In this document: positions 1 through 60,401 of the stretch, in pieces
How the letters are laid out: every line of letters starts with the position of its first letter
How positions within the stretch are numbered: position 1 is the first letter of the stretch
DNA from: an uncultured Thermoplasmatales archaeon
GTDB taxonomy: Archaea > Thermoplasmatota > Thermoplasmata > Thermoplasmatales > GCA-001856825
Length of the DNA: 60,401 nt
Direction: 5' to 3'
Assembly: GCA_964389625.1 (NCBI GenBank)
Contig: CAYMEF010000003.1
Location: forward strand, 1-60,401
The notes under the pieces: generated by a model
What the model saw: only the letters and a program-made list of their open reading frames with translations
Databases searched by the model: none
What the model was told of the DNA's origin: nothing
Program-made: the position numbers and the translations under genes

Positions 1-505
1 TCTGACAGTAGGTACAATAGAGACCGCTATTAATCCTTTGCAGAGGCTTCCTGCATCTAGAGCAGTACGCATAGATGACTCCCTCATCCTGGGGTTCGAA
101 AGTCATGTCTATCTTTCCCCTCGTAGAGACGACCTTCCCCCTGACAACGTCCCTTGCCTTTACTACCTTGGAACACTGGTCCAGGTAGTGACCAGTTATC
201 CTGCTCGCGTGTACCAGAGCACGTGTCTTGATGCCGTACACCTTCCCCGCCTTTATCAGGTACTCTCCTGCAACAACGACCAGGGGCTCATTGATTTCGG
301 TCACGACACCTATTATCTCGTCTCCGGGTTGAACAACTATGTCTTCCCTGTTCCCCTTGACCTTCACTCTGTAGTCCTGTCCGACTTCAACGTTTCCAAC
401 GTTGGAAGAATATACCCTTCCGTTTTCTTCATACGTCCCACTACCAGCTATGAACTCTTCCTCTGTACCCAAGAACTCACCTGGCAACACTAACCGACCT
501 ACCAT
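1..505 (-). CDS. csl4: Exosome complex RNA-binding subunit Csl4 (3' end runs off window)
   Basis: Not in the ORF track. Manual minus-strand translation from ATG 505 gives MVGRLVLPGEFLGTEEEFIAGSGTYEENGRVYSSNVG...PGDEIIGVV...GVIYAYCSRC...LYCTYC, i.e. Csl4 N-terminal domain, S1 domain and Zn ribbon. It follows the METTL5-like gene, a conserved archaeal order. Confidence 0.9.
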   Translation of the reverse strand, partial: MVGRLVLPGEFLGTEEEFIAGSGTYEENGRVYSSNVGNVEVGQDYRVKVKGNREDIVVQPGDEIIGVVTEINEPLVVVAGEYLIKAGKVYGIKTRALVHASRITGHYLDQCSKVVKARDVVRGKVVSTRGKIDMTFEPQDEGVIYAYCSRCRKPLQRINSGLYCTYCQ

Positions 506-1095
506 ACTTTCACCTTTGACGCTCTAGCTTGAATCATCTTCATCTCTTTCCTGTGAAAATCAAACGAATGGGCAAGGGGGAACTCGACATTCTCAGCCCA
601 GGAAATTTCCCCTTTTCCCTCGATGATCCTTTCCAAGAAATCGCCAGCTTTGTAATTAAGCAGAATATAAAAATCTTTAGAGTATTTCAACGCTTTTTCT
701 ATGAATGGGATGTCGGCATTTCTTTTCTGGCTGCCGAACGGAGGATTCATCACGACCGTATCTACTAAAGTACCGAATTCGGAGACATCATCCTGGATCA
801 ACTCTATCGTGCTACTTGTGTTCAATACGTTCTGCCTGGCAATTTCAAGTGCATCCGGATCGCTATCAATAGCGTAGACCTTTTCAGCTCCTAGCAGACT
901 CGCACCTATAGCAAATATTCCATTTCCGCATCCAAAGTCTGCAACGACCTTACCCTCGATGCAGTCGTCACTCAGTGCGCGATATAGTATCTTGGCCGCA
1001 ATGTGTGGAGGCGTCTGATACTGTTCCAACTCCGCCCTCTTTTGCTTCGTAGGCATAAGCCTCGAAAGTTCTATCTCCAGTGACACCTGCTTCAT
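499..1095 (-). CDS. METTL5-family (COG2263) SAM-dependent RNA N6-adenine methyltransferase
   Basis: LEQYQTPPHIA, VADFGCGNG SAM-binding motif, MNPPFG catalytic motif. Confidence 0.9.
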   Translation of the reverse strand: MKQVSLEIELSRLMPTKQKRAELEQYQTPPHIAAKILYRALSDDCIEGKVVADFGCGNGIFAIGASLLGAEKVYAIDSDPDALEIARQNVLNTSSTIELIQDDVSEFGTLVDTVVMNPPFGSQKRNADIPFIEKALKYSKDFYILLNYKAGDFLERIIEGKGEISWAENVEFPLAHSFDFHRKEMKMIQARASKVKVW

Positions 1096-1388
1096 TCTAC
1101 CATCTGGTTCCTATACTCACATTCCCGGATGTATCTGGAACCTAATCCACATTGGTTTACAGCTATTATCATTAGCGGTCTGGCAGGTTTGCGTGGAACA
1201 TTCTCAAATCTTGGTAATGATGCTTTAAAACAAAATGAGAGCATTTCGCAACGTTCTCCCGCGCATTGATAGCTCCGGTATCTCGAAATGACGTTTAGGA
1301 CGTCTTACATCGATGAAATGTGGAAAAATAAGAATAATTCAAATTAGTCCTTCCGATCCTTTCTCAGTTTTAAGCTTGTGTTTCCTTA

Positions 1389-1661
1389 TCACTCAAGTAC
1401 CGTCTTAACGAGATCCCGTGCGTCCCTCTCCGCCTCTTCTTTGGATTCACCCTTGAGTTTCAGTAAGGCTGTGATGTACTTCTCAGCACGCGATAGCTTC
1501 CAGGTGCTCCTTTCGTGGACTATCTTGACTATGACTTCCGCAATGTCGCTATCTACCTCAAGCCCGAATTTCTCCTTTATTCTGATCTGCCAGAGCTTGA
1601 TCAGAAAGCGAGGGACATAGTCACCCTCTCTCCTTAGTTTCTGGTAGATTCCACTGCTCAT
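1389..1661 (-). CDS. Small helical hypothetical protein
   Basis: 90 aa ATG ORF with charged helical composition and an AT-rich TATA-like element upstream (~1683-1690); no recognised motif. Confidence 0.6.
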   Translation of the reverse strand: MSSGIYQKLRREGDYVPRFLIKLWQIRIKEKFGLEVDSDIAEVIVKIVHERSTWKLSRAEKYITALLKLKGESKEEAERDARDLVKTVLE

Positions 1662-1729
1662 TATCTTTCAAACCACTGATTGTTTAAATATCTTATGGGA
1701 CAATTTTCAAAAAGGGGTATCTTCACTCC

Positions 1730-2647
1730 TCAAAGGATCACCTTTTTCAGGATGATTTTCTCCGCATGGAGCCTGTTCTCAGCCTCTTGAAATATCACGC
1801 TGTTCTTCGAATCGGCCACCCCATTGGTGACCTCGAGACCACGGTGTGCCGGAAGGCAGTGCATGAAAATGTAATCCTTCTTTGCCATTGACACCATTTT
1901 CTCGTTCACCTGGTACTTCTTGAATGCCCTCTCCTTCTCTTCCTTCTCCTTTTCCTCCCCCATGGAGACCCATACGTCCGTATAGACAACATCCGCATTC
2001 GCAACCGCTGCCCTGAAATCGTTCGTCACCTCTATCTCGGATTTGTGCTTCTTCGCAAGAGACTTTGACTCCTCTACGAATTTCTCTGGAGGTTCGTACC
2101 CTTCCGGAGTGGCTATCCAGAAGTTTGCGCCGACTAGACCGGCCGCGAGCATCAGGGAGTTGGAGGTGTTGTTTCCGTCTCCAACGTAAGCTATTTTGAG
2201 CCCCTTCAGTCTCCCCTTCTTCTCCTTGATAGTCATGTAATCGGCAACTATCTGCGTGGGGTGTTCTAGGTTGTCGAGACCATTTATGACTGGTATGGAA
2301 GAGTTTTCTGCGAGTTCCACCACGTTGTCGTGCTCGAATGCCCTATAGAGAACGGCATCCACCATTCCAGAGAGCACTCTCGCTGTATCAGCGACAGTCT
2401 CCCCTCTCCCCATCTGCATGTCCCTGGGTGAAAGGTAAATGGCGTGCCCTCCAAGCTGTGTCATGGCCGTTTCGAAACTGACCCTAGTTCTCGTCGATGC
2501 CTTCTCGAATATCATCGCGAGGGTCTTCCTGTCCAGGGATGAGTCCCTCTTTCCGGACCTGAAACTCTTCTTTAACACGATTCCATCGTCAACGAACTTT
2601 TCGAAATCGTTTTTCATGTCGAGAACTGATATTATGTCCCTCTTCAT
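1730..2647 (-). CDS. argF: Ornithine carbamoyltransferase
   Basis: FEKASTRT carbamoyl-phosphate motif, HPTQ, DVWVSMG, HCLP, QEAENR. Confidence 0.95.
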   Translation of the reverse strand: MKRDIISVLDMKNDFEKFVDDGIVLKKSFRSGKRDSSLDRKTLAMIFEKASTRTRVSFETAMTQLGGHAIYLSPRDMQMGRGETVADTARVLSGMVDAVLYRAFEHDNVVELAENSSIPVINGLDNLEHPTQIVADYMTIKEKKGRLKGLKIAYVGDGNNTSNSLMLAAGLVGANFWIATPEGYEPPEKFVEESKSLAKKHKSEIEVTNDFRAAVANADVVYTDVWVSMGEEKEKEEKERAFKKYQVNEKMVSMAKKDYIFMHCLPAHRGLEVTNGVADSKNSVIFQEAENRLHAEKIILKKVIL

Positions 2648-3510
2648 TTCAGTACCTCCTTCAGCAGAGTTGGAATCTCGTACGGATAGGAGGCGACCTT
2701 GACTCCTGCCTCCTCCAGTGCCTTCACCTTTGACTCTGCGGTACCCTTTCCTCTCGAGATAATGGCTCCAGCGTGTCCCATCCTCTTCCCGGGAGGTGCG
2801 CTTCTACCTGTGATGTAGCTCACCACTGGCTTGTTGAACTTGTCATTTATGTACTCCGCGGCCTCTTCCTCTGCGGTCCCGCCTATCTCCCCTACCATTG
2901 CGATAGCCCTTGTCTGATCGTCGCCTTTGAATTCCTCGAGCGCGTCGATGTAGTTCATCCCCGTCACCGGGTCCCCTCCCAGTCCGATCACCGTGCTCTC
3001 GCCGAGCCCGTTGGTCGTGATCTGGTTCACTATCTCGTACGTCAGGGTACCGCTCCTTGAGATGACACCCACGTTCCCTTTCTTAAATATCTGGTTTGGC
3101 ATTATTCCGAGCTTGCACGAGAACGGCGACGTCACTCCCGGTCCATTTGGTCCTAGCACCTTCTTCCCGAGTTTGTTGGCCAGACTGACTATGCTCATTG
3201 TGTCCTGATACGGCACTTTTTCTGTGAGGATGTATATGAGGTCTATTCCGCTGTCCATTGCCTCTTTGGCGGCATCGAGGACGAAGGGTGCTGCAACCGA
3301 TATGAACGTTGCATTTGGCTCCTCACTCATAGCCTCCCGAACTGTATTGAACACCTTTATACCGTTGACATACGTTCCGCCCTTACCGGGGGATGTCCCT
3401 GCTACCACCTTGGAACCGAAGGTCTGCATCTGCACCGCGTTGAAAGAACCCTGGTGACCGGTTATTCCCTGGACCAGTATCCGTGTTTCCTCGTTTACCA
3501 GTATGCTCAT
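2644..3510 (-). CDS. sucD: Succinyl-CoA synthetase alpha subunit
   Basis: VQGITG, GPNGPG, SRSGTLTYE, GGDP, RMGHAGA (phospho-His). Confidence 0.95.
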   Translation of the reverse strand: MSILVNEETRILVQGITGHQGSFNAVQMQTFGSKVVAGTSPGKGGTYVNGIKVFNTVREAMSEEPNATFISVAAPFVLDAAKEAMDSGIDLIYILTEKVPYQDTMSIVSLANKLGKKVLGPNGPGVTSPFSCKLGIMPNQIFKKGNVGVISRSGTLTYEIVNQITTNGLGESTVIGLGGDPVTGMNYIDALEEFKGDDQTRAIAMVGEIGGTAEEEAAEYINDKFNKPVVSYITGRSAPPGKRMGHAGAIISRGKGTAESKVKALEEAGVKVASYPYEIPTLLKEVLK

Positions 3511-3512
3511 TT

Positions 3513-4613
3513 TTAGCTCACCACCTTTAGTGTTTCTTCTATCGCATCCATCATGTCAGAATAGGCGTCAATCCCGTGTTCCTTCAGGATCTTCCTTCCA
3601 GCATCCTCGTTAACCCCCGAGAGCCTGACAACGATGGGAACGTCAATACCAACTCTCTTCTTCGCCTCTGCAATGCCGTTTGCTACGGTGTCGCAGTGCG
3701 TCACTCCTCCGAATATGTTAATCAGGATTCCCCTTATCTTTGCTTCCTTCAGTATCTGGAAAGCACCAACTACCTTCTCAACGTCGTCGCTTCCGCCTAG
3801 ATCGAGGAAATTTTTCGGCTTGAGGCCCTTCAGCGTCAGTCCGTCAAGCGTTGCCATTGTCAGGCCCGCTCCGTTTGCAATAACTCCTATGTCTCCACCG
3901 AGCTCGACGAGTGAGTATCCTTTCTTGTATGCCATCTCCTCCAAGTCCGTTCTCTCTGCGGGGTTCTCCGACAGGTCCTTGTGCCTGAAGAGCGAGTCCG
4001 AGTCCACGACTACCTTTGCATCCCCCGCAATCATCCTTCCATCCTTAAGTACAACTAGAGGGTTGATCTCCACCAGTTCACAGTCGTAACCGACATAGAG
4101 ACTGAAAATCTTGGAAAGTATGTCCTGGAACTGTTTTGATTCTTCGGGTGACAGTGCAAGCCTGAAAGAAACTTCCCTTCCGATAAACGCGGAATAACCA
4201 ATTGTCGGGTCAATCCAGTACCTGACTATCTTGGAATCTGGGACGTCCTCTATCTCCACTCCGCCAGAGGTGGAAGCGATAATGATCGGTTTTTTTGCGC
4301 TCCTGTCGAGGGTGACCGAGAGGTAGTATTCCTTCGAGATATCTAGCTTCTCTTCCAACAGCAGGCTTCTGACCCTGAGTCCTTTTATGCTCATTCCCAG
4401 GACCTCCCTGCCTTTCTCCTGGAGTTCCTTCGGATCATTTGCAAACTTGATGCCTCCAGCCTTGCCTCTTCCTCCCGTCAGTACTTGTGCCTTCACCACA
4501 ACTGGAAACTTCTCCCACTGTAGCTCCTTATCGTTCGATACTTGTTTCCCGTTGGGTATCGGTATTGCGAATTTCGAGAACAAATTCTTTGCTTGATACT
4601 CGTAGAGATTCAT
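3513..4613 (-). CDS. sucC: Succinyl-CoA synthetase beta subunit
   Basis: MNLYEYQAK, KAQVLTGGRGKAGG, EINPL, NGAGLTMAT, NFLDLGG, NIFGG. Confidence 0.95.
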   Translation of the reverse strand: MNLYEYQAKNLFSKFAIPIPNGKQVSNDKELQWEKFPVVVKAQVLTGGRGKAGGIKFANDPKELQEKGREVLGMSIKGLRVRSLLLEEKLDISKEYYLSVTLDRSAKKPIIIASTSGGVEIEDVPDSKIVRYWIDPTIGYSAFIGREVSFRLALSPEESKQFQDILSKIFSLYVGYDCELVEINPLVVLKDGRMIAGDAKVVVDSDSLFRHKDLSENPAERTDLEEMAYKKGYSLVELGGDIGVIANGAGLTMATLDGLTLKGLKPKNFLDLGGSDDVEKVVGAFQILKEAKIRGILINIFGGVTHCDTVANGIAEAKKRVGIDVPIVVRLSGVNEDAGRKILKEHGIDAYSDMMDAIEETLKVVS

Positions 4614-4651
4614 CTATAATCTACACGAAATGGATGAATGTTATATATCGT

Positions 4652-7015
4652 TTATTGCCCGATGGTCCTTTGCACCAGCCTCTCGTTTATCTCCAATTTC
4701 TCAAGGCCGTTCTTTATTGCCCTCGCAGCTTCGGGAGCGTTGATCTTCTTGAGGAATTCGTCGACAAGTGCTCTGTTGCCAATTCCTCCAAAAGCTATGA
4801 GCTCTTCTACGAGACGCGATACCGTGCTGCTCCCCTCAAAGACCTGCCTTATTCCATCCAGGTTGGCAGAGGTCCAGTTCAAGAGATCTTTTCTGTACTT
4901 CTTGTTGGAGATTGCCTCGAAGATGGAATATATGTAGTTTGCACGATACTCGGGCTTTGACTTTACATAGTCCAGGAACCGAGTTACTTCTTCGTTCTTC
5001 GGGAAATGGCTCATCGCTGACATTACTAGCACAGACTCCATGTCGTTCTCGGGGCTCTTCAGCATGTCCCATAGCAATTCGGAATTGAACTCGTCTATTG
5101 CAGCCGATAGCAGAACGGCTGTCCTCTCTTCAGCCTCCACGCCCGAATACTCCCTCAGTTTCATCTTCTCTGATGCCCTGAAATCCTTATCGTTCAGTGC
5201 CAGACCTATTAGTACCCTCTCCAGGATCACCTTGGAATTTTCGTCTTTGCTCTCCTTGAACACTCCGAGTTTACCTCTCAGGTAGTTGACGGTGAGAGAG
5301 TCCAGCGAGCTGGAATCAACTACGTTCGTAAGATCTGAAAGGATCTCGACTATCCTCAGGACTATGCTGTACTCATCCCTCCCCTTCACCCTGTCTATCA
5401 GTTTCAGGAACTGCTTCAGGTCTATCGTACCCGACTGAAGGAACGCATAGTAGTCGTCAATGAGCTTCATAACGAATTCCGATGACGATTTATCAGTCAA
5501 CATCCTGTCTACAAGACTGCCTTCCAGAAACAGCCTATAGTACCCCTCCCCATTCGGATTGATCGTCAGTCCCTCTGTGTTATTTATTCTAGATTGTTTC
5601 TTCTTCAGCAGAATCTTGCCCTTCTTCCCATTTCTGTCCAAGAAAACGGGGATCTGCCAGACGTAGGAATCGTCATTTCCCAAGTACGAGAACTTTTCCT
5701 GAGTGATCGTCATTGCTCCGTTTTCCTCCCTTACCCTGACCAGGGGGAAGCCTCCCTTTTCTAACCACGATTTCATGAGGCCACTGACGTCCAGCTTGCT
5801 GGAAGCGGATAGGGAAGTCCACAGGTCTTCCCCGGAAGCGTTTGAATATGCATGTGATTTGAGGTACTGGTAAATGCCCTCCCTGTACTTTCCCTCCCCT
5901 ATGAACTGTTCAGTCATCCTGAGAATCGACGCCCCCTTTCCATAACTTATGTCGTCGAATATCTCTGATATTTCGTAGGGATCCTTGACCTCGACCCTGA
6001 TCGGATGTGTGGATAGCAGCCCATCTTTTCTCATAGAGGACAGCGTCTCTTCTCGCTGAAAGTCTTCCCAGAGGTTCCAGTCCTTGTGAACCTTGGCTAG
6101 GATCTTGAATCCTACAAATGTGGCAAAAGATTCGTTGAGCCACAGGTCATCCCACCACTTCATAGTTACTAGATCGCCAAACCACTGGTGGGCAAATTCG
6201 TGCGATACGACGTACGCCACCTGTTTCTTGAACCTGAAGCTCGTCGATTTGTTCACAAGCAGAGCAGTTTCCCTGAAGGTAATAGCGCCCCAGTTCTCCA
6301 TTGCGCCTGCCCCGAACTGTGGTAGAGCAATGAGGTGCATCTTCGGGAGAGGGAAAGGTATCCTGTAATACGCCTCGTACTTCGTATAGAGCTTGCTCAA
6401 CAGGTTTAGGGAGAATTTCCCTTCCTTCGCCTTCCCGGGAGATGTTGCAAGATATAGGGACCTGCCTTTATTCTTCTTAGAAATTGTCTGGAACTTTCCA
6501 ATCCCTAGGTAGAACAGGTAGGTCGACATAGGTGGTGTTTCATCGAACACGAAATGGGACCTTCCATTTACAGATTCCTTCCCGGAGTGCCTCGTGTTGA
6601 AGATTGCTTCCACCTCGTTGTCTACGTCGATTTCTACCTTGAACTTTGCTTTGGCTGCGGGTTCGTCAACGCACGGGAACACCATCCTGGCCCCCGTGGG
6701 TTCCATCTGGGTCGTTATTATGTGCCCCTGGTCATACTTGGCGTCGTGAATGCCCATTAGCGATGTCTCCGATACGCTGCCGGAGAAGTTGATAGTCATC
6801 TGGCTCCATTCTCCTCCTTGCACCGACAATTTCTTGTCTTTTATGCTGAAGGTCGCATCCCGTCCGTCCATCTTGACAGAACTGATCGATAAGCCATCAC
6901 AATCGAGATCCACCGTCCCAGAGAATTTTCCTGTCACGACCTCGACGCATTCGTACTTCAATTCATTAAAGCTAAAGCTAAATTTCAGGTCATATTTTTC
7001 AATGCTGTACATCAC
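4652..7015 (-). CDS. M1 family zinc aminopeptidase (tricorn-interacting factor F2/F3-like)
   Basis: TQMEP, GAMENWG, HEFAHQW...WLNE zinc motif, YGKG. Confidence 0.93.
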   Translation of the reverse strand: MMYSIEKYDLKFSFSFNELKYECVEVVTGKFSGTVDLDCDGLSISSVKMDGRDATFSIKDKKLSVQGGEWSQMTINFSGSVSETSLMGIHDAKYDQGHIITTQMEPTGARMVFPCVDEPAAKAKFKVEIDVDNEVEAIFNTRHSGKESVNGRSHFVFDETPPMSTYLFYLGIGKFQTISKKNKGRSLYLATSPGKAKEGKFSLNLLSKLYTKYEAYYRIPFPLPKMHLIALPQFGAGAMENWGAITFRETALLVNKSTSFRFKKQVAYVVSHEFAHQWFGDLVTMKWWDDLWLNESFATFVGFKILAKVHKDWNLWEDFQREETLSSMRKDGLLSTHPIRVEVKDPYEISEIFDDISYGKGASILRMTEQFIGEGKYREGIYQYLKSHAYSNASGEDLWTSLSASSKLDVSGLMKSWLEKGGFPLVRVREENGAMTITQEKFSYLGNDDSYVWQIPVFLDRNGKKGKILLKKKQSRINNTEGLTINPNGEGYYRLFLEGSLVDRMLTDKSSSEFVMKLIDDYYAFLQSGTIDLKQFLKLIDRVKGRDEYSIVLRIVEILSDLTNVVDSSSLDSLTVNYLRGKLGVFKESKDENSKVILERVLIGLALNDKDFRASEKMKLREYSGVEAEERTAVLLSAAIDEFNSELLWDMLKSPENDMESVLVMSAMSHFPKNEEVTRFLDYVKSKPEYRANYIYSIFEAISNKKYRKDLLNWTSANLDGIRQVFEGSSTVSRLVEELIAFGGIGNRALVDEFLKKINAPEAARAIKNGLEKLEINERLVQRTIGQ

Positions 7016-7122
7016 TTTCTGATTATTACAGAAGGTATAATTGTTTCCTTCCGGTAAAATGTGAAGCTCCTCAACCCAAGTAGTACATGAAAAAAATAAA
7101 AAAATAAATAAAATTATGGGGA

Positions 7123-8235
7123 TTACTTCTTGATCGATTTCTGTCTCAATCTGAGCGCAACTAGGCCAATTGCAATCAGCGCAACTATCCCGACTCCGAT
7201 TGCTGCTTCAATTCCGAGCGAAAGGACTGGGGGTGGCGAGGCATTAGACACGGCAAGTTCGTTCGCAGAGTTCACACTGGCATAACCGTTCGTAGTTATC
7301 GCTGCACTTGGATCAGTCATGAGCTTTATCGAATAATTCTGGCCATTGACGCTCATCGATGAGTTGAGAGAGTAGTTGGACGATGCGTTGTAGTAGAACG
7401 TTGTGCTGTTGGTAGCGCTGTTGTACTGCCTTGCCCACTGGTTGAGCGGTACCGAGAATACTTTGAAGTTTATGGTGTTGTAGTTCATGACGTTTGCTCC
7501 GAACCCACCATCCTCGAAGAATGATCCCAGTTCAAAGTTACCCTGGTCGTTGCCGATGCCACCAAAGCTTCCGAAGTTCCCGAGTTGATTAACGTCCATA
7601 TTGGTGTTCACATAATATTGAAAGTTGAGCCCCATGTTTGGATTGACCATCTGAAGCTGTCCTCTGAAGTCACTCATTAGCTTTCCCTGCACTCCAAATG
7701 CCCTCCAGGACATGTCGATGATAGTCGTGTTGTTACCAACCTTCTTCGTAATGTTGGATATCTTGAGGTCGATTGTCAGGTTCCGGTAAACGGTCAGATT
7801 TGTAGCCGATGCGAATGCGTGCATCTGATACTTGAGCGTCGCATTTACAACGTGCATCACTGGTAGATGGGTCGAGTTAGTCGTTGTGTTCGTAGTGGAA
7901 TTGGTGGTTGTGTTCTCTGACGTAGCTGCATCCATTGCGTGCGCCTGATCGTTTCCTTGCTGGTCTTTGTACTCATTCATGTCTCCGCCAAGCTGCATCT
8001 TTCCTGTCGAATTCAGGTATGATGTGGCGTTGAACCATATTACCGTTCCGTTCAATGCCTTGGAGGTCGAGCTGTTGTTAGGGTAGTTGTAGTACAGTAC
8101 ATAGTTGCTGGTTGCATTGACGTACCCCTCGTTCGTCTTTGTGTTGATTGTGGCGTGAATCACCGTCGCAGAGCTGAGTGGCACTGCCAAAAGGGCGGCG
8201 ACTACTACCAGCGTCAATATTAATGCACTCCTCAT
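7123..8235 (-). CDS. Secreted, C-terminally membrane-anchored surface glycoprotein
   Basis: N-terminal hydrophobic signal peptide, many N-x-S/T sequons, Thr/Asn-rich linker (TTTNSTTNTTTNST), C-terminal TM helix followed by RLRQKSIKK. Confidence 0.75.
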   Translation of the reverse strand: MRSALILTLVVVAALLAVPLSSATVIHATINTKTNEGYVNATSNYVLYYNYPNNSSTSKALNGTVIWFNATSYLNSTGKMQLGGDMNEYKDQQGNDQAHAMDAATSENTTTNSTTNTTTNSTHLPVMHVVNATLKYQMHAFASATNLTVYRNLTIDLKISNITKKVGNNTTIIDMSWRAFGVQGKLMSDFRGQLQMVNPNMGLNFQYYVNTNMDVNQLGNFGSFGGIGNDQGNFELGSFFEDGGFGANVMNYNTINFKVFSVPLNQWARQYNSATNSTTFYYNASSNYSLNSSMSVNGQNYSIKLMTDPSAAITTNGYASVNSANELAVSNASPPPVLSLGIEAAIGVGIVALIAIGLVALRLRQKSIKK

Positions 8236-8306
8236 AGAACAAAGACCGTACCCAATATTAACTAACTATTGGTACAAGATTCGAAAATTAGTACAATTTT
8301 CTTCTC

Positions 8307-9245
8307 CTACGGATACTTTTCAACAGACTTTATTTCGAGCTGCGCTTCCTGGAATTCTTGGTCCTTGATCTTGCCTATCGACTTGAAGAATGAATCCAGG
8401 CTGCTCTTCTCGAATATCATCGTCACCTTGGACTTCTCCCCCATTATCTCGACGTCATAGTTGAATGGAAGATCTACATCGGACATCTTGTACGGGTCTA
8501 TGAGTATCCCCTGCTCTGGAACTATGGCATGGAACACCTTCGCTCCGGACTCTGACTTGTGTATTAGCTTGAACTCCTTTGCCTCTTTTTGCAGAGCCCG
8601 CTCCCACTCAGGGAAGTCGCCATCTATCTCGTAGAACACGTTCAGGAATCCAGACCTGTCAACGCTCCTGACAGAAATCTTTGCCCGAAAGTTCTTGTTA
8701 GATTTTGCATACTTTATTGTGAACGAATTGGTCGGTACCACATAGAATACGAGCTTCTTCATCTCCCACCCCTTTTCGTTCTCTAGCAGCCAGTCCTTGT
8801 CACTCCTGATCGGTCCCAGGTAGTCTATGCTGAAGAAGTCCCTCTTCTCCGAATCCTTGAAAACTATCCTCTGAAGTTCAGCAGACGACTTGAAGAACTT
8901 CATCCTTATTATTATGTCTCCATCAGAGACGAATATAGGGACGTCTATAAGAGCGTTGTTGACGGCGAGTAGGGCGTCTACCATTTCACAGACGTAACAC
9001 TCTTCACTAACGTTCAAAGAGAGACCAGCCTTTCTGTCGACGAATTCATACCCTCTCGACCTGATGGCCTTCCTGAGCTCGTCCATAGTTTTACCTCCCC
9101 TGAGGTAGGTAACAACCGCCTCCGTCTTCTCCCCTCTCATGTAGTAGTTTAGGTAACCGTTAAAGGCGTAAACCCTCGAGAAATAACTGATGGGAGATCT
9201 CATGTCCTGGAATCTTACAACCATCTCGCTGTCGAATTCTACCAT
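8307..9245 (-). CDS. Hypothetical soluble protein, probable paralog of 37456..38295
   Basis: 312 aa ATG ORF; shares pattern DGDIIIRMKFFKS...FSIDYLGP with GEDLMIDYRFHNS...FKIGGMGK. Confidence 0.7.
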   Translation of the reverse strand: MVEFDSEMVVRFQDMRSPISYFSRVYAFNGYLNYYMRGEKTEAVVTYLRGGKTMDELRKAIRSRGYEFVDRKAGLSLNVSEECYVCEMVDALLAVNNALIDVPIFVSDGDIIIRMKFFKSSAELQRIVFKDSEKRDFFSIDYLGPIRSDKDWLLENEKGWEMKKLVFYVVPTNSFTIKYAKSNKNFRAKISVRSVDRSGFLNVFYEIDGDFPEWERALQKEAKEFKLIHKSESGAKVFHAIVPEQGILIDPYKMSDVDLPFNYDVEIMGEKSKVTMIFEKSSLDSFFKSIGKIKDQEFQEAQLEIKSVEKYP

Positions 9246-9428
9246 ATGGTTCGTCAGGCATTCGTTGGTTTAATAATTTGTGTAATTATAGAACATACTG
9301 GATGGATGCGAAATGAAGCGCACTTTGGCCGTTTATTTCGCTATGAGTATGTAGATTCTGGTTACTTAGGACGGTATGACTAAGTTTATAAGCTTTTTTG
9401 TATTTACTAGAACGTCAAGTGAGACCAT

Positions 9429-9845
9429 ATGACACTGGTAGAACAAACATTCACTGTTGGACCTATTACCGTTGACCTAATGGCTAAGGCAATATCTAAT
9501 GGGATGAGCAGGCAGAGCAAGAGGATGAGTGAGCAGGAAGCCTATGACATAGCCTTCCATGTCCTCAACTTCTTTGGATATAGTAGGTACGTGATCGACA
9601 ACATGCTGGAGCCGGAAGACAGAGATGCATTCTATATGTTGGAGGACCTAGGTATCTTAGATACCGAGAGAGAGGAGACAACTCTTTTTGATGGCAGAGA
9701 GTGGAGAATCCACTACTGGTTGATCCGTCCGGAGAACGTAAGAAAGCTTGCGTTCAACAGTGGAGTCAGAACGGAGGAAGTCATGTCCACTGAGTCCATG
9801 ATATATGACGGGCTCCCAGAAGATATATGGAAGATGAAGTTCTAG
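9429..9845 (+). CDS. DUF6015-like conserved Thermoplasmata protein
   Basis: LNFFGY...IDNMLEPEDRDAFYMLEDLGIL.TEREE..L.DGREWRIHYW pattern recalled for this family; TATA-like TTTATAAG at ~9385. Confidence 0.7.
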   Translation: MTLVEQTFTVGPITVDLMAKAISNGMSRQSKRMSEQEAYDIAFHVLNFFGYSRYVIDNMLEPEDRDAFYMLEDLGILDTEREETTLFDGREWRIHYWLIRPENVRKLAFNSGVRTEEVMSTESMIYDGLPEDIWKMKF

Positions 9846-9852
9846 AAGATAA

Positions 9853-11607
9853 ATGCACGTAGCTGTTATCGATTTCGACAAGTGCCATTTCAAGAAGTGC
9901 AGGCAGGAGTGCCAGTATTACTGCCCTCCGGTTAGGAACGAGGTAATGGCTGTCGATTTCATGGAGAGCGGCTACCCTCAGATTCACGAGGAACTGTGCA
10001 TCGGGTGCGGTATCTGTGCCCACAGGTGTCCTTATGAGGCCATCAAGATAATAGGTGTTCCGGAGAGACAGAATGGGAAAGAGGTTCACCGATACGGGAC
10101 AAACGGTTTCGTTCTCTACGGTCTACCGTCTCTGGAAATGAAGGGTGTTGTCGGAATACTTGGCCAAAATGGTACCGGTAAGTCAACGATACTCAACATA
10201 CTGAATGGTTCTATCGTTCCAAATTTCAACAAACCAGAAGGCAGCAAGGAACTTGTGCTCGAGCGCTACAAGGGAACGTACCTTGGAGATTATCTAAAGA
10301 GTGTGTATTCTGACAAGATCAGGATTTCGTTGAAGCCTCAGTATGTTGACTCCATATCGAAGCACTTTTCCGGAAAGGTGAGCGAATTGCTCAAGCAGTA
10401 CGGGGATGAAGCGAGATTGAAGCTGGAGGAGATGGGGGTGGGACGCATATACGACAAGGATGTGAAACACCTTTCCGGTGGTGAGCTACAGCTGCTGGCC
10501 ATAACCGCGGCACTCCTCAAGCCGGCAGACCTGTACTTCTTCGACGAGCCATCATCCTATCTGGACATTTCACAGAGACTACGTATAGCAGAGCTACTTA
10601 GGAAGATCGCAGAAAAGATGAAGGTGATAGTGGTTGAACACGACCTCGCAATTCTCGACTTCATGACAGACTACATATACCTCACATATGGGGAGCCGAG
10701 GGGATACGGTATTGTTAGCAACTCCTACGCAACGAGGCAGGCTATCAATACGTACCTCGAGGGGTACATAAAACAGGAGAACATGAAGTTCAGGGACTAT
10801 GAGATAAAGTTCTCTAAGAAGCCGCCGGAACTAGATAGGAGCCTAGTACCCTTCGTATCCTGGACAGCACTGTCAAAGGGATTTGATAATTTTCGTCTAA
10901 GCACGGAACCTGGGGAGCTCCGACAAGGACAGGTCGTCGGAGTTATCGGACCCAATTCTACGGGCAAGTCGACTTTCGTGAAGATGATGGCGGGCGAGCT
11001 AGCTCCAGACAATGGAGCGATTACGAACTCCGTCAAGACTTCTTTCAAGCCACAGAACCCAGAGTCAGATTTCCAGATGCCGGTGCTAGAATTCTTGGAA
11101 ACAAGCCTGGGAGACAGGGTATCAGAAAACCAGTTCAAGAATGACGTTCTGAGACCCCTGAACCTAGAGAGCATAGGAGACACTCAGGTATCGGAGCTCT
11201 CTGGAGGAGACCTCCAGAAGGTCTACATAGCAAAGACGCTAGGAAAGCAGGCCGACGTCTACATGCTAGACGAGCCATCGGCATATCTGGATGCGGACCA
11301 GAGGATGATCGTTGCAAGAATGATCAAGAGGTTCGCAGAGAACAACAAGAACGCGGTGATGGTGGTGGACCACGACATATACTTCATAGATCTGATATCC
11401 ACCTCGCTCATCGTGTTCTCGGGAGTTGGTGGAGAGCATGGGGTTTCCGTTGGTCCTCTCAACCTGAAGGATGGCATGAACCTGTTCCTCAGGAACCTTG
11501 GAGTGACATTCAGGCGGGACGAAAATACCCAGAGACCAAGGATCAACAAGACGGATTCGAAGCTCGACACCGAACAGCGGAGGATAGGGGAATATTACTA
11601 CTATTAG
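9853..11607 (+). CDS. rli: Ribosome recycling factor ABCE1/RLI
   Basis: N-terminal two [4Fe-4S] Cys clusters (C..KC..EC...CP; CIGCGIC..RCP), two Walker A motifs (GQNGTGKST, GPNSTGKST), LSGG signatures, C-terminal RPRINK...D.EQR..GEYYY. Confidence 0.96.
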   Translation: MHVAVIDFDKCHFKKCRQECQYYCPPVRNEVMAVDFMESGYPQIHEELCIGCGICAHRCPYEAIKIIGVPERQNGKEVHRYGTNGFVLYGLPSLEMKGVVGILGQNGTGKSTILNILNGSIVPNFNKPEGSKELVLERYKGTYLGDYLKSVYSDKIRISLKPQYVDSISKHFSGKVSELLKQYGDEARLKLEEMGVGRIYDKDVKHLSGGELQLLAITAALLKPADLYFFDEPSSYLDISQRLRIAELLRKIAEKMKVIVVEHDLAILDFMTDYIYLTYGEPRGYGIVSNSYATRQAINTYLEGYIKQENMKFRDYEIKFSKKPPELDRSLVPFVSWTALSKGFDNFRLSTEPGELRQGQVVGVIGPNSTGKSTFVKMMAGELAPDNGAITNSVKTSFKPQNPESDFQMPVLEFLETSLGDRVSENQFKNDVLRPLNLESIGDTQVSELSGGDLQKVYIAKTLGKQADVYMLDEPSAYLDADQRMIVARMIKRFAENNKNAVMVVDHDIYFIDLISTSLIVFSGVGGEHGVSVGPLNLKDGMNLFLRNLGVTFRRDENTQRPRINKTDSKLDTEQRRIGEYYYY

Positions 11608-11737
11608 AAACATTCAGAAGGGAAACTAAAGCAGGCACGGTCTAACCCTCCAAAAGAACCATGAGTTGACCGAAACTAAAAGTCTCAGTATCGCGAAGTC
11701 CACGGTATTCAAATTCTAGTTAAACACCTAACCTATT

Positions 11738-11992
11738 TCATTTTATGAATTCTTTACTTGAGAATTCTTCAATCCAAGATTTTATGAATGAAAGTGATGA
11801 CGAAAATCAGTAGAACTGGACATGAACTATGTGTTTGAGATGCATTTCCGAAGCTAAGAATGTATTCGATATCTGCCTCTTCAAGGACTTCCAAATGAAC
11901 TCGACCGGATCAGATCCGAAGAATATGATGGGCGATAAACGATGGATATATCCAACTCCGCTGCGTTCATGAGTGAAGTACCCCCACCGCAA
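11738..11992 (-). pseudogene. IS630-family transposase C-terminal relic
   Basis: Across one frameshift reads DISIVYRPSYSSDL/PVEFIWKSLKRQISNTFLASEMHLKHIVHVQFY*FSSSLSFIKSWIEEF, matching the IS630 LPPYSPDLNPIE.IW..LK motif; frameshift plus in-frame stop. Confidence 0.8.
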
Positions 11993-12122
11993 CCCAGATT
12001 CCCTTCTACAGCACCCTCGCCAACTCCTATCTGACCGAGGATTGAGTTTGGATCTTATGCCTGGGTTCTATGATGCCTACTTACCTAGCGATGACCATCT
12101 TTTAGAGGATTATGACCCGACA

Positions 12123-13385
12123 TCATTTGCCACCTGCCGGATATATTTGGTCGTTTTCCGCTTTCGTCCTTGGGTTCCCTAGAAAAATGATTAAGATGGC
12201 TGCGACAAAACTCACTATGGTCATGAGTATGAATGTGGAAGACCAGCTTGCCAGTCCAGAAAACACCAGTGTACCAACAATTTCTGCGCCTACTACCCCT
12301 CCGCTGTTTGCCCCAAGAGTAAACACCAACGCGTTAGATAGTGCCGAAGAACCTCCTGGTGTGTAGTCTGATGCGAGCGACAGGAAAAGAGGGAAACCGC
12401 TGAATGTGAAAAAGCCCATTAGTTCAATGAAAACTAGATTAGTTATCCCCACAGTTAGAATGAATCCCAGGATTGACAGAGCTGATCCAACCATTGCCAT
12501 TGCAAGGATAGCTCGCCTGTTAAACCTGTCAACTAGAAATCCCCAAACAGGTTGACCAATAATTGCAGCGGAATACATTCCAGTCAGCCTGAGGCCTAGC
12601 GATACGGAAACGCCAGCTCCCGTTTGTAGTGCAAGGTAGGTTGGCAGCCAGGCAGCAATTCCCTGTATGGCAAACGAGTTTGTGAACGCGATCACAGCTA
12701 ATAAAATCAGAGCCAACGAAATGCTGCTTCTTGCGGTTAGGGAAGAGTTATGGTTTACTTTCGGTCTCTCAAGTTTTGGGGGTGTTCTCCTCAGTCCTGC
12801 ACCTATGATTGTCGCTGCAATAATACCTATTGCGGCAAGGACAATAACCGAGCTGCTATAGTCGATCGTTAGCGCAAGTATTACTAGAACGGAAGGATAT
12901 AGCGCTCTTCCGAAACTACCGAATGCACCATTTATACCCAAAGCCTTGCCTGTTTTTTTCCCTCTGTAAGAGGATTGTAGTATGGATGCACCTATAGGAT
13001 GGTAAAATGCAGTACCCAGACCCGTTACCAATGCGGAAAGCAGAAAAAACTCATTAACGAACGGACTGAACTTATATTCAAGCGTTAGTGCGAAACCTAT
13101 AAGCCCTAAAGAGATAAGAATGAGCCCAACGCTTATGATTTGGCCCTTCTTCTCACTCTCGTCTGCCATCTTGGCGATCATCATTCCAAAAATTACAGAG
13201 GATGAATAGTAGACAACTGGGAACAGAATCAAAGCCAACGCTGAGACCAGTTTACCATCTGTAAATATCGCAATTAGTACCGGAACTATGAAAAAGCCTC
13301 CATCGTTTACGAAATGCCCCAGTGAGGTGTATATTAGACTTTTTGAGTTCTTTCCGTTCTGCTCTCCTTCGGCATATGAGTTCAT
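12123..13385 (-). CDS. MFS transporter (Fsr-like)
   Basis: ~12 TM; GHFVND, AFYHPIG, GFLVDRFNRR loop. Start placed at ATG 13385 (MNSYAEG) because the longer ORF-track start lies in the divergent promoter. Confidence 0.88.
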   Translation of the reverse strand: MNSYAEGEQNGKNSKSLIYTSLGHFVNDGGFFIVPVLIAIFTDGKLVSALALILFPVVYYSSSVIFGMMIAKMADESEKKGQIISVGLILISLGLIGFALTLEYKFSPFVNEFFLLSALVTGLGTAFYHPIGASILQSSYRGKKTGKALGINGAFGSFGRALYPSVLVILALTIDYSSSVIVLAAIGIIAATIIGAGLRRTPPKLERPKVNHNSSLTARSSISLALILLAVIAFTNSFAIQGIAAWLPTYLALQTGAGVSVSLGLRLTGMYSAAIIGQPVWGFLVDRFNRRAILAMAMVGSALSILGFILTVGITNLVFIELMGFFTFSGFPLFLSLASDYTPGGSSALSNALVFTLGANSGGVVGAEIVGTLVFSGLASWSSTFILMTIVSFVAAILIIFLGNPRTKAENDQIYPAGGK

Positions 13386-13397
13386 TGGTAATAGATA

Positions 13398-13434
13398 AGT
13401 AATTAATCTATAAATATTTAATCGATAAATTACT
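13398..13434. promoter_or_regulatory. Imperfect 37-bp palindrome in the divergent MFS/PadR promoter (candidate PadR operator overlapping TATA elements)
   Basis: AGTAATTAATCTATAAATATTTAATCGATAAATTACT; 14 of 18 arm positions pair, and it contains the perfect palindrome TAAATATTTA. Confidence 0.55.
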
Positions 13435-13445
13435 ATGCACATGAA

Positions 13446-13787
13446 ATGTTCGTACAGGAAAAGGTACTCAGGGGGATAACCTCGCTTCTCATACTGAGGG
13501 TGCTGTTAAAGGGACCTGCCCATGGATATGCCCTAGAAAAAGAGATATCACTGGACTTAGAGAGAGGGCTTCCAGGTGGTGAAATTTATGTCCTTTTGAA
13601 GAATTTGGAGAGGAAAAAATTAGTGCAAAGAGTAGGCACAGTCAAAGTAAGAGGCAGGCAGGTAACACAGTATAAAATGACCAACGAAGGAATAGAGTTT
13701 CTAAAGAGGCACGTTGAACCATTGGAAGTAGTAGACCGCATTCTCCATGGTCTTCTCGAAGACATCAAAGGGATTCAAAGTCTTTGA
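13446..13787 (+). CDS. PadR-family transcriptional regulator
   Basis: LLILRVLLKGPAHGYAL...GEIYVLLKNLE.K.LV...YKMTNEG winged-HTH pattern. Confidence 0.9.
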   Translation: MFVQEKVLRGITSLLILRVLLKGPAHGYALEKEISLDLERGLPGGEIYVLLKNLERKKLVQRVGTVKVRGRQVTQYKMTNEGIEFLKRHVEPLEVVDRILHGLLEDIKGIQSL

Positions 13788-14038
13788 CGTGAATGTTTAT
13801 CCATTGATAATTAGCTGAATACCTGCTAGTAGAGATTTTGGTATCCAGGACTTCGAGTATACCACTCTTCTCAATATCCTTGATACTAGTCTCCATCTCC
13901 CGATAGTGGAATAACCTCTCTGACGGGATTTACCTCCCCTTTGCCACTAATGCAATTCTCTAAGGCGTAAATAGTTCAGTATTTAACTATGCTATGAAGT
14001 TTTATTACTGATTAGTGGTTAGCGGAATGGGTGATTAA

Positions 14039-15331
14039 TTGCCAAGAAAAGTTGCAGCAGTGGCTGGGGGCTTGACTTATTTTTCCAAGGCTAGAAAGGA
14101 CAAGACTCAGGAGGAACTTGCCGCGGAGGCAGCAAGGATGGCTCTATTCGAGAATGACATAGATTTATCCAAGGATGACATAGATGGAACGATAGTTTCG
14201 TACTTTTCCGATCACTTCGAGAATCAACTTCTCTTTGGATCCATCATTCAGGACTACCTGGGGTTTAACCCCAAACCATCGATCAGGATAGAGGGAGGTG
14301 GAGCAACCGGCGGTCTTGCTGTGAGGGACGCATACGCGCACGTCGCCTCCGGACTTCTCGACGTGGCCATGGTCATTGGTTTCGAGAAGATGTCAGAGGT
14401 AAATACAGCAAAGGGGAACGAGTTCATTGCACTGGCTTCTGATACAGACTGGGACTTCCCGATCGGAGGATTCTACAGCGGATACTATGCACTCATGGCG
14501 AGAAGACACATGGAAGAGTTCGGTACAACAGAAGAACAAATGGCAATGGTCGCAGTAAAGAACAGGAACAATGCCCAGCACAACAAGTTTGCGCAAACCA
14601 ACCCGAAGATGAACCCACACGGAATGAAGGATGGTGGGAAGATCACCGTCGATGACGTTCTCAAATCCCCGTACGTTGCATTCCCGCTCAAGAGACTCGA
14701 CATCTGCCTGATGAGCGACGGGGCTGCCGTCCTGATACTTGCATCTGAAGAAAAGGCAAGAAAGATTACTGACACCCCGATCTGGATAACGGGCACGGGT
14801 GCAGGGACAGACGCAATGAGGGCCGGTGACAGGTCTAGAACGGTTGGAGGAGTACCGCTACTGCCACACGAGAAGAAAGAATGGTACAAGAAGCTCGAGT
14901 ACCCCGGAGTGCATTCTTTCCTTGCTGGCAGAGAATCCGCGAGACAGGCATACAAGATGGCCAACATAACGAATCCCCTCAAACAGCTCGATGTTATAGA
15001 ACTGCACGATGCTTATACGAGTAGCGAGATTCAGACCTATGAGGACCTAGGGCTCGCCAAATACGGTTTGGGTGGAAAGCTCGTTGAGCAAGGTGTTACC
15101 GCAATCGATGGCGATCTGCCTGTCAATCCGTCTGGAGGACTGATCGGAGCGATGCACGCCGTGGGAGCAACGGGCGTCATGCAGGCAGTAGAGATGCTAT
15201 GGCAGCTCCAAGGGGTCTCCGGGAAGTTCCACGGCTCCGACAAGACTCAGGTGAAGAACGCTGAACGTGGTCTCATACATTCACATGCAGGCACCGGAAC
15301 GTATGTGACGGCGACAGTAATGGAGAGGTGA
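14039..15331 (+). CDS. SCP2/archaeal-type thiolase-domain protein lacking the canonical nucleophilic Cys
   Basis: GFEKM, DGAAVLIL, ELHDAYT, VNPSGGL...HAVGATG; the expected E.ACASG motif reads EGGGATG. Confidence 0.88.
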   Translation: MPRKVAAVAGGLTYFSKARKDKTQEELAAEAARMALFENDIDLSKDDIDGTIVSYFSDHFENQLLFGSIIQDYLGFNPKPSIRIEGGGATGGLAVRDAYAHVASGLLDVAMVIGFEKMSEVNTAKGNEFIALASDTDWDFPIGGFYSGYYALMARRHMEEFGTTEEQMAMVAVKNRNNAQHNKFAQTNPKMNPHGMKDGGKITVDDVLKSPYVAFPLKRLDICLMSDGAAVLILASEEKARKITDTPIWITGTGAGTDAMRAGDRSRTVGGVPLLPHEKKEWYKKLEYPGVHSFLAGRESARQAYKMANITNPLKQLDVIELHDAYTSSEIQTYEDLGLAKYGLGGKLVEQGVTAIDGDLPVNPSGGLIGAMHAVGATGVMQAVEMLWQLQGVSGKFHGSDKTQVKNAERGLIHSHAGTGTYVTATVMER

Positions 15332-15783
15332 TAAGCACGACAGAAGTTTTTTCGATAGATCCTCTGATAATCAAGACGCCGTATGAGATAACGTACAAAC
15401 ACTCCTATGGAGGGACGAGCAAATTCTTCTCCTCACTACCTTCGGGGAAGCTTATGGCTACGAGGTGCGATCACTGCAAGACTACCTATCTTCCACCGAG
15501 AGCCGATTGCCCGCACTGCTTGCAGGAGACAAAGTGGGTCGAGATATCCGGAAAGGGTAAGATACACACGGTGACCACGCTCTATTTCTCTGGAGAGAGA
15601 TTCCTGAAGGATCTTCCGTTCCAACTGGTTTACGTGGAACTCGAAGGCGTCGACACGCTGTTCTTGACTAGGATCAAGACAAAGGACAGGAAAAAGGTAA
15701 GAGTCGGGATGAGGGTCAGAATGAAGATCTCGAGGGAGCCCGAGTTCCGGTCTTCCGACGTCTGGGCAGAACCGGAAGAGTGA
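15328..15783 (+). CDS. DUF35 Zn-ribbon/OB-fold thiolase partner
   Basis: CDHC...PPRADCPHC, SGKGKIHT, VRVGMRV; 4-bp overlap with the thiolase-domain gene. Confidence 0.9.
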   Translation: MISTTEVFSIDPLIIKTPYEITYKHSYGGTSKFFSSLPSGKLMATRCDHCKTTYLPPRADCPHCLQETKWVEISGKGKIHTVTTLYFSGERFLKDLPFQLVYVELEGVDTLFLTRIKTKDRKKVRVGMRVRMKISREPEFRSSDVWAEPEE

Positions 15784-15809
15784 CCCCAAACCATTCTGTC
15801 TTTTGAAAA

Positions 15810-15830
15810 CTGCAGGGGATTCCCCTGCAG
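15810..15830. repeat. Perfect inverted repeat between convergent genes (possible bidirectional terminator or processing hairpin)
   Basis: CTGCAGGGGA-T-TCCCCTGCAG, 10-bp arms. Confidence 0.6.
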
Positions 15831-15887
15831 AAATTGAACACGCTACAGACCGATGCGTTTTGCGTGGATGGAGATGCTAGCCCTGGC

Positions 15888-16724
15888 TCAGTATTTGTAG
15901 AATCCTTCTCCACTCTTTCTGCCGAGCTTCCCAGCCTCTACCATTTTCCTTAGTATAGGAGCTGCTCGGAACTTTGGGTCCTTGAATGCGTCGTACATGA
16001 CATCCATTATGTTCACAACAGTATCCAGTCCGATCAGGTCACCAAGCGTCAATGGGCCCATCGGAAAATTTCCACCAAGTTTCAACGCCTTGTCTATGTC
16101 CTCCCTAGTTGCTAGTCCCTCGGAGAATTCGAATGCCCCCTCGTTGACAAGCATCGCAATGACCCTTGTTGTAACGAATCCGGGAGAGTCGTTAACGACC
16201 ACGAATTCCTTCTTTACGCTCTTGGAATATTCTATCGCACGTTCCACCGATTGCTGAGACGTCTTCACTCCCTTGATTATCTCTATTAGGTTCATGAGTG
16301 CCACAGGATTGAAGAAGTGAATGCCCACGAATCTGCTCGGGTCTTTCAGGCTTGCCGCTAGGGACGTTATGCTGATCGAGGAGGTATTCGAGGCCAGAAG
16401 TGCATTCGGAGAGACAACACCTTCGATCTTCTTGAAGAATTCGACCTTGCTCTTGAGATTCTCCACTACTGCTTCTATAACTATATCGCAGCCAGAGAAC
16501 TCTTTCAGGTCCTCCGAATATGTTATCCTGGAAAGCACTTTCTCCTTGTCCTGCGAGATCAGTTTCTTTTCTATCAACTTGTCGAGGCTCTTCCCCATCG
16601 ATACGACAGCACGATCGTAGAACGCCCTGCTGACGTCTGTTACCACCACGTCGTTTCCCGATACGGCAGAAAGCTGCGCGATTCCGGAACCCATTATGCC
16701 TACTCCAACTACTCCTACCTTCAC
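15888..16724 (-). CDS. hbd: 3-hydroxyacyl(butyryl)-CoA dehydrogenase
   Basis: GVGIMGSGIA, IEAVVEN, SNTSS, HFFNP, PMGP...DLIGLD, GKLGRKSGEGFY. Confidence 0.93.
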   Translation of the reverse strand: MKVGVVGVGIMGSGIAQLSAVSGNDVVVTDVSRAFYDRAVVSMGKSLDKLIEKKLISQDKEKVLSRITYSEDLKEFSGCDIVIEAVVENLKSKVEFFKKIEGVVSPNALLASNTSSISITSLAASLKDPSRFVGIHFFNPVALMNLIEIIKGVKTSQQSVERAIEYSKSVKKEFVVVNDSPGFVTTRVIAMLVNEGAFEFSEGLATREDIDKALKLGGNFPMGPLTLGDLIGLDTVVNIMDVMYDAFKDPKFRAAPILRKMVEAGKLGRKSGEGFYKY

Positions 16725-17885
16725 CTAGATCACCTCCAGTGCCACCGAATAAGCACCGCCACCACCGTGGCATATGGTCGCGAGTCCCCTCGAAAGCTTG
16801 AGATCTTCAAGAGCACGCAGGAGGGTTAGGACTATCCTTGTTCCTGATACTCCGAGGGGATGCCCCAGAGCGATAGCTCCGCCTCTAACATTGAACCTGT
16901 TCCAGTCGATCCCCAGTCCGTCTCGAACTGCGATTGAAGCGACTGAAAATGCCTCGTTGTGTTCAACGAGATCAAAATCACCGATCTTCATTCCCACGCG
17001 CTTAAGTAGGTTCTTAACCGACGGAACCGGAGAGTATGGAAAGTCGGAAGGATCCATCGAGGTGGTGTCGAAACCAAATATCTTCGCCCTTTTTTCCATC
17101 GAATTTTGATGTATAAAATCCTCGTTGGCAAGAACCAAGGCCGCCCCTCCATCTGTTAGTTGAGAGGAGTTTCCAGCGGTCAGAACGCCATCTGGGGAGA
17201 ATGCGGGCTTGAGATTTTCGAGCGCTTCCCTGCTCGTTTCCCTTATTCCCTCATCGATGTCGAATCCCTTTATCGGGGCGATCTCCTTCTTGAAGTAACC
17301 GTTCTTTGTTGCCTGCGAGGCTCTCTTGAAGCTCTCAAGAGCATACTCGTCGGCCATCTCTCTGGTTATGCCGTGGTTCTTTGCCCAGTCATCCGCTATT
17401 GCACCCATGTGCTTGTTGTACTTGAAGTCCCAAAGACCGTCCTTTAGCATGGAATCCATTACCGGTCTGGACGCACTTAGACCCTTGTTCTCTCTCCTGA
17501 AACTCGAGTCCAGGAGGAAGGGTGCGTTGCTCATGCTCTCCATCCCTCCCACCACCATAACGTCCCTCTGCCCTCCCTTGATCTGGTAGTATGCATTGGC
17601 TATAGCCAGCATACCCGAGGCGCAAACCATGTTGACGGTGGATCCAGAGACCTCGACTGGAATACCTGCCGCTATTGCCGCCTGTCTTGCAGGGTCCTGT
17701 CCCAGTCCAGCTTCTATGACGTTCCCCATAACTACTTCTTCCACCTTCGCCGGAGGTATGCCAGCATTTTGAATAGCAGCCTTTATGGCAAAAGCTCCGA
17801 GGTCCACTGCACTGTACGAGGCCAGCGACTTCCCATACTTACCCAGGGGAGTCCTCATCCCCCCAGCAATGAAAACATCTACCAT
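16725..17885 (-). CDS. Acetyl-CoA C-acetyltransferase (classical thiolase)
   Basis: NMVCASG nucleophile, GGMESMS, NEAF, GHPLG, ICHGGG. Confidence 0.93.
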   Translation of the reverse strand: MVDVFIAGGMRTPLGKYGKSLASYSAVDLGAFAIKAAIQNAGIPPAKVEEVVMGNVIEAGLGQDPARQAAIAAGIPVEVSGSTVNMVCASGMLAIANAYYQIKGGQRDVMVVGGMESMSNAPFLLDSSFRRENKGLSASRPVMDSMLKDGLWDFKYNKHMGAIADDWAKNHGITREMADEYALESFKRASQATKNGYFKKEIAPIKGFDIDEGIRETSREALENLKPAFSPDGVLTAGNSSQLTDGGAALVLANEDFIHQNSMEKRAKIFGFDTTSMDPSDFPYSPVPSVKNLLKRVGMKIGDFDLVEHNEAFSVASIAVRDGLGIDWNRFNVRGGAIALGHPLGVSGTRIVLTLLRALEDLKLSRGLATICHGGGGAYSVALEVI

Positions 17886-18164
17886 ATTAAATACCTCTAA
17901 TCGAGCCAGTTACAACTCGTGCTTCCTGGATAAATCGATATTTTTCAGAGAGTGGAATAACAGGTGTCAACTGAATCTCTTCGAGATTTTTATCTCTGAT
18001 AAAAGCATTTAGAGGTTTGTAGCCTGACATCTGGACTTGTAAGATGGAATTCTATTCTCTAATTCGAACTATTGAGCCAGCATGCGATTTTAATCTTGAC
18101 ATAGGCAGAGACGCGGTAGGGAAATGGTTTAATAGCACCTAAAAACTTAAGTCAGAGGATAAAA

Positions 18165-18788
18165 ATGCCATTCATAGATGATCTCGCCCTGGAACTGATA
18201 ACGCTGGTAATGACCAGCGGTATCGTAGTCTACTTAACGGGGATTGCGTATCTGGAGTACAGGAGGAACGGGGGGAAGAACGTCCAGGAAACCCTCAGGC
18301 TTGGCATATTCCCACTGGGATTCCTGGGAGGCACGATGACCATTCTCGGCCTCTGGCAGGAGATGACGTGGCCGTTCCCCGGTGGAACATCGCTCTACAA
18401 CATTGCTTTTGGTGACGTTTACCTGATTTTCGGTATACTGCTTCTCTCGATGGTTTTCTCGCTTTCGATGAGACAGAAGCTGCAGGTCGTTGGATTCTTT
18501 TCACTTCTGGGTGGGTTGATGGCTTTCTACTACGGGTCCATCATATATTCTCAACACCTGACCAAGAGCCCTCTTGCAACCCTAGCGCTGTATGCATCTT
18601 TCGGCGTTGCTGGCGTATTCACCTATCCAGCCACGTATGCATTTGACTCTATGACCGATGGGAAGAAACCGGGGATGCTGTTCGGAATAACTCTCATAAT
18701 ACTGTGGCTTTTCTTCATATTTGCAGCAATCTTCGCGGCAGTAATAGGGGTACCTGCGGTGCTTGCACACATTCAGAGCACTCCTTAG
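18165..18788 (+). CDS. DUF981-family membrane protein
   Basis: FIDDL start, TWPFPG..LYNIAFGD motif, ~6 TM. Confidence 0.75.
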   Translation: MPFIDDLALELITLVMTSGIVVYLTGIAYLEYRRNGGKNVQETLRLGIFPLGFLGGTMTILGLWQEMTWPFPGGTSLYNIAFGDVYLIFGILLLSMVFSLSMRQKLQVVGFFSLLGGLMAFYYGSIIYSQHLTKSPLATLALYASFGVAGVFTYPATYAFDSMTDGKKPGMLFGITLIILWLFFIFAAIFAAVIGVPAVLAHIQSTP

Positions 18789-18974
18789 TTCTTTGATCTC
18801 TTCGCTTTCGAAATCGCTGCCTGTTCTTGAACAGTCGTCGCTCCCGTCTTTCGGGTTCAACAATTTGGAGAACCCCCTGTTTGAGCGGAGGTACGCTCTA
18901 TCCAGCATGGCCTGAGAGCGATTGGAAGTTACGTTTGCAGTTTGGGTCTGTCTCCAAGTAAGTGACATTTATAA

Positions 18975-20762
18975 GTGGATATCGTATCCATGCTCGTGAG
19001 ATTCCTTGGGCTTGCAGTGACGCTAGATAAGATCGAAAACACCACAAAGAGACTGGAGATGGTTGAACTGATTTCTGAACTCCTTAGGAAGGCCGAAGAG
19101 GACATCAAGGAGACCGTATTCCTTCTGCAAGGAAAGGTTGCACCAGACTATGAAGGAATCGAACTAGGTATCGCAGAGAAGATCGCAATTAGAGCCCTCT
19201 CATCTCTTAGCGGGATGAGGGAGGAGTCTATAGAGGCAGAGCTTATAAAGAAGGGGGACCTCGGAAAGATAGGTGAGGAGATTCTAAGGAAAAAGAGCCA
19301 GGCATCTCTCTTTTCAGAGGACCTGACGGTGAGAAAGGTCTACGAGTCTCTCCTCAGGATCTCGAAGGCAAACGGGGAAGGTTCACAGGCTCGAAAACTC
19401 CAGTTACTTCTCGATCTGCTTCACAACGCTGATCCGGTAGAGGTGAGGTACCTCCTCAGAATCGTGACTGGAAAGATGAGGATAGGCGTGGCCGACATGA
19501 CGATTGTGGATTCTATTGCAGTTGCGTTCGGCACAAAGGAGATGAGCGACCTCGTGGAGGGGGCATACAACATCATGCCCGATCTACCAGAGCTAGCATA
19601 CCGAGCTATGTCCGGGGGGGTTGACTCTCTCTCTACAATCAGAATAACGCCCGGGATACCAATAAGGTCAATGCTCGCCGAGCGACTGCCCTCTATCAAG
19701 GAGATCCTGGATAGAATGGATGGAAGTTTCGCTATCGAGTACAAATACGATGGGCTCAGGACCCAGGTCCACAAGATGGGTGACAAGGTAGAGCTGTTCT
19801 CTAGAAGACTCGAAAACGTCACCTCGCAGTTTCCGGACATAGTTCAGGAGATAAGGGAAAGTGTGAAAGCGGAAAATGCAGTGCTCGACGGAGAGGCCGT
19901 ACCGTTCAACCTGACAACGGGCGAAATGCTTCCCTTTCAAGAGATATCAAAGAGGAGAGGAAGGAAGTACGATCTAAAGGAGGCAATCGAGAGGGTCCCC
20001 GTTGTGCTCTTTCTCTTTGACGCACTGATGATTAATGGAAACAGCCTGATGGATACGCCTTATGCAGATAGGAGGCTGAAACTTACCCACGCAATAAGAG
20101 AGAACGAGAAGATAAGGATAGCAAAGAGCAGGGTAGTAACAGATGTCGAGACGGCGGAAAAGTTCTTCAACGAGGCCCTAGAGGCCGGTTGCGAGGGGAT
20201 CGTAGCAAAGAGCATCGAGGACAAGTCCATATACAGACCTGGCGCCAGGGAATTTCTCTGGATAAAATACAAGAGGGAATACCAGTTGGAAATGGGGGAT
20301 ACGGTCGATCTCGTCATCGTGGGTGCCTTCGGTGGACAGGGTCGAAGAAGCGGTGGATATGGTGCTCTGCTCATGGCAGTTTATTCGAGGGAGGACGATA
20401 AATTCAAGACGATCTGCAAGCTTGGGTCTGGTTTTTCTGACGAGCAGCTCGACAACCTTCCGAGGATGCTGAAACAGTACGAAATCAAGAAGAAGGACGC
20501 GAGGGTCGAGAGCGATATCGTAGCAGATTTCTGGTTTACTCCATCACTGATGCTAGAGGTCAAGGGGGCAGAGATCACCCTCTCTCCCTCCCACACGTGC
20601 TGTCAGGATATCGTGAAGAGAGGGGCGGGTCTCGCGATAAGATTCCCGAGATTCACCGGGAGATGGAGGAACGACAAGAAGGTTGACGATGCAACAAACG
20701 AGCAGGAAATACTTGAGCTGTTCCATTCCCAGAGGAAGAAGATGCTGGGCGACAGACCCTAA
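18975..20762 (+). CDS. lig: ATP-dependent DNA ligase
   Basis: EYKYDGLR adenylation motif, LDGE, FDAL, EGIVAK, WIKYK, DLVIVGA, RFPRF. Confidence 0.96.
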   Translation: MDIVSMLVRFLGLAVTLDKIENTTKRLEMVELISELLRKAEEDIKETVFLLQGKVAPDYEGIELGIAEKIAIRALSSLSGMREESIEAELIKKGDLGKIGEEILRKKSQASLFSEDLTVRKVYESLLRISKANGEGSQARKLQLLLDLLHNADPVEVRYLLRIVTGKMRIGVADMTIVDSIAVAFGTKEMSDLVEGAYNIMPDLPELAYRAMSGGVDSLSTIRITPGIPIRSMLAERLPSIKEILDRMDGSFAIEYKYDGLRTQVHKMGDKVELFSRRLENVTSQFPDIVQEIRESVKAENAVLDGEAVPFNLTTGEMLPFQEISKRRGRKYDLKEAIERVPVVLFLFDALMINGNSLMDTPYADRRLKLTHAIRENEKIRIAKSRVVTDVETAEKFFNEALEAGCEGIVAKSIEDKSIYRPGAREFLWIKYKREYQLEMGDTVDLVIVGAFGGQGRRSGGYGALLMAVYSREDDKFKTICKLGSGFSDEQLDNLPRMLKQYEIKKKDARVESDIVADFWFTPSLMLEVKGAEITLSPSHTCCQDIVKRGAGLAIRFPRFTGRWRNDKKVDDATNEQEILELFHSQRKKMLGDRP

Positions 20763-20791
20763 ATTTTTATCTGTTACCGATATCTGCCTCG

Positions 20792-21712
20792 ATGGCTACG
20801 ATCTCAACGAGGGTTGGTAACTTTTCATTGGAAACTCCAGTCATACTTGCGAGCGGGATTCTCGGTGAAACATCGGGGTCGATCCTTCGTTCTCTTAGGT
20901 CTGGCGCCGGAGCAGCAGTTACTAAATCCATTGGTGTCTCCGAGAGGAAGGGTTACCAGACACCCGTTATATCGGAAATAAAGACGGGACTGCTCAACGC
21001 TGTCGGTCTCTCGAATCCGGGAATAGACAACTTCGTGGAGGAGTATAGAACCTTCCCAGAAAAGAAGAGAACCATCGTTTCCATATTCGGTGGAAACGTT
21101 GAAGAATTTGTCAACCTAGCGGTGAAGGTGGAAGCCGCCGGTTTCGATAAGGTCGAGTTGAACCTCTCTTGCCCGCACGTAGGCGGTGTGGGGTCCGAGG
21201 TGGGACAGGACCTGGTCATGGTCGAGGAGATCATATCTGAAATCAGAAGAAAGACCAACCTCCAGATATGGGCTAAACTGACTCCTAACGTCACAGACAT
21301 TATTTCACTCGCAAAGGCGTCAGAGAGGGCGGATGCCTACGTTCTAATAAACACGGTAAGAGCAATAGGGGTCGAGATATATTCCAGAAAGTTTTCACTC
21401 GCAAACGTGGTGGGAGGGTATTCAGGGCCCGGTATCAAACCGGTTGCACTCCGGGCAGTATACGATGTGTACAGGGAGACGGACAAGGACATAGTTGGCG
21501 TCGGTGGCATCACAAGCTGGGAGGACGCAATCGAGTTCTTCTTGGTTGGCGCGAGGGCCATACAGGTAGGTACTGCGATACTCTATGAGGACTATCAAGT
21601 GTACAACAAGATCAACTCTGGCATCAGGGGATACCTCGATAGCGAGGGGTTTGAAGCGCTGGAGGATATAGTGGGGGTGATGATGAAAGATGCTCCACTC
21701 AAAGGTAACTGA
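20792..21712 (+). CDS. pyrD: Dihydroorotate dehydrogenase family 1B catalytic subunit
   Basis: ASG, VTKS, NAVGLSNPG, ELNLSCPH, KLTPN, INT, GGYSG, GVGGI. Confidence 0.95.
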   Translation: MATISTRVGNFSLETPVILASGILGETSGSILRSLRSGAGAAVTKSIGVSERKGYQTPVISEIKTGLLNAVGLSNPGIDNFVEEYRTFPEKKRTIVSIFGGNVEEFVNLAVKVEAAGFDKVELNLSCPHVGGVGSEVGQDLVMVEEIISEIRRKTNLQIWAKLTPNVTDIISLAKASERADAYVLINTVRAIGVEIYSRKFSLANVVGGYSGPGIKPVALRAVYDVYRETDKDIVGVGGITSWEDAIEFFLVGARAIQVGTAILYEDYQVYNKINSGIRGYLDSEGFEALEDIVGVMMKDAPLKGN

Positions 21713-22439
21713 AATAGTCAAGGAGAACAAGGACGTCTTCACACTCAAATTCAATTCCGACATAGTCGCCAGCCCGGGCCAGTTCGTAATGCTCTGGGTT
21801 CCGGGAGGGAAGGAGATTCCGATGTCTCTATCAAGCACAGCGAATCCATTTTCAATAACGTTCAGGACGTTTGGAGTGACTACAAAAACCCTGTCACAAC
21901 TGAAGGTTGGCGATAGACTCTACTACAGAGGACCCTACGGGAATTCCTATCCAAACCCTACGGGCCGGGTTGCATATGTTGCAGGGGGGACTGGACTAGC
22001 ATCGCTTCACGCGATGATTTCAAAACACGAAGGAGATGTCTACGCAGGTGTAAGGACGAGGGAGGATCTCTTTCTGACCAGGGAAGGGTACAAGATTGCA
22101 ACGGACGATGGTTCTGCTGGTTTCAGGGGCACGGTAATCGACTTGTTCGTTCCGCACGTAGATGAATACGATTACGTCTATGTCTGCGGTCCCGAACAGA
22201 TGGTGAAGTCTCTTCTTGACAGAGTCGACAGAGCGACGAGAGCGAAAGTTTACATCTCGCTCGAGAGGCTCATGAAGTGTGGAGTTGGAATTTGCGATAG
22301 CTGCAGCATAAACGGACTCCGGGTGTGCAAGGACGGGACCATATTTGGCATGGACGATGTACTGGGAATGTCTGAGTTCGGAGTCTACAAGAGGAACGAG
22401 TCTGGTAAGATAGAATTGTTCGTAAACGGCAAGAGGTGA
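21690..22439 (+). CDS. pyrK: Dihydroorotate dehydrogenase electron transfer subunit
   Basis: PGQFVMLW, RGPYGN, GGTG, CGP, MKCGVGICDSC...C [2Fe-2S] motif; adjacent to pyrD. Confidence 0.92.
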   Translation: MLHSKVTEIVKENKDVFTLKFNSDIVASPGQFVMLWVPGGKEIPMSLSSTANPFSITFRTFGVTTKTLSQLKVGDRLYYRGPYGNSYPNPTGRVAYVAGGTGLASLHAMISKHEGDVYAGVRTREDLFLTREGYKIATDDGSAGFRGTVIDLFVPHVDEYDYVYVCGPEQMVKSLLDRVDRATRAKVYISLERLMKCGVGICDSCSINGLRVCKDGTIFGMDDVLGMSEFGVYKRNESGKIELFVNGKR

Positions 22440-22443
22440 CCTC

Positions 22444-23103
22444 CTGATACCGCAGTGGGACTTTCAGTACCTATCGACCGTTCTACTCGTTCTGCTGTTC
22501 TACGCAGGATACGAGGACATAAGGAAGAGGAAAATAACAACAGTGACATTCCTGGCCCTTAACGTCACGTTGTTGATCTTTTATCTATCGAGCGATCCCT
22601 GGACTGCACTCTTCCTGATACCAATAATCGCTGAGTATCTTATGAAGAGGTACACCCTGATCCTATATGCAGTCTTGGTGATACCGGTGGTATTTGACCC
22701 GTCTTTGCTTACCCTTACGCTCGCCTATTCGATCGTTCTCGTCAAGCTGTTCGGGGTACTGGTAAAGAACTTCGGCAAGGGAGATGTGAAGGTTCTACAG
22801 ACGATAGCTGTGACCATGCCTCTCTACCCACACCTGCCCGTACAAGATTCTCTTTTCACCCCCGTCCTAGGAGTGATGTTGATCGCGAGTGCGTTTGGTA
22901 CGTTAGCCGCGGTATTGAGCAACAGTAAAGTGAGGGAGAAGCGATCGATCAGACGTTTTACCCCCACTCCTATGCCTGAAATGCCCAACGATTTAAAATT
23001 CTGGGTGGATGGTTCCAGAAGATCTTACAAGATCCCATTTGTAACATACGTGGCCGTTGGCTACGCGCTTATAATCAGCCTTTCATTACTCCGATTGGTC
23101 TGA
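22444..23103 (+). CDS. A24-family prepilin/prearchaellin peptidase-like membrane aspartic protease
   Basis: The frame is open from 22426 and contains YEDIRKRKI (first catalytic Asp) upstream of the ORF-track start 22543, plus FGKGDVK (GxGD) and C-terminal IPFVTY. The start is inferred at CTG 22444 after an SD-like GAGGTGA. Confidence 0.75.
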   Translation: MIPQWDFQYLSTVLLVLLFYAGYEDIRKRKITTVTFLALNVTLLIFYLSSDPWTALFLIPIIAEYLMKRYTLILYAVLVIPVVFDPSLLTLTLAYSIVLVKLFGVLVKNFGKGDVKVLQTIAVTMPLYPHLPVQDSLFTPVLGVMLIASAFGTLAAVLSNSKVREKRSIRRFTPTPMPEMPNDLKFWVDGSRRSYKIPFVTYVAVGYALIISLSLLRLV

Positions 23104-24523
23104 GCTTCGCAACGATCTTTGATATGCCCGCACACTCGACAGATTTTACCACCTGATCCACGTCCTTGTAAGCGCCGGGTGCCTCCTCCTGGAGGACGTA
23201 CTTGGTTGCGGCCCTGACGTAGATGCCTCGCCTTTCGAGATCCGAACTAACGCCCTGACTCGTGTATTGTTTTACAGCGCGGCTCCTGCTCATCACCCTG
23301 CCAGACCCGTGACAGGACGACCCGAACGTTTCGTCGAGTCCCTTCGGCAGGCCAACCAGCACGTATGATGCCGTTCCCATAGTACCCGGAATCAGTACGG
23401 GGTGCCCGATATCAGCAAACACAGGCGGCAGTTCCTTCCTGCCAGCGGGGAAAGCCCTAGTGGCCCCTTTTCTGTGTACGACCAATCTTCTGGTCCTTCC
23501 CTCTACCGAGTGTTCCTCGACTTTAGCCATGTTGTGTGAAACGTCGTAGACTACGTCCATCCCCAAGTCCTCGGGATCCATTTTGAGCACATTCCTAAAA
23601 CTCTCCCTGATCCAGTGTGTGATCATCTGTCTGTTTGAAAAACTGAAGTTGGCTGCAGCTCCCATTGCTCCAAGGTAGTCCTGTGCCTCTTTGGAGTTGA
23701 ACGGAGCGGATGCGAGCTGTCTGTCCGGTACGCTAAGGTTGTATTTCTTCATGGCTTCTCCCATAACCTCTATGTAATCCGTTGCAACCTGATGACCGAA
23801 TCCTCTGGAACCTGTGTGAATCATCACCGTCACCTGGCCCTCCTCGGTCAACCCAAATTTCCTTGCCACCTCCAGATCAAATATCCGGTCCACAACCTGG
23901 AGTTCCAGGAAGTGGTTACCGGCCCCAAGGGAGCCTAGCTGGGGGAAACCTCTGTCCCTCGCCTTCTGGGACACTTTGGATCTATCTGCAGACTTGATCG
24001 AGCCACCCTCCTCTATCCTCTCCAGGTCCCTCGTCCAACCATATCCTTCTCTGACCGCTGCTGGGACGCCGTCGGCGAGAATGTCCTCCATTTTGTCCCT
24101 GCCCAGGCTGAGTTTACCTTCCCTTCCAACTCCAGAAGGGACGTTGCCAAATATCTGGTCCACCAAGGGCCTGACCTTGTCCTTCACGTCCTTCAGAGCC
24201 AGACTGGTCCTTATCAACTTGACCGAGCATGCTATGTCGTAACCAACTCCTCCCGGGCTTATGATCCCATCGTCCAGGTCAAAGGCAGCAACGCCCCCTA
24301 TCGGAAACCCGTAACCTAGATGGATGTCCGGCATCGCGATCGAGCTCCCAACTATCCCTGGAAGATTTGAAACGTTTATGACCTGATCGATTGCTCCATC
24401 GTCCTCTATATCTCTTATCAGTGCTTCATTCGAGTATATCGTACCCGGTACCCTCATTCCTCGACTCCTGTCAAGAGGAATCTCGTAGCGGCAGGGTCCA
24501 GTATACCTTATTGGAGTTCGCAC
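23075..24523 (-). CDS. rtcB: tRNA-splicing ligase RtcB
   Basis: MPDIHLGYGFPIGG, GYDIAC, GNHFLE, HTGSRG, HRKGAT, SSCHGSGR. Confidence 0.96.
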   Translation of the reverse strand: MRTPIRYTGPCRYEIPLDRSRGMRVPGTIYSNEALIRDIEDDGAIDQVINVSNLPGIVGSSIAMPDIHLGYGFPIGGVAAFDLDDGIISPGGVGYDIACSVKLIRTSLALKDVKDKVRPLVDQIFGNVPSGVGREGKLSLGRDKMEDILADGVPAAVREGYGWTRDLERIEEGGSIKSADRSKVSQKARDRGFPQLGSLGAGNHFLELQVVDRIFDLEVARKFGLTEEGQVTVMIHTGSRGFGHQVATDYIEVMGEAMKKYNLSVPDRQLASAPFNSKEAQDYLGAMGAAANFSFSNRQMITHWIRESFRNVLKMDPEDLGMDVVYDVSHNMAKVEEHSVEGRTRRLVVHRKGATRAFPAGRKELPPVFADIGHPVLIPGTMGTASYVLVGLPKGLDETFGSSCHGSGRVMSRSRAVKQYTSQGVSSDLERRGIYVRAATKYVLQEEAPGAYKDVDQVVKSVECAGISKIVAKLRPIGVMKG

Positions 24524-24622
24524 ACTACTAAAATGTGCTATTGGCTATAACAGTTGTTACCAAGCTGAGGCTCCTCGATGAAGCATTGTTTATTATTCTA
24601 TACGAACTCGGCATGTTTGAAA

Positions 24623-25183
24623 ATGATTTCGCTCGTATTTGTCAAAGAGAGCCGGCGATTACCTGGAAAACATCTCTTAGACTTCTGCGGAGAGCCCATG
24701 CTGAAAAGGATCTGTAGGATTCTGGAAGGAAGCGGTCAGTTCGAGCGAGTCGTGGTCTACTCAAAATATCTAGACCTCCGACTCGATGGGTGCAACATCG
24801 AAAGAGACAGCTCTGGAGGTACGCTCATCGATTCGATACTGAGTGCCTTGGACCACTACGGGACCTTTCTAGCAGTTGGAGGAGACATGCCTCTCATAGA
24901 CGGAGACCTTGTGAAATCGTTCGTGGAGAGGTATCACAATAAACCAATAGCCGCTACAGATTTTGAGGGGACTATAGAGCCTCTTTTGGCGATATACGAT
25001 CGCTCGGTCAGGGAAGAAATGGAGAAATTTTCCAACGGCAGCAAGCGGATTTTCCCATTTCTGGAGAAGAGGTTTGATCTCTTCAAGGTGGATAAGATCT
25101 CTAGCCTGAAACTCTTCAACGTCAATACCATGTATGACCTGGAACGAGCCAGATTTCTGGCCAAGTGTGAAGGGGTAAGATAA
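24623..25183 (+). CDS. mobA: Molybdenum cofactor guanylyltransferase MobA-like
   Basis: SRRLPGKH, GGDMPLI, EPLLAIY, FNVNT..DL; directly upstream of the FDH gene. Start at ATG 24623 preferred. Confidence 0.8.
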   Translation: MISLVFVKESRRLPGKHLLDFCGEPMLKRICRILEGSGQFERVVVYSKYLDLRLDGCNIERDSSGGTLIDSILSALDHYGTFLAVGGDMPLIDGDLVKSFVERYHNKPIAATDFEGTIEPLLAIYDRSVREEMEKFSNGSKRIFPFLEKRFDLFKVDKISSLKLFNVNTMYDLERARFLAKCEGVR

Positions 25184-25213
25184 CTGTAAATACGCTGCGG
25201 CGATTAAGTCAAA

Positions 25214-27226
25214 GTGTCTGTACTAACCGTTTGCCCTTACTGCGGTACCGGTTGCCAGATCATTCTAAATGACCAAGGGGCCGGTGAGAGAGTGATAGGA
25301 TACTCTAAGTCGCCCGTGAATGAAGGGAAACTGTGCATCAAGGGCTACTCGGGCCTGTCCTACAATTTCTCAAGGGATCGGTTGAAGTATCCTCTGATCA
25401 AGAGAAAGGGGGAGTTCGTGAGAGTTTCCTGGGAAGCCGCCCTGGAGGAAACATCAAGAAGAATGCTTGAAATCATTGGAAAGTACGGCCCGGATTCTGT
25501 TGCTTTCCAGTCCTCCGCTAAGTGTACCAACGAAGAGAACTTTCTAATGCAGAAGATCGCGAGGCTGGTCGGTACAAACAACATCGACCACTGTGCAAGA
25601 AGCTGTCACAGTCCAACTGCACTGGGGTTGATAAACACTCTGGGGGCAGGAGCTGCCACTGGCTCAATCAAGAGCCTTGAGAGTGCGAGGACATTTTTCG
25701 TAATAGGATCCAACACGACTGAGCAACACCCCATAATAGGGACCAAGGTTCTGAACGAAAGGAAGAGGGGGAAGAACCTCATCGTTGCCGATCCCAGAAG
25801 GACGCAACTGGCGGAAGCTGCATCGATTCACCTTCAGTTCAACCCGGGCACAGACATCGCTCTATTGAATTCATTGATGTACGTTATAATTGAAGAACAC
25901 CTGGAGGATGCCAACTTCATAAATGAAAGAACTGTTGGGTTCCCGGCATTCAAGAACGAGATAATGAAATATCCTCCGGAAGTCACGGGGAGTATCACTG
26001 GCATTGGGCCAGAAAAGTTGAGAGAAGCCGCCGAAACGATAGCGAAAGAGAGACCAACATCTCTGCTCTACGCTATGGGCATTACGCAGCACATCCACGG
26101 AACAGAAAACGTGATGTCAGTCTCCAACCTCGCGCTCCTGACCGGAAACATTGGTGTCAGAGGGTCGGGAATTTTTCCTCTGAGGGGGCAGAACAACGTG
26201 CAGGGCTCTTCCGATATGGGTGCACTCTCTGAGTGGTACCCAGGATACGTTCCTGTCGATTCCCCGAGGGTGAAGTCGTTTGAGGATATGTGGAAGAAGA
26301 AGTTGCCCAGGAAAAAGGGACTGACTCTCTCTGAAATGTTCGACTCTGCCGCAGAAGGGAGCCTGAAAGCAATATATGTTATGGGTGAAAACCCACTAGT
26401 CACGGAAGCAGCAATAAGTGACGTTGAGAACGGTATTGAAAACCTTGAGCTGTTCGTTGTTCAGGACATATTCCTTACCCTCACGGCAGGAATGGCCGAC
26501 ATAGTTCTGCCCGCCACTACCTCCCTGGAGAAAGATGGTACATTTACCAACACCGAGAGGAGGATACAAAAGATCAGCAAGGTGTATGAGGCTCCAGGAG
26601 AGGCAAGACCCGACTGGTGGATACTCGCAGAGATAGGCAAGAGGATAGCCAATACCGGTGACTATGGCTCGCCAGAAGACATTTTTAACGAGATAAAAAG
26701 GGCGGTCCCAAGCTACTCTGGAGCGACTTACGAGAACATTTATCCGAGAGGAAAACAGTGGCCAGTTGGTGTTGACAGCCCCGACGGAACCGAGATACTT
26801 CATACGAAATCGTTCCCCATCGGTAGGGGAAGGCTGGTTCCTATTGCCTATGGTCCTCCCGCTGAAGCAGTAGACGAAGAGTACAACATGATTATGACTA
26901 CGGGAAGGAATTATTTTCATTTCCACTCTGGGACGATGAGCAGGAGAACAGACATTCTGGAACGAGAATCTCCCGAACCATACGTTGAATTAAGCAGTGA
27001 AGATGCAACTCAACTCAATGTAAGGAACTCTCAGACGATTACGATCGAGTCGAGGCATGGTTCCATAAGGGCGAAGGCAAGGGTGACCGACAGGATCCCA
27101 CGAGGGATAGTCTTCGTTCCATTCCACTTCGACGAATCAAGGGTCAACAGGCTCATAGGAAAGAATCTGGATCCGTATTCCAAGATACCGGAGTTCAAGG
27201 TGGTTGCTGTGAGGTTGGTGAAGTGA
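25214..27226 (+). CDS. fdhF: Formate dehydrogenase alpha subunit (Mo/W-bis-PGD, Cys ligand)
   Basis: CPYCGTGC...C [4Fe-4S], SAKCTNEE, NIDHCARSCHSPT (Cys, not Sec), LRGQNNVQG, EKDGTFTNTERR, IPEFK. Confidence 0.95.
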   Translation: MSVLTVCPYCGTGCQIILNDQGAGERVIGYSKSPVNEGKLCIKGYSGLSYNFSRDRLKYPLIKRKGEFVRVSWEAALEETSRRMLEIIGKYGPDSVAFQSSAKCTNEENFLMQKIARLVGTNNIDHCARSCHSPTALGLINTLGAGAATGSIKSLESARTFFVIGSNTTEQHPIIGTKVLNERKRGKNLIVADPRRTQLAEAASIHLQFNPGTDIALLNSLMYVIIEEHLEDANFINERTVGFPAFKNEIMKYPPEVTGSITGIGPEKLREAAETIAKERPTSLLYAMGITQHIHGTENVMSVSNLALLTGNIGVRGSGIFPLRGQNNVQGSSDMGALSEWYPGYVPVDSPRVKSFEDMWKKKLPRKKGLTLSEMFDSAAEGSLKAIYVMGENPLVTEAAISDVENGIENLELFVVQDIFLTLTAGMADIVLPATTSLEKDGTFTNTERRIQKISKVYEAPGEARPDWWILAEIGKRIANTGDYGSPEDIFNEIKRAVPSYSGATYENIYPRGKQWPVGVDSPDGTEILHTKSFPIGRGRLVPIAYGPPAEAVDEEYNMIMTTGRNYFHFHSGTMSRRTDILERESPEPYVELSSEDATQLNVRNSQTITIESRHGSIRAKARVTDRIPRGIVFVPFHFDESRVNRLIGKNLDPYSKIPEFKVVAVRLVK

Positions 27227-28140
27227 ATTACCTGCTGAACAGGATAGAGATTGAGAACCTTTTTCACGAACTCTCAACAGAGTTTGAAACATTTGGGGCC
27301 GTAGAGACGGATGGTGAGGTGGTCTTTGAAAGGGTAGCGAACTTCGAGAGCGTGTCAGAGTTAAGGTCAAGGTATGCACCCAAGGAATTCCTGATAAGAA
27401 GAAACGAGAACGTTCTCGTGCTGAAGGAGGAACAGGAGAGGGCTGTGTTTGGTATCAAGAGCTGTGATCTTAGGGGGTTCTATCTGATGGACAGACAGGT
27501 ACTTGGGAAGGATCCCTTCTACACCGAGAGGAGGGAAAAAACGCTGTTCGCAAACTTCGTTTGTAACGAACCCTGTGAGGGTGGGTTCTGTTCCTCATTC
27601 GGTGGACCCGTTCTTGACGAATACGATATTCAGATACTGAGAGAGGGAGACGCGTTTCATGTGATGGTATCAGACAGGTATGTCAGGTTCTTCGGGTCAT
27701 ACAAGAGAGAGGGCAATGACTTCTTTGCTGCCTTCAGGGAGCGGTTCAATGAGAAGGCCAGGAAGCTACCGGTGGATGGTCTGGAGAACAGAATGAAATG
27801 GAATTCTGGGCTGTGGAAAGAGTTTGCGTCACAGTGTATATCCTGCGGTGCTTGCAACTTCAATTGCCCCACATGTTACTGCTTCGATCTCTACGACGAC
27901 GGGGAAGAGAGGAAGAGGGAATGGGATTCATGCATACTTTCTGGATTCACCTCATCTTCCGCCGGAAACATACGCAGTGGGCTCGATGAGAGGCTGCGGC
28001 AGAGGTTCTATCACAAGTTCGTTTATTTCAAGAAGTCCCAGGGAGAGTACCTCTGCACCGGATGCAATAGGTGTGTGGAAGACTGTCCCGTTGGGATAGA
28101 TATAAAGGAGGTGATTGCCCACGATTACTCCAAGGAATGA
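27223..28140 (+). CDS. Sulfhydrogenase beta / AsrA-like 4Fe-4S subunit
   Basis: GIKSCD, CISCGAC...CPTCYC, REWDSC, R.RQRFYHK, CTGCNRC...CPVGID; GTGA overlap with the FDH gene. Confidence 0.88.
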   Translation: MNYLLNRIEIENLFHELSTEFETFGAVETDGEVVFERVANFESVSELRSRYAPKEFLIRRNENVLVLKEEQERAVFGIKSCDLRGFYLMDRQVLGKDPFYTERREKTLFANFVCNEPCEGGFCSSFGGPVLDEYDIQILREGDAFHVMVSDRYVRFFGSYKREGNDFFAAFRERFNEKARKLPVDGLENRMKWNSGLWKEFASQCISCGACNFNCPTCYCFDLYDDGEERKREWDSCILSGFTSSSAGNIRSGLDERLRQRFYHKFVYFKKSQGEYLCTGCNRCVEDCPVGIDIKEVIAHDYSKE

Positions 28141-28906
28141 TTACCTTCCGAGGTACATGAGGATCACAAGAACAGTAGAAGAATCTCCCGACGTATTCAC
28201 TATTTGTCTCGATGAACAGAACGACGGAAGTTCGGGACAATTCTACATGGTTTCCGTACCGGCTACTGGGGAGGCAGCGATTTCTGTAGCAGCTGGTCAT
28301 GGAAGGAAGCTCGAATTCACAATCAGGAGAATCGGTACGGTCACTGGTCGAATCAAGGGCCTTGAAGAAGTGGGAGTCAGAGGACCATACGGAACCTCAT
28401 GGCCGTGGAGGGAGTACGACGAAATAGTTGCCATTGCAGGAGGAGTAGGGATGCCCCCGATAAAGAGCCTCATAGAAGAAATGACAGATTCAGGGAGGCA
28501 GGACAGACTCGAGGTACTATACGGTGCAAGGACGCCATCCGACATCCTGTACAAGGATAGGGTAGGTAACTGGCTCAAGGAGATTGACCTGCACCTGACT
28601 GTGGACAGAGAAGACCCCTCGTGGAGAGGCCACGTTGGATTTGTTCCATCGCTGCTGAAGCAGACCCACAAGAGCAGAGATGCTGCCCTGTTTGTAATAG
28701 GTCCGCCGCTAATGATGATGAACACGATCAAGGAAGCACTGAACCAGGGCTTCAGAGAAGAGAGAATATTCCTGTCACTCGAGCGAAGGATGGAGTGCGG
28801 AATCGGTGTCTGCGGGCACTGTAACGTCGGGGAATTCTACGTCTGTGAGGATGGCCCTATTTTCCAGTATGGCCGGGTAAAAGGTCTGCCAGAACTGTTC
28901 CTCTAG
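28115..28906 (+). CDS. Sulfhydrogenase gamma / AsrB-like FAD/NAD(P)-binding [2Fe-2S] subunit
   Basis: GQFYMV...GEAAIS, RGPYG, GGVGMPP, YGARTP, LERRMECGIGVCGHC...VCEDGP. Confidence 0.88.
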   Translation: MPTITPRNDYLPRYMRITRTVEESPDVFTICLDEQNDGSSGQFYMVSVPATGEAAISVAAGHGRKLEFTIRRIGTVTGRIKGLEEVGVRGPYGTSWPWREYDEIVAIAGGVGMPPIKSLIEEMTDSGRQDRLEVLYGARTPSDILYKDRVGNWLKEIDLHLTVDREDPSWRGHVGFVPSLLKQTHKSRDAALFVIGPPLMMMNTIKEALNQGFREERIFLSLERRMECGIGVCGHCNVGEFYVCEDGPIFQYGRVKGLPELFL

Positions 28907-30759
28907 ACCTCTATCCCAAGTTCCAGCAGAACCCTGTCTGCGGGTTTGCCGTCCCTTTCAATTCCCACCTCTACCAGGTATTCACTCCTGAGCGTATTGT
29001 AATCGACAGTTACCCCCTTAGTTGGGCCTCCTTGGAGCGGAGGGTTTCCGATCACCCTTCCGGGCGCCTCTACATCCCACGCGTTCACCCCAGCCTTGTA
29101 GTTGAAAAGATATCTGGTGACCTGTATCCTCTTTCCTGCATCCATTAGTTCGTCCGCCGTCAAATCCCACCCCATGACTGCCTTGAAGAGCCTCAGGTAT
29201 GGATAGCTGTTGGGCCATACGGCAGTAGAGAATTGACACATACCTGTCGAGTTCATGATTTGCATGCCGTAGACGGATAATGCCTGCATCTTTCCCTTCC
29301 CGGAGTATTCGTACCTTTCGATCTTTCTTCCTGACCACCCTTCGTATTCGAAAGGAAGTGTGAGCTTCCCCCCTTCATCGAAGCCGATACCTCCCGCGGT
29401 ATGCCGTCCAGGCGTTGGATCGGTCATATAGGTCGTTGCCAGGCTTGGCATTAGTTTCGGATCGTGCATCGGCAGGTCCTGGCCATGAATGTGCATCGCA
29501 AAGATTTCACTCCCCTTCCCTATCGCTTCAGCCGCTCTAGCCGCCCCATTGCAGAGCAGGGAACCAATTCCTTCTCCGCTAGCGATCTTCCCTACCAGTT
29601 TTATCATAGCATCCCCGTCCCCAAAACCTAACCTGAACCCAACTTCTCTTTCCGTCAGGATTCCCCTCTCGAAGCATTCGTTCGCGAAGGCGATTACTGC
29701 GCCGGTCGAAATGATGTCCAGTCCCTCCCTGTTGCAGAGTTCAAATGCCATGGCAACTGCATCTAGATCCGATACGAGGTTCAGTCCGCCGAACGCACCG
29801 GTTCCTTCGTATTCCAGCCTGTGACCTTCGAGTGGACCGTACTTTGTGTTTCTTTTGACGTGGCCGCCGCAAGCCAGAGTGCACTGTGCGCACCCATATG
29901 ATCGCAGCTTGTCTTTTGCAATTTCCTTTTCGTTTATCCTGGCCGCACTATCCTCTCCGTAGTCCACTAGACCAACTCCACTCCAGTTCTTGATCGGAGT
30001 GTCGCCGTTCAAGTGCCCCGACTCGGTGATCTCGGTGGTACCGTATAACTGCCACGGTCTAGCCAGCTCAATATTCTTGCCGAACAGGACCTGTATGTCC
30101 CTGTTAGTCAGCCTGAGCATCTCAGCATCAGCAGGTTCACTCCTTTTCGTACCCCTGGTTATAATCCCCTTCAGCTTTTTTGAGCCCATCACAGCACCTA
30201 GTCCAGAGCGTCCGGCAGCCCGTCCATAGTCGTTCATGATTGAGGCCATTAGCATCTTCTTTTCACCGGGTACCCCTATGACCAGCGCCTGACCTTTCGG
30301 TTCGATCTTCTTCAGGTAGTCTTCTGTTTCGTATGCATTCTTCCCCCACACTTCATTCGCGTCTTCGAGGGAATAAACACCATCCACCAGTTTGAGGAAC
30401 ACGGACTTGTTGGATATCCCTTTGAAGAACACCGCATCGAATCCGGAGTTCTTGAGCTCTGGTCCGAATTTCCCACCACAGTTAGCGTCCCCCCAGGTTC
30501 CGGTGTAGGGGGACTTTGCAACCACCTCAAATCTCCCCCCGAGCGGAACGGAGTGACTGTTGAATACACCCGTAATCACACCAAATATGTTGTCTGGTCC
30601 CAGGGGGTCCTCCTTCCCATTCATCTCTCTGTTCAGAATGTAGACGCCGAGTCCATACCCGGTGAGGTATTTCCTGTAGATCTCTTCCGGAATCTGTTCT
30701 TCCTTAAAGCTGGAATCGCTAAGATTCACCCACAATATCCTGCCATTTACTCCAAACAC
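28903..30759 (-). CDS. aor: Aldehyde:ferredoxin oxidoreductase family (tungstopterin) enzyme
   Basis: GRILWVNLS, KSPYTG..GDAN.GG, AAGRSGLGAVMGSKKLK, CAQCTLAC, EYE, GLDIISTG, HDP, GMC.F. Confidence 0.93.
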   Translation of the reverse strand: MFGVNGRILWVNLSDSSFKEEQIPEEIYRKYLTGYGLGVYILNREMNGKEDPLGPDNIFGVITGVFNSHSVPLGGRFEVVAKSPYTGTWGDANCGGKFGPELKNSGFDAVFFKGISNKSVFLKLVDGVYSLEDANEVWGKNAYETEDYLKKIEPKGQALVIGVPGEKKMLMASIMNDYGRAAGRSGLGAVMGSKKLKGIITRGTKRSEPADAEMLRLTNRDIQVLFGKNIELARPWQLYGTTEITESGHLNGDTPIKNWSGVGLVDYGEDSAARINEKEIAKDKLRSYGCAQCTLACGGHVKRNTKYGPLEGHRLEYEGTGAFGGLNLVSDLDAVAMAFELCNREGLDIISTGAVIAFANECFERGILTEREVGFRLGFGDGDAMIKLVGKIASGEGIGSLLCNGAARAAEAIGKGSEIFAMHIHGQDLPMHDPKLMPSLATTYMTDPTPGRHTAGGIGFDEGGKLTLPFEYEGWSGRKIERYEYSGKGKMQALSVYGMQIMNSTGMCQFSTAVWPNSYPYLRLFKAVMGWDLTADELMDAGKRIQVTRYLFNYKAGVNAWDVEAPGRVIGNPPLQGGPTKGVTVDYNTLRSEYLVEVGIERDGKPADRVLLELGIEV

Positions 30760-30819
30760 GAATAGACTATTGGAGATACTGTATATTTAATTTCCTAACC
30801 TTTTCACAGTTTATACGGT

Positions 30820-31179
30820 GGAAATGCTGATGAAATGCTCTCTTCCATTTCAGGGAAGTCCGTTCCGTTCAATTCGTCCAGCTAATCGTAGAACTTGGAT
30901 GTGGAAGTGCTTTCAGCGCAGACGATTTCGAGCAAGTCCGTGTTACTCAACAACTCCTCCGTCCCGTTTATCGATGATCTATATTTCCATGTGCCTCTCA
31001 ACTGCATTGATCCTGACGGATGAGGAGCTTATTCTCCTCACGGGCTTTCCCTCAACTTCCTTACCTATGTACTTTATGACCTTCTGCCTCGTTTTACCGT
31101 TTTCCCACACATGTTTCACCTCTGCAAGGTGTGTACCTGATGGTTTCTTCGACTTCCTTATGAATGATGGTATGTACAT
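30820..31179 (-). pseudogene. IS1634-family transposase N-terminal relic
   Basis: SFIRKSKKPSGTHLAEVKHVWENGKTRQKVIKYIGKEVEGKPVRR resembles IS1634 N-termini. After a break it continues TEELLSNTDLLEIV...STSKFYD*LDEL with a stop; no DDE domain. Confidence 0.7.
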
Positions 31180-31367
31180 TCATACATAAAGTGCTGGTAA
31201 CCTTACCACTCTAAATCGGTGGGCCCAACGGAATTCAGAGAGATTGTGAATAAAATAGGGGAAAAAATTAGGAAATTTGCCGACGGATATGTATCCTTGA
31301 CGCACATTTACCAACGCGTGCTCGGAAGGGAATACAATCTTTTATATCACCTTAAAATTCTGCCTAC

Positions 31368-32591
31368 GTGTCAAGTAAACTAATTGCAATCATTCTCGCG
31401 TTGGTTCTCGTTGTAGGAGTCGGAGTTGGTTTTGCGGTGGGGCACTTCACTAGTGCTCTGCCAGAGAAAATGCTCCCTGTAACTGTTTTTGCAGCTGGTT
31501 CATTGACTTCTGTACTGGGAACTGACTTCTATCCACAGTTTGAGAACTATACTGGCATTAATGTCGCTCCCACTTTTGGAGGGTCAGTCTCGGGTGCAAG
31601 CGAAGTGGACACGGGGGCGCCATACGACGTCTACATATCTGCGGCTGCAGGAGTGATACCTCAGTACATGTTCCCAAACAAGACCGCAAACTGGATGGTC
31701 ATTTTTGCCTCTAACGAGATGGCGATTACGTGGCTCAACAGCAGCCTTAACATTTCAACCCCCTACTGGTTCGAGAGCCTCACCTCACCGGGCATAAAGG
31801 TGGGCGTGTCAAACGCAAGCCTGGACCCGAGCGGTTTTCAGGCGATTGAAATGATAAAACTAGCCGGTCTGCTTTACACGCAATACAACAACACGACTCA
31901 GCTCGGAAAGAGCGGCAAGACGATAGGTCAGTTCGTCAGAGATGCGTGGAACAACGATTCCGGCCTTTACGGGAAGTACAACAAAGCATGGAACGGTTGG
32001 TTTGGCCCGAATGGTACTCTTGACAAGGACGGCATGGGAAATGGTTACCCCGCAAATTACTCCCTCGCACTGTACTATCAGATGTTCAACTATTCCTACA
32101 GGCACGGCGACCTTGTTCCCACGACAGAGGAGTACGGACTGGACGCCTACCTCAAGACTGGAGCAGTGGACTATGCGCTTACCTATAGATCTCAGGCGAT
32201 TAACCAGAAACTTTACTACTTTCAGAACGCCAATGGTGGTAACGGTCTTTCCGGCTGGATCAATCTCGGGAACACTAGCGGCGCTGAGGTAGAATTCTAT
32301 GGAGCTGTTACTACGGCTGGGCCCGGATACAGCAACATAGGCGATTTCCCGGGCGGACCCATACTATACTCTGCAACCATCGTGAGTTCCTCAAAGAACA
32401 CCAACGAGGCACAACAGCTCATCTATTATCTTATAACCAGCCTTGGAGACTCCCTGCTGAAAAAGTCGGACTTCAATCCGATAGGCACTCCCTACTTATA
32501 CTCTCTAGTTTCCGGGTCACCTTCCTTCCTGAACGGAATCACGGTTCCGATACCTAGTTATATGCCGACATCATCTTACAAAGAAGTATGA
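31368..32591 (+). CDS. wtpA: Tungstate/molybdate ABC transporter substrate-binding protein (WtpA-like)
   Basis: N-terminal anchor, VFAAGSL, FGGS, DVYISA, FASNEM, DPSGFQ, DYALTYRSQA, PILYSATI; many sequons. Confidence 0.82.
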   Translation: MSSKLIAIILALVLVVGVGVGFAVGHFTSALPEKMLPVTVFAAGSLTSVLGTDFYPQFENYTGINVAPTFGGSVSGASEVDTGAPYDVYISAAAGVIPQYMFPNKTANWMVIFASNEMAITWLNSSLNISTPYWFESLTSPGIKVGVSNASLDPSGFQAIEMIKLAGLLYTQYNNTTQLGKSGKTIGQFVRDAWNNDSGLYGKYNKAWNGWFGPNGTLDKDGMGNGYPANYSLALYYQMFNYSYRHGDLVPTTEEYGLDAYLKTGAVDYALTYRSQAINQKLYYFQNANGGNGLSGWINLGNTSGAEVEFYGAVTTAGPGYSNIGDFPGGPILYSATIVSSSKNTNEAQQLIYYLITSLGDSLLKKSDFNPIGTPYLYSLVSGSPSFLNGITVPIPSYMPTSSYKEV

Positions 32592-33379
32592 GGAGGAGTA
32601 ATTCACTTTACTATCTGTTTCTTCCTTTTTTTGCAATCTATATCCTTTTTCTCATTATTCCAATATTTAGGACCCTAACGTTTCAGAGTCTTTCTTATAT
32701 CATGAGGGATACCTCCTCTGGTATACTTCAGAGCCTGGAATACACCTATCTGCTGGCTCTCGTTGTTTCGCTGATCTCAATTGGGTTCTCGATCCCCTAC
32801 GTCTACTTTGTCTCCCGGAACAGGCACATTGTTGTAAGGTCTCTCGATGCACTCTTGGAACTACCCATAATGATACCCCATACGGTAGTCGGAATAATGA
32901 TGCTCATAACTTTCCTCCCCACGATGCCGATCGGTAAGTTGATTTCAAGCATATTCCCTAGTTATCAATTTCTAGATACCGTACTGGCAGTCGTGGTGAC
33001 GCTCTTGTTCCTATCGTCAGCTTATGCAATAAGGGCAGTCCAGATATCGTACTCCAGTGCAGTTATGAAATACGAAGACATAGGTCGTACCCTCGGTATG
33101 TCTCCGTTCTACAGTTATCTCGTAATCGGAATCCCAATGATGGGAAGAGCGTTGCTTCGGGGCCTGGTCCTCTCTTGGGCTCGGTCAATATCGGAGGTTG
33201 GCAGTCTCCTGATAGTCGCATTTTCTATTCTTCCGAGTGGGATACATATTGCAGGTGTATTGATCTTTTACCAGTTTACTTCAGGGAGCCTCACCTATGC
33301 GGTAGCCTCTTCAGTCATCCTGATATTCACAGGTCTGGTCACGCTGTTGGTGATAAAGGTTCTGGAGCGCGAAAGATGA
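32588..33379 (+). CDS. wtpB: Tungstate/molybdate ABC permease
   Basis: LPIMIPHTVVG, YEDIGRTLG (EAA loop), WARSISEVG. Confidence 0.88.
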   Translation: MRRSNSLYYLFLPFFAIYILFLIIPIFRTLTFQSLSYIMRDTSSGILQSLEYTYLLALVVSLISIGFSIPYVYFVSRNRHIVVRSLDALLELPIMIPHTVVGIMMLITFLPTMPIGKLISSIFPSYQFLDTVLAVVVTLLFLSSAYAIRAVQISYSSAVMKYEDIGRTLGMSPFYSYLVIGIPMMGRALLRGLVLSWARSISEVGSLLIVAFSILPSGIHIAGVLIFYQFTSGSLTYAVASSVILIFTGLVTLLVIKVLERER

Positions 33380-34269
33380 TCCGCCTCAGAAACTATGGGG
33401 TTAAAAGGGGTGAATTTACCATAGACATTCCGGAGCTTAACTTAGTTGGAAGGAGGAACTTCATCATCGGGAAGAACGGTTCTGGAAAGACAACAATTCT
33501 GCAGTCTCTGGCGGGTCTGATAGAGAGCTCCGGGGTCTTTGAAGTAAATGGTGTCGACCTGTCGGAATTGCCTCCGGAGCGAAGAAGGGTGGGATACTTG
33601 CCTCAGGATCTGCTGCTATTTGGTAACATGACAGTTGATAACAACCTGAAATCGTCGATAAAGTACGGTAGGGGGAAAACGAGCATCTACGCGGAACTAG
33701 TTGCAAGGATGGATCTAACCAAGCTCCTGAAGAAGAGAACTGGCGACATCTCATTCGGGCAGGCACAGAGGGTAGCGATAGCGAGGGCCATAATATCCAA
33801 CCCCGCGGTACTCTTAATGGACGAGCCCTTTTCCTTTCAGGACGAGATATCAAGGCTTGGGCTCATAAGTCTTATCGATGAATTGTCTACAAAATACGAC
33901 TTCGATTATCTATATGCGACTCACAACTCCAGGGACCTCGAAACCGGTTTTTCCAGTCTGGTCTCGATAGATGGAGGACGAGTGATCGAGGCAGTCGAAT
34001 CTGTATCTATGATCCAACACTACAGAACCCTATCACTGCTCGACTATAGGAACCTCGTCTCCATCGATGGCCACTACTACGTGATAAACTGGGGTGCAAT
34101 GGAGTTCAGCGATACCGAGGGAAGCGAGTACGATATCGTGGGAATAGAGCCAAACAAGTATCTGAGGTTCAAGATAGGAGATAACTACCACTTTTCTACC
34201 CTGGCAGATTCGCCCACTGGGAGGTTTGTTAGAGTGAACACAGAGAAGGCCAGGGAGATCGTCTTTTAG
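33376..34269 (+). CDS. wtpC: Tungstate/molybdate ABC ATPase
   Basis: GKNGSGKTT, LPPERRRVGYLPQ, LLMDEPF, THN. Start at ATG 33376 (ATGA overlap with the permease stop). Confidence 0.88.
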   Translation: MIRLRNYGVKRGEFTIDIPELNLVGRRNFIIGKNGSGKTTILQSLAGLIESSGVFEVNGVDLSELPPERRRVGYLPQDLLLFGNMTVDNNLKSSIKYGRGKTSIYAELVARMDLTKLLKKRTGDISFGQAQRVAIARAIISNPAVLLMDEPFSFQDEISRLGLISLIDELSTKYDFDYLYATHNSRDLETGFSSLVSIDGGRVIEAVESVSMIQHYRTLSLLDYRNLVSIDGHYYVINWGAMEFSDTEGSEYDIVGIEPNKYLRFKIGDNYHFSTLADSPTGRFVRVNTEKAREIVF

Positions 34270-34302
34270 CAAACGTTTTAGGATTGCATTCAATTTTTGT
34301 GC

Positions 34303-35496
34303 ATGGAGCTGAGATCGTTCATCGACCTCGATGAAGCAATAAGTATGGGGGCGAAATACAGACCAAAATTGAAGAGCAAGAAAGTTCCCGCCCTTGAAGC
34401 GGTTGGTAAATTTTCTTCCAGCGATGTCGAGTCGCCCTCGGACTTTCCACCACACGATCGGAGTGCGATGGACGGCTACGCCCTCAGTTCCTCCGAAACT
34501 ATCTCGTCGAGCAGGACCAATCCTTCCCACTTTAGTGTTATAGGAAGGTTCTATCCTTCATCCAGAGTGCTCCCGTCTATCAGGAAGGGAGAGGCAGCTA
34601 GTGTAACGACTGGGTCTAAGATTCCACGAGGGGCAGATTCTGTAGCGATGTTGGAAGAAACAAACGAAGACGAGAATGGTGTGAGCGTGTACGCACCAGT
34701 AAGGAAGTTCCAGAACGTTAGTAGGACGGGCGAAGATCTGAAGAAGGGATACCGCATCCTGAAGCGTGGTGCCTCAATAAGTCCGCCCCACGTTTCTGCC
34801 CTCCTGGAGTGCGGGATGAAGAGGGTAGGAGTAATATCACTCTCAATAGGGGTGATATCCACTGGAGACGAACTCGTCGAGGGGTTGATTAGAAACTCAA
34901 CTCAACCAATGTTGATGGCCTACTTCCAAAGAAAGGGATTTGAAACAGTTGGGCATGAACCAGTGAGAGATCGGGAATCTGAGATAGAGACTGCCCTCGC
35001 TAGGATCCCAGAGGACATAATCATAGCCACAGGGGGAACGGGTCCTGGAGAGAGCGACCTACTGCCTTCCGTGATCCAAGGGAATGGGGGGATCGTGTTC
35101 AGGGGCCTCAAGATAAGACCGGGAAGAACTACTTCTTTTGGCGTGTTCAGGGGCAAACCCGTCTTCATGGTATCGGGTCTCCCAGTTGCCGCTCTAATCG
35201 CGTCGGAGAACTTCATACTCAGAGTGATATCCAAATGGTTCGGATTGGTGTTAGGGGAGAAGGAGTACAGGGAGGGGATTCTTGGGAGGAGCGTTGTGAA
35301 CACTCTTGGCTTCAGGAGCTTCGTCAGAGTCAAGGTTCAAAATGAAGCAAGTGGGACAGTGGTCTATCCGTCTAGGGTTACTGGGTCAGGGGTCATTTAC
35401 TCAATGATAGACGCCGACGGAATCCTCGTAATCGACGAAAATTCTGAAGGGATACAGGAGGGGGAAAGAGTGACATACGAAGTGATTAGGTGGTGA
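34303..35496 (+). CDS. moeA: Molybdopterin molybdotransferase MoeA
   Basis: PPHDRSAMDGYA, TG..IP.GADSV, STGDEL, TGGTG.G..D, IRPG, GLP. Confidence 0.93.
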   Translation: MELRSFIDLDEAISMGAKYRPKLKSKKVPALEAVGKFSSSDVESPSDFPPHDRSAMDGYALSSSETISSSRTNPSHFSVIGRFYPSSRVLPSIRKGEAASVTTGSKIPRGADSVAMLEETNEDENGVSVYAPVRKFQNVSRTGEDLKKGYRILKRGASISPPHVSALLECGMKRVGVISLSIGVISTGDELVEGLIRNSTQPMLMAYFQRKGFETVGHEPVRDRESEIETALARIPEDIIIATGGTGPGESDLLPSVIQGNGGIVFRGLKIRPGRTTSFGVFRGKPVFMVSGLPVAALIASENFILRVISKWFGLVLGEKEYREGILGRSVVNTLGFRSFVRVKVQNEASGTVVYPSRVTGSGVIYSMIDADGILVIDENSEGIQEGERVTYEVIRW

Positions 35497-35497
35497 G

Positions 35498-37393
35498 ATG
35501 GTAAAGGTATTCCACTCTCTGAAGACTGCGGATGAAGCAAGACAACTACTCTCTATAAGTCTAGGTGCTAGAATAACCGACGGTCTAGTGACCATCTCCG
35601 ATGCTGCAGGTTACGTATCTTCTGAAGATATTTTTTCTGCAAATGACGTTCCGCCTTTCGATAGGTCCGAGGTCGACGGTTATGCACTGAGCTACAGATC
35701 AATAGGCGGTGCAGATGAGGACAACCCGGTCGAGCTTAAGGTCGCCCGGGAGATAGAGATCGGGAAGAGGCCGGACATTGAAGTAAAGGAGGGAGAAGCA
35801 GCCTACATATCCACGGGATCGATGATACCCAGAGGGGCCGATTCAGTGGTAATGGTTGAGTATACGTCGAGAAGCGGTGAAAAGGTCAGCATTTTCAGAT
35901 CAGTGAGTCCGGGTGAAAATATTGCTCATGCGGGCTCAGATTTTTTTGTCAGCGAATATCTTGCAAGAAGAGGAAACATGATAACTCCCGAGGGAGTTGC
36001 ACTTCTCGCTTCTTCTGGTATCTCCAGAGTGAAAGTGAAGAACAAAATTAGGGTCGGGATCGTTTCAATAGGCAACGAACTTACTATCCCGGGGAAACGC
36101 CTTAAGCTGGGTAAAATCTTTGACAGCAATTCGTACTATTTCAAGTCGACACTCGAGAGGACTGGACTCACTCAGTGCGAGCTCCTAGGAACGTTGCCAG
36201 ACGAAAGGGAAGAGATAGAGGAGTTTGTCAGAGATAGTACCAGTAGATACGATCTGCTTGTATCTTCTGGCTCAACCTCTGCAGGTTTCCACGACATTCT
36301 CTACAGGGTAATCGAAGACCTTGGTGGGGAAATGCTTTTCCACGGTCTATCTATCAAACCCGGCAAGCCCACTTTTGCAGCCACCTTCGAAAAATGTGTA
36401 TTTTTGGGTATGCCTGGTTTCCCACTCTCCGCAGGAGCCGTACTGAGGTACATAGTTGTGCCGGCATTAAAGTCAGCATATGGGCAGCAGGACGATGCAT
36501 TGGAATACGTCTCACTGCCTTTTCGGATTAATGCTGAAAGGGGGAAAGACCACATCTTGCCAGCGATAATTGGTAGAAGTGGAAGAGCCTTTCCGATATT
36601 CGGGGAGTCGGGTTCCATCAGCCGACTTGCGTATGCGGACGGGTTCATATTGCTCGAACACTCAAGGAACTACTACGAAAGGGACGAGCCCGTTCCGTTC
36701 TTTCCACTGGAGAAGGGAAAGCGAGAGATCCTCTTCATAGGCTCAAACGATCCCATGATGGAGCGAATACTGTTCGAATCTGTCAAGTTCCCAACGATCA
36801 TCAATGCGGGTTCCTGGGGGGGATTCGAGGCGGCGAAGATCGGCGAGGCAGACGTTTCAGGTGTTCACCTGCTCAAGAATGGGGAGTACAATAAGTTCTT
36901 GCTGAAGGAAAGCGGAGGGGGGAATCTGGTTTTGGTTAGGGGCTTCTCAAGGGCGCAGGGGCTTGTGTCAAGAACTGGCATACATTCGTTCCATCAGATC
37001 AGAGATAAGGATCTCTTGTTCGTTAACAGGAACAGGGGCTCAGGAACTCGTGATCTCATTGAGATCGAGATTGAAAAGGAGCTCGGCCCAAATTTCGATA
37101 GAGATAGAATCAGAGGGTATCGCTGGGAGGCAAAGAGCCATGCGGCGGTCGCAAATGCGGTGAAGCAGGAACGAGGGGACGCGGGGGTCTCGATAGAATT
37201 TTATGCGAAGAGGTTGAATCTTAAGTTTCACAAGATAAGGGATGAAAACTACGATCTCCTCATGCAGAGAAGCTTCTACGAATCGGAAGTGGGTGGACTT
37301 CTAGTAAAACAACTAAGAGGTTCCAGGAAGTACTCGAAGGAATTTCCGGGATATAGCATTCCTAGTAATGTTGGCGATTTAATCCAATCGTGA
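35498..37393 (+). CDS. moeA: MoeA fused to a C-terminal PBP/LysR-type substrate-binding domain
   Basis: PPFDRSEVDGYA, SGSTSAG, IKPGKP, GMPGFP; C-terminal IGSND, GSWGG, GVHLL, NRNRGSGTR, ENYD. Confidence 0.92.
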   Translation: MVKVFHSLKTADEARQLLSISLGARITDGLVTISDAAGYVSSEDIFSANDVPPFDRSEVDGYALSYRSIGGADEDNPVELKVAREIEIGKRPDIEVKEGEAAYISTGSMIPRGADSVVMVEYTSRSGEKVSIFRSVSPGENIAHAGSDFFVSEYLARRGNMITPEGVALLASSGISRVKVKNKIRVGIVSIGNELTIPGKRLKLGKIFDSNSYYFKSTLERTGLTQCELLGTLPDEREEIEEFVRDSTSRYDLLVSSGSTSAGFHDILYRVIEDLGGEMLFHGLSIKPGKPTFAATFEKCVFLGMPGFPLSAGAVLRYIVVPALKSAYGQQDDALEYVSLPFRINAERGKDHILPAIIGRSGRAFPIFGESGSISRLAYADGFILLEHSRNYYERDEPVPFFPLEKGKREILFIGSNDPMMERILFESVKFPTIINAGSWGGFEAAKIGEADVSGVHLLKNGEYNKFLLKESGGGNLVLVRGFSRAQGLVSRTGIHSFHQIRDKDLLFVNRNRGSGTRDLIEIEIEKELGPNFDRDRIRGYRWEAKSHAAVANAVKQERGDAGVSIEFYAKRLNLKFHKIRDENYDLLMQRSFYESEVGGLLVKQLRGSRKYSKEFPGYSIPSNVGDLIQS

Positions 37394-37455
37394 AGCGTTG
37401 AAATTACATTCTCTCGACTAGAAAAAGTGATAAACTCAGAGAGGTTCTCCATCAA

Positions 37456-38295
37456 ATGTTCGAGAACATTGATGGCAGACTGGACATGAGCCTGTTCATG
37501 TCTACCTCTTTGAAAAACATCGACAGCTCCTTCTTTTCAGGAACAGAATCGGTACCAATGAGTTTGCACCTTCACAAGGGAGAAACTGCGATCAACTTCT
37601 TCATAGAAAGAGGGTCCAAATATAGCACTGAACTGATGAAGTACTACAGCCACATCGTAATAGGGGACTACATAATGGTAACTAAGAAGGTTGAACTACC
37701 TGTCGTAAGAGTACTCTACGAGAACATCTCTTCTATAGGGACGATGGTTTTTGGAGGTCTCTACGCAAAGGGCGAAGACCTCATGATCGATTACAGGTTT
37801 CATAATTCTGACAGATCCAAGGTCGCTGAAATCGTGAAACTCCTGGTCTCTTTGAACACGGAATTCAAGATCGGAGGAATGGGAAAATCGAAAGGACTCA
37901 GGGACAAGCTCTCCGAGATCGCATCAAGGTTGCCCCTGACTGCAGTCAGGTTCGGATACAGGGACGGCGGTTCTGAGAACCAAATACTGGAATGGAGGGG
38001 AGCATCGGACCCGTACGGAGCAGTCTCTTTTGGCGAAGATGGGAAAGGCAAGATCGCAAAATTGGACATATCCAAATCGGTTATCGCTCCATTCCTTCGA
38101 TCGATACTGAAGGACCAGATTCAACCGGCCGGCTATTTCGAGGAGCATATCAAGGGTAGGGTGCACGCTCTTTCTATACTTCCATCATTTCTGGTGAAAC
38201 CGTTCCTTCTCCGAATGTTTGATAAGGCGGAGTCATCGGGTGGTATCGAGATCGAGAGCATTGAACCATTTGAAGAAGTCAGAGAAAGTCTGTAA
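37456..38295 (+). CDS. Hypothetical soluble protein, probable paralog of 8307..9245
   Basis: 279 aa ATG ORF with YRFHNS motif; similar length and pattern to 8307..9245. Confidence 0.7.
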   Translation: MFENIDGRLDMSLFMSTSLKNIDSSFFSGTESVPMSLHLHKGETAINFFIERGSKYSTELMKYYSHIVIGDYIMVTKKVELPVVRVLYENISSIGTMVFGGLYAKGEDLMIDYRFHNSDRSKVAEIVKLLVSLNTEFKIGGMGKSKGLRDKLSEIASRLPLTAVRFGYRDGGSENQILEWRGASDPYGAVSFGEDGKGKIAKLDISKSVIAPFLRSILKDQIQPAGYFEEHIKGRVHALSILPSFLVKPFLLRMFDKAESSGGIEIESIEPFEEVRESL

Positions 38296-38332
38296 TTCGG
38301 CTATACTGCAAATTCTGTCATCTCTATTTGTC

Positions 38333-38815
38333 TCATTCCTTGCGAATTTCGTGGTCGACGTGTCCCATTATGGAAGTTATAGTCGAAAAGGCCAAGGCAG
38401 TGGCATCGGGTGAACCCGGAACACAATATATCTGCTTTCCATCCTTGATGAAGAGGGATGCATTCGATAGGTAAGCAAATCTTTCGTGGGATTCTGATCT
38501 GAAAAGTTCACCGAACCCGACCATCTCCTTTTCAGAAATGCTCCTGATGCTCTCGATCGTCACATCTCTCCTGCTCGGCCCTGTGCCTCCAACGAACACA
38601 AAAATGTCATATTTTGCATGGGAATAGAATGAATCCAGTATCTGTTCTTCATCGTCACTGCATACAACCCTGTCAACCTCATGCGAATCATTCAGGAACA
38701 GGAGCCTCAGGTTGTTACCTGAAGTGTCTGTTTTCTCCGTTCTCGATGTTGAGACAGTGACGATCAGTATCTTGAATTTTTTATTGGATTCTTCTCTATG
38801 AACCATTCTTATCAA
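38333..38815 (-). CDS. moaB: Molybdopterin adenylyltransferase MoaB/MogA
   Basis: TVSTSR..KTDTSG, GGTG.S.RDVT.E, GFGELFR, PGSP. Confidence 0.9.
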   Translation of the reverse strand: MIRMVHREESNKKFKILIVTVSTSRTEKTDTSGNNLRLLFLNDSHEVDRVVCSDDEEQILDSFYSHAKYDIFVFVGGTGPSRRDVTIESIRSISEKEMVGFGELFRSESHERFAYLSNASLFIKDGKQIYCVPGSPDATALAFSTITSIMGHVDHEIRKE

Positions 38816-38925
38816 TCCCCTTCCCTTATCTCCCTTATGGCATCAACGGTCGTTGACTTCAGGGAGATGAAACCCTTTGCAGCTGCTTCCCTATTCACAA
38901 TTTCTCTATCACTTACATCTATCAT
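38812..38925 (-). pseudogene. Internally deleted moaC relic (37 codons)
   Basis: MIDVSDREIVNREAAAKGFISLKSTTVDAIREIREGD* aligns with the N-terminus of intact MoaC at 39965..40426 (MIDIGDKQIVKREAVASGYIKLKRTTLKAIGE); its stop overlaps the moaB TTG. Confidence 0.8.
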
Positions 38926-38954
38926 ACAAGAGGATCAACTAAAGATGAGGACGT

Positions 38955-39773
38955 TTATCTAATATTTTTGCCAATCAACGTACTTTTCCTGAATGCATTC
39001 ACTGCCTCCATGTTTTTCAAAACCTCCGCTACGACAGAATCGACAATTTCTCTTGCAGACCCTTCCTTCTCGGGGACTTTCATCACGAACTCTTCGCTCG
39101 TCTCTCCGCTTACCCTGTTGCATATCTTACCCCGAATCTCTATACCCAATGAATGCAGGTCCTTCGTTATCTCCGCAGACTGAATCAGTGAGAGTTCGTC
39201 GGTTGTCGTAACGATGAAGAATTTTGCCTTGAGGATCTCGTTCCACACCCTCTGTGCCAAAGACCTCCACTGCTCCAGAAGATCGATAATCTTGTCAGTG
39301 TGCAGAGCGTCCCTGAGCTTCAGGTAAATCTTCACGTCAGTGCCCAGGTGTTCATAGAATTCTTTCTGAAGAAGGATGAGATGCATGGTGGAAGAGGATG
39401 CAGCGGTATCCCAGACGACATAGTCATATTTCTTCGACAGCTCGTACTCGACTATGTTTGAAATTAGAAATTCGTCAGCGACTCCGGGACTGTTTGCCAC
39501 GTGATTGATAATCCAGTCATCGACTTCGAATAGGTTACCGAGGACAGTCTTTACCTCTTGTCCGTATCTTTCCTTCCATCTTTCAGACACTTCACTTTCC
39601 TTGAGTTCGACCACGTCCAGATTCTTATGCCCCTCTGGAAACAGGTGCTTGAGGGAGGGCATAAAGTCGCTCGAGACTAGTAGTATCTTTGCCTCTCTAG
39701 ATAGGCTTAGGGCAACGGCTGAAGAAATTGTCGTCTTTCCCACCCCTCCCTTCCCGACAAACGCCAAGATCAT
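38955..39773 (-). CDS. ArsA/Get3-like SIMIBI ATPase (single domain, deviant switches)
   Basis: GKGGVGKTT deviant Walker A, SSDFMPSL, PG..DE, WDTA, NR. Start at ATG 39773 (MILAFVGKGG). Confidence 0.82.
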   Translation of the reverse strand: MILAFVGKGGVGKTTISSAVALSLSREAKILLVSSDFMPSLKHLFPEGHKNLDVVELKESEVSERWKERYGQEVKTVLGNLFEVDDWIINHVANSPGVADEFLISNIVEYELSKKYDYVVWDTAASSSTMHLILLQKEFYEHLGTDVKIYLKLRDALHTDKIIDLLEQWRSLAQRVWNEILKAKFFIVTTTDELSLIQSAEITKDLHSLGIEIRGKICNRVSGETSEEFVMKVPEKEGSAREIVDSVVAEVLKNMEAVNAFRKSTLIGKNIR

Positions 39774-39964
39774 TTCACGTGACAATTGTTTCCTATTATA
39801 GAACTGTTGGGAGTTTGAGGGAAGCTCCGCTCGTAGGTGAAACTTCACTCTATGATCCAGGATCCTTACAGTTTTGTGAAGATGCAGTGGTCTCTATTGG
39901 AATAGAAGGTGTTGACGATCTTCTCCCAGATCGTCCTTGCAAACTGTTGTGTGGACCACGAAAT

Positions 39965-40426
39965 CTATCTCCCCTTTTCTTTTCTGATGACTCTTACTTC
40001 GCTTATCTCTGTGGAAGTATATTGTCCCTTTTCATCCTTCTCTAGGTACTTTACCATATCCCATACTGTCAGGAGCATCGAATTAACACAAGAAAGTGCT
40101 TCCATTTCCACCCCCGTCTTGTATCTGGCGGTGACCCTGCAGGTGACCCTGATACCTTCCGTTTCTATCTCTATACTCGGAAGGACGGATTCGAGCGGTA
40201 AAGGATGGCAGTGAGGTATTAGCTGCGGAGTCATCTTTGCTCCTAGAACTCCAGCCACTCTTGAGACCTCTTTAACGTCTCCCTTCTTTACGCTCCCTTC
40301 ACCTATGGCCTTCAGTGTGGTTCGTTTGAGCTTTATGTACCCTGAAGCAACGGCTTCCCTCTTTACAATTTGTTTGTCACCGATGTCGATCATTGGCGCG
40401 TTTCGAATGAAAATTGGGTCGTCCAT
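39965..40426 (-). CDS. moaC: Cyclic pyranopterin monophosphate synthase MoaC
   Basis: KKGDV, LIPHCHP, KTGVEMEAL, WDMVK. Confidence 0.95.
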   Translation of the reverse strand: MDDPIFIRNAPMIDIGDKQIVKREAVASGYIKLKRTTLKAIGEGSVKKGDVKEVSRVAGVLGAKMTPQLIPHCHPLPLESVLPSIEIETEGIRVTCRVTARYKTGVEMEALSCVNSMLLTVWDMVKYLEKDEKGQYTSTEISEVRVIRKEKGR

Positions 40427-40767
40427 CTAATAGTTTTGGTCATTTACTTTTTGAACCAGGTGAGGATATAAACTTTTCAGCACCTTCGCCCCCCTCAGCA
40501 GTTTCGTCAGAGTTCATTCAGACCATTCTACTGTTGCAGGTTCAGCCATGTCTCCTTTGGAGTTTTACAAACTGCGAGATTGAAAGAAATTCCTCTCGTG
40601 CACCAAGTGAGATTGAGTTTCTGTGGTATGGTGCAGAAGAGAGTTGTTACAAGATGCCTAACCATTCGAGTAAAGTCACGTAATAAACCCCATAAAACAC
40701 TGATTCTCACGAAGATTCATGAAAATCGATGAGGTGATCTATAACGTAAAAAACTAAGAATTAAGGA

Positions 40768-42597
40768 TTAATATATATCGGCGTCCAAACTATCGTGCGA
40801 TGTCTCATATTTTTGTATTGCCTTGTAGATATCGTTCCTCGTTACTATGCCAATAACCTTTGAAGTTTCCTTTGAAACTATTGGAATCCTGCCGACCCTG
40901 TTGACGGACATCATCCTCAGGACATCGAGAAGTGAATCGTCTGGACGGCCGATAACTACGTTCTTTGTCATGACGTTCTTGACCAGTACAGTACCCCGTT
41001 CTTCAGGTTTGACTGAATCTATGTCCGATTTAACAACAACGCCAACCAGCCGCCATCCATCAAGGACGGGAATCCCTTTGATCTTGGATGTGTTCATAAT
41101 CTCGGCAACCTCGGCTACGCTTAAGGAGGCCTGAACAACGATTGGGTACGGGTTCATTATTTCTTTGACAGATACCTTTTCAAGGTTGTGGACGTTGTAC
41201 TCTCCGCGGTGTGCGGGAGACTCCGCCCTGTCTCTCACCTGGTTCTTGTATATTGAGTACTTGGGTCCCACTATGTAATATGCAATAATTACAGCAACCA
41301 TTGAAGGGATCATAAGAGTGAGCGTTCCGGTCATTTCGCTCACCATCAGAATGACTGCAATGGGTACCCTACCGGCGCCGGCAAATGTGGCCATCATCCC
41401 CACTATAACGAACGGAGCTGGAGTCGGAATGATCGTCTTGTTGACCATATCGATGATGACCCACATGAACGCCCCAAGGAAGGCCCCAATCACTAATGAA
41501 GGTGCAAACACGCCTCCACTGCCTCCGGACCCAACGGTGAAGGAAGTCGCTATTATCTTTGCAAAGACCAGAATTATTAGAGTAGCTAGCAACGGTAATA
41601 CAACGTACTCGGACCTGATGAGTGAGAGCTTTCCGTCGAGCAGGTACTGAACGTAACCATAGCCCAAACCCGTCACCTGTGGAAAAAATATGGCTATTAT
41701 ACCAGCTATTCCGCCGCCGATCATGGGCCTGAAGTACTTCTTGACCCTCAGCTTATCGAACAGGGTTCGGACCCTGTAGAAGGAAAAGCTGTACAGCTTA
41801 CCTGTGAGGCCCGCCGCCACTCCAAGGATGGCGTAAAGTATAAGATTGAATGGATGCAAGAAGTTGTAGGTGATTCCGGATCCAAAAATGGGGGAGAAAT
41901 TTGTGAAAGAGGCGAAGATCACGTATCCGATGGGTGACGCAATGAACCCGGGCACTATGGTCTCAAATTCCATGTCACCTCCACTGTACAGAATTTCAGC
42001 GCTGAGTATGGCCCCCCCGAACGGAGACTTGAAGATCGCTCCGATTCCCGCACCGATTCCAACCGCGACTGCAGTCCTTCTGTCCTTTATGGATAACCCA
42101 AGGAAACTGCCAATGAAAGAACCAAAACCCGCAGAGATCTGAGCGGTTGGACCTTCTCTTCCAGCGCTCCCACCAGAGCCTATAGTTATCGCGGAAGTTA
42201 TCATCTTGATGAATGGGACTCTCTTCCTAACGTATCCATTCTTGTTGTGAAATGCATCAATTGCAGCATCGGTACCGTGACCCTCTGCCTCTGGCGCAAA
42301 CTTGTAGGTGATAAGTCCAACTACAAGACCACCAAGCATGATAGATAGAGGGATCAGGAAGTAATGGGGGTTGATCGTTGCCGGTGCAGGAATCTCTCCC
42401 GCGGGAGACGGGGCATAGAATCCCGTGATCCTACCAAGGATGTTGTTGGTAGCAAAGTTCAGCAAATAATAAAATGCAGTGGCTCCAAGTCCGGATACGG
42501 TCCCGATAAGGATTCCAACGATCCCCCACTTCGCAAGGTAAGACGAGTTGATGTACTTACTAACGGAACCTCGTATATTCTTGTCCCCAAGAGCCAT
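40768..42597 (-). CDS. ClC chloride channel/antiporter with tandem CBS domains
   Basis: GHGTD, GSAGREGP, GGSGGVFAP; C-terminal CBS pair. Confidence 0.93.
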   Translation of the reverse strand: MALGDKNIRGSVSKYINSSYLAKWGIVGILIGTVSGLGATAFYYLLNFATNNILGRITGFYAPSPAGEIPAPATINPHYFLIPLSIMLGGLVVGLITYKFAPEAEGHGTDAAIDAFHNKNGYVRKRVPFIKMITSAITIGSGGSAGREGPTAQISAGFGSFIGSFLGLSIKDRRTAVAVGIGAGIGAIFKSPFGGAILSAEILYSGGDMEFETIVPGFIASPIGYVIFASFTNFSPIFGSGITYNFLHPFNLILYAILGVAAGLTGKLYSFSFYRVRTLFDKLRVKKYFRPMIGGGIAGIIAIFFPQVTGLGYGYVQYLLDGKLSLIRSEYVVLPLLATLIILVFAKIIATSFTVGSGGSGGVFAPSLVIGAFLGAFMWVIIDMVNKTIIPTPAPFVIVGMMATFAGAGRVPIAVILMVSEMTGTLTLMIPSMVAVIIAYYIVGPKYSIYKNQVRDRAESPAHRGEYNVHNLEKVSVKEIMNPYPIVVQASLSVAEVAEIMNTSKIKGIPVLDGWRLVGVVVKSDIDSVKPEERGTVLVKNVMTKNVVIGRPDDSLLDVLRMMSVNRVGRIPIVSKETSKVIGIVTRNDIYKAIQKYETSHDSLDADIY

Positions 42598-42772
42598 TTA
42601 GCAACCGTTTCTAGATAAACTGAGACTTAATAACCGTTCCTCAGGGATAGCCTCTGCCCGTCCTAAGTCTAAGAGATTTAATGCATCTCGAAGGAGTTAA
42701 CAATGATAAAAGAAAGGGCTAGATTCCCAGTCAACGGTAATTTAATTATCGTATGTGGTAATCCCTCCGAGA

Positions 42773-44746
42773 ATGGGAGAGGTCATAGGTAGGCAAAATA
42801 GATTTATAAGAAAGGTTGTCTCTTTATCGGCCGCTGGAGTTTTCCTCGACGGATATGATCTTTTCATCATCTCAGTAGTGCTCATATATATAGATTCCCA
42901 GAACTGGGTCACCACCGGAACCGTTGCGGGTGCCATCCAGACAGGCCTCATCCAATCGTCTGCGCTTATAGGCATGTTTGTGGGTGCACTCCTCCTTGGT
43001 AGATTCGCAGACAGGGTCGGAAGGAGAACGCTCTACATGATCGACCTAGTTTTCTTCGTCTTTTTTGGATTCCTTACTGCTCTTGCCACGAATGTCAATC
43101 AACTCATAATATTCAGGTTCCTTCTCGGCATAGGCATAGGAGCAGATTATCCCATATCTTCAACTTATGTAGCGGAGTTCTCTCCGAAACAGAAGCGCGG
43201 TAAGCTCATCACTACCACATTCATGTTCTGGGGAATAGGCTCGATCGTTGCGGCCGTGATCGGGTTCACGTTCGGAAGATTCGAGACCGTGGACCTCTTT
43301 GGAAGTCAAATCGCATCCTGGAGGATTATGCTGGCGTCCGGGGTCGTTCCAGCCATCGCCGTCCTTATACTGAGACACACCATGCCAGAGTCACCGAGGT
43401 GGCTGCTGGCAAATAACCAACCAGAGAAAGCGCGGGCAGTAATTGAGAAAATAAAAGAGAAGTACGACCTCGACTACAGCAAGGATCTCTCCGCTGTCGA
43501 ACCGGAGCGGAGAGGAAAGATGTCAGAGTTGTTCAGCAGGGCGTACAGGAAGAGGACCATGTTCTCCTGGATCCCGTGGTTCTTCATGGACTATGGAGTG
43601 TACGGGGTGGGAATCTCTATACCCCTGATTCTGTACTCCGTCGGGTTCAAAGGCACTAGCATTGTTGCGAAGGTCAATGCGATCCTTGGTACCATATTCA
43701 TAGACGTGTTTATCCTGTTGGGATTCATAGTCGCAATATTCATCGTAGAGAAAGTGGGAAGGTTGAAGCTTCAGGGACTGGGTTTCGTTGGGATGGCTGT
43801 CGGAGCCCTTGTCTTTGCATTCGGTTTCAACTATGGAGTTTACCTGATTCTAGGCACACTGATCTTCTACGAATTCTTCGAGAATATGGGACCGAACGTC
43901 ACGACGTGGATAGTCCCAACCGAGATATTCCCAACTAGGCTGAGGGCAACCGCACAGGGCACTTCCTCTGCATTCAGCAGAATAGGGGCGGTGATAGGAA
44001 CGTTCACATTTCCGGTGCTGGTCAAATTCTATGGTTGGGAGGTTACTTTCATTGTAGTCTTCATCTTCATGGTTGGTGGCGCACTGTCGACCTGGATATT
44101 TGGAACGGAAGTGTCCAGCCTATCTCTCGAAGAATCCTCAATGGTGTTCCTGGAATTCTCCAACTACCTCAAGAGACTTGGAGAGAAAGTGAAGGAGGCA
44201 TCCGAGGAGCTGTTTGCTATGGTCTCGCGGTACGACAGACTAGAAGAGAGGGCAGAGTCCATCAAGAACCTCGAACACGAGGCAGATGAGATAGTGCACC
44301 AGATCTACAACAGGGTGAACCTTATGCCGAAGCCTTTAGAGTCTGTTGACGTGGGGAATCTAGCGACCAAGTTTGACGACATCCTCGACTTCATGGACGG
44401 GGTCGCAAAGAGGCTTGTCCTCTTCAAGGTTCCCAAGACAAAGGAGATGGACGAATTCGCCAGGGTGATACTCGCATCCGTTACCGAAGTCACCGAGGCT
44501 CTCAAGATGTTCGGAAACTTCACCGAAGGGGACTCTGCAGACATAAGAAATCAGATAATAAAGATCAACGACCTTGAGGACAAGGCGGACGACATTCTCG
44601 AGAGTTCGTACGGTTCTCTCTTCTCGACCCAGGACCCCATCATGATAATCAAACTCAAGGAGATCTATGAGATAATGGAGACGGTGACAGACAAGTGTGA
44701 AGACGTATCGGATATATTCAACGACCTCGTGATAAAGTACAGCTGA
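42773..44746 (+). CDS. MFS transporter (sugar porter/phosphate:H+ symporter-like) fused to a DUF47/PhoU-like domain
   Basis: FLDGYD, ADRVGRR, RFLLGIGIGADYP, PESPRW, GPNVTT, EIFPTRLR; then from ~44150 LEHEADEI...DDILD...LEDKADD...KEIYE.ME..TDKCEDV, all in one uninterrupted frame. Confidence 0.85.
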   Translation: MGEVIGRQNRFIRKVVSLSAAGVFLDGYDLFIISVVLIYIDSQNWVTTGTVAGAIQTGLIQSSALIGMFVGALLLGRFADRVGRRTLYMIDLVFFVFFGFLTALATNVNQLIIFRFLLGIGIGADYPISSTYVAEFSPKQKRGKLITTTFMFWGIGSIVAAVIGFTFGRFETVDLFGSQIASWRIMLASGVVPAIAVLILRHTMPESPRWLLANNQPEKARAVIEKIKEKYDLDYSKDLSAVEPERRGKMSELFSRAYRKRTMFSWIPWFFMDYGVYGVGISIPLILYSVGFKGTSIVAKVNAILGTIFIDVFILLGFIVAIFIVEKVGRLKLQGLGFVGMAVGALVFAFGFNYGVYLILGTLIFYEFFENMGPNVTTWIVPTEIFPTRLRATAQGTSSAFSRIGAVIGTFTFPVLVKFYGWEVTFIVVFIFMVGGALSTWIFGTEVSSLSLEESSMVFLEFSNYLKRLGEKVKEASEELFAMVSRYDRLEERAESIKNLEHEADEIVHQIYNRVNLMPKPLESVDVGNLATKFDDILDFMDGVAKRLVLFKVPKTKEMDEFARVILASVTEVTEALKMFGNFTEGDSADIRNQIIKINDLEDKADDILESSYGSLFSTQDPIMIIKLKEIYEIMETVTDKCEDVSDIFNDLVIKYS

Positions 44747-44782
44747 TTGTCAAGTTTATCTATAAAGAATCCATCCATACCT

Positions 44783-45010
44783 ATGGTGGAACTTAGGATC
44801 ACCGTTACGCTCAAGAAATCAGTTGAGGACTCCGAGGGAAGTTCCGTCCTCAAGGCACTGAAGCTGCTTGGGTACGACAACGTTAAGGATGTCAGGGCAG
44901 GAAAGGTTTACTTCATCACCCTCACCAGCGGAAGCAAGAAAGTTGGTAGAGAGTTCTGTGAGAAACTCTTGGCGAACCCTGTGATCAACGAGTGTGCAGT
45001 TGATGATTAG
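44783..45010 (+). CDS. purS: FGAM synthetase subunit PurS
   Basis: V.LK..V.D.EG..V..AL..LGY..V.DVR.GK, CEKLLANPVI. Confidence 0.92.
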   Translation: MVELRITVTLKKSVEDSEGSSVLKALKLLGYDNVKDVRAGKVYFITLTSGSKKVGREFCEKLLANPVINECAVDD

Positions 45011-47267
45011 AGAGGAAGCAACGACCGAGGTATCAATACTAGCCAAGTCGAGAGATGACCTCCTCGAAGTTTCTAGAAAGATGCACCTAGGTCTGTCCTC
45101 GGACGAGATGAGGAGGGTGCAAGAGCATTTTGAGAATGAAGAAAGGGAACCAACAGACGTAGAACTACAGGCGATTGCCCAGGCCTGGAGCGAGCACTGC
45201 AGCTACAAGAGCTCAAAGGTTCACCTCAAGAAATTCATTCTTGGGATAGGCAAGGACAAGATCGTGGCAGAAGGTGATGCTGGGCTAGTTTCACTGGACA
45301 AAGACACTGCAATAGCGTTCAAGATTGAAAGCCACAATCATCCCTCGGCCATTGAGCCTTACGGCGGTGCCGCAACTGGGGTCGGAGGTATTCTGCGTGA
45401 CATCCTAAGCATGGGTGCGCAACCGATTGCGGTCACGGACGTCCTGTACTTCGGCACCAAGAAAGTCAAGGGATTCCCGTCTCCGAAGTTTATAGAAGGA
45501 GGGGTAATCGCGGGCATAAGAGACTACGGTAACCGAGTCGGAATACCAACCGTCTCTGGTGGAATAGTTTATTCTGACTATTTTTCACCCAACGTTCTGG
45601 TGAACGTGGGCTGCGTAGGAGTTGTAAACAAGAAGAAGATTATGTCTTCTGCGGTCAAGGAAGCAGGAATCAAACTGATTATCGCTGGCGGAAAGACGGG
45701 GAGGGACGGCATACATGGAGTCAACATGGCCTCCGCCATCATGGAGAGCGGAGAGGAAGACATCACCACCGTTCAGCTCGGGAGTCCCATCACAAAGGAA
45801 CCTCTAATCCACGCCGTTCTTGAGGCAAGTGATAGGGGTCTTCTATATGCCCTTAAGGATCTCGGTGGGGGAGGGCTGAGTAGCGTCGTTGGGGAGATGC
45901 TCAATGCGGGAGGAATGGGTGGGAGAATAAACCTCGAGAGAGTCCCGCTCAAGGAGAAGAGCATGAAGCCATGGGAAATATGGATCTCCGAGAGTCAGGA
46001 GAGGATGCTTCTAGCAGTCAGGGAGGAGAACGTTGAAGAAGTGCTTGGGATAATGGAAGACTGGGACATCACCTCCTCCGTCATAGGGGAGAGCGAAGAG
46101 GGCAAGAGGCTCAGGATATTCTACAAAGGCACAAAGGTACTCGATCTGGTCACGGATTTCATGACTTCACCCAAGCTGTACGAGAGACTAGCAGTGGTAA
46201 AGCAGAGGCAGGTTGTCCAGGTTCTACCTAAATACCCTTCCGACTTCAAGAAGATTCTTTTGGCGATGCTCTCGGATAGAAACGTGCGAACCAGAGAGTA
46301 TGCAGTCAGGCAATACGACCACACCGTTAGGGGAAGCACAGTCGTTGGTCCATTCACCGGCATAATAGGAAGGGAGGGCCCGTCCGATGCGTCGATTATA
46401 AGGCCAGACTGGAGCAAGGAAGTTGGGGTAGCTATCTCTCACGGATCGAACCCCTTCTATTCTGCAATAGACCCCTACCTGGGAGGAAGGGCGGCGATAG
46501 ATGAGACAGTTAGAAATCTCATCGCAGTGGGGGCTGAGCCTCTCGGTTTTTCGGATTGCCTCAATTCGGGGAACCCGGAGAGACCAGAAGTGATGGGAGA
46601 ATTTATCGAAATGGTCAGGGGGCTCCATGACTCTGCTTCGGGACTGGAATTACCGTTCGTATCCGGAAATGTATCTTTCTACAACGAGGCTGGCAGGAGA
46701 AGGATCCCGAGCTTCCCAACCATTCTGGGTGTGGGAAGGGTAGAAAGAATAAGGCACGCCGTTACACCCGACCTAAAGAGGGAAGACAACGGGATCTATC
46801 TGGTAGGTCTGCCAACTTCTGACCTCGGTGGTTCGCTGTATCACAGGAGGATGGGTATCGAGGGAGGAAGGGTTCCATACTCCGATCCAAGAACTCTCAA
46901 GAGAAGGGGATGGAATCTCCTCAAATCAATCAAGAGTGGAATTGTACAATCGGCTCATGACGTCTCGGATGGAGGCATTGCAACTGCAGTTTCTGAAATG
47001 ACGATCGGCTCGGACATCGGCCTGTCTCTCGATATAGCAGTACTTGGACTTCGCTCGGATTTCGTTCTATTTTCGGAACCGCAGTCAAGCTGGATGGTTG
47101 AAGTCGATCGGAAGGGTGAAAAGGAATTCCTGGAAACGATGTCCGATGACGCGATATTCCTCGGGAGGACAGGTAGTGATGATTTGTCCATAGCTCGGGG
47201 AGAGGAGAGTGTTCTGGAAGTGGACCTGAACTCGATACTAGGGAGATGGAAGAGGGGATATTCGTGA
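44994..47267 (+). CDS. purL: FGAM synthetase subunit PurL
   Basis: WSEHCSYK, KIESHNHPSAIEPYGGAATGVGG, DLGGGG, ESQERM, SGNVS, HDVSDGG. Confidence 0.96.
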   Translation: MQLMIREEATTEVSILAKSRDDLLEVSRKMHLGLSSDEMRRVQEHFENEEREPTDVELQAIAQAWSEHCSYKSSKVHLKKFILGIGKDKIVAEGDAGLVSLDKDTAIAFKIESHNHPSAIEPYGGAATGVGGILRDILSMGAQPIAVTDVLYFGTKKVKGFPSPKFIEGGVIAGIRDYGNRVGIPTVSGGIVYSDYFSPNVLVNVGCVGVVNKKKIMSSAVKEAGIKLIIAGGKTGRDGIHGVNMASAIMESGEEDITTVQLGSPITKEPLIHAVLEASDRGLLYALKDLGGGGLSSVVGEMLNAGGMGGRINLERVPLKEKSMKPWEIWISESQERMLLAVREENVEEVLGIMEDWDITSSVIGESEEGKRLRIFYKGTKVLDLVTDFMTSPKLYERLAVVKQRQVVQVLPKYPSDFKKILLAMLSDRNVRTREYAVRQYDHTVRGSTVVGPFTGIIGREGPSDASIIRPDWSKEVGVAISHGSNPFYSAIDPYLGGRAAIDETVRNLIAVGAEPLGFSDCLNSGNPERPEVMGEFIEMVRGLHDSASGLELPFVSGNVSFYNEAGRRRIPSFPTILGVGRVERIRHAVTPDLKREDNGIYLVGLPTSDLGGSLYHRRMGIEGGRVPYSDPRTLKRRGWNLLKSIKSGIVQSAHDVSDGGIATAVSEMTIGSDIGLSLDIAVLGLRSDFVLFSEPQSSWMVEVDRKGEKEFLETMSDDAIFLGRTGSDDLSIARGEESVLEVDLNSILGRWKRGYS

Positions 47268-48055
47268 CGAGAGATATAAGAGTGGCTCTGTTGATAATGG
47301 AAGGCACTAACAACGAGGAAGAAGCCTACCTTTCGTTCAAGAATTCGGATACGCTTCCGGAGATGGTACACATCAAGAAGCTTGAAAACGGAAAGAAGAA
47401 GCTGAGCGATTACGACCTCATCTTCTTCCCTGGGGGATTCTCCGCTGGCGATTATGTAAGGGCAGGAGCCGTTATGGCCGCCAGGATAAAGTCGAAGCTC
47501 CTCAAAGACCTGGAAGAATTTGTGGAGAGCGGCAGACCGGTCATGGGTTCTTGCAACGGATTCCAGACACTGGCCGAATTGGGCATGCTCCCGAACGTCG
47601 GGGGAAAATACGCACTGGAAGCAGCGCTCGCCCCAAACGTATCGAACAGGTTCGAGGCTAGGACCATCTATCTCAAGGTTAGAAAGGGGAACTGCCTCTT
47701 CCTGAAAAGGTTCAAGGATGGGGAGTTGATAAAACTGCCGATAGCACACTCCGAGGGAAGATTCGTCACCAGGGACAAGGGCATACTCGGGAAGATAGTC
47801 GGGGATGGGATGAACGTATTATCGTACGTCAACGAGGTGGGCGAGGAGGCCGGATACCCATGGAACCCCAACGGTTCAGAGCAGAATATAGCCGGTATAT
47901 GCAACAGGGCGGGGAACGTGCTCGGAATGATGCCTCATCCAGAGAGAGTCTTCTACAGGTTCACTGAATCGGACTGGACCAGGAGTGAAGAGAGGGAGGG
48001 GATGGGGAATCCTTTCTTTAAGAGTGCAGTAGATTTCCTTAGAGAAAAATTTTAA
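47264..48055 (+). CDS. purQ: FGAM synthetase glutaminase subunit PurQ
   Basis: GTNNE, PGGFSAGDY, GSCNGFQ, AHSEG, NPNGS, MMPHPER; GTG start overlapping the purL stop. Confidence 0.95.
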   Translation: MTRDIRVALLIMEGTNNEEEAYLSFKNSDTLPEMVHIKKLENGKKKLSDYDLIFFPGGFSAGDYVRAGAVMAARIKSKLLKDLEEFVESGRPVMGSCNGFQTLAELGMLPNVGGKYALEAALAPNVSNRFEARTIYLKVRKGNCLFLKRFKDGELIKLPIAHSEGRFVTRDKGILGKIVGDGMNVLSYVNEVGEEAGYPWNPNGSEQNIAGICNRAGNVLGMMPHPERVFYRFTESDWTRSEEREGMGNPFFKSAVDFLREKF

Positions 48056-48078
48056 TTTACTTAGCCATACCCATCCCA

Positions 48079-48630
48079 GTGAACCGAAGACTATTTGCTG
48101 CAATCATCGTCGTGCTGTTAGCCACAGTTATAATTGTCAACAGTCAGGCGTACGCACAGCCTACACCGACCTTTCCAACGATCAGCTACCATACCTTTCA
48201 GGGATACAACATCTCGATCACAAGCACGATGTGGAACAGCACGGTCTACCCGGTCATCTACAGCAAGAATTTTTCGTCATTCAACTGGAAGGATAGTCCT
48301 CAGAAGAACTACATTTTGTTCTCATATGGGCTGACGGGACTCAACCCGTACGGAGCTCAATTCGTAGAGGCAATGCAGACGACCGGAAATCTCACCGAAA
48401 AGAACGTCACCCTGGCCTTCCAGAAGATAGCGCCACTCGACGCCACAAACACAGGTTACACGAATCAGTACAAGCTGAATGCGGGAGCGCTCCCTGGATT
48501 CTCGAATTCGACTCCCACCAGTTTCAACAACCCGAGCGTACGCTCGCTATATGGATGGATATTCGCGGGAGGCGTAGTAGTATCCATCGTAGCACTCTAC
48601 TTCATCCTGAACAGGAAGAAAGATGAATGA
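48079..48630 (+). CDS. Small secreted/membrane-anchored hypothetical protein
   Basis: Signal peptide, N-glycosylation sequons, C-terminal TM followed by NRKKDE. Confidence 0.7.
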   Translation: MNRRLFAAIIVVLLATVIIVNSQAYAQPTPTFPTISYHTFQGYNISITSTMWNSTVYPVIYSKNFSSFNWKDSPQKNYILFSYGLTGLNPYGAQFVEAMQTTGNLTEKNVTLAFQKIAPLDATNTGYTNQYKLNAGALPGFSNSTPTSFNNPSVRSLYGWIFAGGVVVSIVALYFILNRKKDE

Positions 48631-49672
48631 GGCTTCTTCGAATATCGTTCAGGGACTCTTTAGAAAGTACTATGAAGGGATAGGATCATTCGGCATCAGG
48701 AGCGTGGAGAGGAGGGAACTTGCCTTCTCGTCGTTTGGTAAGCAGGGCATGATCCGCCACACCTCGTTCCGTAGTATGTCGGAACTCATCGAGTACGTAA
48801 GGAAGGACACGCCACTGCACTTCTATTACTCGAGTGCGTATTACGAGAGCCCGGAATCAACGATGGACAACAAGAAGTGGAAGGGGGCGGATCTAGTATT
48901 CGATATAGACGGCGACCACATAGAGGGTGCCGAAAAAATGGGATACGGCGAAATGCTGCTCCTTGTAAAAGAAGAACTCAAGAAGTTACTTGTCCTCCTC
49001 GTTGACGATCTGAGCGTAAACAAACGGGACCTGGAGGTCGTCTTCTCTGGAAGCAGAGGGTATCACGTTCACGTCTATTCTATCTTCGAGTCGCTTGAAT
49101 CTCAGGAGAGAAGAGAGATAGTCGACTACATCTCCGGCAGATGCGTCACTGCTGAGTTTAGGCCAACCGCTAAAACGAGATGGAACGAGAAGATCAACGC
49201 AGTCAAGGACTCCCTTCTCGAGATGGCTGCCAATGACAGGAAGTGGAAGGCTAGCATTGAGGAAGAGACGGGGGAACCCCTAGGAGGCTTGACCAAAAGG
49301 GATCTAAAGGGCAGCGACTACATCGACAGGAATGCCAGGAAGATTGCGGTGAAGAAGTATTCGTCAAGGATAGATGAACCAGTTACTATAGACATCCACA
49401 GACTGATACGCACTCCAGCTAGCCTACACGGGAAGTCCGGACTCATGGTCATGACACTATCTCCCGACAAGGTTGAAGAGTTCGATCCCCTGACAGAAGC
49501 AATACCCCCGATTTTCCAAGACAACTCGGAGGTGAACGTGACAAAGAGGATAAAGCTCGACTTTGAAGGTGCCAGGCACGAAGTCCAGGAAGGCTACACG
49601 TTACTCCCTACCTACGCTGCTCTCTTCGCCGTACTTAAGGGCTCTGCAGAATTTTCACCAGCTTCCAGATGA
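48623..49672 (+). CDS. priS: DNA primase small (catalytic) subunit
   Basis: RRELAF, YYSSAYY, ADLVFDID, FSGSRGYH, DEPVT.DIHRLIR.P.SLHGK. Confidence 0.94.
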   Translation: MNEASSNIVQGLFRKYYEGIGSFGIRSVERRELAFSSFGKQGMIRHTSFRSMSELIEYVRKDTPLHFYYSSAYYESPESTMDNKKWKGADLVFDIDGDHIEGAEKMGYGEMLLLVKEELKKLLVLLVDDLSVNKRDLEVVFSGSRGYHVHVYSIFESLESQERREIVDYISGRCVTAEFRPTAKTRWNEKINAVKDSLLEMAANDRKWKASIEEETGEPLGGLTKRDLKGSDYIDRNARKIAVKKYSSRIDEPVTIDIHRLIRTPASLHGKSGLMVMTLSPDKVEEFDPLTEAIPPIFQDNSEVNVTKRIKLDFEGARHEVQEGYTLLPTYAALFAVLKGSAEFSPASR

Positions 49673-49706
49673 AATATTTAATTAGTTTGTAAATATATCG
49701 AGGTCA

Positions 49707-49940
49707 ATGGGAGCCATTAGGCCAACACTAGTTAAGACAGTTGCAAGGCAGGTATACTATCAGTACGAGCAGTATCTGGGTAAAGATTTTGAACACAACA
49801 AGGAGATAGTCGACAAGGTCATACCCGATGCGTCAAAGAAGCTTAGGAACCTGGTGGCTGGCTACGTGACTACATACTGGAAGACAAAGAAGATACCAAA
49901 GAAGAGAAAGGAAGCAGAAGTCGAAGACTTTTCAATATAG
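49707..49940 (+). CDS. rps17e: 30S ribosomal protein S17e
   Basis: MG.IRP..VK..A, DFEHNK, SKKLRN.VAGYVT. Confidence 0.95.
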   Translation: MGAIRPTLVKTVARQVYYQYEQYLGKDFEHNKEIVDKVIPDASKKLRNLVAGYVTTYWKTKKIPKKRKEAEVEDFSI

Positions 49941-49942
49941 CA

Positions 49943-50707
49943 CTACTCGATTCCAAAAATTTTCTTCTTGGTGAAAATAAGCAGGGCAGACTTTTCTTTC
50001 TTTACTACCTCATTCATCAGATACCCTCTCTCCTCGAGGGAGATGATTGCCTTCCTAAGTGCAAGGCGCCACCTCTTCGCCAGTTCTGTGTTGTTGTTTC
50101 CCAGGTCGGATGGTACCTCTACCGAGAGCGATTCGCCCTTCACGTCTATCCCATTCCAAGGTTCCGGATAGTCCGTGATCACCGCAGCACTATCACACCT
50201 ATCCACTGTCACCTTCTGCCTGTTCAGGAATTTGTGAGCTTCTATCCTGTCCGATTCTACCCCCTCATTTTCCCTTGAGCCCATTATGCCGTAGTAGTTG
50301 ATCTTGTAGTCATAAGCGAACGCACCTAGCTTGTGGACATTGAAGAACGTGTTCCTTGTCTTCATTGGATCAAACGTCCACCTGACCTCTGAGTAACCCA
50401 TCCTCTTCGCTTCCTCAAACTGATGCATCTTTATAAGATACCCAACACTCTTGTTCCTGTACTCTTGCAGCACACCTGCCATGTGTGAGTACAGGTATCT
50501 GTAACCCCCCGAGACACCAGGAAATGCGAGGCTGAATCCCACTATCCTATTGTCCTCGATTGCAACCTCGACCAGCCCTCCGTTGGAGTTAAGGGCCACG
50601 AGGAGAGGAAGAGGAGTAGGGGGTTCATCGATCATCCCCCAAATGACACGCTGGATGCTTTCCACTGTTTTGTATTCATCTACCTTGTTAGCCTTCCTGA
50701 TTTCCAT
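49943..50707 (-). CDS. GNAT-family acyltransferase (COG3375-like)
   Basis: LYSHMAGV..EYRN..VG..IK..Q, WTFDP...RN..FN..KLGA, NYYG, SDR. Confidence 0.82.
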   Translation of the reverse strand: MEIRKANKVDEYKTVESIQRVIWGMIDEPPTPLPLLVALNSNGGLVEVAIEDNRIVGFSLAFPGVSGGYRYLYSHMAGVLQEYRNKSVGYLIKMHQFEEAKRMGYSEVRWTFDPMKTRNTFFNVHKLGAFAYDYKINYYGIMGSRENEGVESDRIEAHKFLNRQKVTVDRCDSAAVITDYPEPWNGIDVKGESLSVEVPSDLGNNNTELAKRWRLALRKAIISLEERGYLMNEVVKKEKSALLIFTKKKIFGIE

Positions 50708-50737
50708 AGCGCAGAAAATGCACGCCTGCTTAAATCC

Positions 50738-52534
50738 TTAACTGGAATCGTTCGATTTCAGCCTGTTTTTTACAGCGATTCCCCTCTGAAACTGTGTCAT
50801 TTCGTCCCTGTTGAGTATGGCCCTCCCGTAGGATAGAAAGGTGTCGTCTTTATCGACGATTATGACATCGTCGTGAGGCCTAATAGCGGGGTCTGCGTCC
50901 TCTACGAACTTCGCAAAAACGTTCTTTCCTTCCTTTATGAACTCTGTCACTTCTCTGTCTACGATCACTCTGTGTACTGGGTAATCGAAGCCGGAGTGTA
51001 GAAGTATGGCTCCCTCGTAATTGAGGCTGAACAATCCATCGGTTGCCCTCAGAGCAAGTATTGGTTTATCCTGGTAGAACACGCTCCGGATCTTCCCCGT
51101 GTTCCTGCTCCTCTGCAGCCTAACCTTGCTCCTGTCTATGAGTGAGAAGAGGCTCTTCCCAAACTGGTATTTGAATATGTAATCCACTTTGCCTAGAAGA
51201 AAATCTTCCCACTCCGGTCTTTCGAACTTTGTTATGTCCTTCGAACTTTCGTAATACTCTCCGGGGAAAAGCGACTGGGCAACCGGATAAGTTTCATCTA
51301 GGAATAGAGAGATCGTTCCAAACTGCGTCTTAACCATAGAGTCTGGACTCTCTGCGTAATAGGAATACGGCTTCTTTTCAATCTTCACTCCATCCACGTC
51401 CCTCACCGTTCTGGAGACAAAGCGCACAATGTCTGGTCTCTTCAGTGTCTCCTCTCCCGAGTAGAAGACGGGAGTCCTTCGAGATAGAGGCTCTGACTTT
51501 TCTAGAAATTCCTGGAATTCTAGGATCTTCCTGAATGCCTCAAGCAGGAGGGGGTGTGAGTGTGAGCGGTACTCCGCATAGTTCCACATGTTCTCGGACC
51601 TGATCTGTTGTCTGATGTTTTCGAGTTCCTTGACCGACACATACAGGTTGTGCTTACCTATGATCGTTGTCCGTACGTCTGACGTTTGTGACGCTAGTTC
51701 CTTTGCGGTATATCCGTCGAAGTATGGTGAAGGAGGAAGTTCGTCTGTGTAAGACTTAAGGTCAACAGTCCCCGTTTCAGTGAGTATCCTATCGTCCCTC
51801 GCATACTTGATGTACGCAGATGAATCGATCACGTCAACACCGATCAGGAATAGGATCGGAAAAAACATAGGATGACCCGCTCCAAAGGCATGGATAACGC
51901 CGTAACTTGGCAGGTGCATCTTTGAGGTCAGAACCGATTCTACCACGAGGGAATACATGTACCTCTCCATGAAGGGAACGATCCCTCCTATGGGGAAGTA
52001 TTCGCTATCCAGTGAACCCATCCTCATTGCACTCTTGAGTCTCAAGTCAGGATAGATGCCTCCCTGTATTGGTAAGGCAATATACTTGCCCGTCTCGGAT
52101 ATGGCTTCCTTGCCTCTGATATAGTTCTCCTCTATGTCGGCCTCTATCTGCTCCCTGGAATGGTCCATCTCCGAGAACTTGTCCCTGATGGTTATTATGT
52201 CCGATCGTACGCTTTCTTGATACCTGACCATCTCGATGTTCCCAGCGTTTAGCTCACCGTACATGTGCTCCTGGAACGTACCGGAGTCTGTCATCACAAG
52301 GCCTGGGAAATTCAAGAGGTCGTGGACGTCTTTCCCCTCCTGAAATCCACCCTTCTTCAGTATATACGAATTCGTTATAACTCCACCCAGCTTCAACTGC
52401 TTCACTACTGAAACCCATGGTTCTGGTTTGAAAGGGTGCAGAACGGGCAAGAGTGCTGGGGTTACAATTTTCCTGTTGTTTACTTCCAACTCTCCGATTC
52501 TAGCTAAACCATCCCTATGGAGAATCTGGAACAT
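50738..52534 (-). CDS. tgtA: Archaeosine tRNA-guanine(15) transglycosylase with PUA domain
   Basis: DGLARIG, TP.LLPV.HP, ITNSYI, MTDSGTFQ, PIQGG, HAFGAGHP, GVD..DS; C-terminal GKNVFAKFV PUA domain. Confidence 0.93.
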   Translation of the reverse strand: MFQILHRDGLARIGELEVNNRKIVTPALLPVLHPFKPEPWVSVVKQLKLGGVITNSYILKKGGFQEGKDVHDLLNFPGLVMTDSGTFQEHMYGELNAGNIEMVRYQESVRSDIITIRDKFSEMDHSREQIEADIEENYIRGKEAISETGKYIALPIQGGIYPDLRLKSAMRMGSLDSEYFPIGGIVPFMERYMYSLVVESVLTSKMHLPSYGVIHAFGAGHPMFFPILFLIGVDVIDSSAYIKYARDDRILTETGTVDLKSYTDELPPSPYFDGYTAKELASQTSDVRTTIIGKHNLYVSVKELENIRQQIRSENMWNYAEYRSHSHPLLLEAFRKILEFQEFLEKSEPLSRRTPVFYSGEETLKRPDIVRFVSRTVRDVDGVKIEKKPYSYYAESPDSMVKTQFGTISLFLDETYPVAQSLFPGEYYESSKDITKFERPEWEDFLLGKVDYIFKYQFGKSLFSLIDRSKVRLQRSRNTGKIRSVFYQDKPILALRATDGLFSLNYEGAILLHSGFDYPVHRVIVDREVTEFIKEGKNVFAKFVEDADPAIRPHDDVIIVDKDDTFLSYGRAILNRDEMTQFQRGIAVKNRLKSNDSS

Positions 52535-52577
52535 TTATCAATTCAGATCAAAAAAATTGGTTGTAGGTGAAAATCAC

Positions 52578-52859
52578 CTACTTCTTCAGGACGATTTCAA
52601 TAGAGGAAACGTTGCTCTCTCCGTTTTCTCTTTGGACCTTTTCGGTTGCGATCTTTATGTCTTGGTACGTGACCTTTGTCTTCATCATTGATTCCATTCT
52701 GTTCCTCACGATTTCCGCAACATCTACCGCCCTCTTTATTGCCATCCCCCTGGCTTTTATTGAAACCTCGCTTGCTCCGTTGGTAAAGAGCATTATTGTG
52801 CTAAAAACGTAGTTTTCGGTCGGCTTCTGTCCGATGAATATAGTGTTGTTATCTGCCAC
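52578..52859 (-). CDS. albA: Chromatin protein Alba
   Basis: IFIGQKP..NYV, IKARG.AI.RAVDVAE, NVSSIEIVL; GTG start at 52859 after an SD-like GGTGA. Confidence 0.95.
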   Translation of the reverse strand: MADNNTIFIGQKPTENYVFSTIMLFTNGASEVSIKARGMAIKRAVDVAEIVRNRMESMMKTKVTYQDIKIATEKVQRENGESNVSSIEIVLKK

Positions 52860-52961
52860 GCGTATCACCAGAATTGTCCAAGTATCAAATCATATATAAT
52901 TTTTGCTGTGGACTTCAGCTCGTGGGTGAAACACTTATATAAAAAAATCGAATGGATGAGA

Positions 52962-53156
52962 ATGGACAGGAAGTGTTCAAACTGTGGCACAGTTATGAAA
53001 GATATGGGAAACATGAAGTTCAGGATAGGTGGTTATTCGGGTATTGGCGGAATGTTCCTTGGAGGCTGGAACCAACTTGCGGAAGACACAAAGACTTTTG
53101 ATCTGATGAAGTGTGATAGCTGCGGAAAGATAGACTTCTACGAACCCACACCCTGA
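52962..53156 (+). CDS. Small Zn-ribbon protein
   Basis: CSNCG...CDSCGKIDFY; TATA (CTTATATAAA) ~25 nt upstream suggests a leaderless start at 52962. Confidence 0.75.
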   Translation: MDRKCSNCGTVMKDMGNMKFRIGGYSGIGGMFLGGWNQLAEDTKTFDLMKCDSCGKIDFYEPTP

Positions 53157-53330
53157 ATTACCCACTCGACACTAAAGTCGTTCGGCAGCATTCAAAGGGT
53201 GCCTGTAGGATGATTATTTCTCTTCGAACCTGATTGAGCGCTAAAAAGTCACGAATTTTGAGCAATCCTTTCGCGTCTTGATACAGTTTAATTATGATAA
53301 ATTATAAGTACAGATTTGCTCTTAGAATTT

Positions 53331-53549
53331 ATGCCAACGGATAAGAAATACACTACGGTTTCTCTACCGACGCCACTTTTCGAGAAGATTCAGGAGAAGA
53401 TCAGGGGAACCGGATTCACTTCCGTCAGTGACTACGTTACATTCGTTTTGAGAGAGATACTTACGCACGGAAGTGAACAGGAAGCTTTCAACGCAGAAGA
53501 CGAAAAGAAGGTCAAGGACAGACTGAGGTCTCTCGGATATCTGGACTGA
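53331..53549 (+). CDS. CopG/ribbon-helix-helix protein with C-terminal RLRSLGY tail
   Basis: YTTVSLP..LFEKI...GFTSVSDYVTFVLRE; ends EDEKKVKDRLRSLGYLD. Confidence 0.85.
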   Translation: MPTDKKYTTVSLPTPLFEKIQEKIRGTGFTSVSDYVTFVLREILTHGSEQEAFNAEDEKKVKDRLRSLGYLD

Positions 53550-53558
53550 GTGGATTAG

Positions 53559-54947
53559 ATGAGAGTTGCAGTCATCGGGCTCGATTGCGCAGCCCCGGAC
53601 ATAATATTTAACAAGCTGAGGGATCGCCTACCAAACCTTTCTAGAATGACGGCGGATGGAATCTCGGGCAAGCTGAGGAGCTGCGATCCACCCATAACAA
53701 TACCTGCCTGGATGGTGATGTCGACAGGCCGATCCCCTGGAGAACTGGGCCTGTACGGATTCAGGTCGAGAGTTCCAAATTCGTACAATCAGATAAAGAT
53801 CCCTTCCTCTAAAGACATCAAGTTTGACACTGTCTGGGACATCTTAGGGAAGAGGAACAAGAGGAGCATCATAATCGCCGTTCCTCCCTCCTACCCGCCG
53901 AAACCAATCCCTGGTCTCATGGTCACAGACTTTCTCACCCCAGACAAGAACAAGGAATTCACATACCCGCCCGGATTGAAGAACGACATCCTACGCGACT
54001 TCCCGGACTACCAGTTCGATGTTAAGTTCCGGAAGCCGGAGAAGAAGCAGATAATAGACGAGATATACAAGATGACGGACACGCGGTTCAGAATGGCGGA
54101 GAAGATGCTGGACGAAAAGCCCTGGGACTTCTTCTTCATGGTTGAGATAGGGATCGATAGGATTCATCACGCGTTCTGGAGGTACATTGACGAGGGGAGC
54201 CATCTATACGAGAACGATGAAGAGATGCGTGAGAAGTTCATCTCTTATTTCGAGATGGTAGACTCGCATATTGGCAAGATGTTAGAGAGATTCGATGATG
54301 AGACCGTTGTCTTGGTGGTATCGGACCACGGTGCCAAGGCGATGAAAGGTGCATTCGCGATCAACCAGTGGCTAATCAGGGAAGGGTACCTGAAACTTAA
54401 GGGAGGAATTCCCAAACAGGGTTCGTCGCTCGATGATCTTGACATCGACTGGACACAATCAAAGGCATGGGCGTGGGGAGGCTACTACGCTAGGGTATTC
54501 CTAAACATCAGGGGGAGGGAGCCGGAGGGCACGATCGAACCAAAGGATGTCAGGAAAGAACTCGATTCCCTAAAAAGGAAGATCCTCTCGATCAAGGGAC
54601 CGAATGGAGAAGAATGGAAAACGAAGGTGTTCGAGCCAGAGGAAGTCTACCAGGTGGTAAACGGGGATAGGTCAGATCTCTTTGTGTACCTTGACGATCT
54701 CAACTGGAGGACTGCTGGGACTCTGGGGTACGAAACCGATTATCTCTTGGAGAACGACACTGGACCTGACGATGCGGTGCATGACTACGACGGAATCTAC
54801 ATACTGTACAGGAAGAACAGGAAGATTGGGAAGGTAATAGACTCAAGCATTTTCAGGATTGCACCGACCATCCTGGAACTTTACAGGGTCAGGAAGACCT
54901 ATGGAATACAGGGCAAACCACTGGAGGGAGTCGATTATGTCAAATGA
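53559..54947 (+). CDS. Alkaline-phosphatase-superfamily (nucleotide pyrophosphatase/phosphodiesterase-like) protein
   Basis: IGLDCA, PPITIPAW..MSTG, DRIHH.FW, VSDHG, DDAVH. Confidence 0.88.
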   Translation: MRVAVIGLDCAAPDIIFNKLRDRLPNLSRMTADGISGKLRSCDPPITIPAWMVMSTGRSPGELGLYGFRSRVPNSYNQIKIPSSKDIKFDTVWDILGKRNKRSIIIAVPPSYPPKPIPGLMVTDFLTPDKNKEFTYPPGLKNDILRDFPDYQFDVKFRKPEKKQIIDEIYKMTDTRFRMAEKMLDEKPWDFFFMVEIGIDRIHHAFWRYIDEGSHLYENDEEMREKFISYFEMVDSHIGKMLERFDDETVVLVVSDHGAKAMKGAFAINQWLIREGYLKLKGGIPKQGSSLDDLDIDWTQSKAWAWGGYYARVFLNIRGREPEGTIEPKDVRKELDSLKRKILSIKGPNGEEWKTKVFEPEEVYQVVNGDRSDLFVYLDDLNWRTAGTLGYETDYLLENDTGPDDAVHDYDGIYILYRKNRKIGKVIDSSIFRIAPTILELYRVRKTYGIQGKPLEGVDYVK

Positions 54948-55464
54948 TAGTGGATACGTATTGTGGTTTACGGGTCCGCCTGGTGCGGGCAAGACTACAC
55001 TGGCTGAAAGGCTCAAAACAATTTTGGCTACTAACGACCAAAGGGTTGAAATCCTTGATGGAGACGAGATCAGAAAGGGCCTTTCGAGGGATCTTGGGTT
55101 CTCCAAAGAAGACCGGGAGAAACACAACGAACGCGTTATTTTCGTAGCGAAATTGCTAGCTAGAAACGGCGTCATAACGCTCGTACCATTGATATCTCCA
55201 TACAGGGCTGTGCGAGAGAAAGCAAGGCGGGAGATCCAGAATTTCGTGGAGGTATACGTTAGCTGTCCCCTAGATGTGCTGATCAAGAGGGATCCCAAGG
55301 GATTGTACAAGAAAGCACTCGCAGGGGAGATAACCAACTTGACCGGTCTTCAGGATCCTTACGAGGCTCCACTAAATCCAGAGATAACGCTGGATACGAG
55401 CAATCAGTCAGTAGAAGAGAGTGTCAACACTATACTCACCTATCTGAGGTCTAGGGGTACCTGA
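54937..55464 (+). CDS. cysC: Adenylyl-sulfate (APS) kinase
   Basis: WFTG.PGAGKTT, LDGD.IR, LGFSKEDR, ISPY, RDPKGLY.KA..GEI...TG..DPYE.P; start at ATG 54937. Confidence 0.94.
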   Translation: MSNDSGYVLWFTGPPGAGKTTLAERLKTILATNDQRVEILDGDEIRKGLSRDLGFSKEDREKHNERVIFVAKLLARNGVITLVPLISPYRAVREKARREIQNFVEVYVSCPLDVLIKRDPKGLYKKALAGEITNLTGLQDPYEAPLNPEITLDTSNQSVEESVNTILTYLRSRGT

Positions 55465-55556
55465 GTTCTAACTGATCAACACACCATCTGAACACCTGTC
55501 ACAGGGAGAGGCATCAGCAATACGATAGACGCTTTCGAGAACTAACAGCCCGCTCA

Positions 55557-56549
55557 TCAGAGTACTCTTCCACCGGTCGCCCTTCGGATCCTGTTCATGA
55601 TCGCCAGACCAATCCCTCTTTCATCAAACCCTTCGATTATCCCTGCTGGGTATTCACTGTGATCCAACTTTCTGAACGAAGGGAAAAGGTTTTTTGCTAT
55701 CTCATAGAGGTCTCTTTTGGACCCCAGTATGATGGACTCCGAATCTACCATTCCGGCTGTCTCTGAACTGCCTATGAACAGAGCATTCCTCCTCTTACAT
55801 TCGACGATCGCAGTTTCCTCGTCCCTAGCAAGGTAGAGTTCCTTCTCTGGAGCATAGTGCCTGTACTTCATTCCGGGAGAAACTGGAGTCTCAGCCGATT
55901 CGCCAGAGATCATGACCTTCATCCCAAATATTCCCTTGATTTCTTCAACAGAAAATGCACCCGGTCTGAGAACTATGATCCCATCGCCCTTGAACATGAT
56001 CACCGTCGACTCGACCCCAAAAGTGGCAATTCCGCCATCGATAATCATGTCTACCCGACCATCTAGGTCTTCATAAACCTCTGCCGCAGTCAAAGGGCTT
56101 GGACGACCTGATTTGTTCGCGCTAGGAGCCGCAATAGGCTTTCCGCTCTTCCTTATAAGTTCCTGTGCTACCCTGTGGGCAGGCATCCTGACCGCAACCG
56201 TCCCGAGTCCTGCAGTCGGAATCTCCCCCACATTTTTCTTTTCGAGTACAACTGTGAGTGGCCCGGGCCAGATTCGCTCGAACTTTTCTCTAGTCCCACG
56301 GGGAAGGCCCTGAGTGACATAATCGAGCTGTTCGAAGTCTGTTAAGTGTACGATGATTGGGTTGTCCTGCTGTCTTCCCTTTACCATGAAGATTTTCTTG
56401 CACGCAGTGTCATCCAGAGCATTGGCGCCCAGTCCATAGACTGTCTCCGTCGGGAAGGCAACAGTTCCGCCTTTCTTGAGGATCTCCGCTGCCTCGTTGA
56501 TCACAGTGGAGTCTGGCGATACCGGGTCTACCTTTCTGACGTTGTCCAT
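55557..56549 (-). CDS. sua5: Threonylcarbamoyl-AMP synthase Sua5
   Basis: VAFPTETVYGLGA, KGR..DNP.IVH, WPGPLT, AAPSAN.SG.PSP, PGMKYRHYAP, AIMNR. Confidence 0.95.
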   Translation of the reverse strand: MDNVRKVDPVSPDSTVINEAAEILKKGGTVAFPTETVYGLGANALDDTACKKIFMVKGRQQDNPIIVHLTDFEQLDYVTQGLPRGTREKFERIWPGPLTVVLEKKNVGEIPTAGLGTVAVRMPAHRVAQELIRKSGKPIAAPSANKSGRPSPLTAAEVYEDLDGRVDMIIDGGIATFGVESTVIMFKGDGIIVLRPGAFSVEEIKGIFGMKVMISGESAETPVSPGMKYRHYAPEKELYLARDEETAIVECKRRNALFIGSSETAGMVDSESIILGSKRDLYEIAKNLFPSFRKLDHSEYPAGIIEGFDERGIGLAIMNRIRRATGGRVL

Positions 56550-56585
56550 TTAGCCTCTATTGAGCGCTGTACTAAAAGCGTGACT

Positions 56586-58145
56586 CTAGAAATGGTCTCC
56601 CCTCTTGACGAAAAGTCTCAGGAATAAGAGTGAGATGAATGCATCAAGAACGATCGTGAGGGAGTACCCCTTGAGGTAGTCAGAAACGTGGAATGTTAGG
56701 ATGTATCGTGAACCCTCGAAAACGAGGGCATTGACTACTATTATGGGAACTGCTATGAGGAAAGTCTTTAGGAATATCTGTCTACCGCCTATTCCTTCCT
56801 GCGACAGCGAATAGACCTCGTTCGGAATGGCGTTGACCAGGTAACTTCCACCCGCAAACAGTACGGCAGTGAGTATGAGGGCAAAGAATGGGTAATTGAT
56901 TAGCAGGTATGATACAAGGTGCCTGTTTGCAAATGCAATAATGACCACCAGAGCTGCATAATAGACCATGCCAACGCCGAATATGGTGACCAGCTTCGAA
57001 AAGAGGAACTGCCTTCTAGTTATCGGCAGAGCCGAGAGGTGCCAGGCTGCCCTTCCCTCGAGTCCAACGAGAAGTATGAGATCTATCAGGAACACTGACG
57101 AGACGTATGGTACATAGAATGAGTACTGTAAGGAACTGGCAGTAGTGGAGAGCAGCTCCGGGACGATGGGGATTATGAATGTGATTGGCAACACCATTAT
57201 CATGATTGCACCCCTTCTCCTGAGAACTACCTTGAAGTCCTTGTCTATGAGAGAGCCGACTGGTTTCCTTAACCTCAAAGAGGGTCTTGTCTTTCGTTCC
57301 ATAGTTATGTCCGCAAATGTTTCCATCCTTTCTGTGAAACTTCTCTTCTGAAAAAATGAATAGGTGGGGTATACGAGCGCAAAGAACAACCCAAATGCTG
57401 CGAAGGGGTAGAGGGATAATGTAGTCAGGTACTGGGAAGTGACTGGTATGAAATAGTACAGGAACTGGGGGATCTTGATGTATGTCTGGTATGACTGATT
57501 TGTAGCAATTTCGATCGAGAGGATGAAAATAAAAAATATCAGAACTTGAAAGATCTGACCAAGGTACAGCCTCTTGGTTTTCCTGTTCGTGTTGGTCCTG
57601 ACAAATGTGACTCCCAGTAGCAGCGAAATCAACCTGGCAATGTAAATGAATAATACTGTGAAGAGAACAAATACTATGATTGGAATGGGGCTCCTCTGCC
57701 CGAGAGAAATTATGACTCCCGCTGGTAGTGTCACGAACGGGAGGTAGAATTCATTGTAGAGAAACAGGGAAAAGGGCACTATCCTCCGTTCCACCTTTAT
57801 TGGAAGCTGGGTCAATGGTGTCAGTAGCCTCATATCCCATATACCGCGGTAGAACTGCGTATCGCTCATTATTGCTAGAATCAGGAGGAGAAGAAACAGT
57901 ATGAAATAGTCGCCCGGAATCACGGACTTTGCTGCGATGCTGCCGTAGCCAAAAAAGACGGAAAGAGACCCGTAGATCATCGAGTTAACATATATGGAAG
58001 AACGGGCGTTACTCGCGAGGTATCTCTTAGCATCCTTGACGGATTCACTATCGCTCTTCTGGAACCTCGACGTGTTTTTAAGAAACTGGTACTTGAGTTC
58101 GGTATTCAACACCTTTGCCAGAAATAGGTCATTTTGCAATTTCAT
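56586..58145 (-). CDS. Polytopic membrane protein (ABC-2/exporter permease-like)
   Basis: ~12 TM in two halves, each with an L..LPI motif; KDFK..LR and LEG.AA motifs in the second half; no adjacent ATPase. Confidence 0.65.
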   Translation of the reverse strand: MKLQNDLFLAKVLNTELKYQFLKNTSRFQKSDSESVKDAKRYLASNARSSIYVNSMIYGSLSVFFGYGSIAAKSVIPGDYFILFLLLLILAIMSDTQFYRGIWDMRLLTPLTQLPIKVERRIVPFSLFLYNEFYLPFVTLPAGVIISLGQRSPIPIIVFVLFTVLFIYIARLISLLLGVTFVRTNTNRKTKRLYLGQIFQVLIFFIFILSIEIATNQSYQTYIKIPQFLYYFIPVTSQYLTTLSLYPFAAFGLFFALVYPTYSFFQKRSFTERMETFADITMERKTRPSLRLRKPVGSLIDKDFKVVLRRRGAIMIMVLPITFIIPIVPELLSTTASSLQYSFYVPYVSSVFLIDLILLVGLEGRAAWHLSALPITRRQFLFSKLVTIFGVGMVYYAALVVIIAFANRHLVSYLLINYPFFALILTAVLFAGGSYLVNAIPNEVYSLSQEGIGGRQIFLKTFLIAVPIIVVNALVFEGSRYILTFHVSDYLKGYSLTIVLDAFISLLFLRLFVKRGDHF

Positions 58146-58878
58146 CGAGAACCTCGGCGAGGACTCTCCTCTTCCTCCTGCTTAATTCTAGGACGGATGA
58201 ATCTATCATCGCGGTTCCGGAATCCTCCTCAAACTTCTTCAGTCTAAGTATCTCCTTGCCATCTGAATTGAATACGGCACTTCCTCCCCAGAATACCTGG
58301 TTACGCTGGAGCCCTGCGTTGTTCACGTACACCAGATAAGATTGGTTCTCTATCGCCCTCGCTGGGAAGACGCTCTCAAAGAATGGATACGAGGTGAATG
58401 GGGAAGCTGATATGTTTATTAGAACATCCGTGCCCTTCTCCGTGGAGTCGTCAAAGAAAAGGTCGTAGCATATCTCTATACCAAGTTTGAACCCCTTGAA
58501 GTCTATAGAAAGAGGTTCGTTCCCCTTCCTGAAATACCTCATCTCTTCGAATGGCCCAAAATTTGGAAGGTGTCTCTTCTTGTAATAGTTGACAGAGTCC
58601 TTGGTTATGGCAACGGCGGAATTGTAGAGGAAACGGTCTGTGTATGGAGCTCCGAAGATCACCATCCTGTCGCCGGCCCCATCCTGGATCTCGTTCACAA
58701 ATTTCTGATTCAAGAATTTCAGATTGAAGTTATCCCTGATCATGTATCCCGAGTAGAACATTTCTGGGAATATTGCTACATCAAAACTCTCTTCAAGAGT
58801 GTTGGAGATCAACTTTTCGTTCTCCCCGATCCCTCTCGACGGATTCAGCTGTTTTAGCAAGACAGAGAGCCTTGGCAT
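58129..58878 (-). CDS. Carbon-nitrogen hydrolase (nitrilase superfamily)
   Basis: E-K-C triad: FPE, YKKRHLP, EICYD; RAIEN, FWGGS. Confidence 0.9.
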   Translation of the reverse strand: MPRLSVLLKQLNPSRGIGENEKLISNTLEESFDVAIFPEMFYSGYMIRDNFNLKFLNQKFVNEIQDGAGDRMVIFGAPYTDRFLYNSAVAITKDSVNYYKKRHLPNFGPFEEMRYFRKGNEPLSIDFKGFKLGIEICYDLFFDDSTEKGTDVLINISASPFTSYPFFESVFPARAIENQSYLVYVNNAGLQRNQVFWGGSAVFNSDGKEILRLKKFEEDSGTAMIDSSVLELSRRKRRVLAEVLDEIAK

Positions 58879-58964
58879 ATGGAGTGTAATGGAATCACTT
58901 GATATCTATTTTCCTTTACCTGAATTTTCTCCACCATAATTCCCGTACTGAACCGGGATGCATA

Positions 58965-59084
58965 ATCGAACTTGTTCTTCAATCTTACACACCTTATCTT
59001 CCCTCTCCTGTCCCATCTTCGAATGGTTGTCGGATCTATTTGCAGTATTTAGCGCGCATCTCTCGATGTGTAAAGTTTCTCCAT
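58965..59084 (-). pseudogene. IS607-family TnpA (MerR-like HTH) N-terminal relic
   Basis: A different frame from the ORF track reads MEKLYTSRDAR*ILQIDPTTIRRWDRRGKIRCVRL, matching the IS607/excisionase HTH TIRRWD..GKI.CVR; in-frame stop and no resolvase domain. Confidence 0.7.
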
Positions 59085-59222
59085 TGTCTATCACAGGACT
59101 GCTCAATATCATTTAATAACTGCCTTTAGCAATTAAAGTCCATTTAAGATACGCAATTGTTTAAGTAACCTCATTAAGCATCATACAGCAAACGTATTGA
59201 TGTAAATAAATAAAAAATATAA

Positions 59223-59987
59223 TTAGAGAGGTTTGGAGATCTCTGTCTCCAACGGGTCAATTTCGATGTCTATCGTGATCGACTGCTCGCTCAGGACCTC
59301 TTCCAGTGTCTCTTCGATTATTGAGTCAAATGAGTCCCTGTATTTCCCGTATATCGTATCGTAGAGCTTGAGCTGGCTCTCCATGGTCTGGTCCATGTCC
59401 TCCTTGATCCTCTCGTTGATATCCCTTATAGACTCGAATTCGTTGTTATCGTAGACCTCTATGTGATCCGTTTCTTTTCTCAGCTGGGCAAGAGCCCTGT
59501 CTGCGATCTCCTTCCTGTGATCCTCGAACTCGAATGGTCTGACCGCAAATACTTTGTAGGGTGTATTCTCCTTCTTCAACAGTTTCACCATCTCAATGGT
59601 TCCTCCTGACCCAGTTCCTCCGCCAAGTGCAGTAACCAGAAGAACTAGGTCGGCCCTCCTGAGCACTTGAAAGTCGATCAGAGCGGAGTTTTCCTTGAAT
59701 GCCTTCTTTGCGACTTCAACGTAACCGCCAGAGTCCCTGTTGTCAAGAATGTACTCTGTACCAACGTTGATGGACTTGACGTCACCTCTCTTCGCATTGG
59801 AGAGAGCATCTGTGTTCAGACAGTACAGATTGACCTCCCTTCTCTTTTTGCTTAGCTCGGAAACTATATTGCAGCCCCCTCCACCTATACCTACGCATAC
59901 TATGGAGGGTTCTAAGAACTTTTTGTCCCTCGTAAGGCCGTTAGTCAACTGGTATAACAGGCTAGACCTGTTACTCTCATCTATCAC
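59223..59987 (-). CDS. Truncated FtsZ2-like tubulin-family GTPase (N-terminal domain only)
   Basis: VGIGGGGCN, LNTD, LGGGTGSGG tubulin signature, RPFEFE.HR, DNN; no NxDxxD T7 loop and no C-terminal domain; acidic tail. GTG 59987 follows an SD-like GGGGTGA. Confidence 0.85.
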   Translation of the reverse strand: MIDESNRSSLLYQLTNGLTRDKKFLEPSIVCVGIGGGGCNIVSELSKKRREVNLYCLNTDALSNAKRGDVKSINVGTEYILDNRDSGGYVEVAKKAFKENSALIDFQVLRRADLVLLVTALGGGTGSGGTIEMVKLLKKENTPYKVFAVRPFEFEDHRKEIADRALAQLRKETDHIEVYDNNEFESIRDINERIKEDMDQTMESQLKLYDTIYGKYRDSFDSIIEETLEEVLSEQSITIDIEIDPLETEISKPL

Positions 59988-60396
59988 TTTTTTCACCCCT
60001 CTGTTTTTCCTCTCTCCTCTCCTCGAAAGAGAGATCATCAAAATTCAAAAGGTTCCTATCGTCTATGTATCCCCTGACGAGCTTGTTGAGCCACATGGGC
60101 AGGAAGTGCTCTTCGTTGACCTTCCTGACTATAAACTCAAGCGCATCGTATCTATCTCGGAAGAGTCCCTTCGTTACCATTTGGTCGAGTGTGTTCAGGG
60201 TCGCTTTTGAAAGCTTCATTTCTGTGTCTTCAAACGATGTCTTGGATTGCGGGTGCTGTATGTATGAGTAGACAGCGGCCCTGATAAGTTCAGATTTCGA
60301 CTTGAATCTGAGCGAAGTGCTCAGGTAGTCGTTTATCTCATCGTCTTCCTGCGGTGTTAGACGAAGTGCAATTCTCCTGGTACTATTAGAATCCAC
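59977..60396 (-). CDS. Tandem ribbon-helix-helix protein (CdrS-like)
   Basis: RHH1 RRIALRLT...FKSKSELIRAAV; RHH2 EMKLSKATLNTLDQMVTKGLFRDRYDAL; overlaps the start of the FtsZ-like gene. The frame may extend beyond the window end. Confidence 0.8.
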   Translation of the reverse strand: MDSNSTRRIALRLTPQEDDEINDYLSTSLRFKSKSELIRAAVYSYIQHPQSKTSFEDTEMKLSKATLNTLDQMVTKGLFRDRYDALEFIVRKVNEEHFLPMWLNKLVRGYIDDRNLLNFDDLSFEERREEKQRGEKSDR

Positions 60397-60401
60397 TTGG
60401 A

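Follow-up and report, generated by a model that had tools for sequence, protein, structure and literature searches.

A conserved formate dehydrogenase locus of a Thermoplasmatales archaeon that probably encodes a soluble formate:NAD(P)+ oxidoreductase with hydrogenase-like electron-carrier subunits

In 'Iplasma', fdhF is accompanied by genes resembling asrA and asrB (Yelton et al. 2013, PMC3750248); in Desulfurivibrio dismutans, an FdhA-HydB-HydG cluster has been described (2025, PMC12142623). Both organisms share their three-gene arrangement with the locus analyzed here, a 60,401-nucleotide stretch from an uncultured Thermoplasmatales archaeon (hereafter the window), and likewise lack AsrC or HydA/HydD; in each case the authors suggested, on genomic grounds and without biochemistry, that both small subunits work for the formate dehydrogenase. 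The inference that pairs a formate dehydrogenase with AsrAB/HydBG-type subunits is already in print (PMC3750248, PMC12142623), and what we add is the kinship of beta with FdhB/FrhB, a cross-domain clade, a modelled interface and an odd gamma start. The original prediction had allowed that the architecture might be an already characterised family; literature searches turned up no purification or assay of an FdhA-beta-gamma type enzyme.

The F420-dependent formate dehydrogenase FdhAB (9t1s; within 7bkb and 8rvu) contains the solved alpha chain closest to the window FdhA (9t1s_L, E 8.6e-188), its FdhB is a remote relative of the window beta in sequence and fold, and the docking predicted for the window pair uses the FdhA cluster loop. 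Unlike FdhAB, the window unit has a third subunit with an FAD and NAD(P) site, and its beta lacks a match to the FrhB_FdhB Pfam domain, which was found in none of these genomes. Soluble hydrogenase I (SHI) of Pyrococcus furiosus, a group 3b sulfhydrogenase (9nez, 9nf0), has beta and gamma subunits like the window's in fold and family, and an electron path from an Fe-S chain through [2Fe-2S]/FAD to NAD(P) is presumably common to both enzymes; however, the catalytic module of SHI is a NiFe alpha-delta pair rather than FdhA, and the window proteins score far under the HydB, ShyB, HydG and ShyC cut-offs. AsrA and AsrB of AsrABC are the top-scoring named models for beta (131.9 bits) and gamma (191.2 bits), but both scores fall under the cut-offs (323 and 288.6), and neither the window and its genome nor five near-complete relatives yielded AsrC. 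The net reaction proposed here is that of the NAD+-dependent FdsABG/FdhF2-type formate dehydrogenases, which have a NuoEFG-like diaphorase and also work via Fe-S clusters and flavin. Their chains, however, carry an N-terminal Fe-S extension of ~250-290 residues, whereas the window FdhA has no such NuoG-like extension (matches begin at chain residue 254-291) and no NuoE- or NuoF-like genes lie near the unit; the flavin in that type is FMN in a NuoF fold, as opposed to what would be FAD in a PyrK-like fold in the window type. Finally, in the public genomes scanned, relatives of beta-gamma most often lie in Flx-like sets (MvhD, an Fe-S protein, beta and gamma, as in FlxABCD), whereas the window has neither MvhD nor a second Fe-S paralogue.

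Four open reading frames on the forward strand occupy positions 24578-28906 and match the co-oriented set of mobA, fdhA, a 4Fe-4S subunit and an FAD/NAD(P)-[2Fe-2S] subunit of the original prediction:

24578-25183, forward strand: mobA-like nucleotidyltransferase (PF12804, 57.6 bits; cut-off 27)
25214-27226, forward strand: fdhA, GTG start, 670 aa, Cys-type Mo/W-bisPGD formate dehydrogenase catalytic subunit (TIGR01591)
27223-28140, forward strand: beta, GTG start, 305 aa, poly-Fe-S subunit (PF17179 Fer4_22)
28115-28906, forward strand: gamma, TTG start in the ORF call, 263 aa, FAD/NAD(P)/[2Fe-2S] subunit (PF00175, PF10418)

The predicted GTGA overlap of fdhA and beta can be read directly in the window sequence, and a four-base overlap of these genes recurs in 19 of 26 relatives' loci (by our own ORF calls). 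The overlap also claimed for beta and gamma exists if gamma starts at TTG 28115 (26 bases) or ACG 28121 (20 bases) and disappears if it starts at ATG 28157. A Pfam scan of 50 window ORFs returned no match to NiFe hydrogenase, the sulfite-reductase haem subunit or FrhB/FdhB, bearing out the earlier observation that NiFe hydrogenase, AsrC and FdhB are absent from the window.

Judged by its sequence, FdhA is a full-scoring formate dehydrogenase alpha subunit (791.1 bits against TIGR01591; cut-off 666.25) with invariant cluster and active-site residues (C7, C10, C14, C41, K43, C131-H132 and R324 in 27 sequences). Against PF17179 Fer4_22 beta scores 97 bits (cut-off 27), and ShyB (119.4 bits; cut-off 690) stands beside AsrA among its best named models. 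Across 27 sequences, thirteen of its cysteines never vary and two others are retained in 90% or more; these 15 are enough for ~3 clusters. The structure model of beta (pLDDT 88.2) superimposes on P. furiosus SHI beta with a Z of 31.5 (300 residues aligned, rmsd 2.5) and on the FdhB chain 7bkb_E with a Z of 15.7 (255 aligned), and the beta-family profile finds beta chains of F420-dependent formate dehydrogenases at E values of 5.3e-11, 1.1e-9 and 3.1e-6. Beta belongs to the HydB/AsrA/FlxB superfamily, has an FrhB/FdhB-like fold and is a remote relative of FdhB/FrhB, FdhB being the natural partner of FdhA. The proposal that this subunit stands instead of FdhB is half right, because beta, while itself without a match to the FrhB_FdhB Pfam domains, is such a remote relative.

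In a tree of 105 betas, 34 of them linked to formate dehydrogenase (32 archaeal and 2 from Chloroflexota), the archaeal members group together as a clade (SH-aLRT 96), and the data do not reject a topology that unites all 34 (p-AU 0.775). A separate clade comprises the hydrogenase-linked betas of the same order; these are true sulfhydrogenase betas from other families, in which beta and gamma adjoin NiFe hydrogenase genes. The deepest split (63 rows, SH-aLRT 85) separates the Flx-type betas from the window's. On this phylogeny the formate dehydrogenase-linked betas are an old group of their own beside the true sulfhydrogenase betas, which argues against the view that the enzyme was built by a recent swap of catalytic modules in this lineage. 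The main split of the FdhA tree recurs in the beta tree, a sign that the two subunits were inherited together.

The fdhA-beta-gamma synteny is strict, with the three genes as immediate neighbours in that order in all 29 of the relatives' loci first fetched, an arrangement far beyond chance. The three genes also stand together in two Chloroflexota MAGs, one with a mobA-fdhD fusion adjoining the unit, in a Sulfolobaceae MAG and in families f2 and f4. We consider it extremely improbable that beta and gamma serve a hydrogenase or AsrC encoded elsewhere and are mere neighbours of fdhA. The partner could be unassembled in the window's genome, where the failure to find AsrC or an FrhB/FdhB domain is weak evidence because the genome is only 65.7% complete, and in other families of the order beta-gamma do accompany NiFe hydrogenase genes. 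However, five cluster-bearing relatives that are 92-99% complete yielded no NiFe large subunit (in one of them a 402-aa frame has a lone 57-residue N-terminal match) and neither FrhB/FdhB nor AsrC above its cut-off; moreover, beta is single-copy in the window's genome, it is coupled to fdhA by the four-base overlap, and the hydrogenase-linked betas belong to that separate clade.

Gamma matches PF00175 NAD_binding_1 and PF10418 DHODB_Fe-S_bind, scores 164.1 bits against PyrK, and is of the HydG/AsrB/PyrK type, with sites for FAD, NAD(P) and a [2Fe-2S] cluster. The solved chain closest to it is SHI gamma (9nez_C, E 2.2e-36), the NADPH-binding subunit in the solved NADPH-bound complex 9nf0, and homology to SHI suggests that gamma contacts beta. 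For FdhA with beta, complex prediction gave a score of 0.90, compared with 0.01 for the best of three controls; among solved complexes 116 of 157 attained that mark, as did 2 of 215 mismatched pairs, counts that are only rough here because our own alignments were used. At least 91% of contacts were common to three runs, with a partner pLDDT of at least 89. The predicted interface sets FdhA 38-42 (C41) against beta 203-214 and 287-291 (C205, C208, C211 and C288), with the FdhA cluster loop (C41) facing the C205/C208/C288 cluster of beta. The pass may reflect likeness to the solved FdhA-FdhB complexes (7bkb, 8rvu and 9t1s).

Synteny, the absent partners and the predicted FdhA-beta complex all support the soluble three-subunit enzyme first proposed, and we think it fairly probable that the three genes together specify a single soluble heterotrimer, a formate:NAD(P)+ oxidoreductase. 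Because both of its electron carriers are hydrogenase-like, formate electrons probably pass to NAD(P)+. Formate would be oxidised in FdhA at a Mo- or W-bis-pyranopterin guanine dinucleotide centre with a Cys ligand, and electrons would leave through that subunit's own [4Fe-4S] cluster to the cluster chain of beta and then to the [2Fe-2S] and FAD of gamma, which would reduce NAD+ or NADP+ (net: formate + NAD(P)+ -> CO2 + NAD(P)H).

The analysis shows how the genes are built, that the unit is conserved, that other known partners are missing, how the folds are related, and a predicted FdhA-beta interface; that the complex assembles in vivo, which acceptor (NAD or NADP) and metal it uses and which way it runs are inferred. 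The RNA runs listed include none with this stretch. Oxidation is the favoured direction, since the formate/CO2 couple is more reducing than NAD(P)H and since formate-consuming purine enzymes were not found in these acidophilic heterotrophs: five genomes, four of them 93-99% complete, contain neither PurP (PF06973) nor PurT over the cut-off, and hence no obvious formate-consuming purine step was seen. Those absences, and the unfavourable standard potentials for reducing CO2 with NAD(P)H, make it unlikely that in the cell the same complex runs backwards and reduces CO2 with NAD(P)H, providing formate for biosynthesis or an electron sink. Metal-dependent formate dehydrogenases are generally reversible, though, and the original prediction also allowed this direction. 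CO2 reduction is also what the authors propose for FdhA-HydB-HydG of Desulfurivibrio dismutans (PMC12142623).

Nothing in the sequence bears on the formate:S0/polysulfide activity first suggested as an alternative, in which beta and gamma would perform the sulfur reduction that sulfhydrogenase is reported to carry out in vitro, and we regard this as very unlikely. The fold and family shared with SHI beta and gamma speak for it, and some Thermoplasma respire sulfur. On the other hand, we identified no feature specific to sulfur reduction, beta lies far under the sulfhydrogenase cut-offs, the cluster occurs in mine-drainage lineages and Chloroflexota without a link to sulfur respiration, and the physiological relevance of sulfur reduction by sulfhydrogenases has been doubted. 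Sulfur respiration in Thermoplasma is mentioned in PMC3750248, and KEGG-style annotation names such genes sulfur reductase (as does a legend in PMC9326234).

A second Fe-S protein is encoded upstream in 57 of 80 public beta-gamma loci, and MvhD/FlpD is present in 47. Among these loci, the nearest relatives outside formate dehydrogenase clusters are Flx-like sets, often beside HdrA-like genes and linked to bifurcating systems, and one such set lies 2.5 kb from fdhA in a Dehalococcoidales locus. FdhA-beta-gamma might, by this comparison, deliver electrons to ferredoxin or another protein acceptor, or bifurcate them with NAD(P) as one of two partners; a conserved AOR-family neighbour fits as well, since AOR products usually use ferredoxin. 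We nevertheless judge this quite unlikely: MvhD, HdrA and a second flavoprotein are absent from the formate dehydrogenase-type clusters, the one predicted flavin site is in gamma, and the AOR gene, which runs towards gamma in 22 of the 29 relatives' loci, is convergent rather than co-transcribed.

The following neighbours provide context; the AOR-family gene is not shown to be part of the enzyme:

28903-30759, reverse strand: AOR-family tungsten-type aldehyde:ferredoxin oxidoreductase (AFOR_N and AFOR_C)
31368-34269, forward strand: tungstate/molybdate ABC transporter with WtpA-like (105.3 bits) and WtpB-like (136 bits) proteins, both under cut-off, and an ATPase (ABC_tran)
34297-40426, mixed strands: molybdopterin cofactor genes as a group (Pfam)
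34297-35496: MoeA (Pfam)
35498-37393: MoeA fused to PBP_like (Pfam)
38333-38815, reverse strand: MoCF_biosynth protein (Pfam)
39965-40426, reverse strand: MoaC (Pfam)

For the proposed formate:NAD(P)+ oxidoreductase, the transport genes would supply the metal, the molybdopterin genes the pterin, and the mobA-like gene the guanine dinucleotide form of the cofactor. The mobA-like product is probably a molybdenum cofactor guanylyltransferase, and a homologue precedes fdhA in 16 of 20 f1/f7 loci. Its likelier start is the internal ATG at 24623 (M16), as in the original prediction, rather than 24578, because relatives align only from query residue 7-18 (no earlier in 15 of the 16 with a mobA match). 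Two points count against the trimeric formate dehydrogenase: the mobA-like gene scores 57.4 bits against the MobA NCBIfam, far under the cut-off of 164, and FdhD, the sulfurtransferase required by E. coli FdhF, was not found in the window's genus (G000, 65.7% complete; G012 and G018, 93% complete). A genome search did find FdhD in G046 and G049.

The start of gamma seems unusual. A conserved Shine-Dalgarno-like sequence, AAGGAGGTGA (28105-28114), lies on the forward strand inside the end of beta and is followed, after 6 bases, by ACG (28121-28123; whole element 28105-28123), the probable initiation site. TTG 28115 abuts the Shine-Dalgarno-like sequence, and ATG 28157 is not conserved among relatives. 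Codons for an N-[DE]-Y-x-P motif after the beta stop vary at third positions, indicating that they are translated. At the 28121 site, the window and 17 f1/f7 relatives have ACG in 13 loci, ATG in 4 and ATA in 1, and gamma thus appears to begin at a non-AUG ACG in 13 of the 18.

The cluster in the window consists of fdhA and two downstream genes, encoding a HydB/AsrA-like Fe-S protein (beta) and a HydG/AsrB/PyrK-like FAD/NAD(P)/[2Fe-2S] protein (gamma), and is surrounded by a pterin-cofactor island that extends over 31368-40426 around the formate dehydrogenase (FDH) and AOR-family genes.

Genes of the cluster and its surroundings in the window (coordinates, strand, description)
20792-22439: pyrD and pyrK, dihydroorotate dehydrogenase B and electron-transfer subunit, 5 kb upstream of the cluster
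24578-25183, +: mobA-like gene; likelier start, ATG (M16) at 24623
25214-27226, +: fdhA; GTG start, 670 aa
27223-28140, +: beta gene; GTG start, 305 aa
28115-28906, +: gamma gene; TTG start as called, 263 aa
28903-30759, -: AOR-family gene, convergent to gamma, stop regions overlapping by 4 bases
31368-34269: WtpA-like, WtpB-like and ABC ATPase genes (tungstate/molybdate ABC transporter)
34297-37393: two MoeA genes, one fused to a PBP_like domain
38333-38815, -: MoCF_biosynth gene (MoaB/Mog-like)
39965-40426, -: MoaC

As the original prediction had described, the mobA-like, fdhA, beta and gamma ORFs are all on the + strand, and reading the window sequence confirmed a GTGA shared between the stop of fdhA and the start of beta. 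We favor the ATG at 24623 as the mobA-like start because the matches in 15 of 16 relatives begin only from query residue 7-18. A Pfam scan of 50 window ORFs bore out the predicted absence of NiFe hydrogenase, sulfite-reductase haem subunit and FrhB/FdhB from the window, and detected no NuoE/NuoF-like neighbors. Interspersed in the cofactor island (31368-40426) are a Ta1207-family gene and an ArsA-like ATPase gene, and the AOR-family gene could provide an aldehyde-to-acid step feeding formate, such as formaldehyde oxidation. FDH genes within molybdopterin clusters of mine-drainage Thermoplasmatales are described in an earlier report (Yelton et al., 2011, PMC3197636), and the stretch itself is contained in mine-drainage and hot-spring metagenomes, with no RNA run among the data sets listed for it.

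FdhA was assigned to its family with a whole-protein score of 791.1 bits, above the curated TIGR01591 cut-off of 666.25, and its gene has no in-frame stop and is therefore of the Cys type rather than the selenocysteine type. The residues expected of an FDH alpha subunit (four N-terminal Cys for a [4Fe-4S] cluster, a Cys-His pair and an Arg) are present, with C7, C10, C14, C41, K43, C131-H132 and R324 invariant among 27 sequences; we take C131-H132 and R324 to be the equivalents of SeCys140-His141 and Arg333 of E. coli FdhH. Beta, which has 13 invariant Cys and two more present in at least 90% of sequences, matched Fer4_22 (97 bits) and scored below the cut-offs for AsrA (131.9 versus 323.15 bits), ShyB (119.4 versus 690) and HydB (81.1 versus 750). 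Gamma contains NAD_binding_1 and PyrK-type [2Fe-2S] domains and likewise scored below the cut-offs for AsrB (191.2 versus 288.6 bits), PyrK (164.1 versus 224) and the HydG/ShyC-type models (134.4 versus 600 and 118.9 versus 650). The window's own PyrK is a paralogue of gamma, and thus gamma is not the PyrK of the cell.

The unit differs from each of the biochemically known systems that it resembles. Sulfhydrogenase beta and gamma subunits would be expected to pass the HydB/ShyB and HydG/ShyC cut-offs, which the proteins encoded here do not, and in contrast to eight loci of families f3, f5 and f6 of the order, no NiFe large or small subunit genes lie beside the window's beta and gamma genes. 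AsrABC differs in that the AsrA/AsrB-like scores fall short and AsrC was not found. The beta subunit of F420-dependent FdhAB has FrhB_FdhB_N/C domains, to which the window's beta has no Pfam match, and the alpha subunit of the FdsABG type has an N-terminal NuoG-like Fe-S extension, whereas the 670-aa alpha subunit here matches those chains only from their residues 254-291 onward. What the window holds is fdhA, then a Fer4_22 gene, then a PyrK-like gene, without hydrogenase or AsrC, which is the composition of an FdhA plus HydB/AsrA-like plus HydG/AsrB-like cluster.

The annotations attached to such genes point elsewhere: beta and gamma homologues are commonly annotated as 'sulfhydrogenase (sulfur reductase)' or 'anaerobic sulfite reduction protein'. 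We consider sulfur reduction by the complex quite improbable. To ask whether beta and gamma might instead partner a protein encoded elsewhere, we turned to whole genomes, as the original prediction had proposed. The window's genome, a MAG that is 65.7% complete and that named homologues assign to the order Thermoplasmatales, has only one copy of beta, and in it we found no NiFe large subunit over cut-off, no FrhB/FdhB (PF04432) and no AsrC match better than 21.7 bits (cut-off 324). Because that genome is incomplete, we also searched five cluster-carrying relatives that are 92–99% complete, which had no AsrC over cut-off (best 29.2 bits versus 324), no FrhB/FdhB (PF04432) and no NiFe hydrogenase except for one 57-residue N-terminal match in a 402-aa frame. 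With nothing over cut-offs in the six genomes, a partner encoded elsewhere is highly improbable. True sulfhydrogenase operons, with NiFe small and large subunit genes after those of beta and gamma, do occur in the eight loci of f3, f5 and f6, and one of these genomes also holds an Flx-like set (MvhD, second Fe-S protein, beta and gamma). In G018, a genome of the window's genus, adjacent 370- and 408-aa frames (G018:C7:233055-235052) matched the AsrC model only weakly (27.6 and 28.2 bits versus 324) and are probably another sulfite/nitrite-reductase-like pair.

Structural comparison related beta to two families. Its model (27-row alignment; pLDDT 88.2, pTM 0.87) most resembled the beta subunit of Pyrococcus furiosus soluble hydrogenase I (SHI; 9nf0_B, Z 31.5, 300 residues aligned, rmsd 2.5, 25% identity), a common fold that indicates superfamily membership only. 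It also matched two chains named 'formate dehydrogenase, beta subunit' by their depositors, 7bkb_E of the F420 type (Z 15.7, 255 residues aligned) and 8rvu_E (Z 15.4, 243 residues), as well as several FrhB-type chains (Z 8.3–9.7, 174–190 residues). A beta-family profile reached 7bkb_E at E 3.1e-6, 8rvu_E at E 1.1e-9 and 9t1s_M, from an F420-dependent FDH, at E 5.3e-11. The original prediction that sulfhydrogenase-type subunits stand here instead of FdhB is thus correct insofar as FrhB_FdhB domains are absent, but beta is itself remote kin of FdhB (Z 15.7; E 5e-11 to 3e-6). The closest solved chain to FdhA is the alpha subunit of the same F420-dependent FDH (E 8.6e-188) and that to gamma is the SHI gamma subunit (E 2.2e-36), and with these kinships the enzyme looks like a cousin of FdhAB. 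In such an enzyme the remote FdhB-like Fe-S protein would pass electrons to a PyrK-like protein with FAD and NAD(P) sites that forms a subunit of its own, in the manner of SHI, a scheme that the conserved residues of FdhA and beta fit.

A predicted complex of FdhA and beta, built from 27-row alignments of each, scored 0.90, compared with 0.01 for the best of three controls. In the calibration of the tool, 116 of 157 solved complexes attained the score mark, as did 2 of 215 mismatched pairs; these counts apply only roughly here because we used our own alignments. At least 91% of contacts were common to three runs, with partner pLDDT of at least 89, and the lowest-error contacts joined FdhA 38-42 and 169-184 to beta 203-214 and 287-291, setting the C41 cluster-ligand loop of FdhA against the beta cluster of C205, C208, C211 and C288. 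The model supports FdhA–beta binding, although FdhA–FdhB complexes have already been solved and so its score may partly reflect that likeness.

We therefore favor as likely, though not secure, a soluble formate:NAD(P)+ oxidoreductase composed of FdhA, beta and gamma. Electrons would travel from a Mo/W center through the FdhA [4Fe-4S] cluster and the beta clusters to the [2Fe-2S] cluster and FAD of gamma, and from there to NAD(P)+. The acceptor, metal and reaction direction are what we infer, and the nearby AOR gene and Wtp-like transporter hint at tungsten without proving it. Operation in reverse, as a CO2 reductase, seems to us rather unlikely for the window's enzyme; for Desulfurivibrio dismutans, the authors of one report proposed that electrons pass from NAD(P)H to FdhA (PMC12142623). 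An anabolic need for formate was rejected as an explanation: in five genomes PurP (PF06973) had no match, and PurT (TIGR01142) had only matches far below cut-off. Among the points against, or outside, the formate:NAD(P)+ reading is that no FdhD was detected in the window's genus (G000, the window's own genome, G012 and G018); we found FdhD only in G046 and G049, two complete genomes of the Thermoplasma genus. In both of these, a ~1000-aa frame with only a weak ferredoxin-domain match is located a few kb from fdhD (G046:C1:254983-258787 and G049:C1:449446-453206).

The three-gene unit is widely retained in the order. Beta was present in 47 of 61 genomes, the window's own included (E <= 1e-10), and the expected synteny held in all of the relatives' loci that we fetched, with fdhA directly upstream and gamma directly downstream of beta in 29 of 29. 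The AOR gene was convergent in 22 of those 29, a mobA-like gene lay upstream in 16 of the 20 f1/f7 loci with longer flanks, and the 4-base fdhA/beta overlap was repeated in 19 of 26 relatives (own ORF calls). Families f4 and f2 have the unit too, and loci of Thermoplasma are 57–60% (beta) and 65–66% (FdhA) identical to the window. Among 201 sampled genomes of the class, beta matches of at least 42% identity came only from f1, f4 and f7, and all other matches were at most 46%, the few above 40% being short partial ones; of five Thermoplasmata genomes outside the order with a full-length beta match, none had an adjacent fdhA. In one relative (L127, G025:C2, 1486-3502) the fdhA match fell into two pieces in different frames (query 1-70 and 60-669), possibly owing to a frameshift or assembly error.

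Across these loci, the start of gamma appears to be unusual. The gamma-frame codons just past the beta stop encode N-[DE]-Y-x-P with variable third positions across relatives, indicating that they are translated, and in many relatives there is no canonical start upstream of this conserved N-terminal motif. The last codons of beta contain a strictly conserved AAGGAGGT(G)A, followed after 6 bases by ACG in 13 of 18 loci, ATG in 4 and ATA in 1, with the ACG/ATG switch corresponding to a synonymous His-codon change in beta. At 28105-28123 of the window, and at the homologous sites of L113-L132, a perfect Shine-Dalgarno-like AAGGAGGTGA is followed by a 6-base gap and then the probable start codon; in the window a TTG also lies two codons before the ACG, abutting the Shine-Dalgarno-like sequence. 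Judging from these patterns, gamma probably initiates at the Shine-Dalgarno-spaced site, often with a non-AUG codon. Two other explanations were rejected. A +1 frameshift at the beta stop would involve poor re-pairing from GAA to AAU; the stop is TAA rather than TGA in 2 of 18 loci, and the spaced site is an ordinary ATG in 4 of 18. An ATG at 28157 is unconserved in relatives, and the codons preceding it are under protein-level constraint.

Similar arrangements have been published. The Iplasma genome was described as having asrA and asrB homologues without asrC, beside fdhF (Yelton et al., 2013, PMC3750248), and a study of Desulfurivibrio dismutans from 2025 reports an FdhA gene adjoining HydB and HydG, with HydA and HydD absent (PMC12142623). 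The original prediction had allowed that the architecture might already be a characterized family, and in open-access papers and preprints we found no case in which such an enzyme had been purified, assayed or structurally solved. Because the arrangement has been published without biochemistry, the window represents a further member of a described, uncharacterized arrangement: the idea of an FdhA–HydB/AsrA–HydG/AsrB enzyme is not itself new, and compared with the biochemically known FDH classes, the enzyme would be new as a variant. If confirmed, it would represent an additional class among the NAD(P)-linked metal FDHs, one that has a PyrK-like FAD module and comes from thermoacidophiles, and it may be of interest for CO2/formate biocatalysis. 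Named beta homologues occur in cultured Thermoplasma species, so the enzyme could be purified. The assignment also bears on metagenomics. HydBG serves as a sulfur-reduction marker for acidic sites (PMC9326234). The beta and gamma genes of Thermoplasmatales families f1, f2, f4 and f7 are parts of a predicted formate dehydrogenase, so that sulfur markers there would exaggerate the potential for sulfidogenesis and overlook formate oxidation.

In a scan of public genomes that retained 80 loci of 461 relatives, fdhA lay directly upstream of beta in 10 (7 of the Thermoplasmata type, 1 from Sulfolobaceae and 2 from Chloroflexota MAGs), and one Chloroflexota locus had a mobA-fdhD fusion just downstream of the cluster. 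The Flx-like context predominated, with a second Fe-S protein upstream in 57 of the 80 loci and MvhD in 47. For the window's enzyme, coupling to ferredoxin, or electron bifurcation, appears improbable beside the formate:NAD(P)+ oxidoreductase that we favor.

We then built a quick IQ-TREE phylogeny (SH-aLRT support only) from 105 of the 117 extracted beta sequences, leaving out 8 without an assignable partner (mostly at contig ends), 2 over-long ORF calls (L061 and L093) and 2 identical duplicates; locus L034 was relabeled as FDH-linked because of an fdhA fragment at its contig end. In this tree, which had no outgroup and no verified AsrA, the Flx-type betas fell on one side (63 rows, support 85), the hydrogenase-linked betas formed a clade (8 rows, support 99), as did the archaeal FDH-linked betas (32 rows, support 96), and the two Chloroflexota FDH-linked betas sat on long branches close to the base of the side that holds FDH- and hydrogenase-linked betas. 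Only two changes of partner label are required, the minimum possible. When all 34 FDH-linked betas were constrained together, the likelihood exceeded that of the free tree and the constrained tree was not rejected (p-AU 0.775), and an FdhA tree of 27 sequences had the same main split, f1 and f7 versus f2, f4, Sulfolobaceae and Chloroflexota. From the two trees and the AU test, we infer that the FDH-linked genes have long been inherited together as a unit, which was probably transferred once into Sulfolobaceae. The original prediction had the enzyme built by swapping the catalytic module; that this lineage made such a swap recently is rejected by the beta tree and AU test.

A broader proposal, which we offer tentatively and regard as doubtful when all its parts are taken jointly, is that these enzymes constitute an old, distinct class of metal FDH, soluble and NAD(P)-linked, with members in archaea (Thermoplasmatales and a Sulfolobaceae MAG) and in bacteria (Chloroflexota); that beta is an evolutionary bridge from the FdhB/FrhB proteins of F420-dependent enzymes to the diaphorase module of group 3b hydrogenases; and that gamma in most Thermoplasmatales members is translated from an ACG 6 bases past a perfect Shine-Dalgarno sequence within the end of beta, with a synonymous beta His-codon change (CAC/CAT) switching between ACG and ATG. 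That one electron-transfer module occurs within the same order in FDH-linked, hydrogenase-linked and Flx-like form makes the order a clean natural example of redox-module reuse. A different wiring, Hdr/Flx-linked, of FdhA to the same kind of beta–gamma module is seen in a Dehalococcoidales MAG (L092, 3727-10959), in which genes for MvhD, an Fe-S protein, beta, gamma, an HdrA-like protein, a small ORF and fdhA all run in the same direction. Finally, in seven loci of Pseudomonadota and symbiont MAGs (L048, L055, L064, L074, L080, L085 and L091), several from autotroph-like bacteria, the Flx-like MvhD-FeS-beta-gamma set is followed by ATP-citrate-lyase-like genes, a Citrate_bind/ATP-grasp_2 gene and then one for a ~900-aa Succ_CoA_lig protein.

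Follow-up and report, generated by a model that had tools for sequence, protein, structure and literature searches.

We herein show that a gene of an uncultured Thermoplasmatales archaeon joins a complete MFS carrier and a DUF47 domain in one reading frame, and that this fusion is real, under selection and widespread in archaea. Judging from the sequence and from analogy with known transporters, we hold it somewhat probable that the fused protein transports phosphate (or a phosphate-like oxyanion) together with H+ and contains its own accessory regulator; its substrate, transport direction, sensed signal and action on its own carrier half are inferred from the features described below. A literature search, with most subscription journals outside its scope, found no description of an MFS-DUF47 fusion.

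The possible significance of such a protein follows from a 2026 study, whose scope is bacteria and single-domain PhoU_div proteins only and which, in the sections used here, assigns to each bacterial importer family its own PhoU-like regulator: PhoU to Pst, PitR to Pit and a fused PhoU to NptA (PMC13170248). The MFS-DUF47 family would extend this rule to a fourth carrier family, the fungal- and plant-type Pho84/PHT1 symporters, and to archaea. To our knowledge, phosphate regulation in archaea is poorly known, and the way in which PhoU-like domains act on a transporter is unsettled even for E. coli PhoU. Since regulator and carrier are here parts of one chain, the gene itself settles which regulator goes with which carrier, and the protein would therefore be a convenient system for studying how PhoU-like domains act on a transporter. 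Should the domain have no effect, or the substrate not be phosphate, the finding would shrink to an unusual domain architecture.

Carrier and DUF47 domain share one reading frame

The analysed sequence (GCA_964389625.1, contig CAYMEF010000003.1, positions 1-60,401 of the forward strand; this whole stretch of 60,401 nucleotides is referred to as the window) contains a single open frame on the + strand that runs from 42755 (GTG) or 42773 (ATG) to 44746. We take the ATG at 42773 as the start, because both the N-termini of the homologues and a TATA-like box upstream fit it; this box may serve as an archaeal promoter, from which a leaderless mRNA or one with a short leader would be made. The first-pass annotation had described one stop-free frame for carrier and DUF47 domain at 42773..44746, which proved to be exactly ATG to stop, and all its motifs are present in the translation (LDGYDLF, GIGADYP, PESPRW, GPNVTT, EIFPTRLR, EHEADEIV, FDDILDF and LEDKADDIL). 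A Pfam scan of the fused protein lists Sugar_tr (residues 20-459, E 3.7e-69), MFS_1 (E 2.3e-35), PhoU_div (DUF47, PF01865; residues 461-652, E 4e-19, 69.3 bits against a cut-off of 24.4) and a sub-threshold MFS_3, and nothing else. The features of the gene are as follows.

42740..42749, + strand: AT-rich TATA-like box atttaattat, 24-33 nt before the ATG (read from the sequence)
42773..44746, + strand: whole gene, ATG to stop, MFS carrier fused to DUF47 domain, 657 aa (open frame; Pfam Sugar_tr and PhoU_div)
42773..44116, + strand: carrier domain, residues 1-448, 12 TM helices and an intracellular helical bundle between TM6 and TM7 (Sugar_tr; helix map of the AF2 model)
43229..43231, + strand: codon of W153, equivalent to PiPT Q177 of the phosphate pocket (alignment to PiPT, site table)
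43979..43981, + strand: codon of R403, equivalent to PiPT K459 and Pho84 K492 (alignment to PiPT, site table)
44117..44143, + strand: short linker, residues 449-457, right after the conserved E..LSLEE.S end of TM12 (model pLDDT <50)
44144..44743, + strand: cytoplasmic PitR-type DUF47/PhoU_div domain, residues 458-657 (PF01865; 3l39; model helices)

A genuine fusion with wide occurrence in archaea

The first-pass annotation had left open that the junction is an artefact and that relatives carry two separate genes. In 4 runs, which belong to 2 studies, assembled contigs read through the domain junction (nt ~44138) with neither gap nor indel.

X1, record 1: covers 42600-44341, 0 differences
X2, record 9: covers 42600-44313, 0 differences
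X3, record 17: covers 42600-44263, 0 differences
X4, record 24: covers 42927-44529, 36 substitutions, 0 gaps

X1-X3 are possibly samples from which the window was assembled; X4 comes from a different study and habitat. Moreover, PF00083 and PF01865 occur together in 118 of the 120 best-listed clusters of proteins, or 117 if the protein of the window itself is discounted; these are 35-85% identical and stem from many independent assemblies. The Sugar_tr and PhoU_div architecture that the first-pass annotation had pointed to is widespread in archaea. The fusion lies in a single stop-free frame at 43 archaeal loci, and 22 homologues of 35-75% identity have invariant residues in both halves. Two-gene relatives were not encountered either: at 38 loci of unfused bacterial relatives, no DUF47 ORF was detected within 8 kb by an HMM built from the fused domains, which is sensitive enough to retrieve distant stand-alone PitRs (E 1e-12 to 1e-19). 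We also considered a split-gene form, suggested by four short database matches (P0121-P0124) that superficially resemble separate DUF47 genes, and rejected it; each is either a fragment or, in its annotation, a partial protein (P0121, P0122), and P0123 is a fragment of a fused gene, because its start falls inside TM12. No other support was found for an assembly or gene-calling error that joined two separate genes. Given the bridging contigs and the architecture common to 118 of the 120 best-listed clusters, along with the single frame at the 43 loci, we regard such an artefact as extremely improbable.

Phylogenetic analyses show that the two halves have co-diverged over a long time. In the DUF47 tree, all fused domains (39/39) fall in one clan with a support of 81, and the sub-clades agree between the carrier and DUF47 trees. 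Strict monophyly of the fused carriers does not emerge from the free carrier tree, in which unfused bacterial forms are closer to the Thermoplasmata fused clade than the other fused clade is (supports 92-93); such monophyly is not rejected by the AU test (p 0.154). Both trees come from quick searches; their input sequences had been de-replicated at 75-80% identity and cleared of fragments.

The carrier half is closest to PHS-type symporters

The AF2 model (pLDDT 84.6) comprises 12 long helices and an intracellular bundle in the carrier. Its best NCBIfam match is the phosphate:H+ symporter family TIGR00887 with 206.4 bits, below the cut-off of 610.3, and the runner-up, the aromatic acid:H+ symporter family TIGR00895, reaches 189.8 bits; hence the family assignment is weak at the profile level. 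The best solved relative is PiPT of Serendipita (Piriformospora) indica, both by sequence (E 4e-46) and by fold (Foldseek TMt 0.80-0.82). Among the 13 proton-path and phosphate-pocket residues of PiPT listed in the excerpt of PMC6761603 used here, 10 are identical in our alignment. The proton path (PiPT D45, D48, E108, R139, D149) corresponds to D26, D29, D91, R115 and D125, with one conservative E-to-D exchange, and all five residues are invariant across the 22 homologues. In the pocket (PiPT Y150, F174, Q177, W320, D324, Y328, N431, K459) six of the eight are identical (Y126, F150, W269, D273, Y277, N375); R403 in place of K459 is conservative and W153 in place of Q177 is different. Ten of the 11 tabulated site positions are identical in nearly all of the ~200 fused and unfused relatives, the exception being N375, in place of which 15 unfused bacterial sequences have G or A.

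The archaeal carrier has in common with PiPT, yeast Pho84 and plant PHT1 the 12-helix sugar-porter-like fold, D-x-x-D, R and D-Y of the proton path and, from the pocket, F, W-x3-D-x3-Y and N. It differs from them in being archaeal, in its identity of ~25%, in missing the TIGR00887 equivalog cut-off, in W for Q177 and R for K459, and in its C-terminal DUF47 domain, which is absent from all solved carriers. The comparisons support the carrier being closest to PiPT/Pho84-type phosphate:H+ symporters (PHS, MFS family 9). The Pi:H+ symporter proposed earlier therefore holds insofar as the nearest type is Pho84/PiPT (by TIGR00887 and by PiPT sequence and fold), whereas W153 and R403 depart from that type.

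Two coupled states of the anion site

The Thermoplasmata sub-family has W at position 153, where PiPT and the TACK-archaeal fused sub-family have Q; the latter sub-family retains both Q and K. In the site table, R403 is always paired with W153 (Y in one sequence) and K always with Q153. We know of no characterised Pi:H+ symporter with the W153/R403 state. This strictly coupled switch of Q to W and K to R suggests that the anion site of the W/R sub-family was re-tuned. Mutational data, as given in the same excerpt, show that AtPHT1;1 with Q172A keeps partial activity and that Pho84 with K492A, K492E or K492Q is active at lower affinity (PMC6761603); since these mutants stay active, the two positions tune rather than define phosphate transport. 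The two discrete states (Q/K and W/R) would be a natural experiment on the determinants of affinity or selectivity in PHS carriers, which are of interest for crop phosphate uptake.

The same genome encodes, on contig 25, an unfused paralogue with 13/13 of the PiPT residues, likewise below the TIGR00887 cut-off (302.6 bits), which could be the real phosphate importer. Because of this canonical unfused paralogue, phosphate import in the organism need not depend chiefly on the fused gene. The paralogue, the location of the coupled change within the pocket and the thin profile margin (206 vs 190 bits) would all fit a regulated carrier for a substrate other than orthophosphate, i.e., another oxyanion (arsenate, sulfate, molybdate, tungstate) or a small organophosphate, with DUF47 as a general cytosolic regulatory module. 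We regard this as unlikely, given the 10 of 13 identical PiPT residues, the whole proton path and W-x3-D-x3-Y included, the positive charge of K that R retains, and the activity of the AtPHT1;1 and Pho84 mutants. Tungsten and molybdenum uptake and cofactor genes do lie 2-14 kb upstream in the window, and directly upstream at one further locus (L040); however, in the window other genes stand between them and the fused gene, their cofactor locus already contains an ABC-type binding-protein system, and none adjoins the fused gene in a 45%-identity clade that is likewise in the W/R state. Molybdate or tungstate as a stand-alone reading was rejected, the linkage being indirect and absent from that clade.

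A PitR-like domain and its precedents

The C-terminal domain is PitR-like by sequence. In the model it comprises six helices in two three-helix repeats (457-486, 490-517, 522-551, 557-581, 585-616, 622-656), and it aligns with 3l39, a 'PhoU-like phosphate regulatory protein', over domain residues 8-202 (E 1.8e-20), with a common C-terminal KYS. Its acidic motifs are E501-H-x-x-D505, D535-x-x-x-D539, E602-x-x-x-D606 and E636/D640/D644/D647; their residues E501, H502, D505, D535, D539, E602, D606, E636, D640, D644 and D647 are invariant in the 22 homologues and also present in 3l39. In the linker and the preceding end of TM12, E446, L452 and S456 are invariant in the same homologues. The domain misses the TIGR00153 cut-off (52.8 vs 104.3 bits), and its match to PF01895 (PhoU) is weak, 20.8 bits with a cut-off of 23.5. 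PitR proteins (S. aureus PitR; 3l39; PF01865) belong to the same domain family and agree in size and acidic helix motifs; in the sections used here, PitR is a presumed regulator of a phosphate importer (PMC13170248). PitR is, however, a separate protein of ~205-230 aa encoded beside pit (PF01384, a different transporter family), while the domain described here forms one chain with an MFS carrier. The closest relatives of the fused domains are stand-alone proteins of 208 aa (40-45% identity; one is named Nitrososphaerales); the Thermoplasmata's own Pit-adjacent PitRs are distant from them.

In bacteria, section 5 of the study cited above reports PitA in 97.8% of the PitR-bearing genomes, the genes being adjacent with one exception (PMC13170248). 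The first-pass annotation had noted stand-alone DUF47 genes beside Pit, and our Thermoplasmata survey yielded the same pairing: among the matches listed, stand-alone PitR genes adjoin strong Pit genes. Conversely, a strong Pit match (E <= 1e-60) occurs, among the matches listed, in none of the 25 fusion-bearing Thermoplasmata genomes identified (0/25), which represent four families only and, as kin, are not independent. A weak, divergent PHO4 match is still present in 13 of the 25, again among the matches listed (a further 78 PF01865 and 18 PF01384 matches lie beyond the list on which these counts rest), so the complementarity between Pit and the fusion is only partial, and we rejected a clean form of it. 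In the window's own genome, which is 65.7% complete, the fused domain is the sole PF01865 match, and neither Pit (PF01384) nor PstB was found above cut-off.

The closest precedent for the concept is NptA-PhoU, by analogy: the Na+/phosphate cotransporter NptA (PF02690 and PF01895) is a secondary phosphate carrier with a C-terminal PhoU-like regulator in cis, and the sections used here tie each PhoU-like clade to one phosphate importer family, NptA being the one with a fused PhoU (PMC13170248). NptA, described in bacteria, combines Na_Pi_cotrans with PhoU repeats, whereas our protein combines MFS with PhoU_div, and neither Na_Pi_cotrans nor PF01895 is above cut-off in its Pfam scan. The first-pass annotation had compared the protein with eukaryotic SPX-fused transporters (SPX-MFS/PHT5/VPT1, Pho87/Pho90), which likewise join a cytosolic phosphate-status domain to a transporter. 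Their SPX domain is N-terminal and reads inositol pyrophosphates. As the Pfam scan contains no SPX domain and SPX and DUF47 fusions are evolutionarily unrelated, the comparison stands as a functional analogy only and not as membership; PitR-Pit pairs in trans and NptA with its fused PhoU are closer precedents.

Following these precedents, we propose that a proton-coupled PHS-type carrier moves inorganic phosphate or a very similar tetrahedral oxyanion, and that the short linker ties its cytoplasmic C-terminus to the PitR-type DUF47 domain, which would be the carrier's own accessory regulator in analogy to PhoU-Pst, PitR-Pit and NptA-PhoU. The domain may read the cytosolic phosphate state (or flux) via its conserved acidic helix motifs and, when phosphate is plentiful, could bias the carrier to an inactive state via the end of TM12 and the linker. 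Such control would matter in an acid habitat, where a large pH gradient might otherwise drive limitless H+/Pi uptake. When the carrier half (1-455) and the DUF47 half (456-657) were modelled as a complex, both runs scored 0.00, which carries no weight either way.

Genomic context and habitat

The fused gene is followed on the same strand by three purine biosynthesis genes.

44747-45010, + strand: purS, directly downstream of the fused gene (Pfam PurS)
44994-47267, + strand: purL (ORF; identity inferred from the Pfam-checked syntenic purL of L040)
47246-48055, + strand: purQ-type amidotransferase (Pfam GATase_5)

purS-purL-purQ (44747..48055) may be co-transcribed with the fused gene. The same order was Pfam-checked at L024, L032, L033 (purS only), L037, L038 and L039, and at L040 for purL and purQ. 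Purine genes stand beside the fused gene in three clades of otherwise different gene order, with purS-purL-purQ, with purF or purE-guaA, or with a DUF84 NTPase and adenosine deaminase; because each neighbourhood is one synteny block, these amount to only three independent arrangements. The purine adjacency was noticed after the fact. The neighbours of the fused genes are mostly housekeeping genes; a conserved phosphate-gene neighbourhood was not found, and among the annotated contexts only L093 has an adjoining pit-pitR.

The purine genes could also fit a protein that is chiefly a sensor (a 'transceptor'), whose carrier half would report phosphate that is outside or passing through and whose DUF47 half would signal to other proteins, which would perhaps link phosphate supply to purine nucleotide synthesis. 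Pho84 both signals and transports, according to the passages used here (PMC5159500, PMC3824880), stand-alone PhoU-like proteins regulate two-component signalling in the bacterial study (sections used here; PMC13170248), and a canonical transporter paralogue is encoded in the same genome. We nevertheless find a chiefly sensory role improbable: all proton-path residues are kept, although a pure sensor would not need them, and the purine link consists of three arrangements recognised post hoc.

Sequences of the window were found in mine-drainage and hot-spring metagenomes, and relatives include, by record name, I-plasma and Sulfobacillus, which are acidophiles. The mine-drainage origin would agree with a mainly outward valve for phosphate or metal-phosphate, corresponding to a proposed Pho84-like copper-tolerance route of acidophilic archaea, which DUF47 would open when cytosolic phosphate rises, e.g., after polyphosphate breakdown. 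When the exterior is acid, however, the proton gradient opposes H+-coupled export. In the excerpts used here, papers on acidophiles propose metal-phosphate export by Pho84-like carriers and report four such genes as copper-induced in Metallosphaera sedula, but these excerpts concern transcription and not transport, and PhoU and DUF47 occur in them 0 times (PMC5328820, PMC5859850). An efflux role thus seems to us rather remote.

Bringing these lines together around a regulated phosphate carrier, we tentatively put forward a wider scenario, which as a whole we rate as unlikely. A single ancient fusion would have linked a PHS-type MFS carrier in cis to a PitR-type domain, and archaea would thereby have acquired a pairing of phosphate carrier and PhoU-like regulator that is the fourth of its kind and undescribed to date. 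The Thermoplasmata sub-family, which includes the present gene and lies directly upstream of purS-purL-purQ on the same strand, would then have re-tuned its anion site by the strictly coupled exchange of Q for W and K for R. In acid habitats, and beside an unregulated canonical paralogue, its members might limit their own activity as a phosphate valve or gauge, so that the entry of phosphate keeps step with the synthesis of purine nucleotides.

On its other side, the fused gene has a divergent neighbour (40768..42597, - strand) that encodes a ClC chloride channel with CBS domains (Voltage_CLC, E 5.9e-90; CBS, E 1.9e-24).

The fused frame and its domain junction

The gene at window 42773-44746 (+) is one open frame, encoding 657 aa when translated from ATG, in which Pfam places the MFS carrier domain Sugar_tr (PF00083) at residues 20-459 (E 3.7e-69) and PhoU_div/DUF47 (PF01865) at residues 461-652 (E 4e-19, 69.3 bits against a cut-off of 24.4). 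These results bear out the first-pass annotation, which had described a single stop-free frame joining an MFS carrier to DUF47, and every motif that it quoted is found in the translation. The N-termini of homologues fit the ATG start (42773), not the upstream GTG at 42755, and so does an AT-rich TATA-like box at 42740-42749, judged from its sequence a candidate promoter. In the AF2 model (mean pLDDT 84.6, pTM 0.69) there are twelve long helices, with short intracellular ones between TM6 and TM7; after a linker of low confidence (449-457), six more helices follow. DUF47 begins about ten residues past the conserved E..LSLEE.S end of TM12; both ends of MFS carriers lie on the cytoplasmic side, and so, therefore, does the DUF47 domain.

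The domain junction is real, on three lines of evidence. PF00083 and PF01865 occur together in 118 of the 120 best clusters listed in a search of 5.8 billion proteins, these clusters being 35-85% identical and drawn from assemblies of NCBI, JGI, ENA and Logan. Scanning a single genome for each species gave 80 loci, among which 43 single-frame fused ORFs are matched by the fused-domain HMM; the titles of the records with these ORFs name Thermoplasmata/Thermoplasmatales (including I-plasma and Aciduliprofundum), Nitrososphaerales/Thaumarchaeota and Thermoprotei. Finally, contigs from four public runs of two studies, three mine-drainage metagenomes (perhaps the window's own source) and one hot-spring metagenome, cross the boundary at nt ~44138, and the region ~44100-44160 that had been singled out as a possible assembly artefact, with no indel. 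The variant in the hot-spring run is 97.8% identical, and this run is independent of the window's source. The artefact reading also supposed that relatives have two genes; within 8 kb of the unfused bacterial relatives, the fused-domain HMM found a DUF47 ORF at none of 38 loci.

Within window 44219-44770, those X1-X3 contigs that are identical to the window stop at 44263-44341, and the DUF47 region is covered in its 3' part by contigs of higher depth that differ by ~9%, which suggests that these samples also contain a related strain at greater abundance.

The carrier half and its two site states

The best NCBIfam family for the carrier is the phosphate:H+ symporter family TIGR00887 (206 bits against a cut-off of 610; next family 190), and variants of the fungal symporter PiPT are its best solved relatives both by sequence (E 4e-46) and by fold (Foldseek E ~5e-16, TMt 0.80-0.82). 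As set out in PMC6761603, after Pedersen et al. 2013, the proton path of PiPT consists of D45, D48, E108, R139 and D149, and its phosphate pocket of Y150, F174, Q177, W320, D324, Y328, N431 and K459. Mapped through a HMMER alignment (chain index = residue number + 2), the equivalents in the fused protein are D26, D29, D91, R115 and D125, and Y126, F150, W153, W269, D273, Y277, N375 and R403. Hence, 10 of the 13 residues are identical, two differ conservatively (E to D, K to R) and one differs in earnest (Q to W). Across 22 fused homologues, neither D91 nor any of the ten identical residues varies.

Eleven PiPT-equivalent positions were tabulated in 201 rows (120 cluster representatives and 81 locus ORFs), which are not independent because the two sets overlap.

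Residue patterns at eleven PiPT-equivalent positions
DDRDYWWDYNR: 92 fused, 1 short
DDRDYQWDYNK: 67 fused, 25 short
DDRDYWWDYGR: 14 unfused bacterial
DDRDYYWDYAR: 1
Truncated: 1

Throughout this table Q153 invariably goes with K403, and W (or Y) 153 with R403; PiPT and yeast Pho84 are Q/K, whereas the window's fused protein is W/R. According to the mutant data collected in PMC6761603, the plant carrier AtPHT1;1 retains partial activity as Q172A and is inactive as K449A, Pho84 K492A/E/Q are active with lowered affinity, and changes at the Q and K positions of eukaryotic carriers are tolerated, with quantitative effects. We therefore consider a re-tuned phosphate site more likely than a new substrate for the W/R state. 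The long-branch fused homologue P0120 (630 aa) has a Q/K carrier half that scores 320 bits with TIGR00887 and looks like a canonical member of the PHS family, so DUF47 is also present on near-canonical phosphate symporters.

The DUF47 half and published PhoU-like partners

The DUF47 domain aligns along almost its whole length with the solved structure 3l39, a 'putative PhoU-like phosphate regulatory protein' (E 1.8e-20), with which it shares acidic helix motifs and a C-terminal KYS; its match to TIGR00153 is below cut-off (52.8 against 104.3 bits). In the homologue alignment and AF2 model, the invariant E501/H502/D505, D535/D539, E602/D606 and E636/D640/D644/D647 fall into two similar sets, which sit on the two three-helix repeats of the domain. 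Among true stand-alone proteins, those nearest to it are DUF47 proteins of 208 aa, at 40-45% identity; one bears the name Nitrososphaerales. Closer short matches were rejected as stand-alone genes, since they are pieces of fused genes or are annotated as partial.

A survey of 926 bacterial genomes, which took in single-domain PhoU_div proteins only, is reported in PMC13170248 to yield three PhoU-like clades, each linked to a single importer family: PhoU pairs with PstSCAB, NptA mostly carries a fused PhoU domain, and PitR (a single PhoU_div) pairs with PitA, which is present in 97.8% of PitR-bearing genomes, the two genes being adjacent with one exception. The words 'archaea', 'MFS', 'fused' and 'fusion' do not occur in its main text. 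'Pho84-like' transporters of acidophilic archaea have been discussed for copper tolerance (PMC5328820, PMC5859850), and the passages of these papers on such transporters mention no PhoU/DUF47 domain. Carriers of the phosphate type that bear a PhoU-like regulator in cis are a known kind of protein; in the literature searched, no description was found of the present pairing, a PHS-type MFS carrier with a PitR-type domain, or of its occurrence in this domain of life.

Other phosphate genes and a proposed mechanism

Among 201 genomes of the window's class (completeness of at least 80, plus the window's own at 65.7%), PF01865 is present in 177. The 150 matches listed, beyond which there are 78 more, include at least 26 fused forms (open frames of 658-812 aa), belonging to families f1, f4, f9, f12 and f31; stand-alone copies of ~225 aa adjoin strong Pit genes, for example in genome G019. 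Among the matches listed, strong ones to Pit (E <= 1e-60) are absent from all 25 other genomes with a fusion: 12 have no PF01384 match and 13 have weak ones only (E 1e-6 to 1e-36), a pattern that is only suggestive because these genomes are kin.

The window's own genome (G000; 1.51 Mb, 65.7% complete) gave, at this completeness, no Pit match, no PstB above cut-off and no second DUF47. It carries two unfused PHS-type paralogues:

Contig 25, 15427-16734 (locus L106, 1435-2865), minus strand: 476-478 aa
Contig 82, 1134-2384 (locus L105), plus strand: 440 aa

The former has all 13 of the PiPT proton-path and pocket residues and scores 302.6 bits with TIGR00887, against 125 for the next family; the latter has a bacterial-like W..G..R pattern, as in Bacillota and Planctomycetota relatives. 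Therefore, the fused gene is neither the sole nor the most canonical candidate phosphate carrier of this genome. The only other PhoU-like match is to PF01895 (30.8 bits), within a 316-324-aa open frame on contig 16 (locus L002, 361-1311, plus strand).

We postulate that the fused carrier would take up phosphate with protons, that DUF47 may read cytosolic phosphate status via its acidic motifs, by analogy with PitR or PhoU and their partners, and that under ample phosphate it could restrain the carrier via the TM12 end or the intracellular helices. We lean modestly towards the fused protein being a putative regulated phosphate carrier, with confidence lowered by the W/R site state and the canonical paralogue. 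The earlier proposal of a Pi:H+ symporter with a PhoU-like domain is partly supported: the fusion of a PHS-like carrier to a PitR-type domain stands, and the W/R site and the more canonical paralogue speak against a simple reading.

History of the two halves

A quick IQ-TREE of 79 DUF47 sequences gathers the 39 fused domains into a single clan (support 81), beside stand-alone groups of 208 aa and ~206 aa and far from the Pit-adjacent PitRs of Thermoplasmata. A quick tree of 56 carrier domains sets a W/R fused clade (support 98) apart from a Q/K fused clade; the former joins unfused bacterial W/R forms, then bacterial Q/K forms (supports 92-93). Forcing all fused carriers together lowers the log-likelihood by 10.3 units, and the AU test does not reject this grouping (p 0.154). 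Possibly there was one old fusion, the domain being later lost in bacterial recipients, or possibly two separate fusions. Sub-clades match in both trees, and the two halves have therefore long been together.

Neighbouring genes

In the window, the fused gene is flanked by a divergent ClC-CBS channel and same-strand purS-purL-purQ. An intergenic region of 175 nt is common to the channel and the fused gene, and the channel is again found upstream in locus L031; a tungsten/molybdenum cofactor locus (28903-40426) lies further upstream.

Upstream features in the window
28903-30759, minus: aldehyde:ferredoxin oxidoreductase
31368-32591: SBP_bac_11 binding protein
33175-34269: ABC ATPase
34297-35496: MoeA
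35498-37393: MoeA fused to a PBP_like domain
Ta1207-family protein, in the same locus
38333-38815, minus: MoCF_biosynth protein
38955-39848, minus: ArsA-like ATPase
39965-40426, minus: MoaC
40768-42597, minus: ClC-type chloride channel with two CBS domains, divergent from the fused gene

In locus L040, genes for MoaE, MoaA, ThiF, a MobA-like protein and a molybdopterin oxidoreductase stand directly upstream of the fused gene.

The purS-purL-purQ order recurs downstream in the close clade (Pfam-checked in seven relatives, judged from ORF size in the others). In the clade of 45% identity, the genes upstream are purF or else purE plus guaA, and those downstream are an IMPase-family gene and NAD kinase; the TACK clade has a DUF84 NTPase upstream, with adenosine deaminase too in L081. 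Purine-metabolism genes thus neighbour the fused gene in three clades that differ in gene order (L024-L054 in Thermoplasmata; L070, L081 and L093 in TACK), a pattern of three observations made after the fact, which may reflect a link between phosphate supply and nucleotide synthesis or chance synteny. Among the annotated contexts, only L093, from a Thaumarchaeota assembly, has a direct phosphate link, a convergent pit-pitR pair next after the fused gene:

L093 7917-11576, convergent: Pit (PF01384, E 1.6e-90) and stand-alone DUF47

This stand-alone DUF47 scores 212 bits with the fused-domain HMM, against 44-67 bits for Thermoplasmata PitRs.

About 9 kb downstream of the fused gene lies one further gene, whose product may be a phosphorus-scavenging enzyme:

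53559-54947, plus: type I phosphodiesterase/nucleotide pyrophosphatase family protein (PF01663, E 1.2e-45)

Follow-up and report, generated by a model that had tools for sequence, protein, structure and literature searches.

Two overlapping genes at the end of the window (the whole stretch of DNA analyzed here, 60,401 nucleotides, which is the entire contig C3 of its genome) encode a tandem-RHH protein and an FtsZ-type protein that stops after the GTP-binding half and is called half-FtsZ below. The pair is real, conserved, and functional, and it is under strong purifying selection. It is best explained as an old duplicate of the tandem-cdrS and ftsZ2 operon of Thermoplasmata, in which the FtsZ would have been reduced to the N-domain, helix H7, and a short tail. 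The source genome comprises 1.51 Mb in 112 contigs and is 65.7% complete. The archaeon is acid-loving, and near-identical DNA is carried by mine-drainage and hot-spring metagenomes. The closest database proteins are named Thermoplasmata archaeon or Thermoplasmatota archaeon by their sources.

Gene layout and chromosomal context

The tandem-RHH gene (59977..60396, minus strand) encodes 139 aa between a GTG start at 60396 and a TGA stop at 59977-59979, as given by the list of open reading frames and by the start of the orthologue in genome G012. The contig ends 5 bp further; despite this, we judged the gene to be complete, since its start coincides with that of the G012 orthologue. The half-FtsZ gene (59223..59987, minus strand), delimited by the list of open reading frames, profile matches, and relatives, encodes 254 aa from a GTG at 59987 and shares 11 nt with the RHH gene. 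Its frame is open up to a TTG at 60041 (59223-60041, minus strand; 272 aa). The GTG at 59987 is the likely start; it is preferred because the Shine-Dalgarno-like stretch GAGGGGTGA precedes it and because the relatives G003 and G013 have 253-aa frames in which a TGA closes the upstream stretch. GAGGGGTGA was read from the sequence at 59993..60001 (minus strand), within the end of the RHH gene, and may act as a ribosome-binding site. The length of ~254 aa given in the original prediction fits this start and the frames of the two relatives. The overlapping upstream gene with two RHH domains that it described is also found, with two RHH-like units in its product.

Synteny places the pair on the chromosome, adjoining aIF2-beta and the pyrBI-ftsZ1 region. 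In 12 genus loci (L010-L021), TGACA words are clustered ~200-250 bp upstream of the RHH start, which is beyond the end of the window. Their density there is 1-8 per 342 bp, compared with 0.6 per 330 bp in the window, and three of the words occupy fixed places in one orientation. A TTTATATA box is conserved ~45 bp before the GTG of the RHH gene, and a TTGTACGCC..TTAGAAAT block is conserved farther upstream.

Structure of half-FtsZ

The FtsZ-type GTP-binding domain of half-FtsZ (59427..59906, minus strand) comprises loops T1-T6 and extends to the start of H7. It is matched by the Pfam Tubulin profile (PF00091) at residues 46-205 with an E value of 8.5e-20 and 72.3 bits, above the cut-off of 33. 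The motifs GGGGCN, NTD, GGGTGSG, PFEFE, and DNN, all of which had been listed in the original prediction, are present at residues 53, 76, 140, 169, and 198 of the 272-aa frame. The positions of GGGGxN, NTD, and GGGTGxG are invariant across 25 family members, and the T4 loop is degenerate in some members, e.g., GGSSAY in G022. The TIGR00065 ftsZ equivalog model gave 75.4 bits, below its cut-off of 295.2, and was aligned at positions 15-178 of 353 only.

In the AlphaFold2 model (pLDDT 77.9, 25 relatives), the GTPase fold is followed by a single helix at residues 205-251 and a disordered end. H7 is predicted to be lengthened to one helix of ~47 residues (59289..59429, minus strand), with no T7 loop after it. 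The pLDDT of this helix is 86-93 up to approximately residue 230 and 70-74 from there to residue 250. The acidic tail (59226..59288, minus strand) has alternating hydrophobic residues (ITIDIEIDPLETEI), is disordered in the model, and varies in sequence between families. Residues 205-272 contain 19 D/E versus 7 K/R, which, together with the long helix, agrees with the acidic helical tail that had been proposed. The model contains no C-terminal domain, and no N.D..D motif (the T7 synergy loop NxDxxD) occurs anywhere in half-FtsZ; the segment is absent when the protein is aligned with full-length paralogues. A profile search of contig C3 with FtsZ_C (PF12327) gave no match; therefore, no remnant of the C-domain lies within the 344-bp downstream spacer. 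The earlier description of a protein without a T7 loop or C-terminal domain is thus confirmed, and neither is present in cryptic form in the model. The best PDB folds found by a Foldseek search with the model were FtsZ chains, with ~190 columns aligned.

The family profile matched FtsZ proteins of the PDB at 1e-28 to 1e-33, CetZ (4b46, 4b45) at 1e-15 to 1e-16, and RepX/TubZ at 1e-9 to 1e-14. Compared with FtsZ proper, the protein has the GTP-binding loops and lacks the whole-protein score, the C-terminal domain, and the T7 loop. Membership in CetZ was rejected because the CetZ matches are far behind those of FtsZ. A TubZ/TubR-type assignment was rejected because of the TubZ/RepX values, the missing C-terminal domain, and the chromosomal synteny. 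FtsZl1, as described in the available part of PMC2875224, resembles half-FtsZ in its plan: an FtsZ-like N-domain continues into an extended helical stretch, and the canonical C-terminal domain of FtsZ is lacking. However, according to the same part of that paper, FtsZl1 lacks the T6-H7 elements and has an alpha-helical C-terminal domain of its own. FtsZl1 membership was also rejected because FtsZl1 is far more divergent, whereas half-FtsZ keeps T6-H7 and scores as FtsZ.

The database names of half-FtsZ proteins are automatic only. Oliva, Cordell and Lowe are said to have found in 2004 that the isolated N-domain of Thermotoga maritima FtsZ folds and binds nucleotide, and that its GTPase activity needs the other half. 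That domain is an engineered fragment, whereas half-FtsZ is a natural gene. Conserved, shortened FtsZ paralogues have been proposed to tune division in Hyphomicrobiales, where overexpression of one of them inhibits division (abstract of bioRxiv 10.1101/2025.09.29.679267). However, these paralogues are bacterial and arose in an independent event, no RHH partner is named in the abstract, and they are likened to half-FtsZ by their shortening alone. The covered parts of the literature searched, including PMC9856176, PMC9871819, PMC8178401, PMC11188069, and PMC7439475, yielded no account of a Thermoplasmata FtsZ that consists of the N-domain only; such proteins may appear under other labels in supplementary tables.

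The tandem-RHH partner

The first RHH unit (residues ~8-53; 60235..60375, minus strand) was located by the CdrS model NF058555 and the predicted helices. The model matches residues 8-53 with an E value of 1.4e-5 and 24.9 bits, below its cut-off of 100. The second unit (residues ~61-97; 60106..60216, minus strand), located by a weak CdrS match (E 0.34) and the predicted helices, precedes a fifth helix and a terminal segment that is charged and disordered. It had been the second unit that was thought to resemble CdrS; this has to be corrected, since the first unit matches better. In the AlphaFold2 model, strand-helix-helix units are observed at residues 8-47 and 58-95. The predicted helices are 15-27 and 34-47 in the first unit, 64-75 and 82-95 in the second unit, and 98-113 as the fifth helix. 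The confidence in the arrangement of the two units is low (pTM 0.30); therefore, we do not claim an intramolecular pseudo-dimer.

Pfam RHH_1 matches nine of the 11 members of the partner family (best E 4.4e-5). An hhalign comparison of the partner family (A2) with the tandem-CdrS family (A3) gave a probability of 98% and an E value of 2.2e-13 over 89 columns, colinear over both units. With 139 aa, two units, and 24.9 bits, the protein falls outside the CdrS equivalog NF058555, which is a single RHH protein of ~60 aa. It has the features of a CdrS-like RHH regulator, namely the RHH fold and a gene placed immediately before an FtsZ-type gene. According to the available part of PMC7439475, CdrS shares a transcript with ftsZ2 and regulates it. 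Because CdrS controls the transcription of ftsZ2 in that account, the RHH protein is predicted to be a transcription factor resembling CdrS, and its most likely task would be to adjust the dose of the pair. A complex prediction of half-FtsZ with its RHH partner scored 0.00 without controls and speaks neither for nor against binding.

Conservation and selection

Half-FtsZ was found in 17 of the 18 genomes of the same genus, the single miss being a 61%-complete assembly, and in all six genomes of the same family; the open frames always measure 258-285 aa. We also ran a broader profile (A4) against 201 genomes of the phylum. In at least 25 of the 33 genomes of the same class, its best match, among the matches listed, was a frame of 234-316 aa; six more genomes of the class matched outside the listed matches, and two gave no match to A4. 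For genomes of other classes, the best matches among the best 150 were located in frames of at least 338 aa, and two short secondary matches were found outside the class (G041 and G096). A profile search against 1.84 billion representatives returned three close-family clusters (E 1e-45 or lower), followed by ordinary FtsZ proteins.

The RHH gene is located directly upstream of half-FtsZ at every one of the 31 loci inspected in the class Thermoplasmata (the window, G012, and 11 genus, 10 order, and eight class loci). Outside these loci, L075 has a candidate frame of 139 aa in the RHH position.

The dN/dS values were calculated by the Nei-Gojobori method for 12 genus orthologues, with only the pairs having a dS between 0.05 and 2. 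In half-FtsZ, dN/dS was 0.042 for the GTPase core, 0.075 for the long helix, and 0.20 for the tail. In the RHH gene, it was 0.056 for the first unit, 0.021 for the second unit, and 0.057 for the whole gene. A recent pseudogene is excluded because dN/dS is 0.04-0.08 over the domain and helix. The reading as a pseudogene or frameshift is also ruled out by the frames of the relatives and by the lack of an FtsZ_C remnant downstream. Close relatives do not have a full-length FtsZ2 at this place; their copies are short as well, and the truncated architecture recurs across the class. The G012 orthologue (L021:8923-9678; 251 aa) ends in …TRGGPYYRYRG, unlike the other genus members, and its tail may reflect a frameshift or a misassembly.

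FtsZ-type paralogues in the same genomes

The source genome (G000) does contain full ftsZ genes elsewhere: three full-length genes with FtsZ_C are located on contigs C15, C22, and C51. In relatives, a second tandem-RHH gene, with two CdrS-like matches per protein, is found elsewhere and lies directly upstream of an FtsZ-type gene. The FtsZ linked to this tandem CdrS is full-length (343-353 aa) in G028, G032, G038, G027, and G148. In the genus members G012 (L039:612-1815) and G018 (L040:1333-2536), the linked tubulin-type protein has ~290-300 aa and ruined GTP motifs, with GVGHLG in place of GGGGxN and AQVEGRFQEA in place of GGGTGTG, and few of the T7 residues remain. The protein seems to be a pseudo-GTPase FtsZ2. 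The source genome has a degenerate FtsZ2-type gene at the start of contig C17 (L096 = G000:C17:3-761; 77% identity). Both RHH-linked operons were found in 10 genomes (G012, G018, G028, G032, G038, G027, G148, G130, G223, and G095). A tandem CdrS was not seen near the tubulin-type genes inspected in G190.

Family f8 has a reduced set of these genes. FtsZ_C gave no match in its genomes G130, G095, and G223, which are single-contig assemblies, each 99% complete. The only tubulin-type proteins of this family are half-FtsZ and an FtsZ2 derivative of 279-311 aa without the T7 segment. The derivative follows a 99-aa tandem CdrS that adjoins ribosomal protein genes (loci L078, L081, L082, L091, L092, and L095). 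SepF was found in G130, the sole f8 genome searched for it.

Origin of the gene pair

Only the N-terminal domain was used for phylogenetic trees, which were built under the LG+C20 PMSF model with an outgroup of five FtsZ proteins, three of which are bacterial by source name. A 55-row tree was derived from a 43-row tree by adding 19 rows from less diverged lineages and removing seven near-duplicates. The mini 183-190-aa proteins, the 260-265-aa proteins of L076/L077, the degenerate FtsZ2-type proteins of the genus, L093, and L094 were excluded from all trees. The clade labels FtsZ1 and FtsZ2 were taken from synteny inside Thermoplasmatota, without named reference proteins. The gene beside secE-nusG-L11 is the one that we take to be FtsZ1, and an FtsZ-type gene beside secE-nusG-L11 is seen in the genomes analyzed here. 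FtsZ2 denotes the gene that follows cdrS, in line with PMC7439475.

In the 43-row tree, half-FtsZ was monophyletic (98/97), and neither the FtsZ2 side (AU p 0.49) nor the FtsZ1 side (AU p 0.32) was rejected. In the 55-row tree, FtsZ2-like rows and half-FtsZ formed a clade (92/89), the FtsZ1-like clade was supported at 93/98, the outgroup split at 97/94, and the monophyly of half-FtsZ at just 74/90. Constraining half-FtsZ with the FtsZ1-like rows cost 10.4 log-likelihood units, with a marginal AU p of 0.031. A descent of half-FtsZ from the FtsZ2 side is therefore moderately supported, by a 55-row tree that places it there and against a 43-row tree that leaves its position open.

On gene content, the pair in the window is a paralogue of cdrS-ftsZ2 and not a remodelled orthologue, because the same genomes carry a separate tandem-CdrS and FtsZ2-type operon. 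The colinear alignment of the two RHH families fits a duplication of the whole operon; the cdrS-ftsZ2 unit would have been duplicated as a whole and then diverged. The link to FtsZ2 in the original prediction thus has moderate support, but the pair is not a remodelled cdrS-ftsZ2 operon, since the tandem-CdrS and FtsZ2-type operon coexists separately. The pair resembles the cdrS-ftsZ2 of Euryarchaeota, as described in the available part of PMC7439475, in that an RHH gene homologous to CdrS lies directly upstream of an FtsZ2-side gene. It differs in having two RHH units per chain, yet the genuine CdrS of Thermoplasmata is also doubled. It differs further in that its FtsZ lacks the T7 loop and C-terminal domain. 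What is new here is that both operons coexist, that the pair is a paralogue of cdrS-ftsZ2, and that the doubled regulator is common to the genuine cdrS-ftsZ2 of these archaea.

Proposed function

In FtsZ filaments, the GTP pocket of the lower subunit is completed by the T7 loop of the upper subunit, and filaments need both halves. We tentatively propose that half-FtsZ, loaded with GTP, terminates the chains of FtsZ-type filaments and that a CdrS-like regulator controls its dose. Half-FtsZ would bind GTP, and at the growing end of a filament, its nucleotide (top) face would dock on an FtsZ-type subunit, against the T7 (bottom) face of the latter. The filament would end there, because half-FtsZ offers no bottom face of its own. 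The T7 loop of the neighbor could hydrolyze the GTP of half-FtsZ and release it. A GTP-timed chain terminator of this kind would set filament length and turnover, and the RHH transcription factor would set the dose of the pair.

According to the available part of PMC8936486, incoming FtsZ monomers attach through the top surface, which carries GTP, at the end of the filament where the T7 loop is exposed; mutants of the bottom interface act as toxic cappers. By analogy with these mutants and with MciZ, a subunit that has a top face but lacks a bottom one should block further growth at the end exposing T7. However, the examples in that source are laboratory mutants or small peptide inhibitors, whereas half-FtsZ is a natural, conserved paralogue that lacks a whole domain, and its capping activity is predicted by this likeness.

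Chain termination is supported by the intact GTP motifs, the missing T7 loop and C-domain, the conservation, the selection, the presence of three full-length FtsZ partners, and the FtsZ2-side origin. The main objection comes from the f8 genomes. Because these genomes have no FtsZ_C and their other tubulin-type protein lacks T7, there would be no canonical filament to cap. Genomes of this sort, which keep the pair without a T7-bearing FtsZ, make a pure capping of canonical FtsZ less likely. The degenerate T4 loop of some members, the marginal AU value of 0.031, and the 43-row tree are further points against chain termination, and it assigns no part to the long helix or the tail, which we also count against it.

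The f8 objection favors a different role, in which half-FtsZ would be obligately partnered with the FtsZ2-type paralogue and perhaps also with SepF. The proteins would form a GTP-binding hetero-oligomer or scaffold that is independent of T7-activated hydrolysis, with half-FtsZ as a structural subunit. The coexistence of both RHH-linked operons in the 10 genomes inspected is consistent with this role, as is the additional, degenerate FtsZ2-type gene of the source genome. Family f8 has just the two tubulin-type proteins and retains SepF, and in the genus, it is the FtsZ2-type protein that lost the GTP motifs and half-FtsZ that kept them. The acidic-hydrophobic pattern of the family's tails is loosely similar to the C-terminal peptides of full-length paralogues; however, this similarity was judged by eye and is not common to other families. 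G190, in which no tandem CdrS was seen near the tubulin-type genes inspected, also argues against an obligate partnership. On balance, we consider such a partnership to be unlikely.

A DNA-linked module, in which the tandem-RHH protein would bind chromosomal sites and recruit the GTPase as in TubR-TubZ partition or SlmA-type nucleoid occlusion, seems quite improbable to us. A partner of DNA-binding type is adjacent at all 31 loci, and the long C-terminal helix recalls partner-binding tails. The TGACA cluster upstream of the RHH gene in the 12 genus loci would suit such a module, but the divergent aIF2-beta gene is closer to the cluster and may be the one to which it belongs. Moreover, the profile is much nearer to FtsZ (1e-33) than to TubZ/RepX (1e-9 to 1e-14), the partner is homologous to CdrS, which is a transcription factor, and a protein without the T7 loop would not form a canonical GTP-hydrolyzing filament.

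The pair could also be read as similar to a toxin-antitoxin module, with half-FtsZ as a division poison restrained by an RHH antitoxin. The RHH gene comes first and overlaps the second gene, VapB_antitoxin matches weakly in four of the 11 partners (best E 0.0039), and a subunit without a bottom face is expected to poison FtsZ assembly. However, the pair is present in a single copy with fixed synteny, has spread vertically throughout the class, and is under strong purifying selection, all of which is unlike mobile toxin-antitoxin modules. The partner is also a paralogue of CdrS, and we regard this explanation as very improbable. A decaying remnant or an assembly artefact, as the position at a contig end in a 65.7%-complete assembly might suggest, can practically be dismissed, since the same length and architecture are found in dozens of genomes, single-contig ones included, with a dN/dS of 0.04-0.08 and no FtsZ_C remnant downstream.

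To our knowledge, hardly any FtsZ regulators have been identified in archaea. A class-wide, selected half-subunit would be a natural tool for studying the control of filament ends in archaea. In a bolder picture, which we think has little chance of being correct as a whole, the division machinery of Thermoplasmata would include a natural bottom-less FtsZ subunit working with the FtsZ2-type paralogue. The lineages that lost every T7-bearing FtsZ but retain SepF would then use a SepF-anchored assembly of GTP-binding FtsZ derivatives without the canonical mutual activation of hydrolysis. If true, this would be an FtsZ system running without a polymerization-coupled GTPase. Genomes with SepF but no canonical FtsZ make the anchored partner of SepF directly testable.

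Additional tubulin-type proteins

Several other tubulin-type proteins were observed in these genomes. A mini tubulin/FtsZ-like protein of 183-190 aa with a degenerate G-box is encoded directly downstream of an Orc1/Cdc6 gene in the source genome (L005:1384-1935, contig C7), and a frame of this size is kept in G012 and G018 (L071, L072). A tubulin-type family of 260-265 aa (MEMLAVIGCGGAGSRF…) adjoins an enolase-superfamily gene in G038 and G028 (L076, L077). The secE-nusG-linked FtsZ1 of the genus (L002, L061, and L062; 334-337 aa) ends right after the globular domain (…GAKNKYV), without a linker or a C-terminal peptide; an end of the LDxxIDxV type is retained by both other full-length paralogues of the genus. 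A full-length FtsZ2-side paralogue of 348-378 aa, designated ZX (L063, L064, and L065), has no cdrS neighbor. ZX is the top full-length FtsZ on the close-family profile, with 80-83 bits in two of its three members and 65 bits in the third, compared with 30-47 bits for the FtsZ1-like genes.
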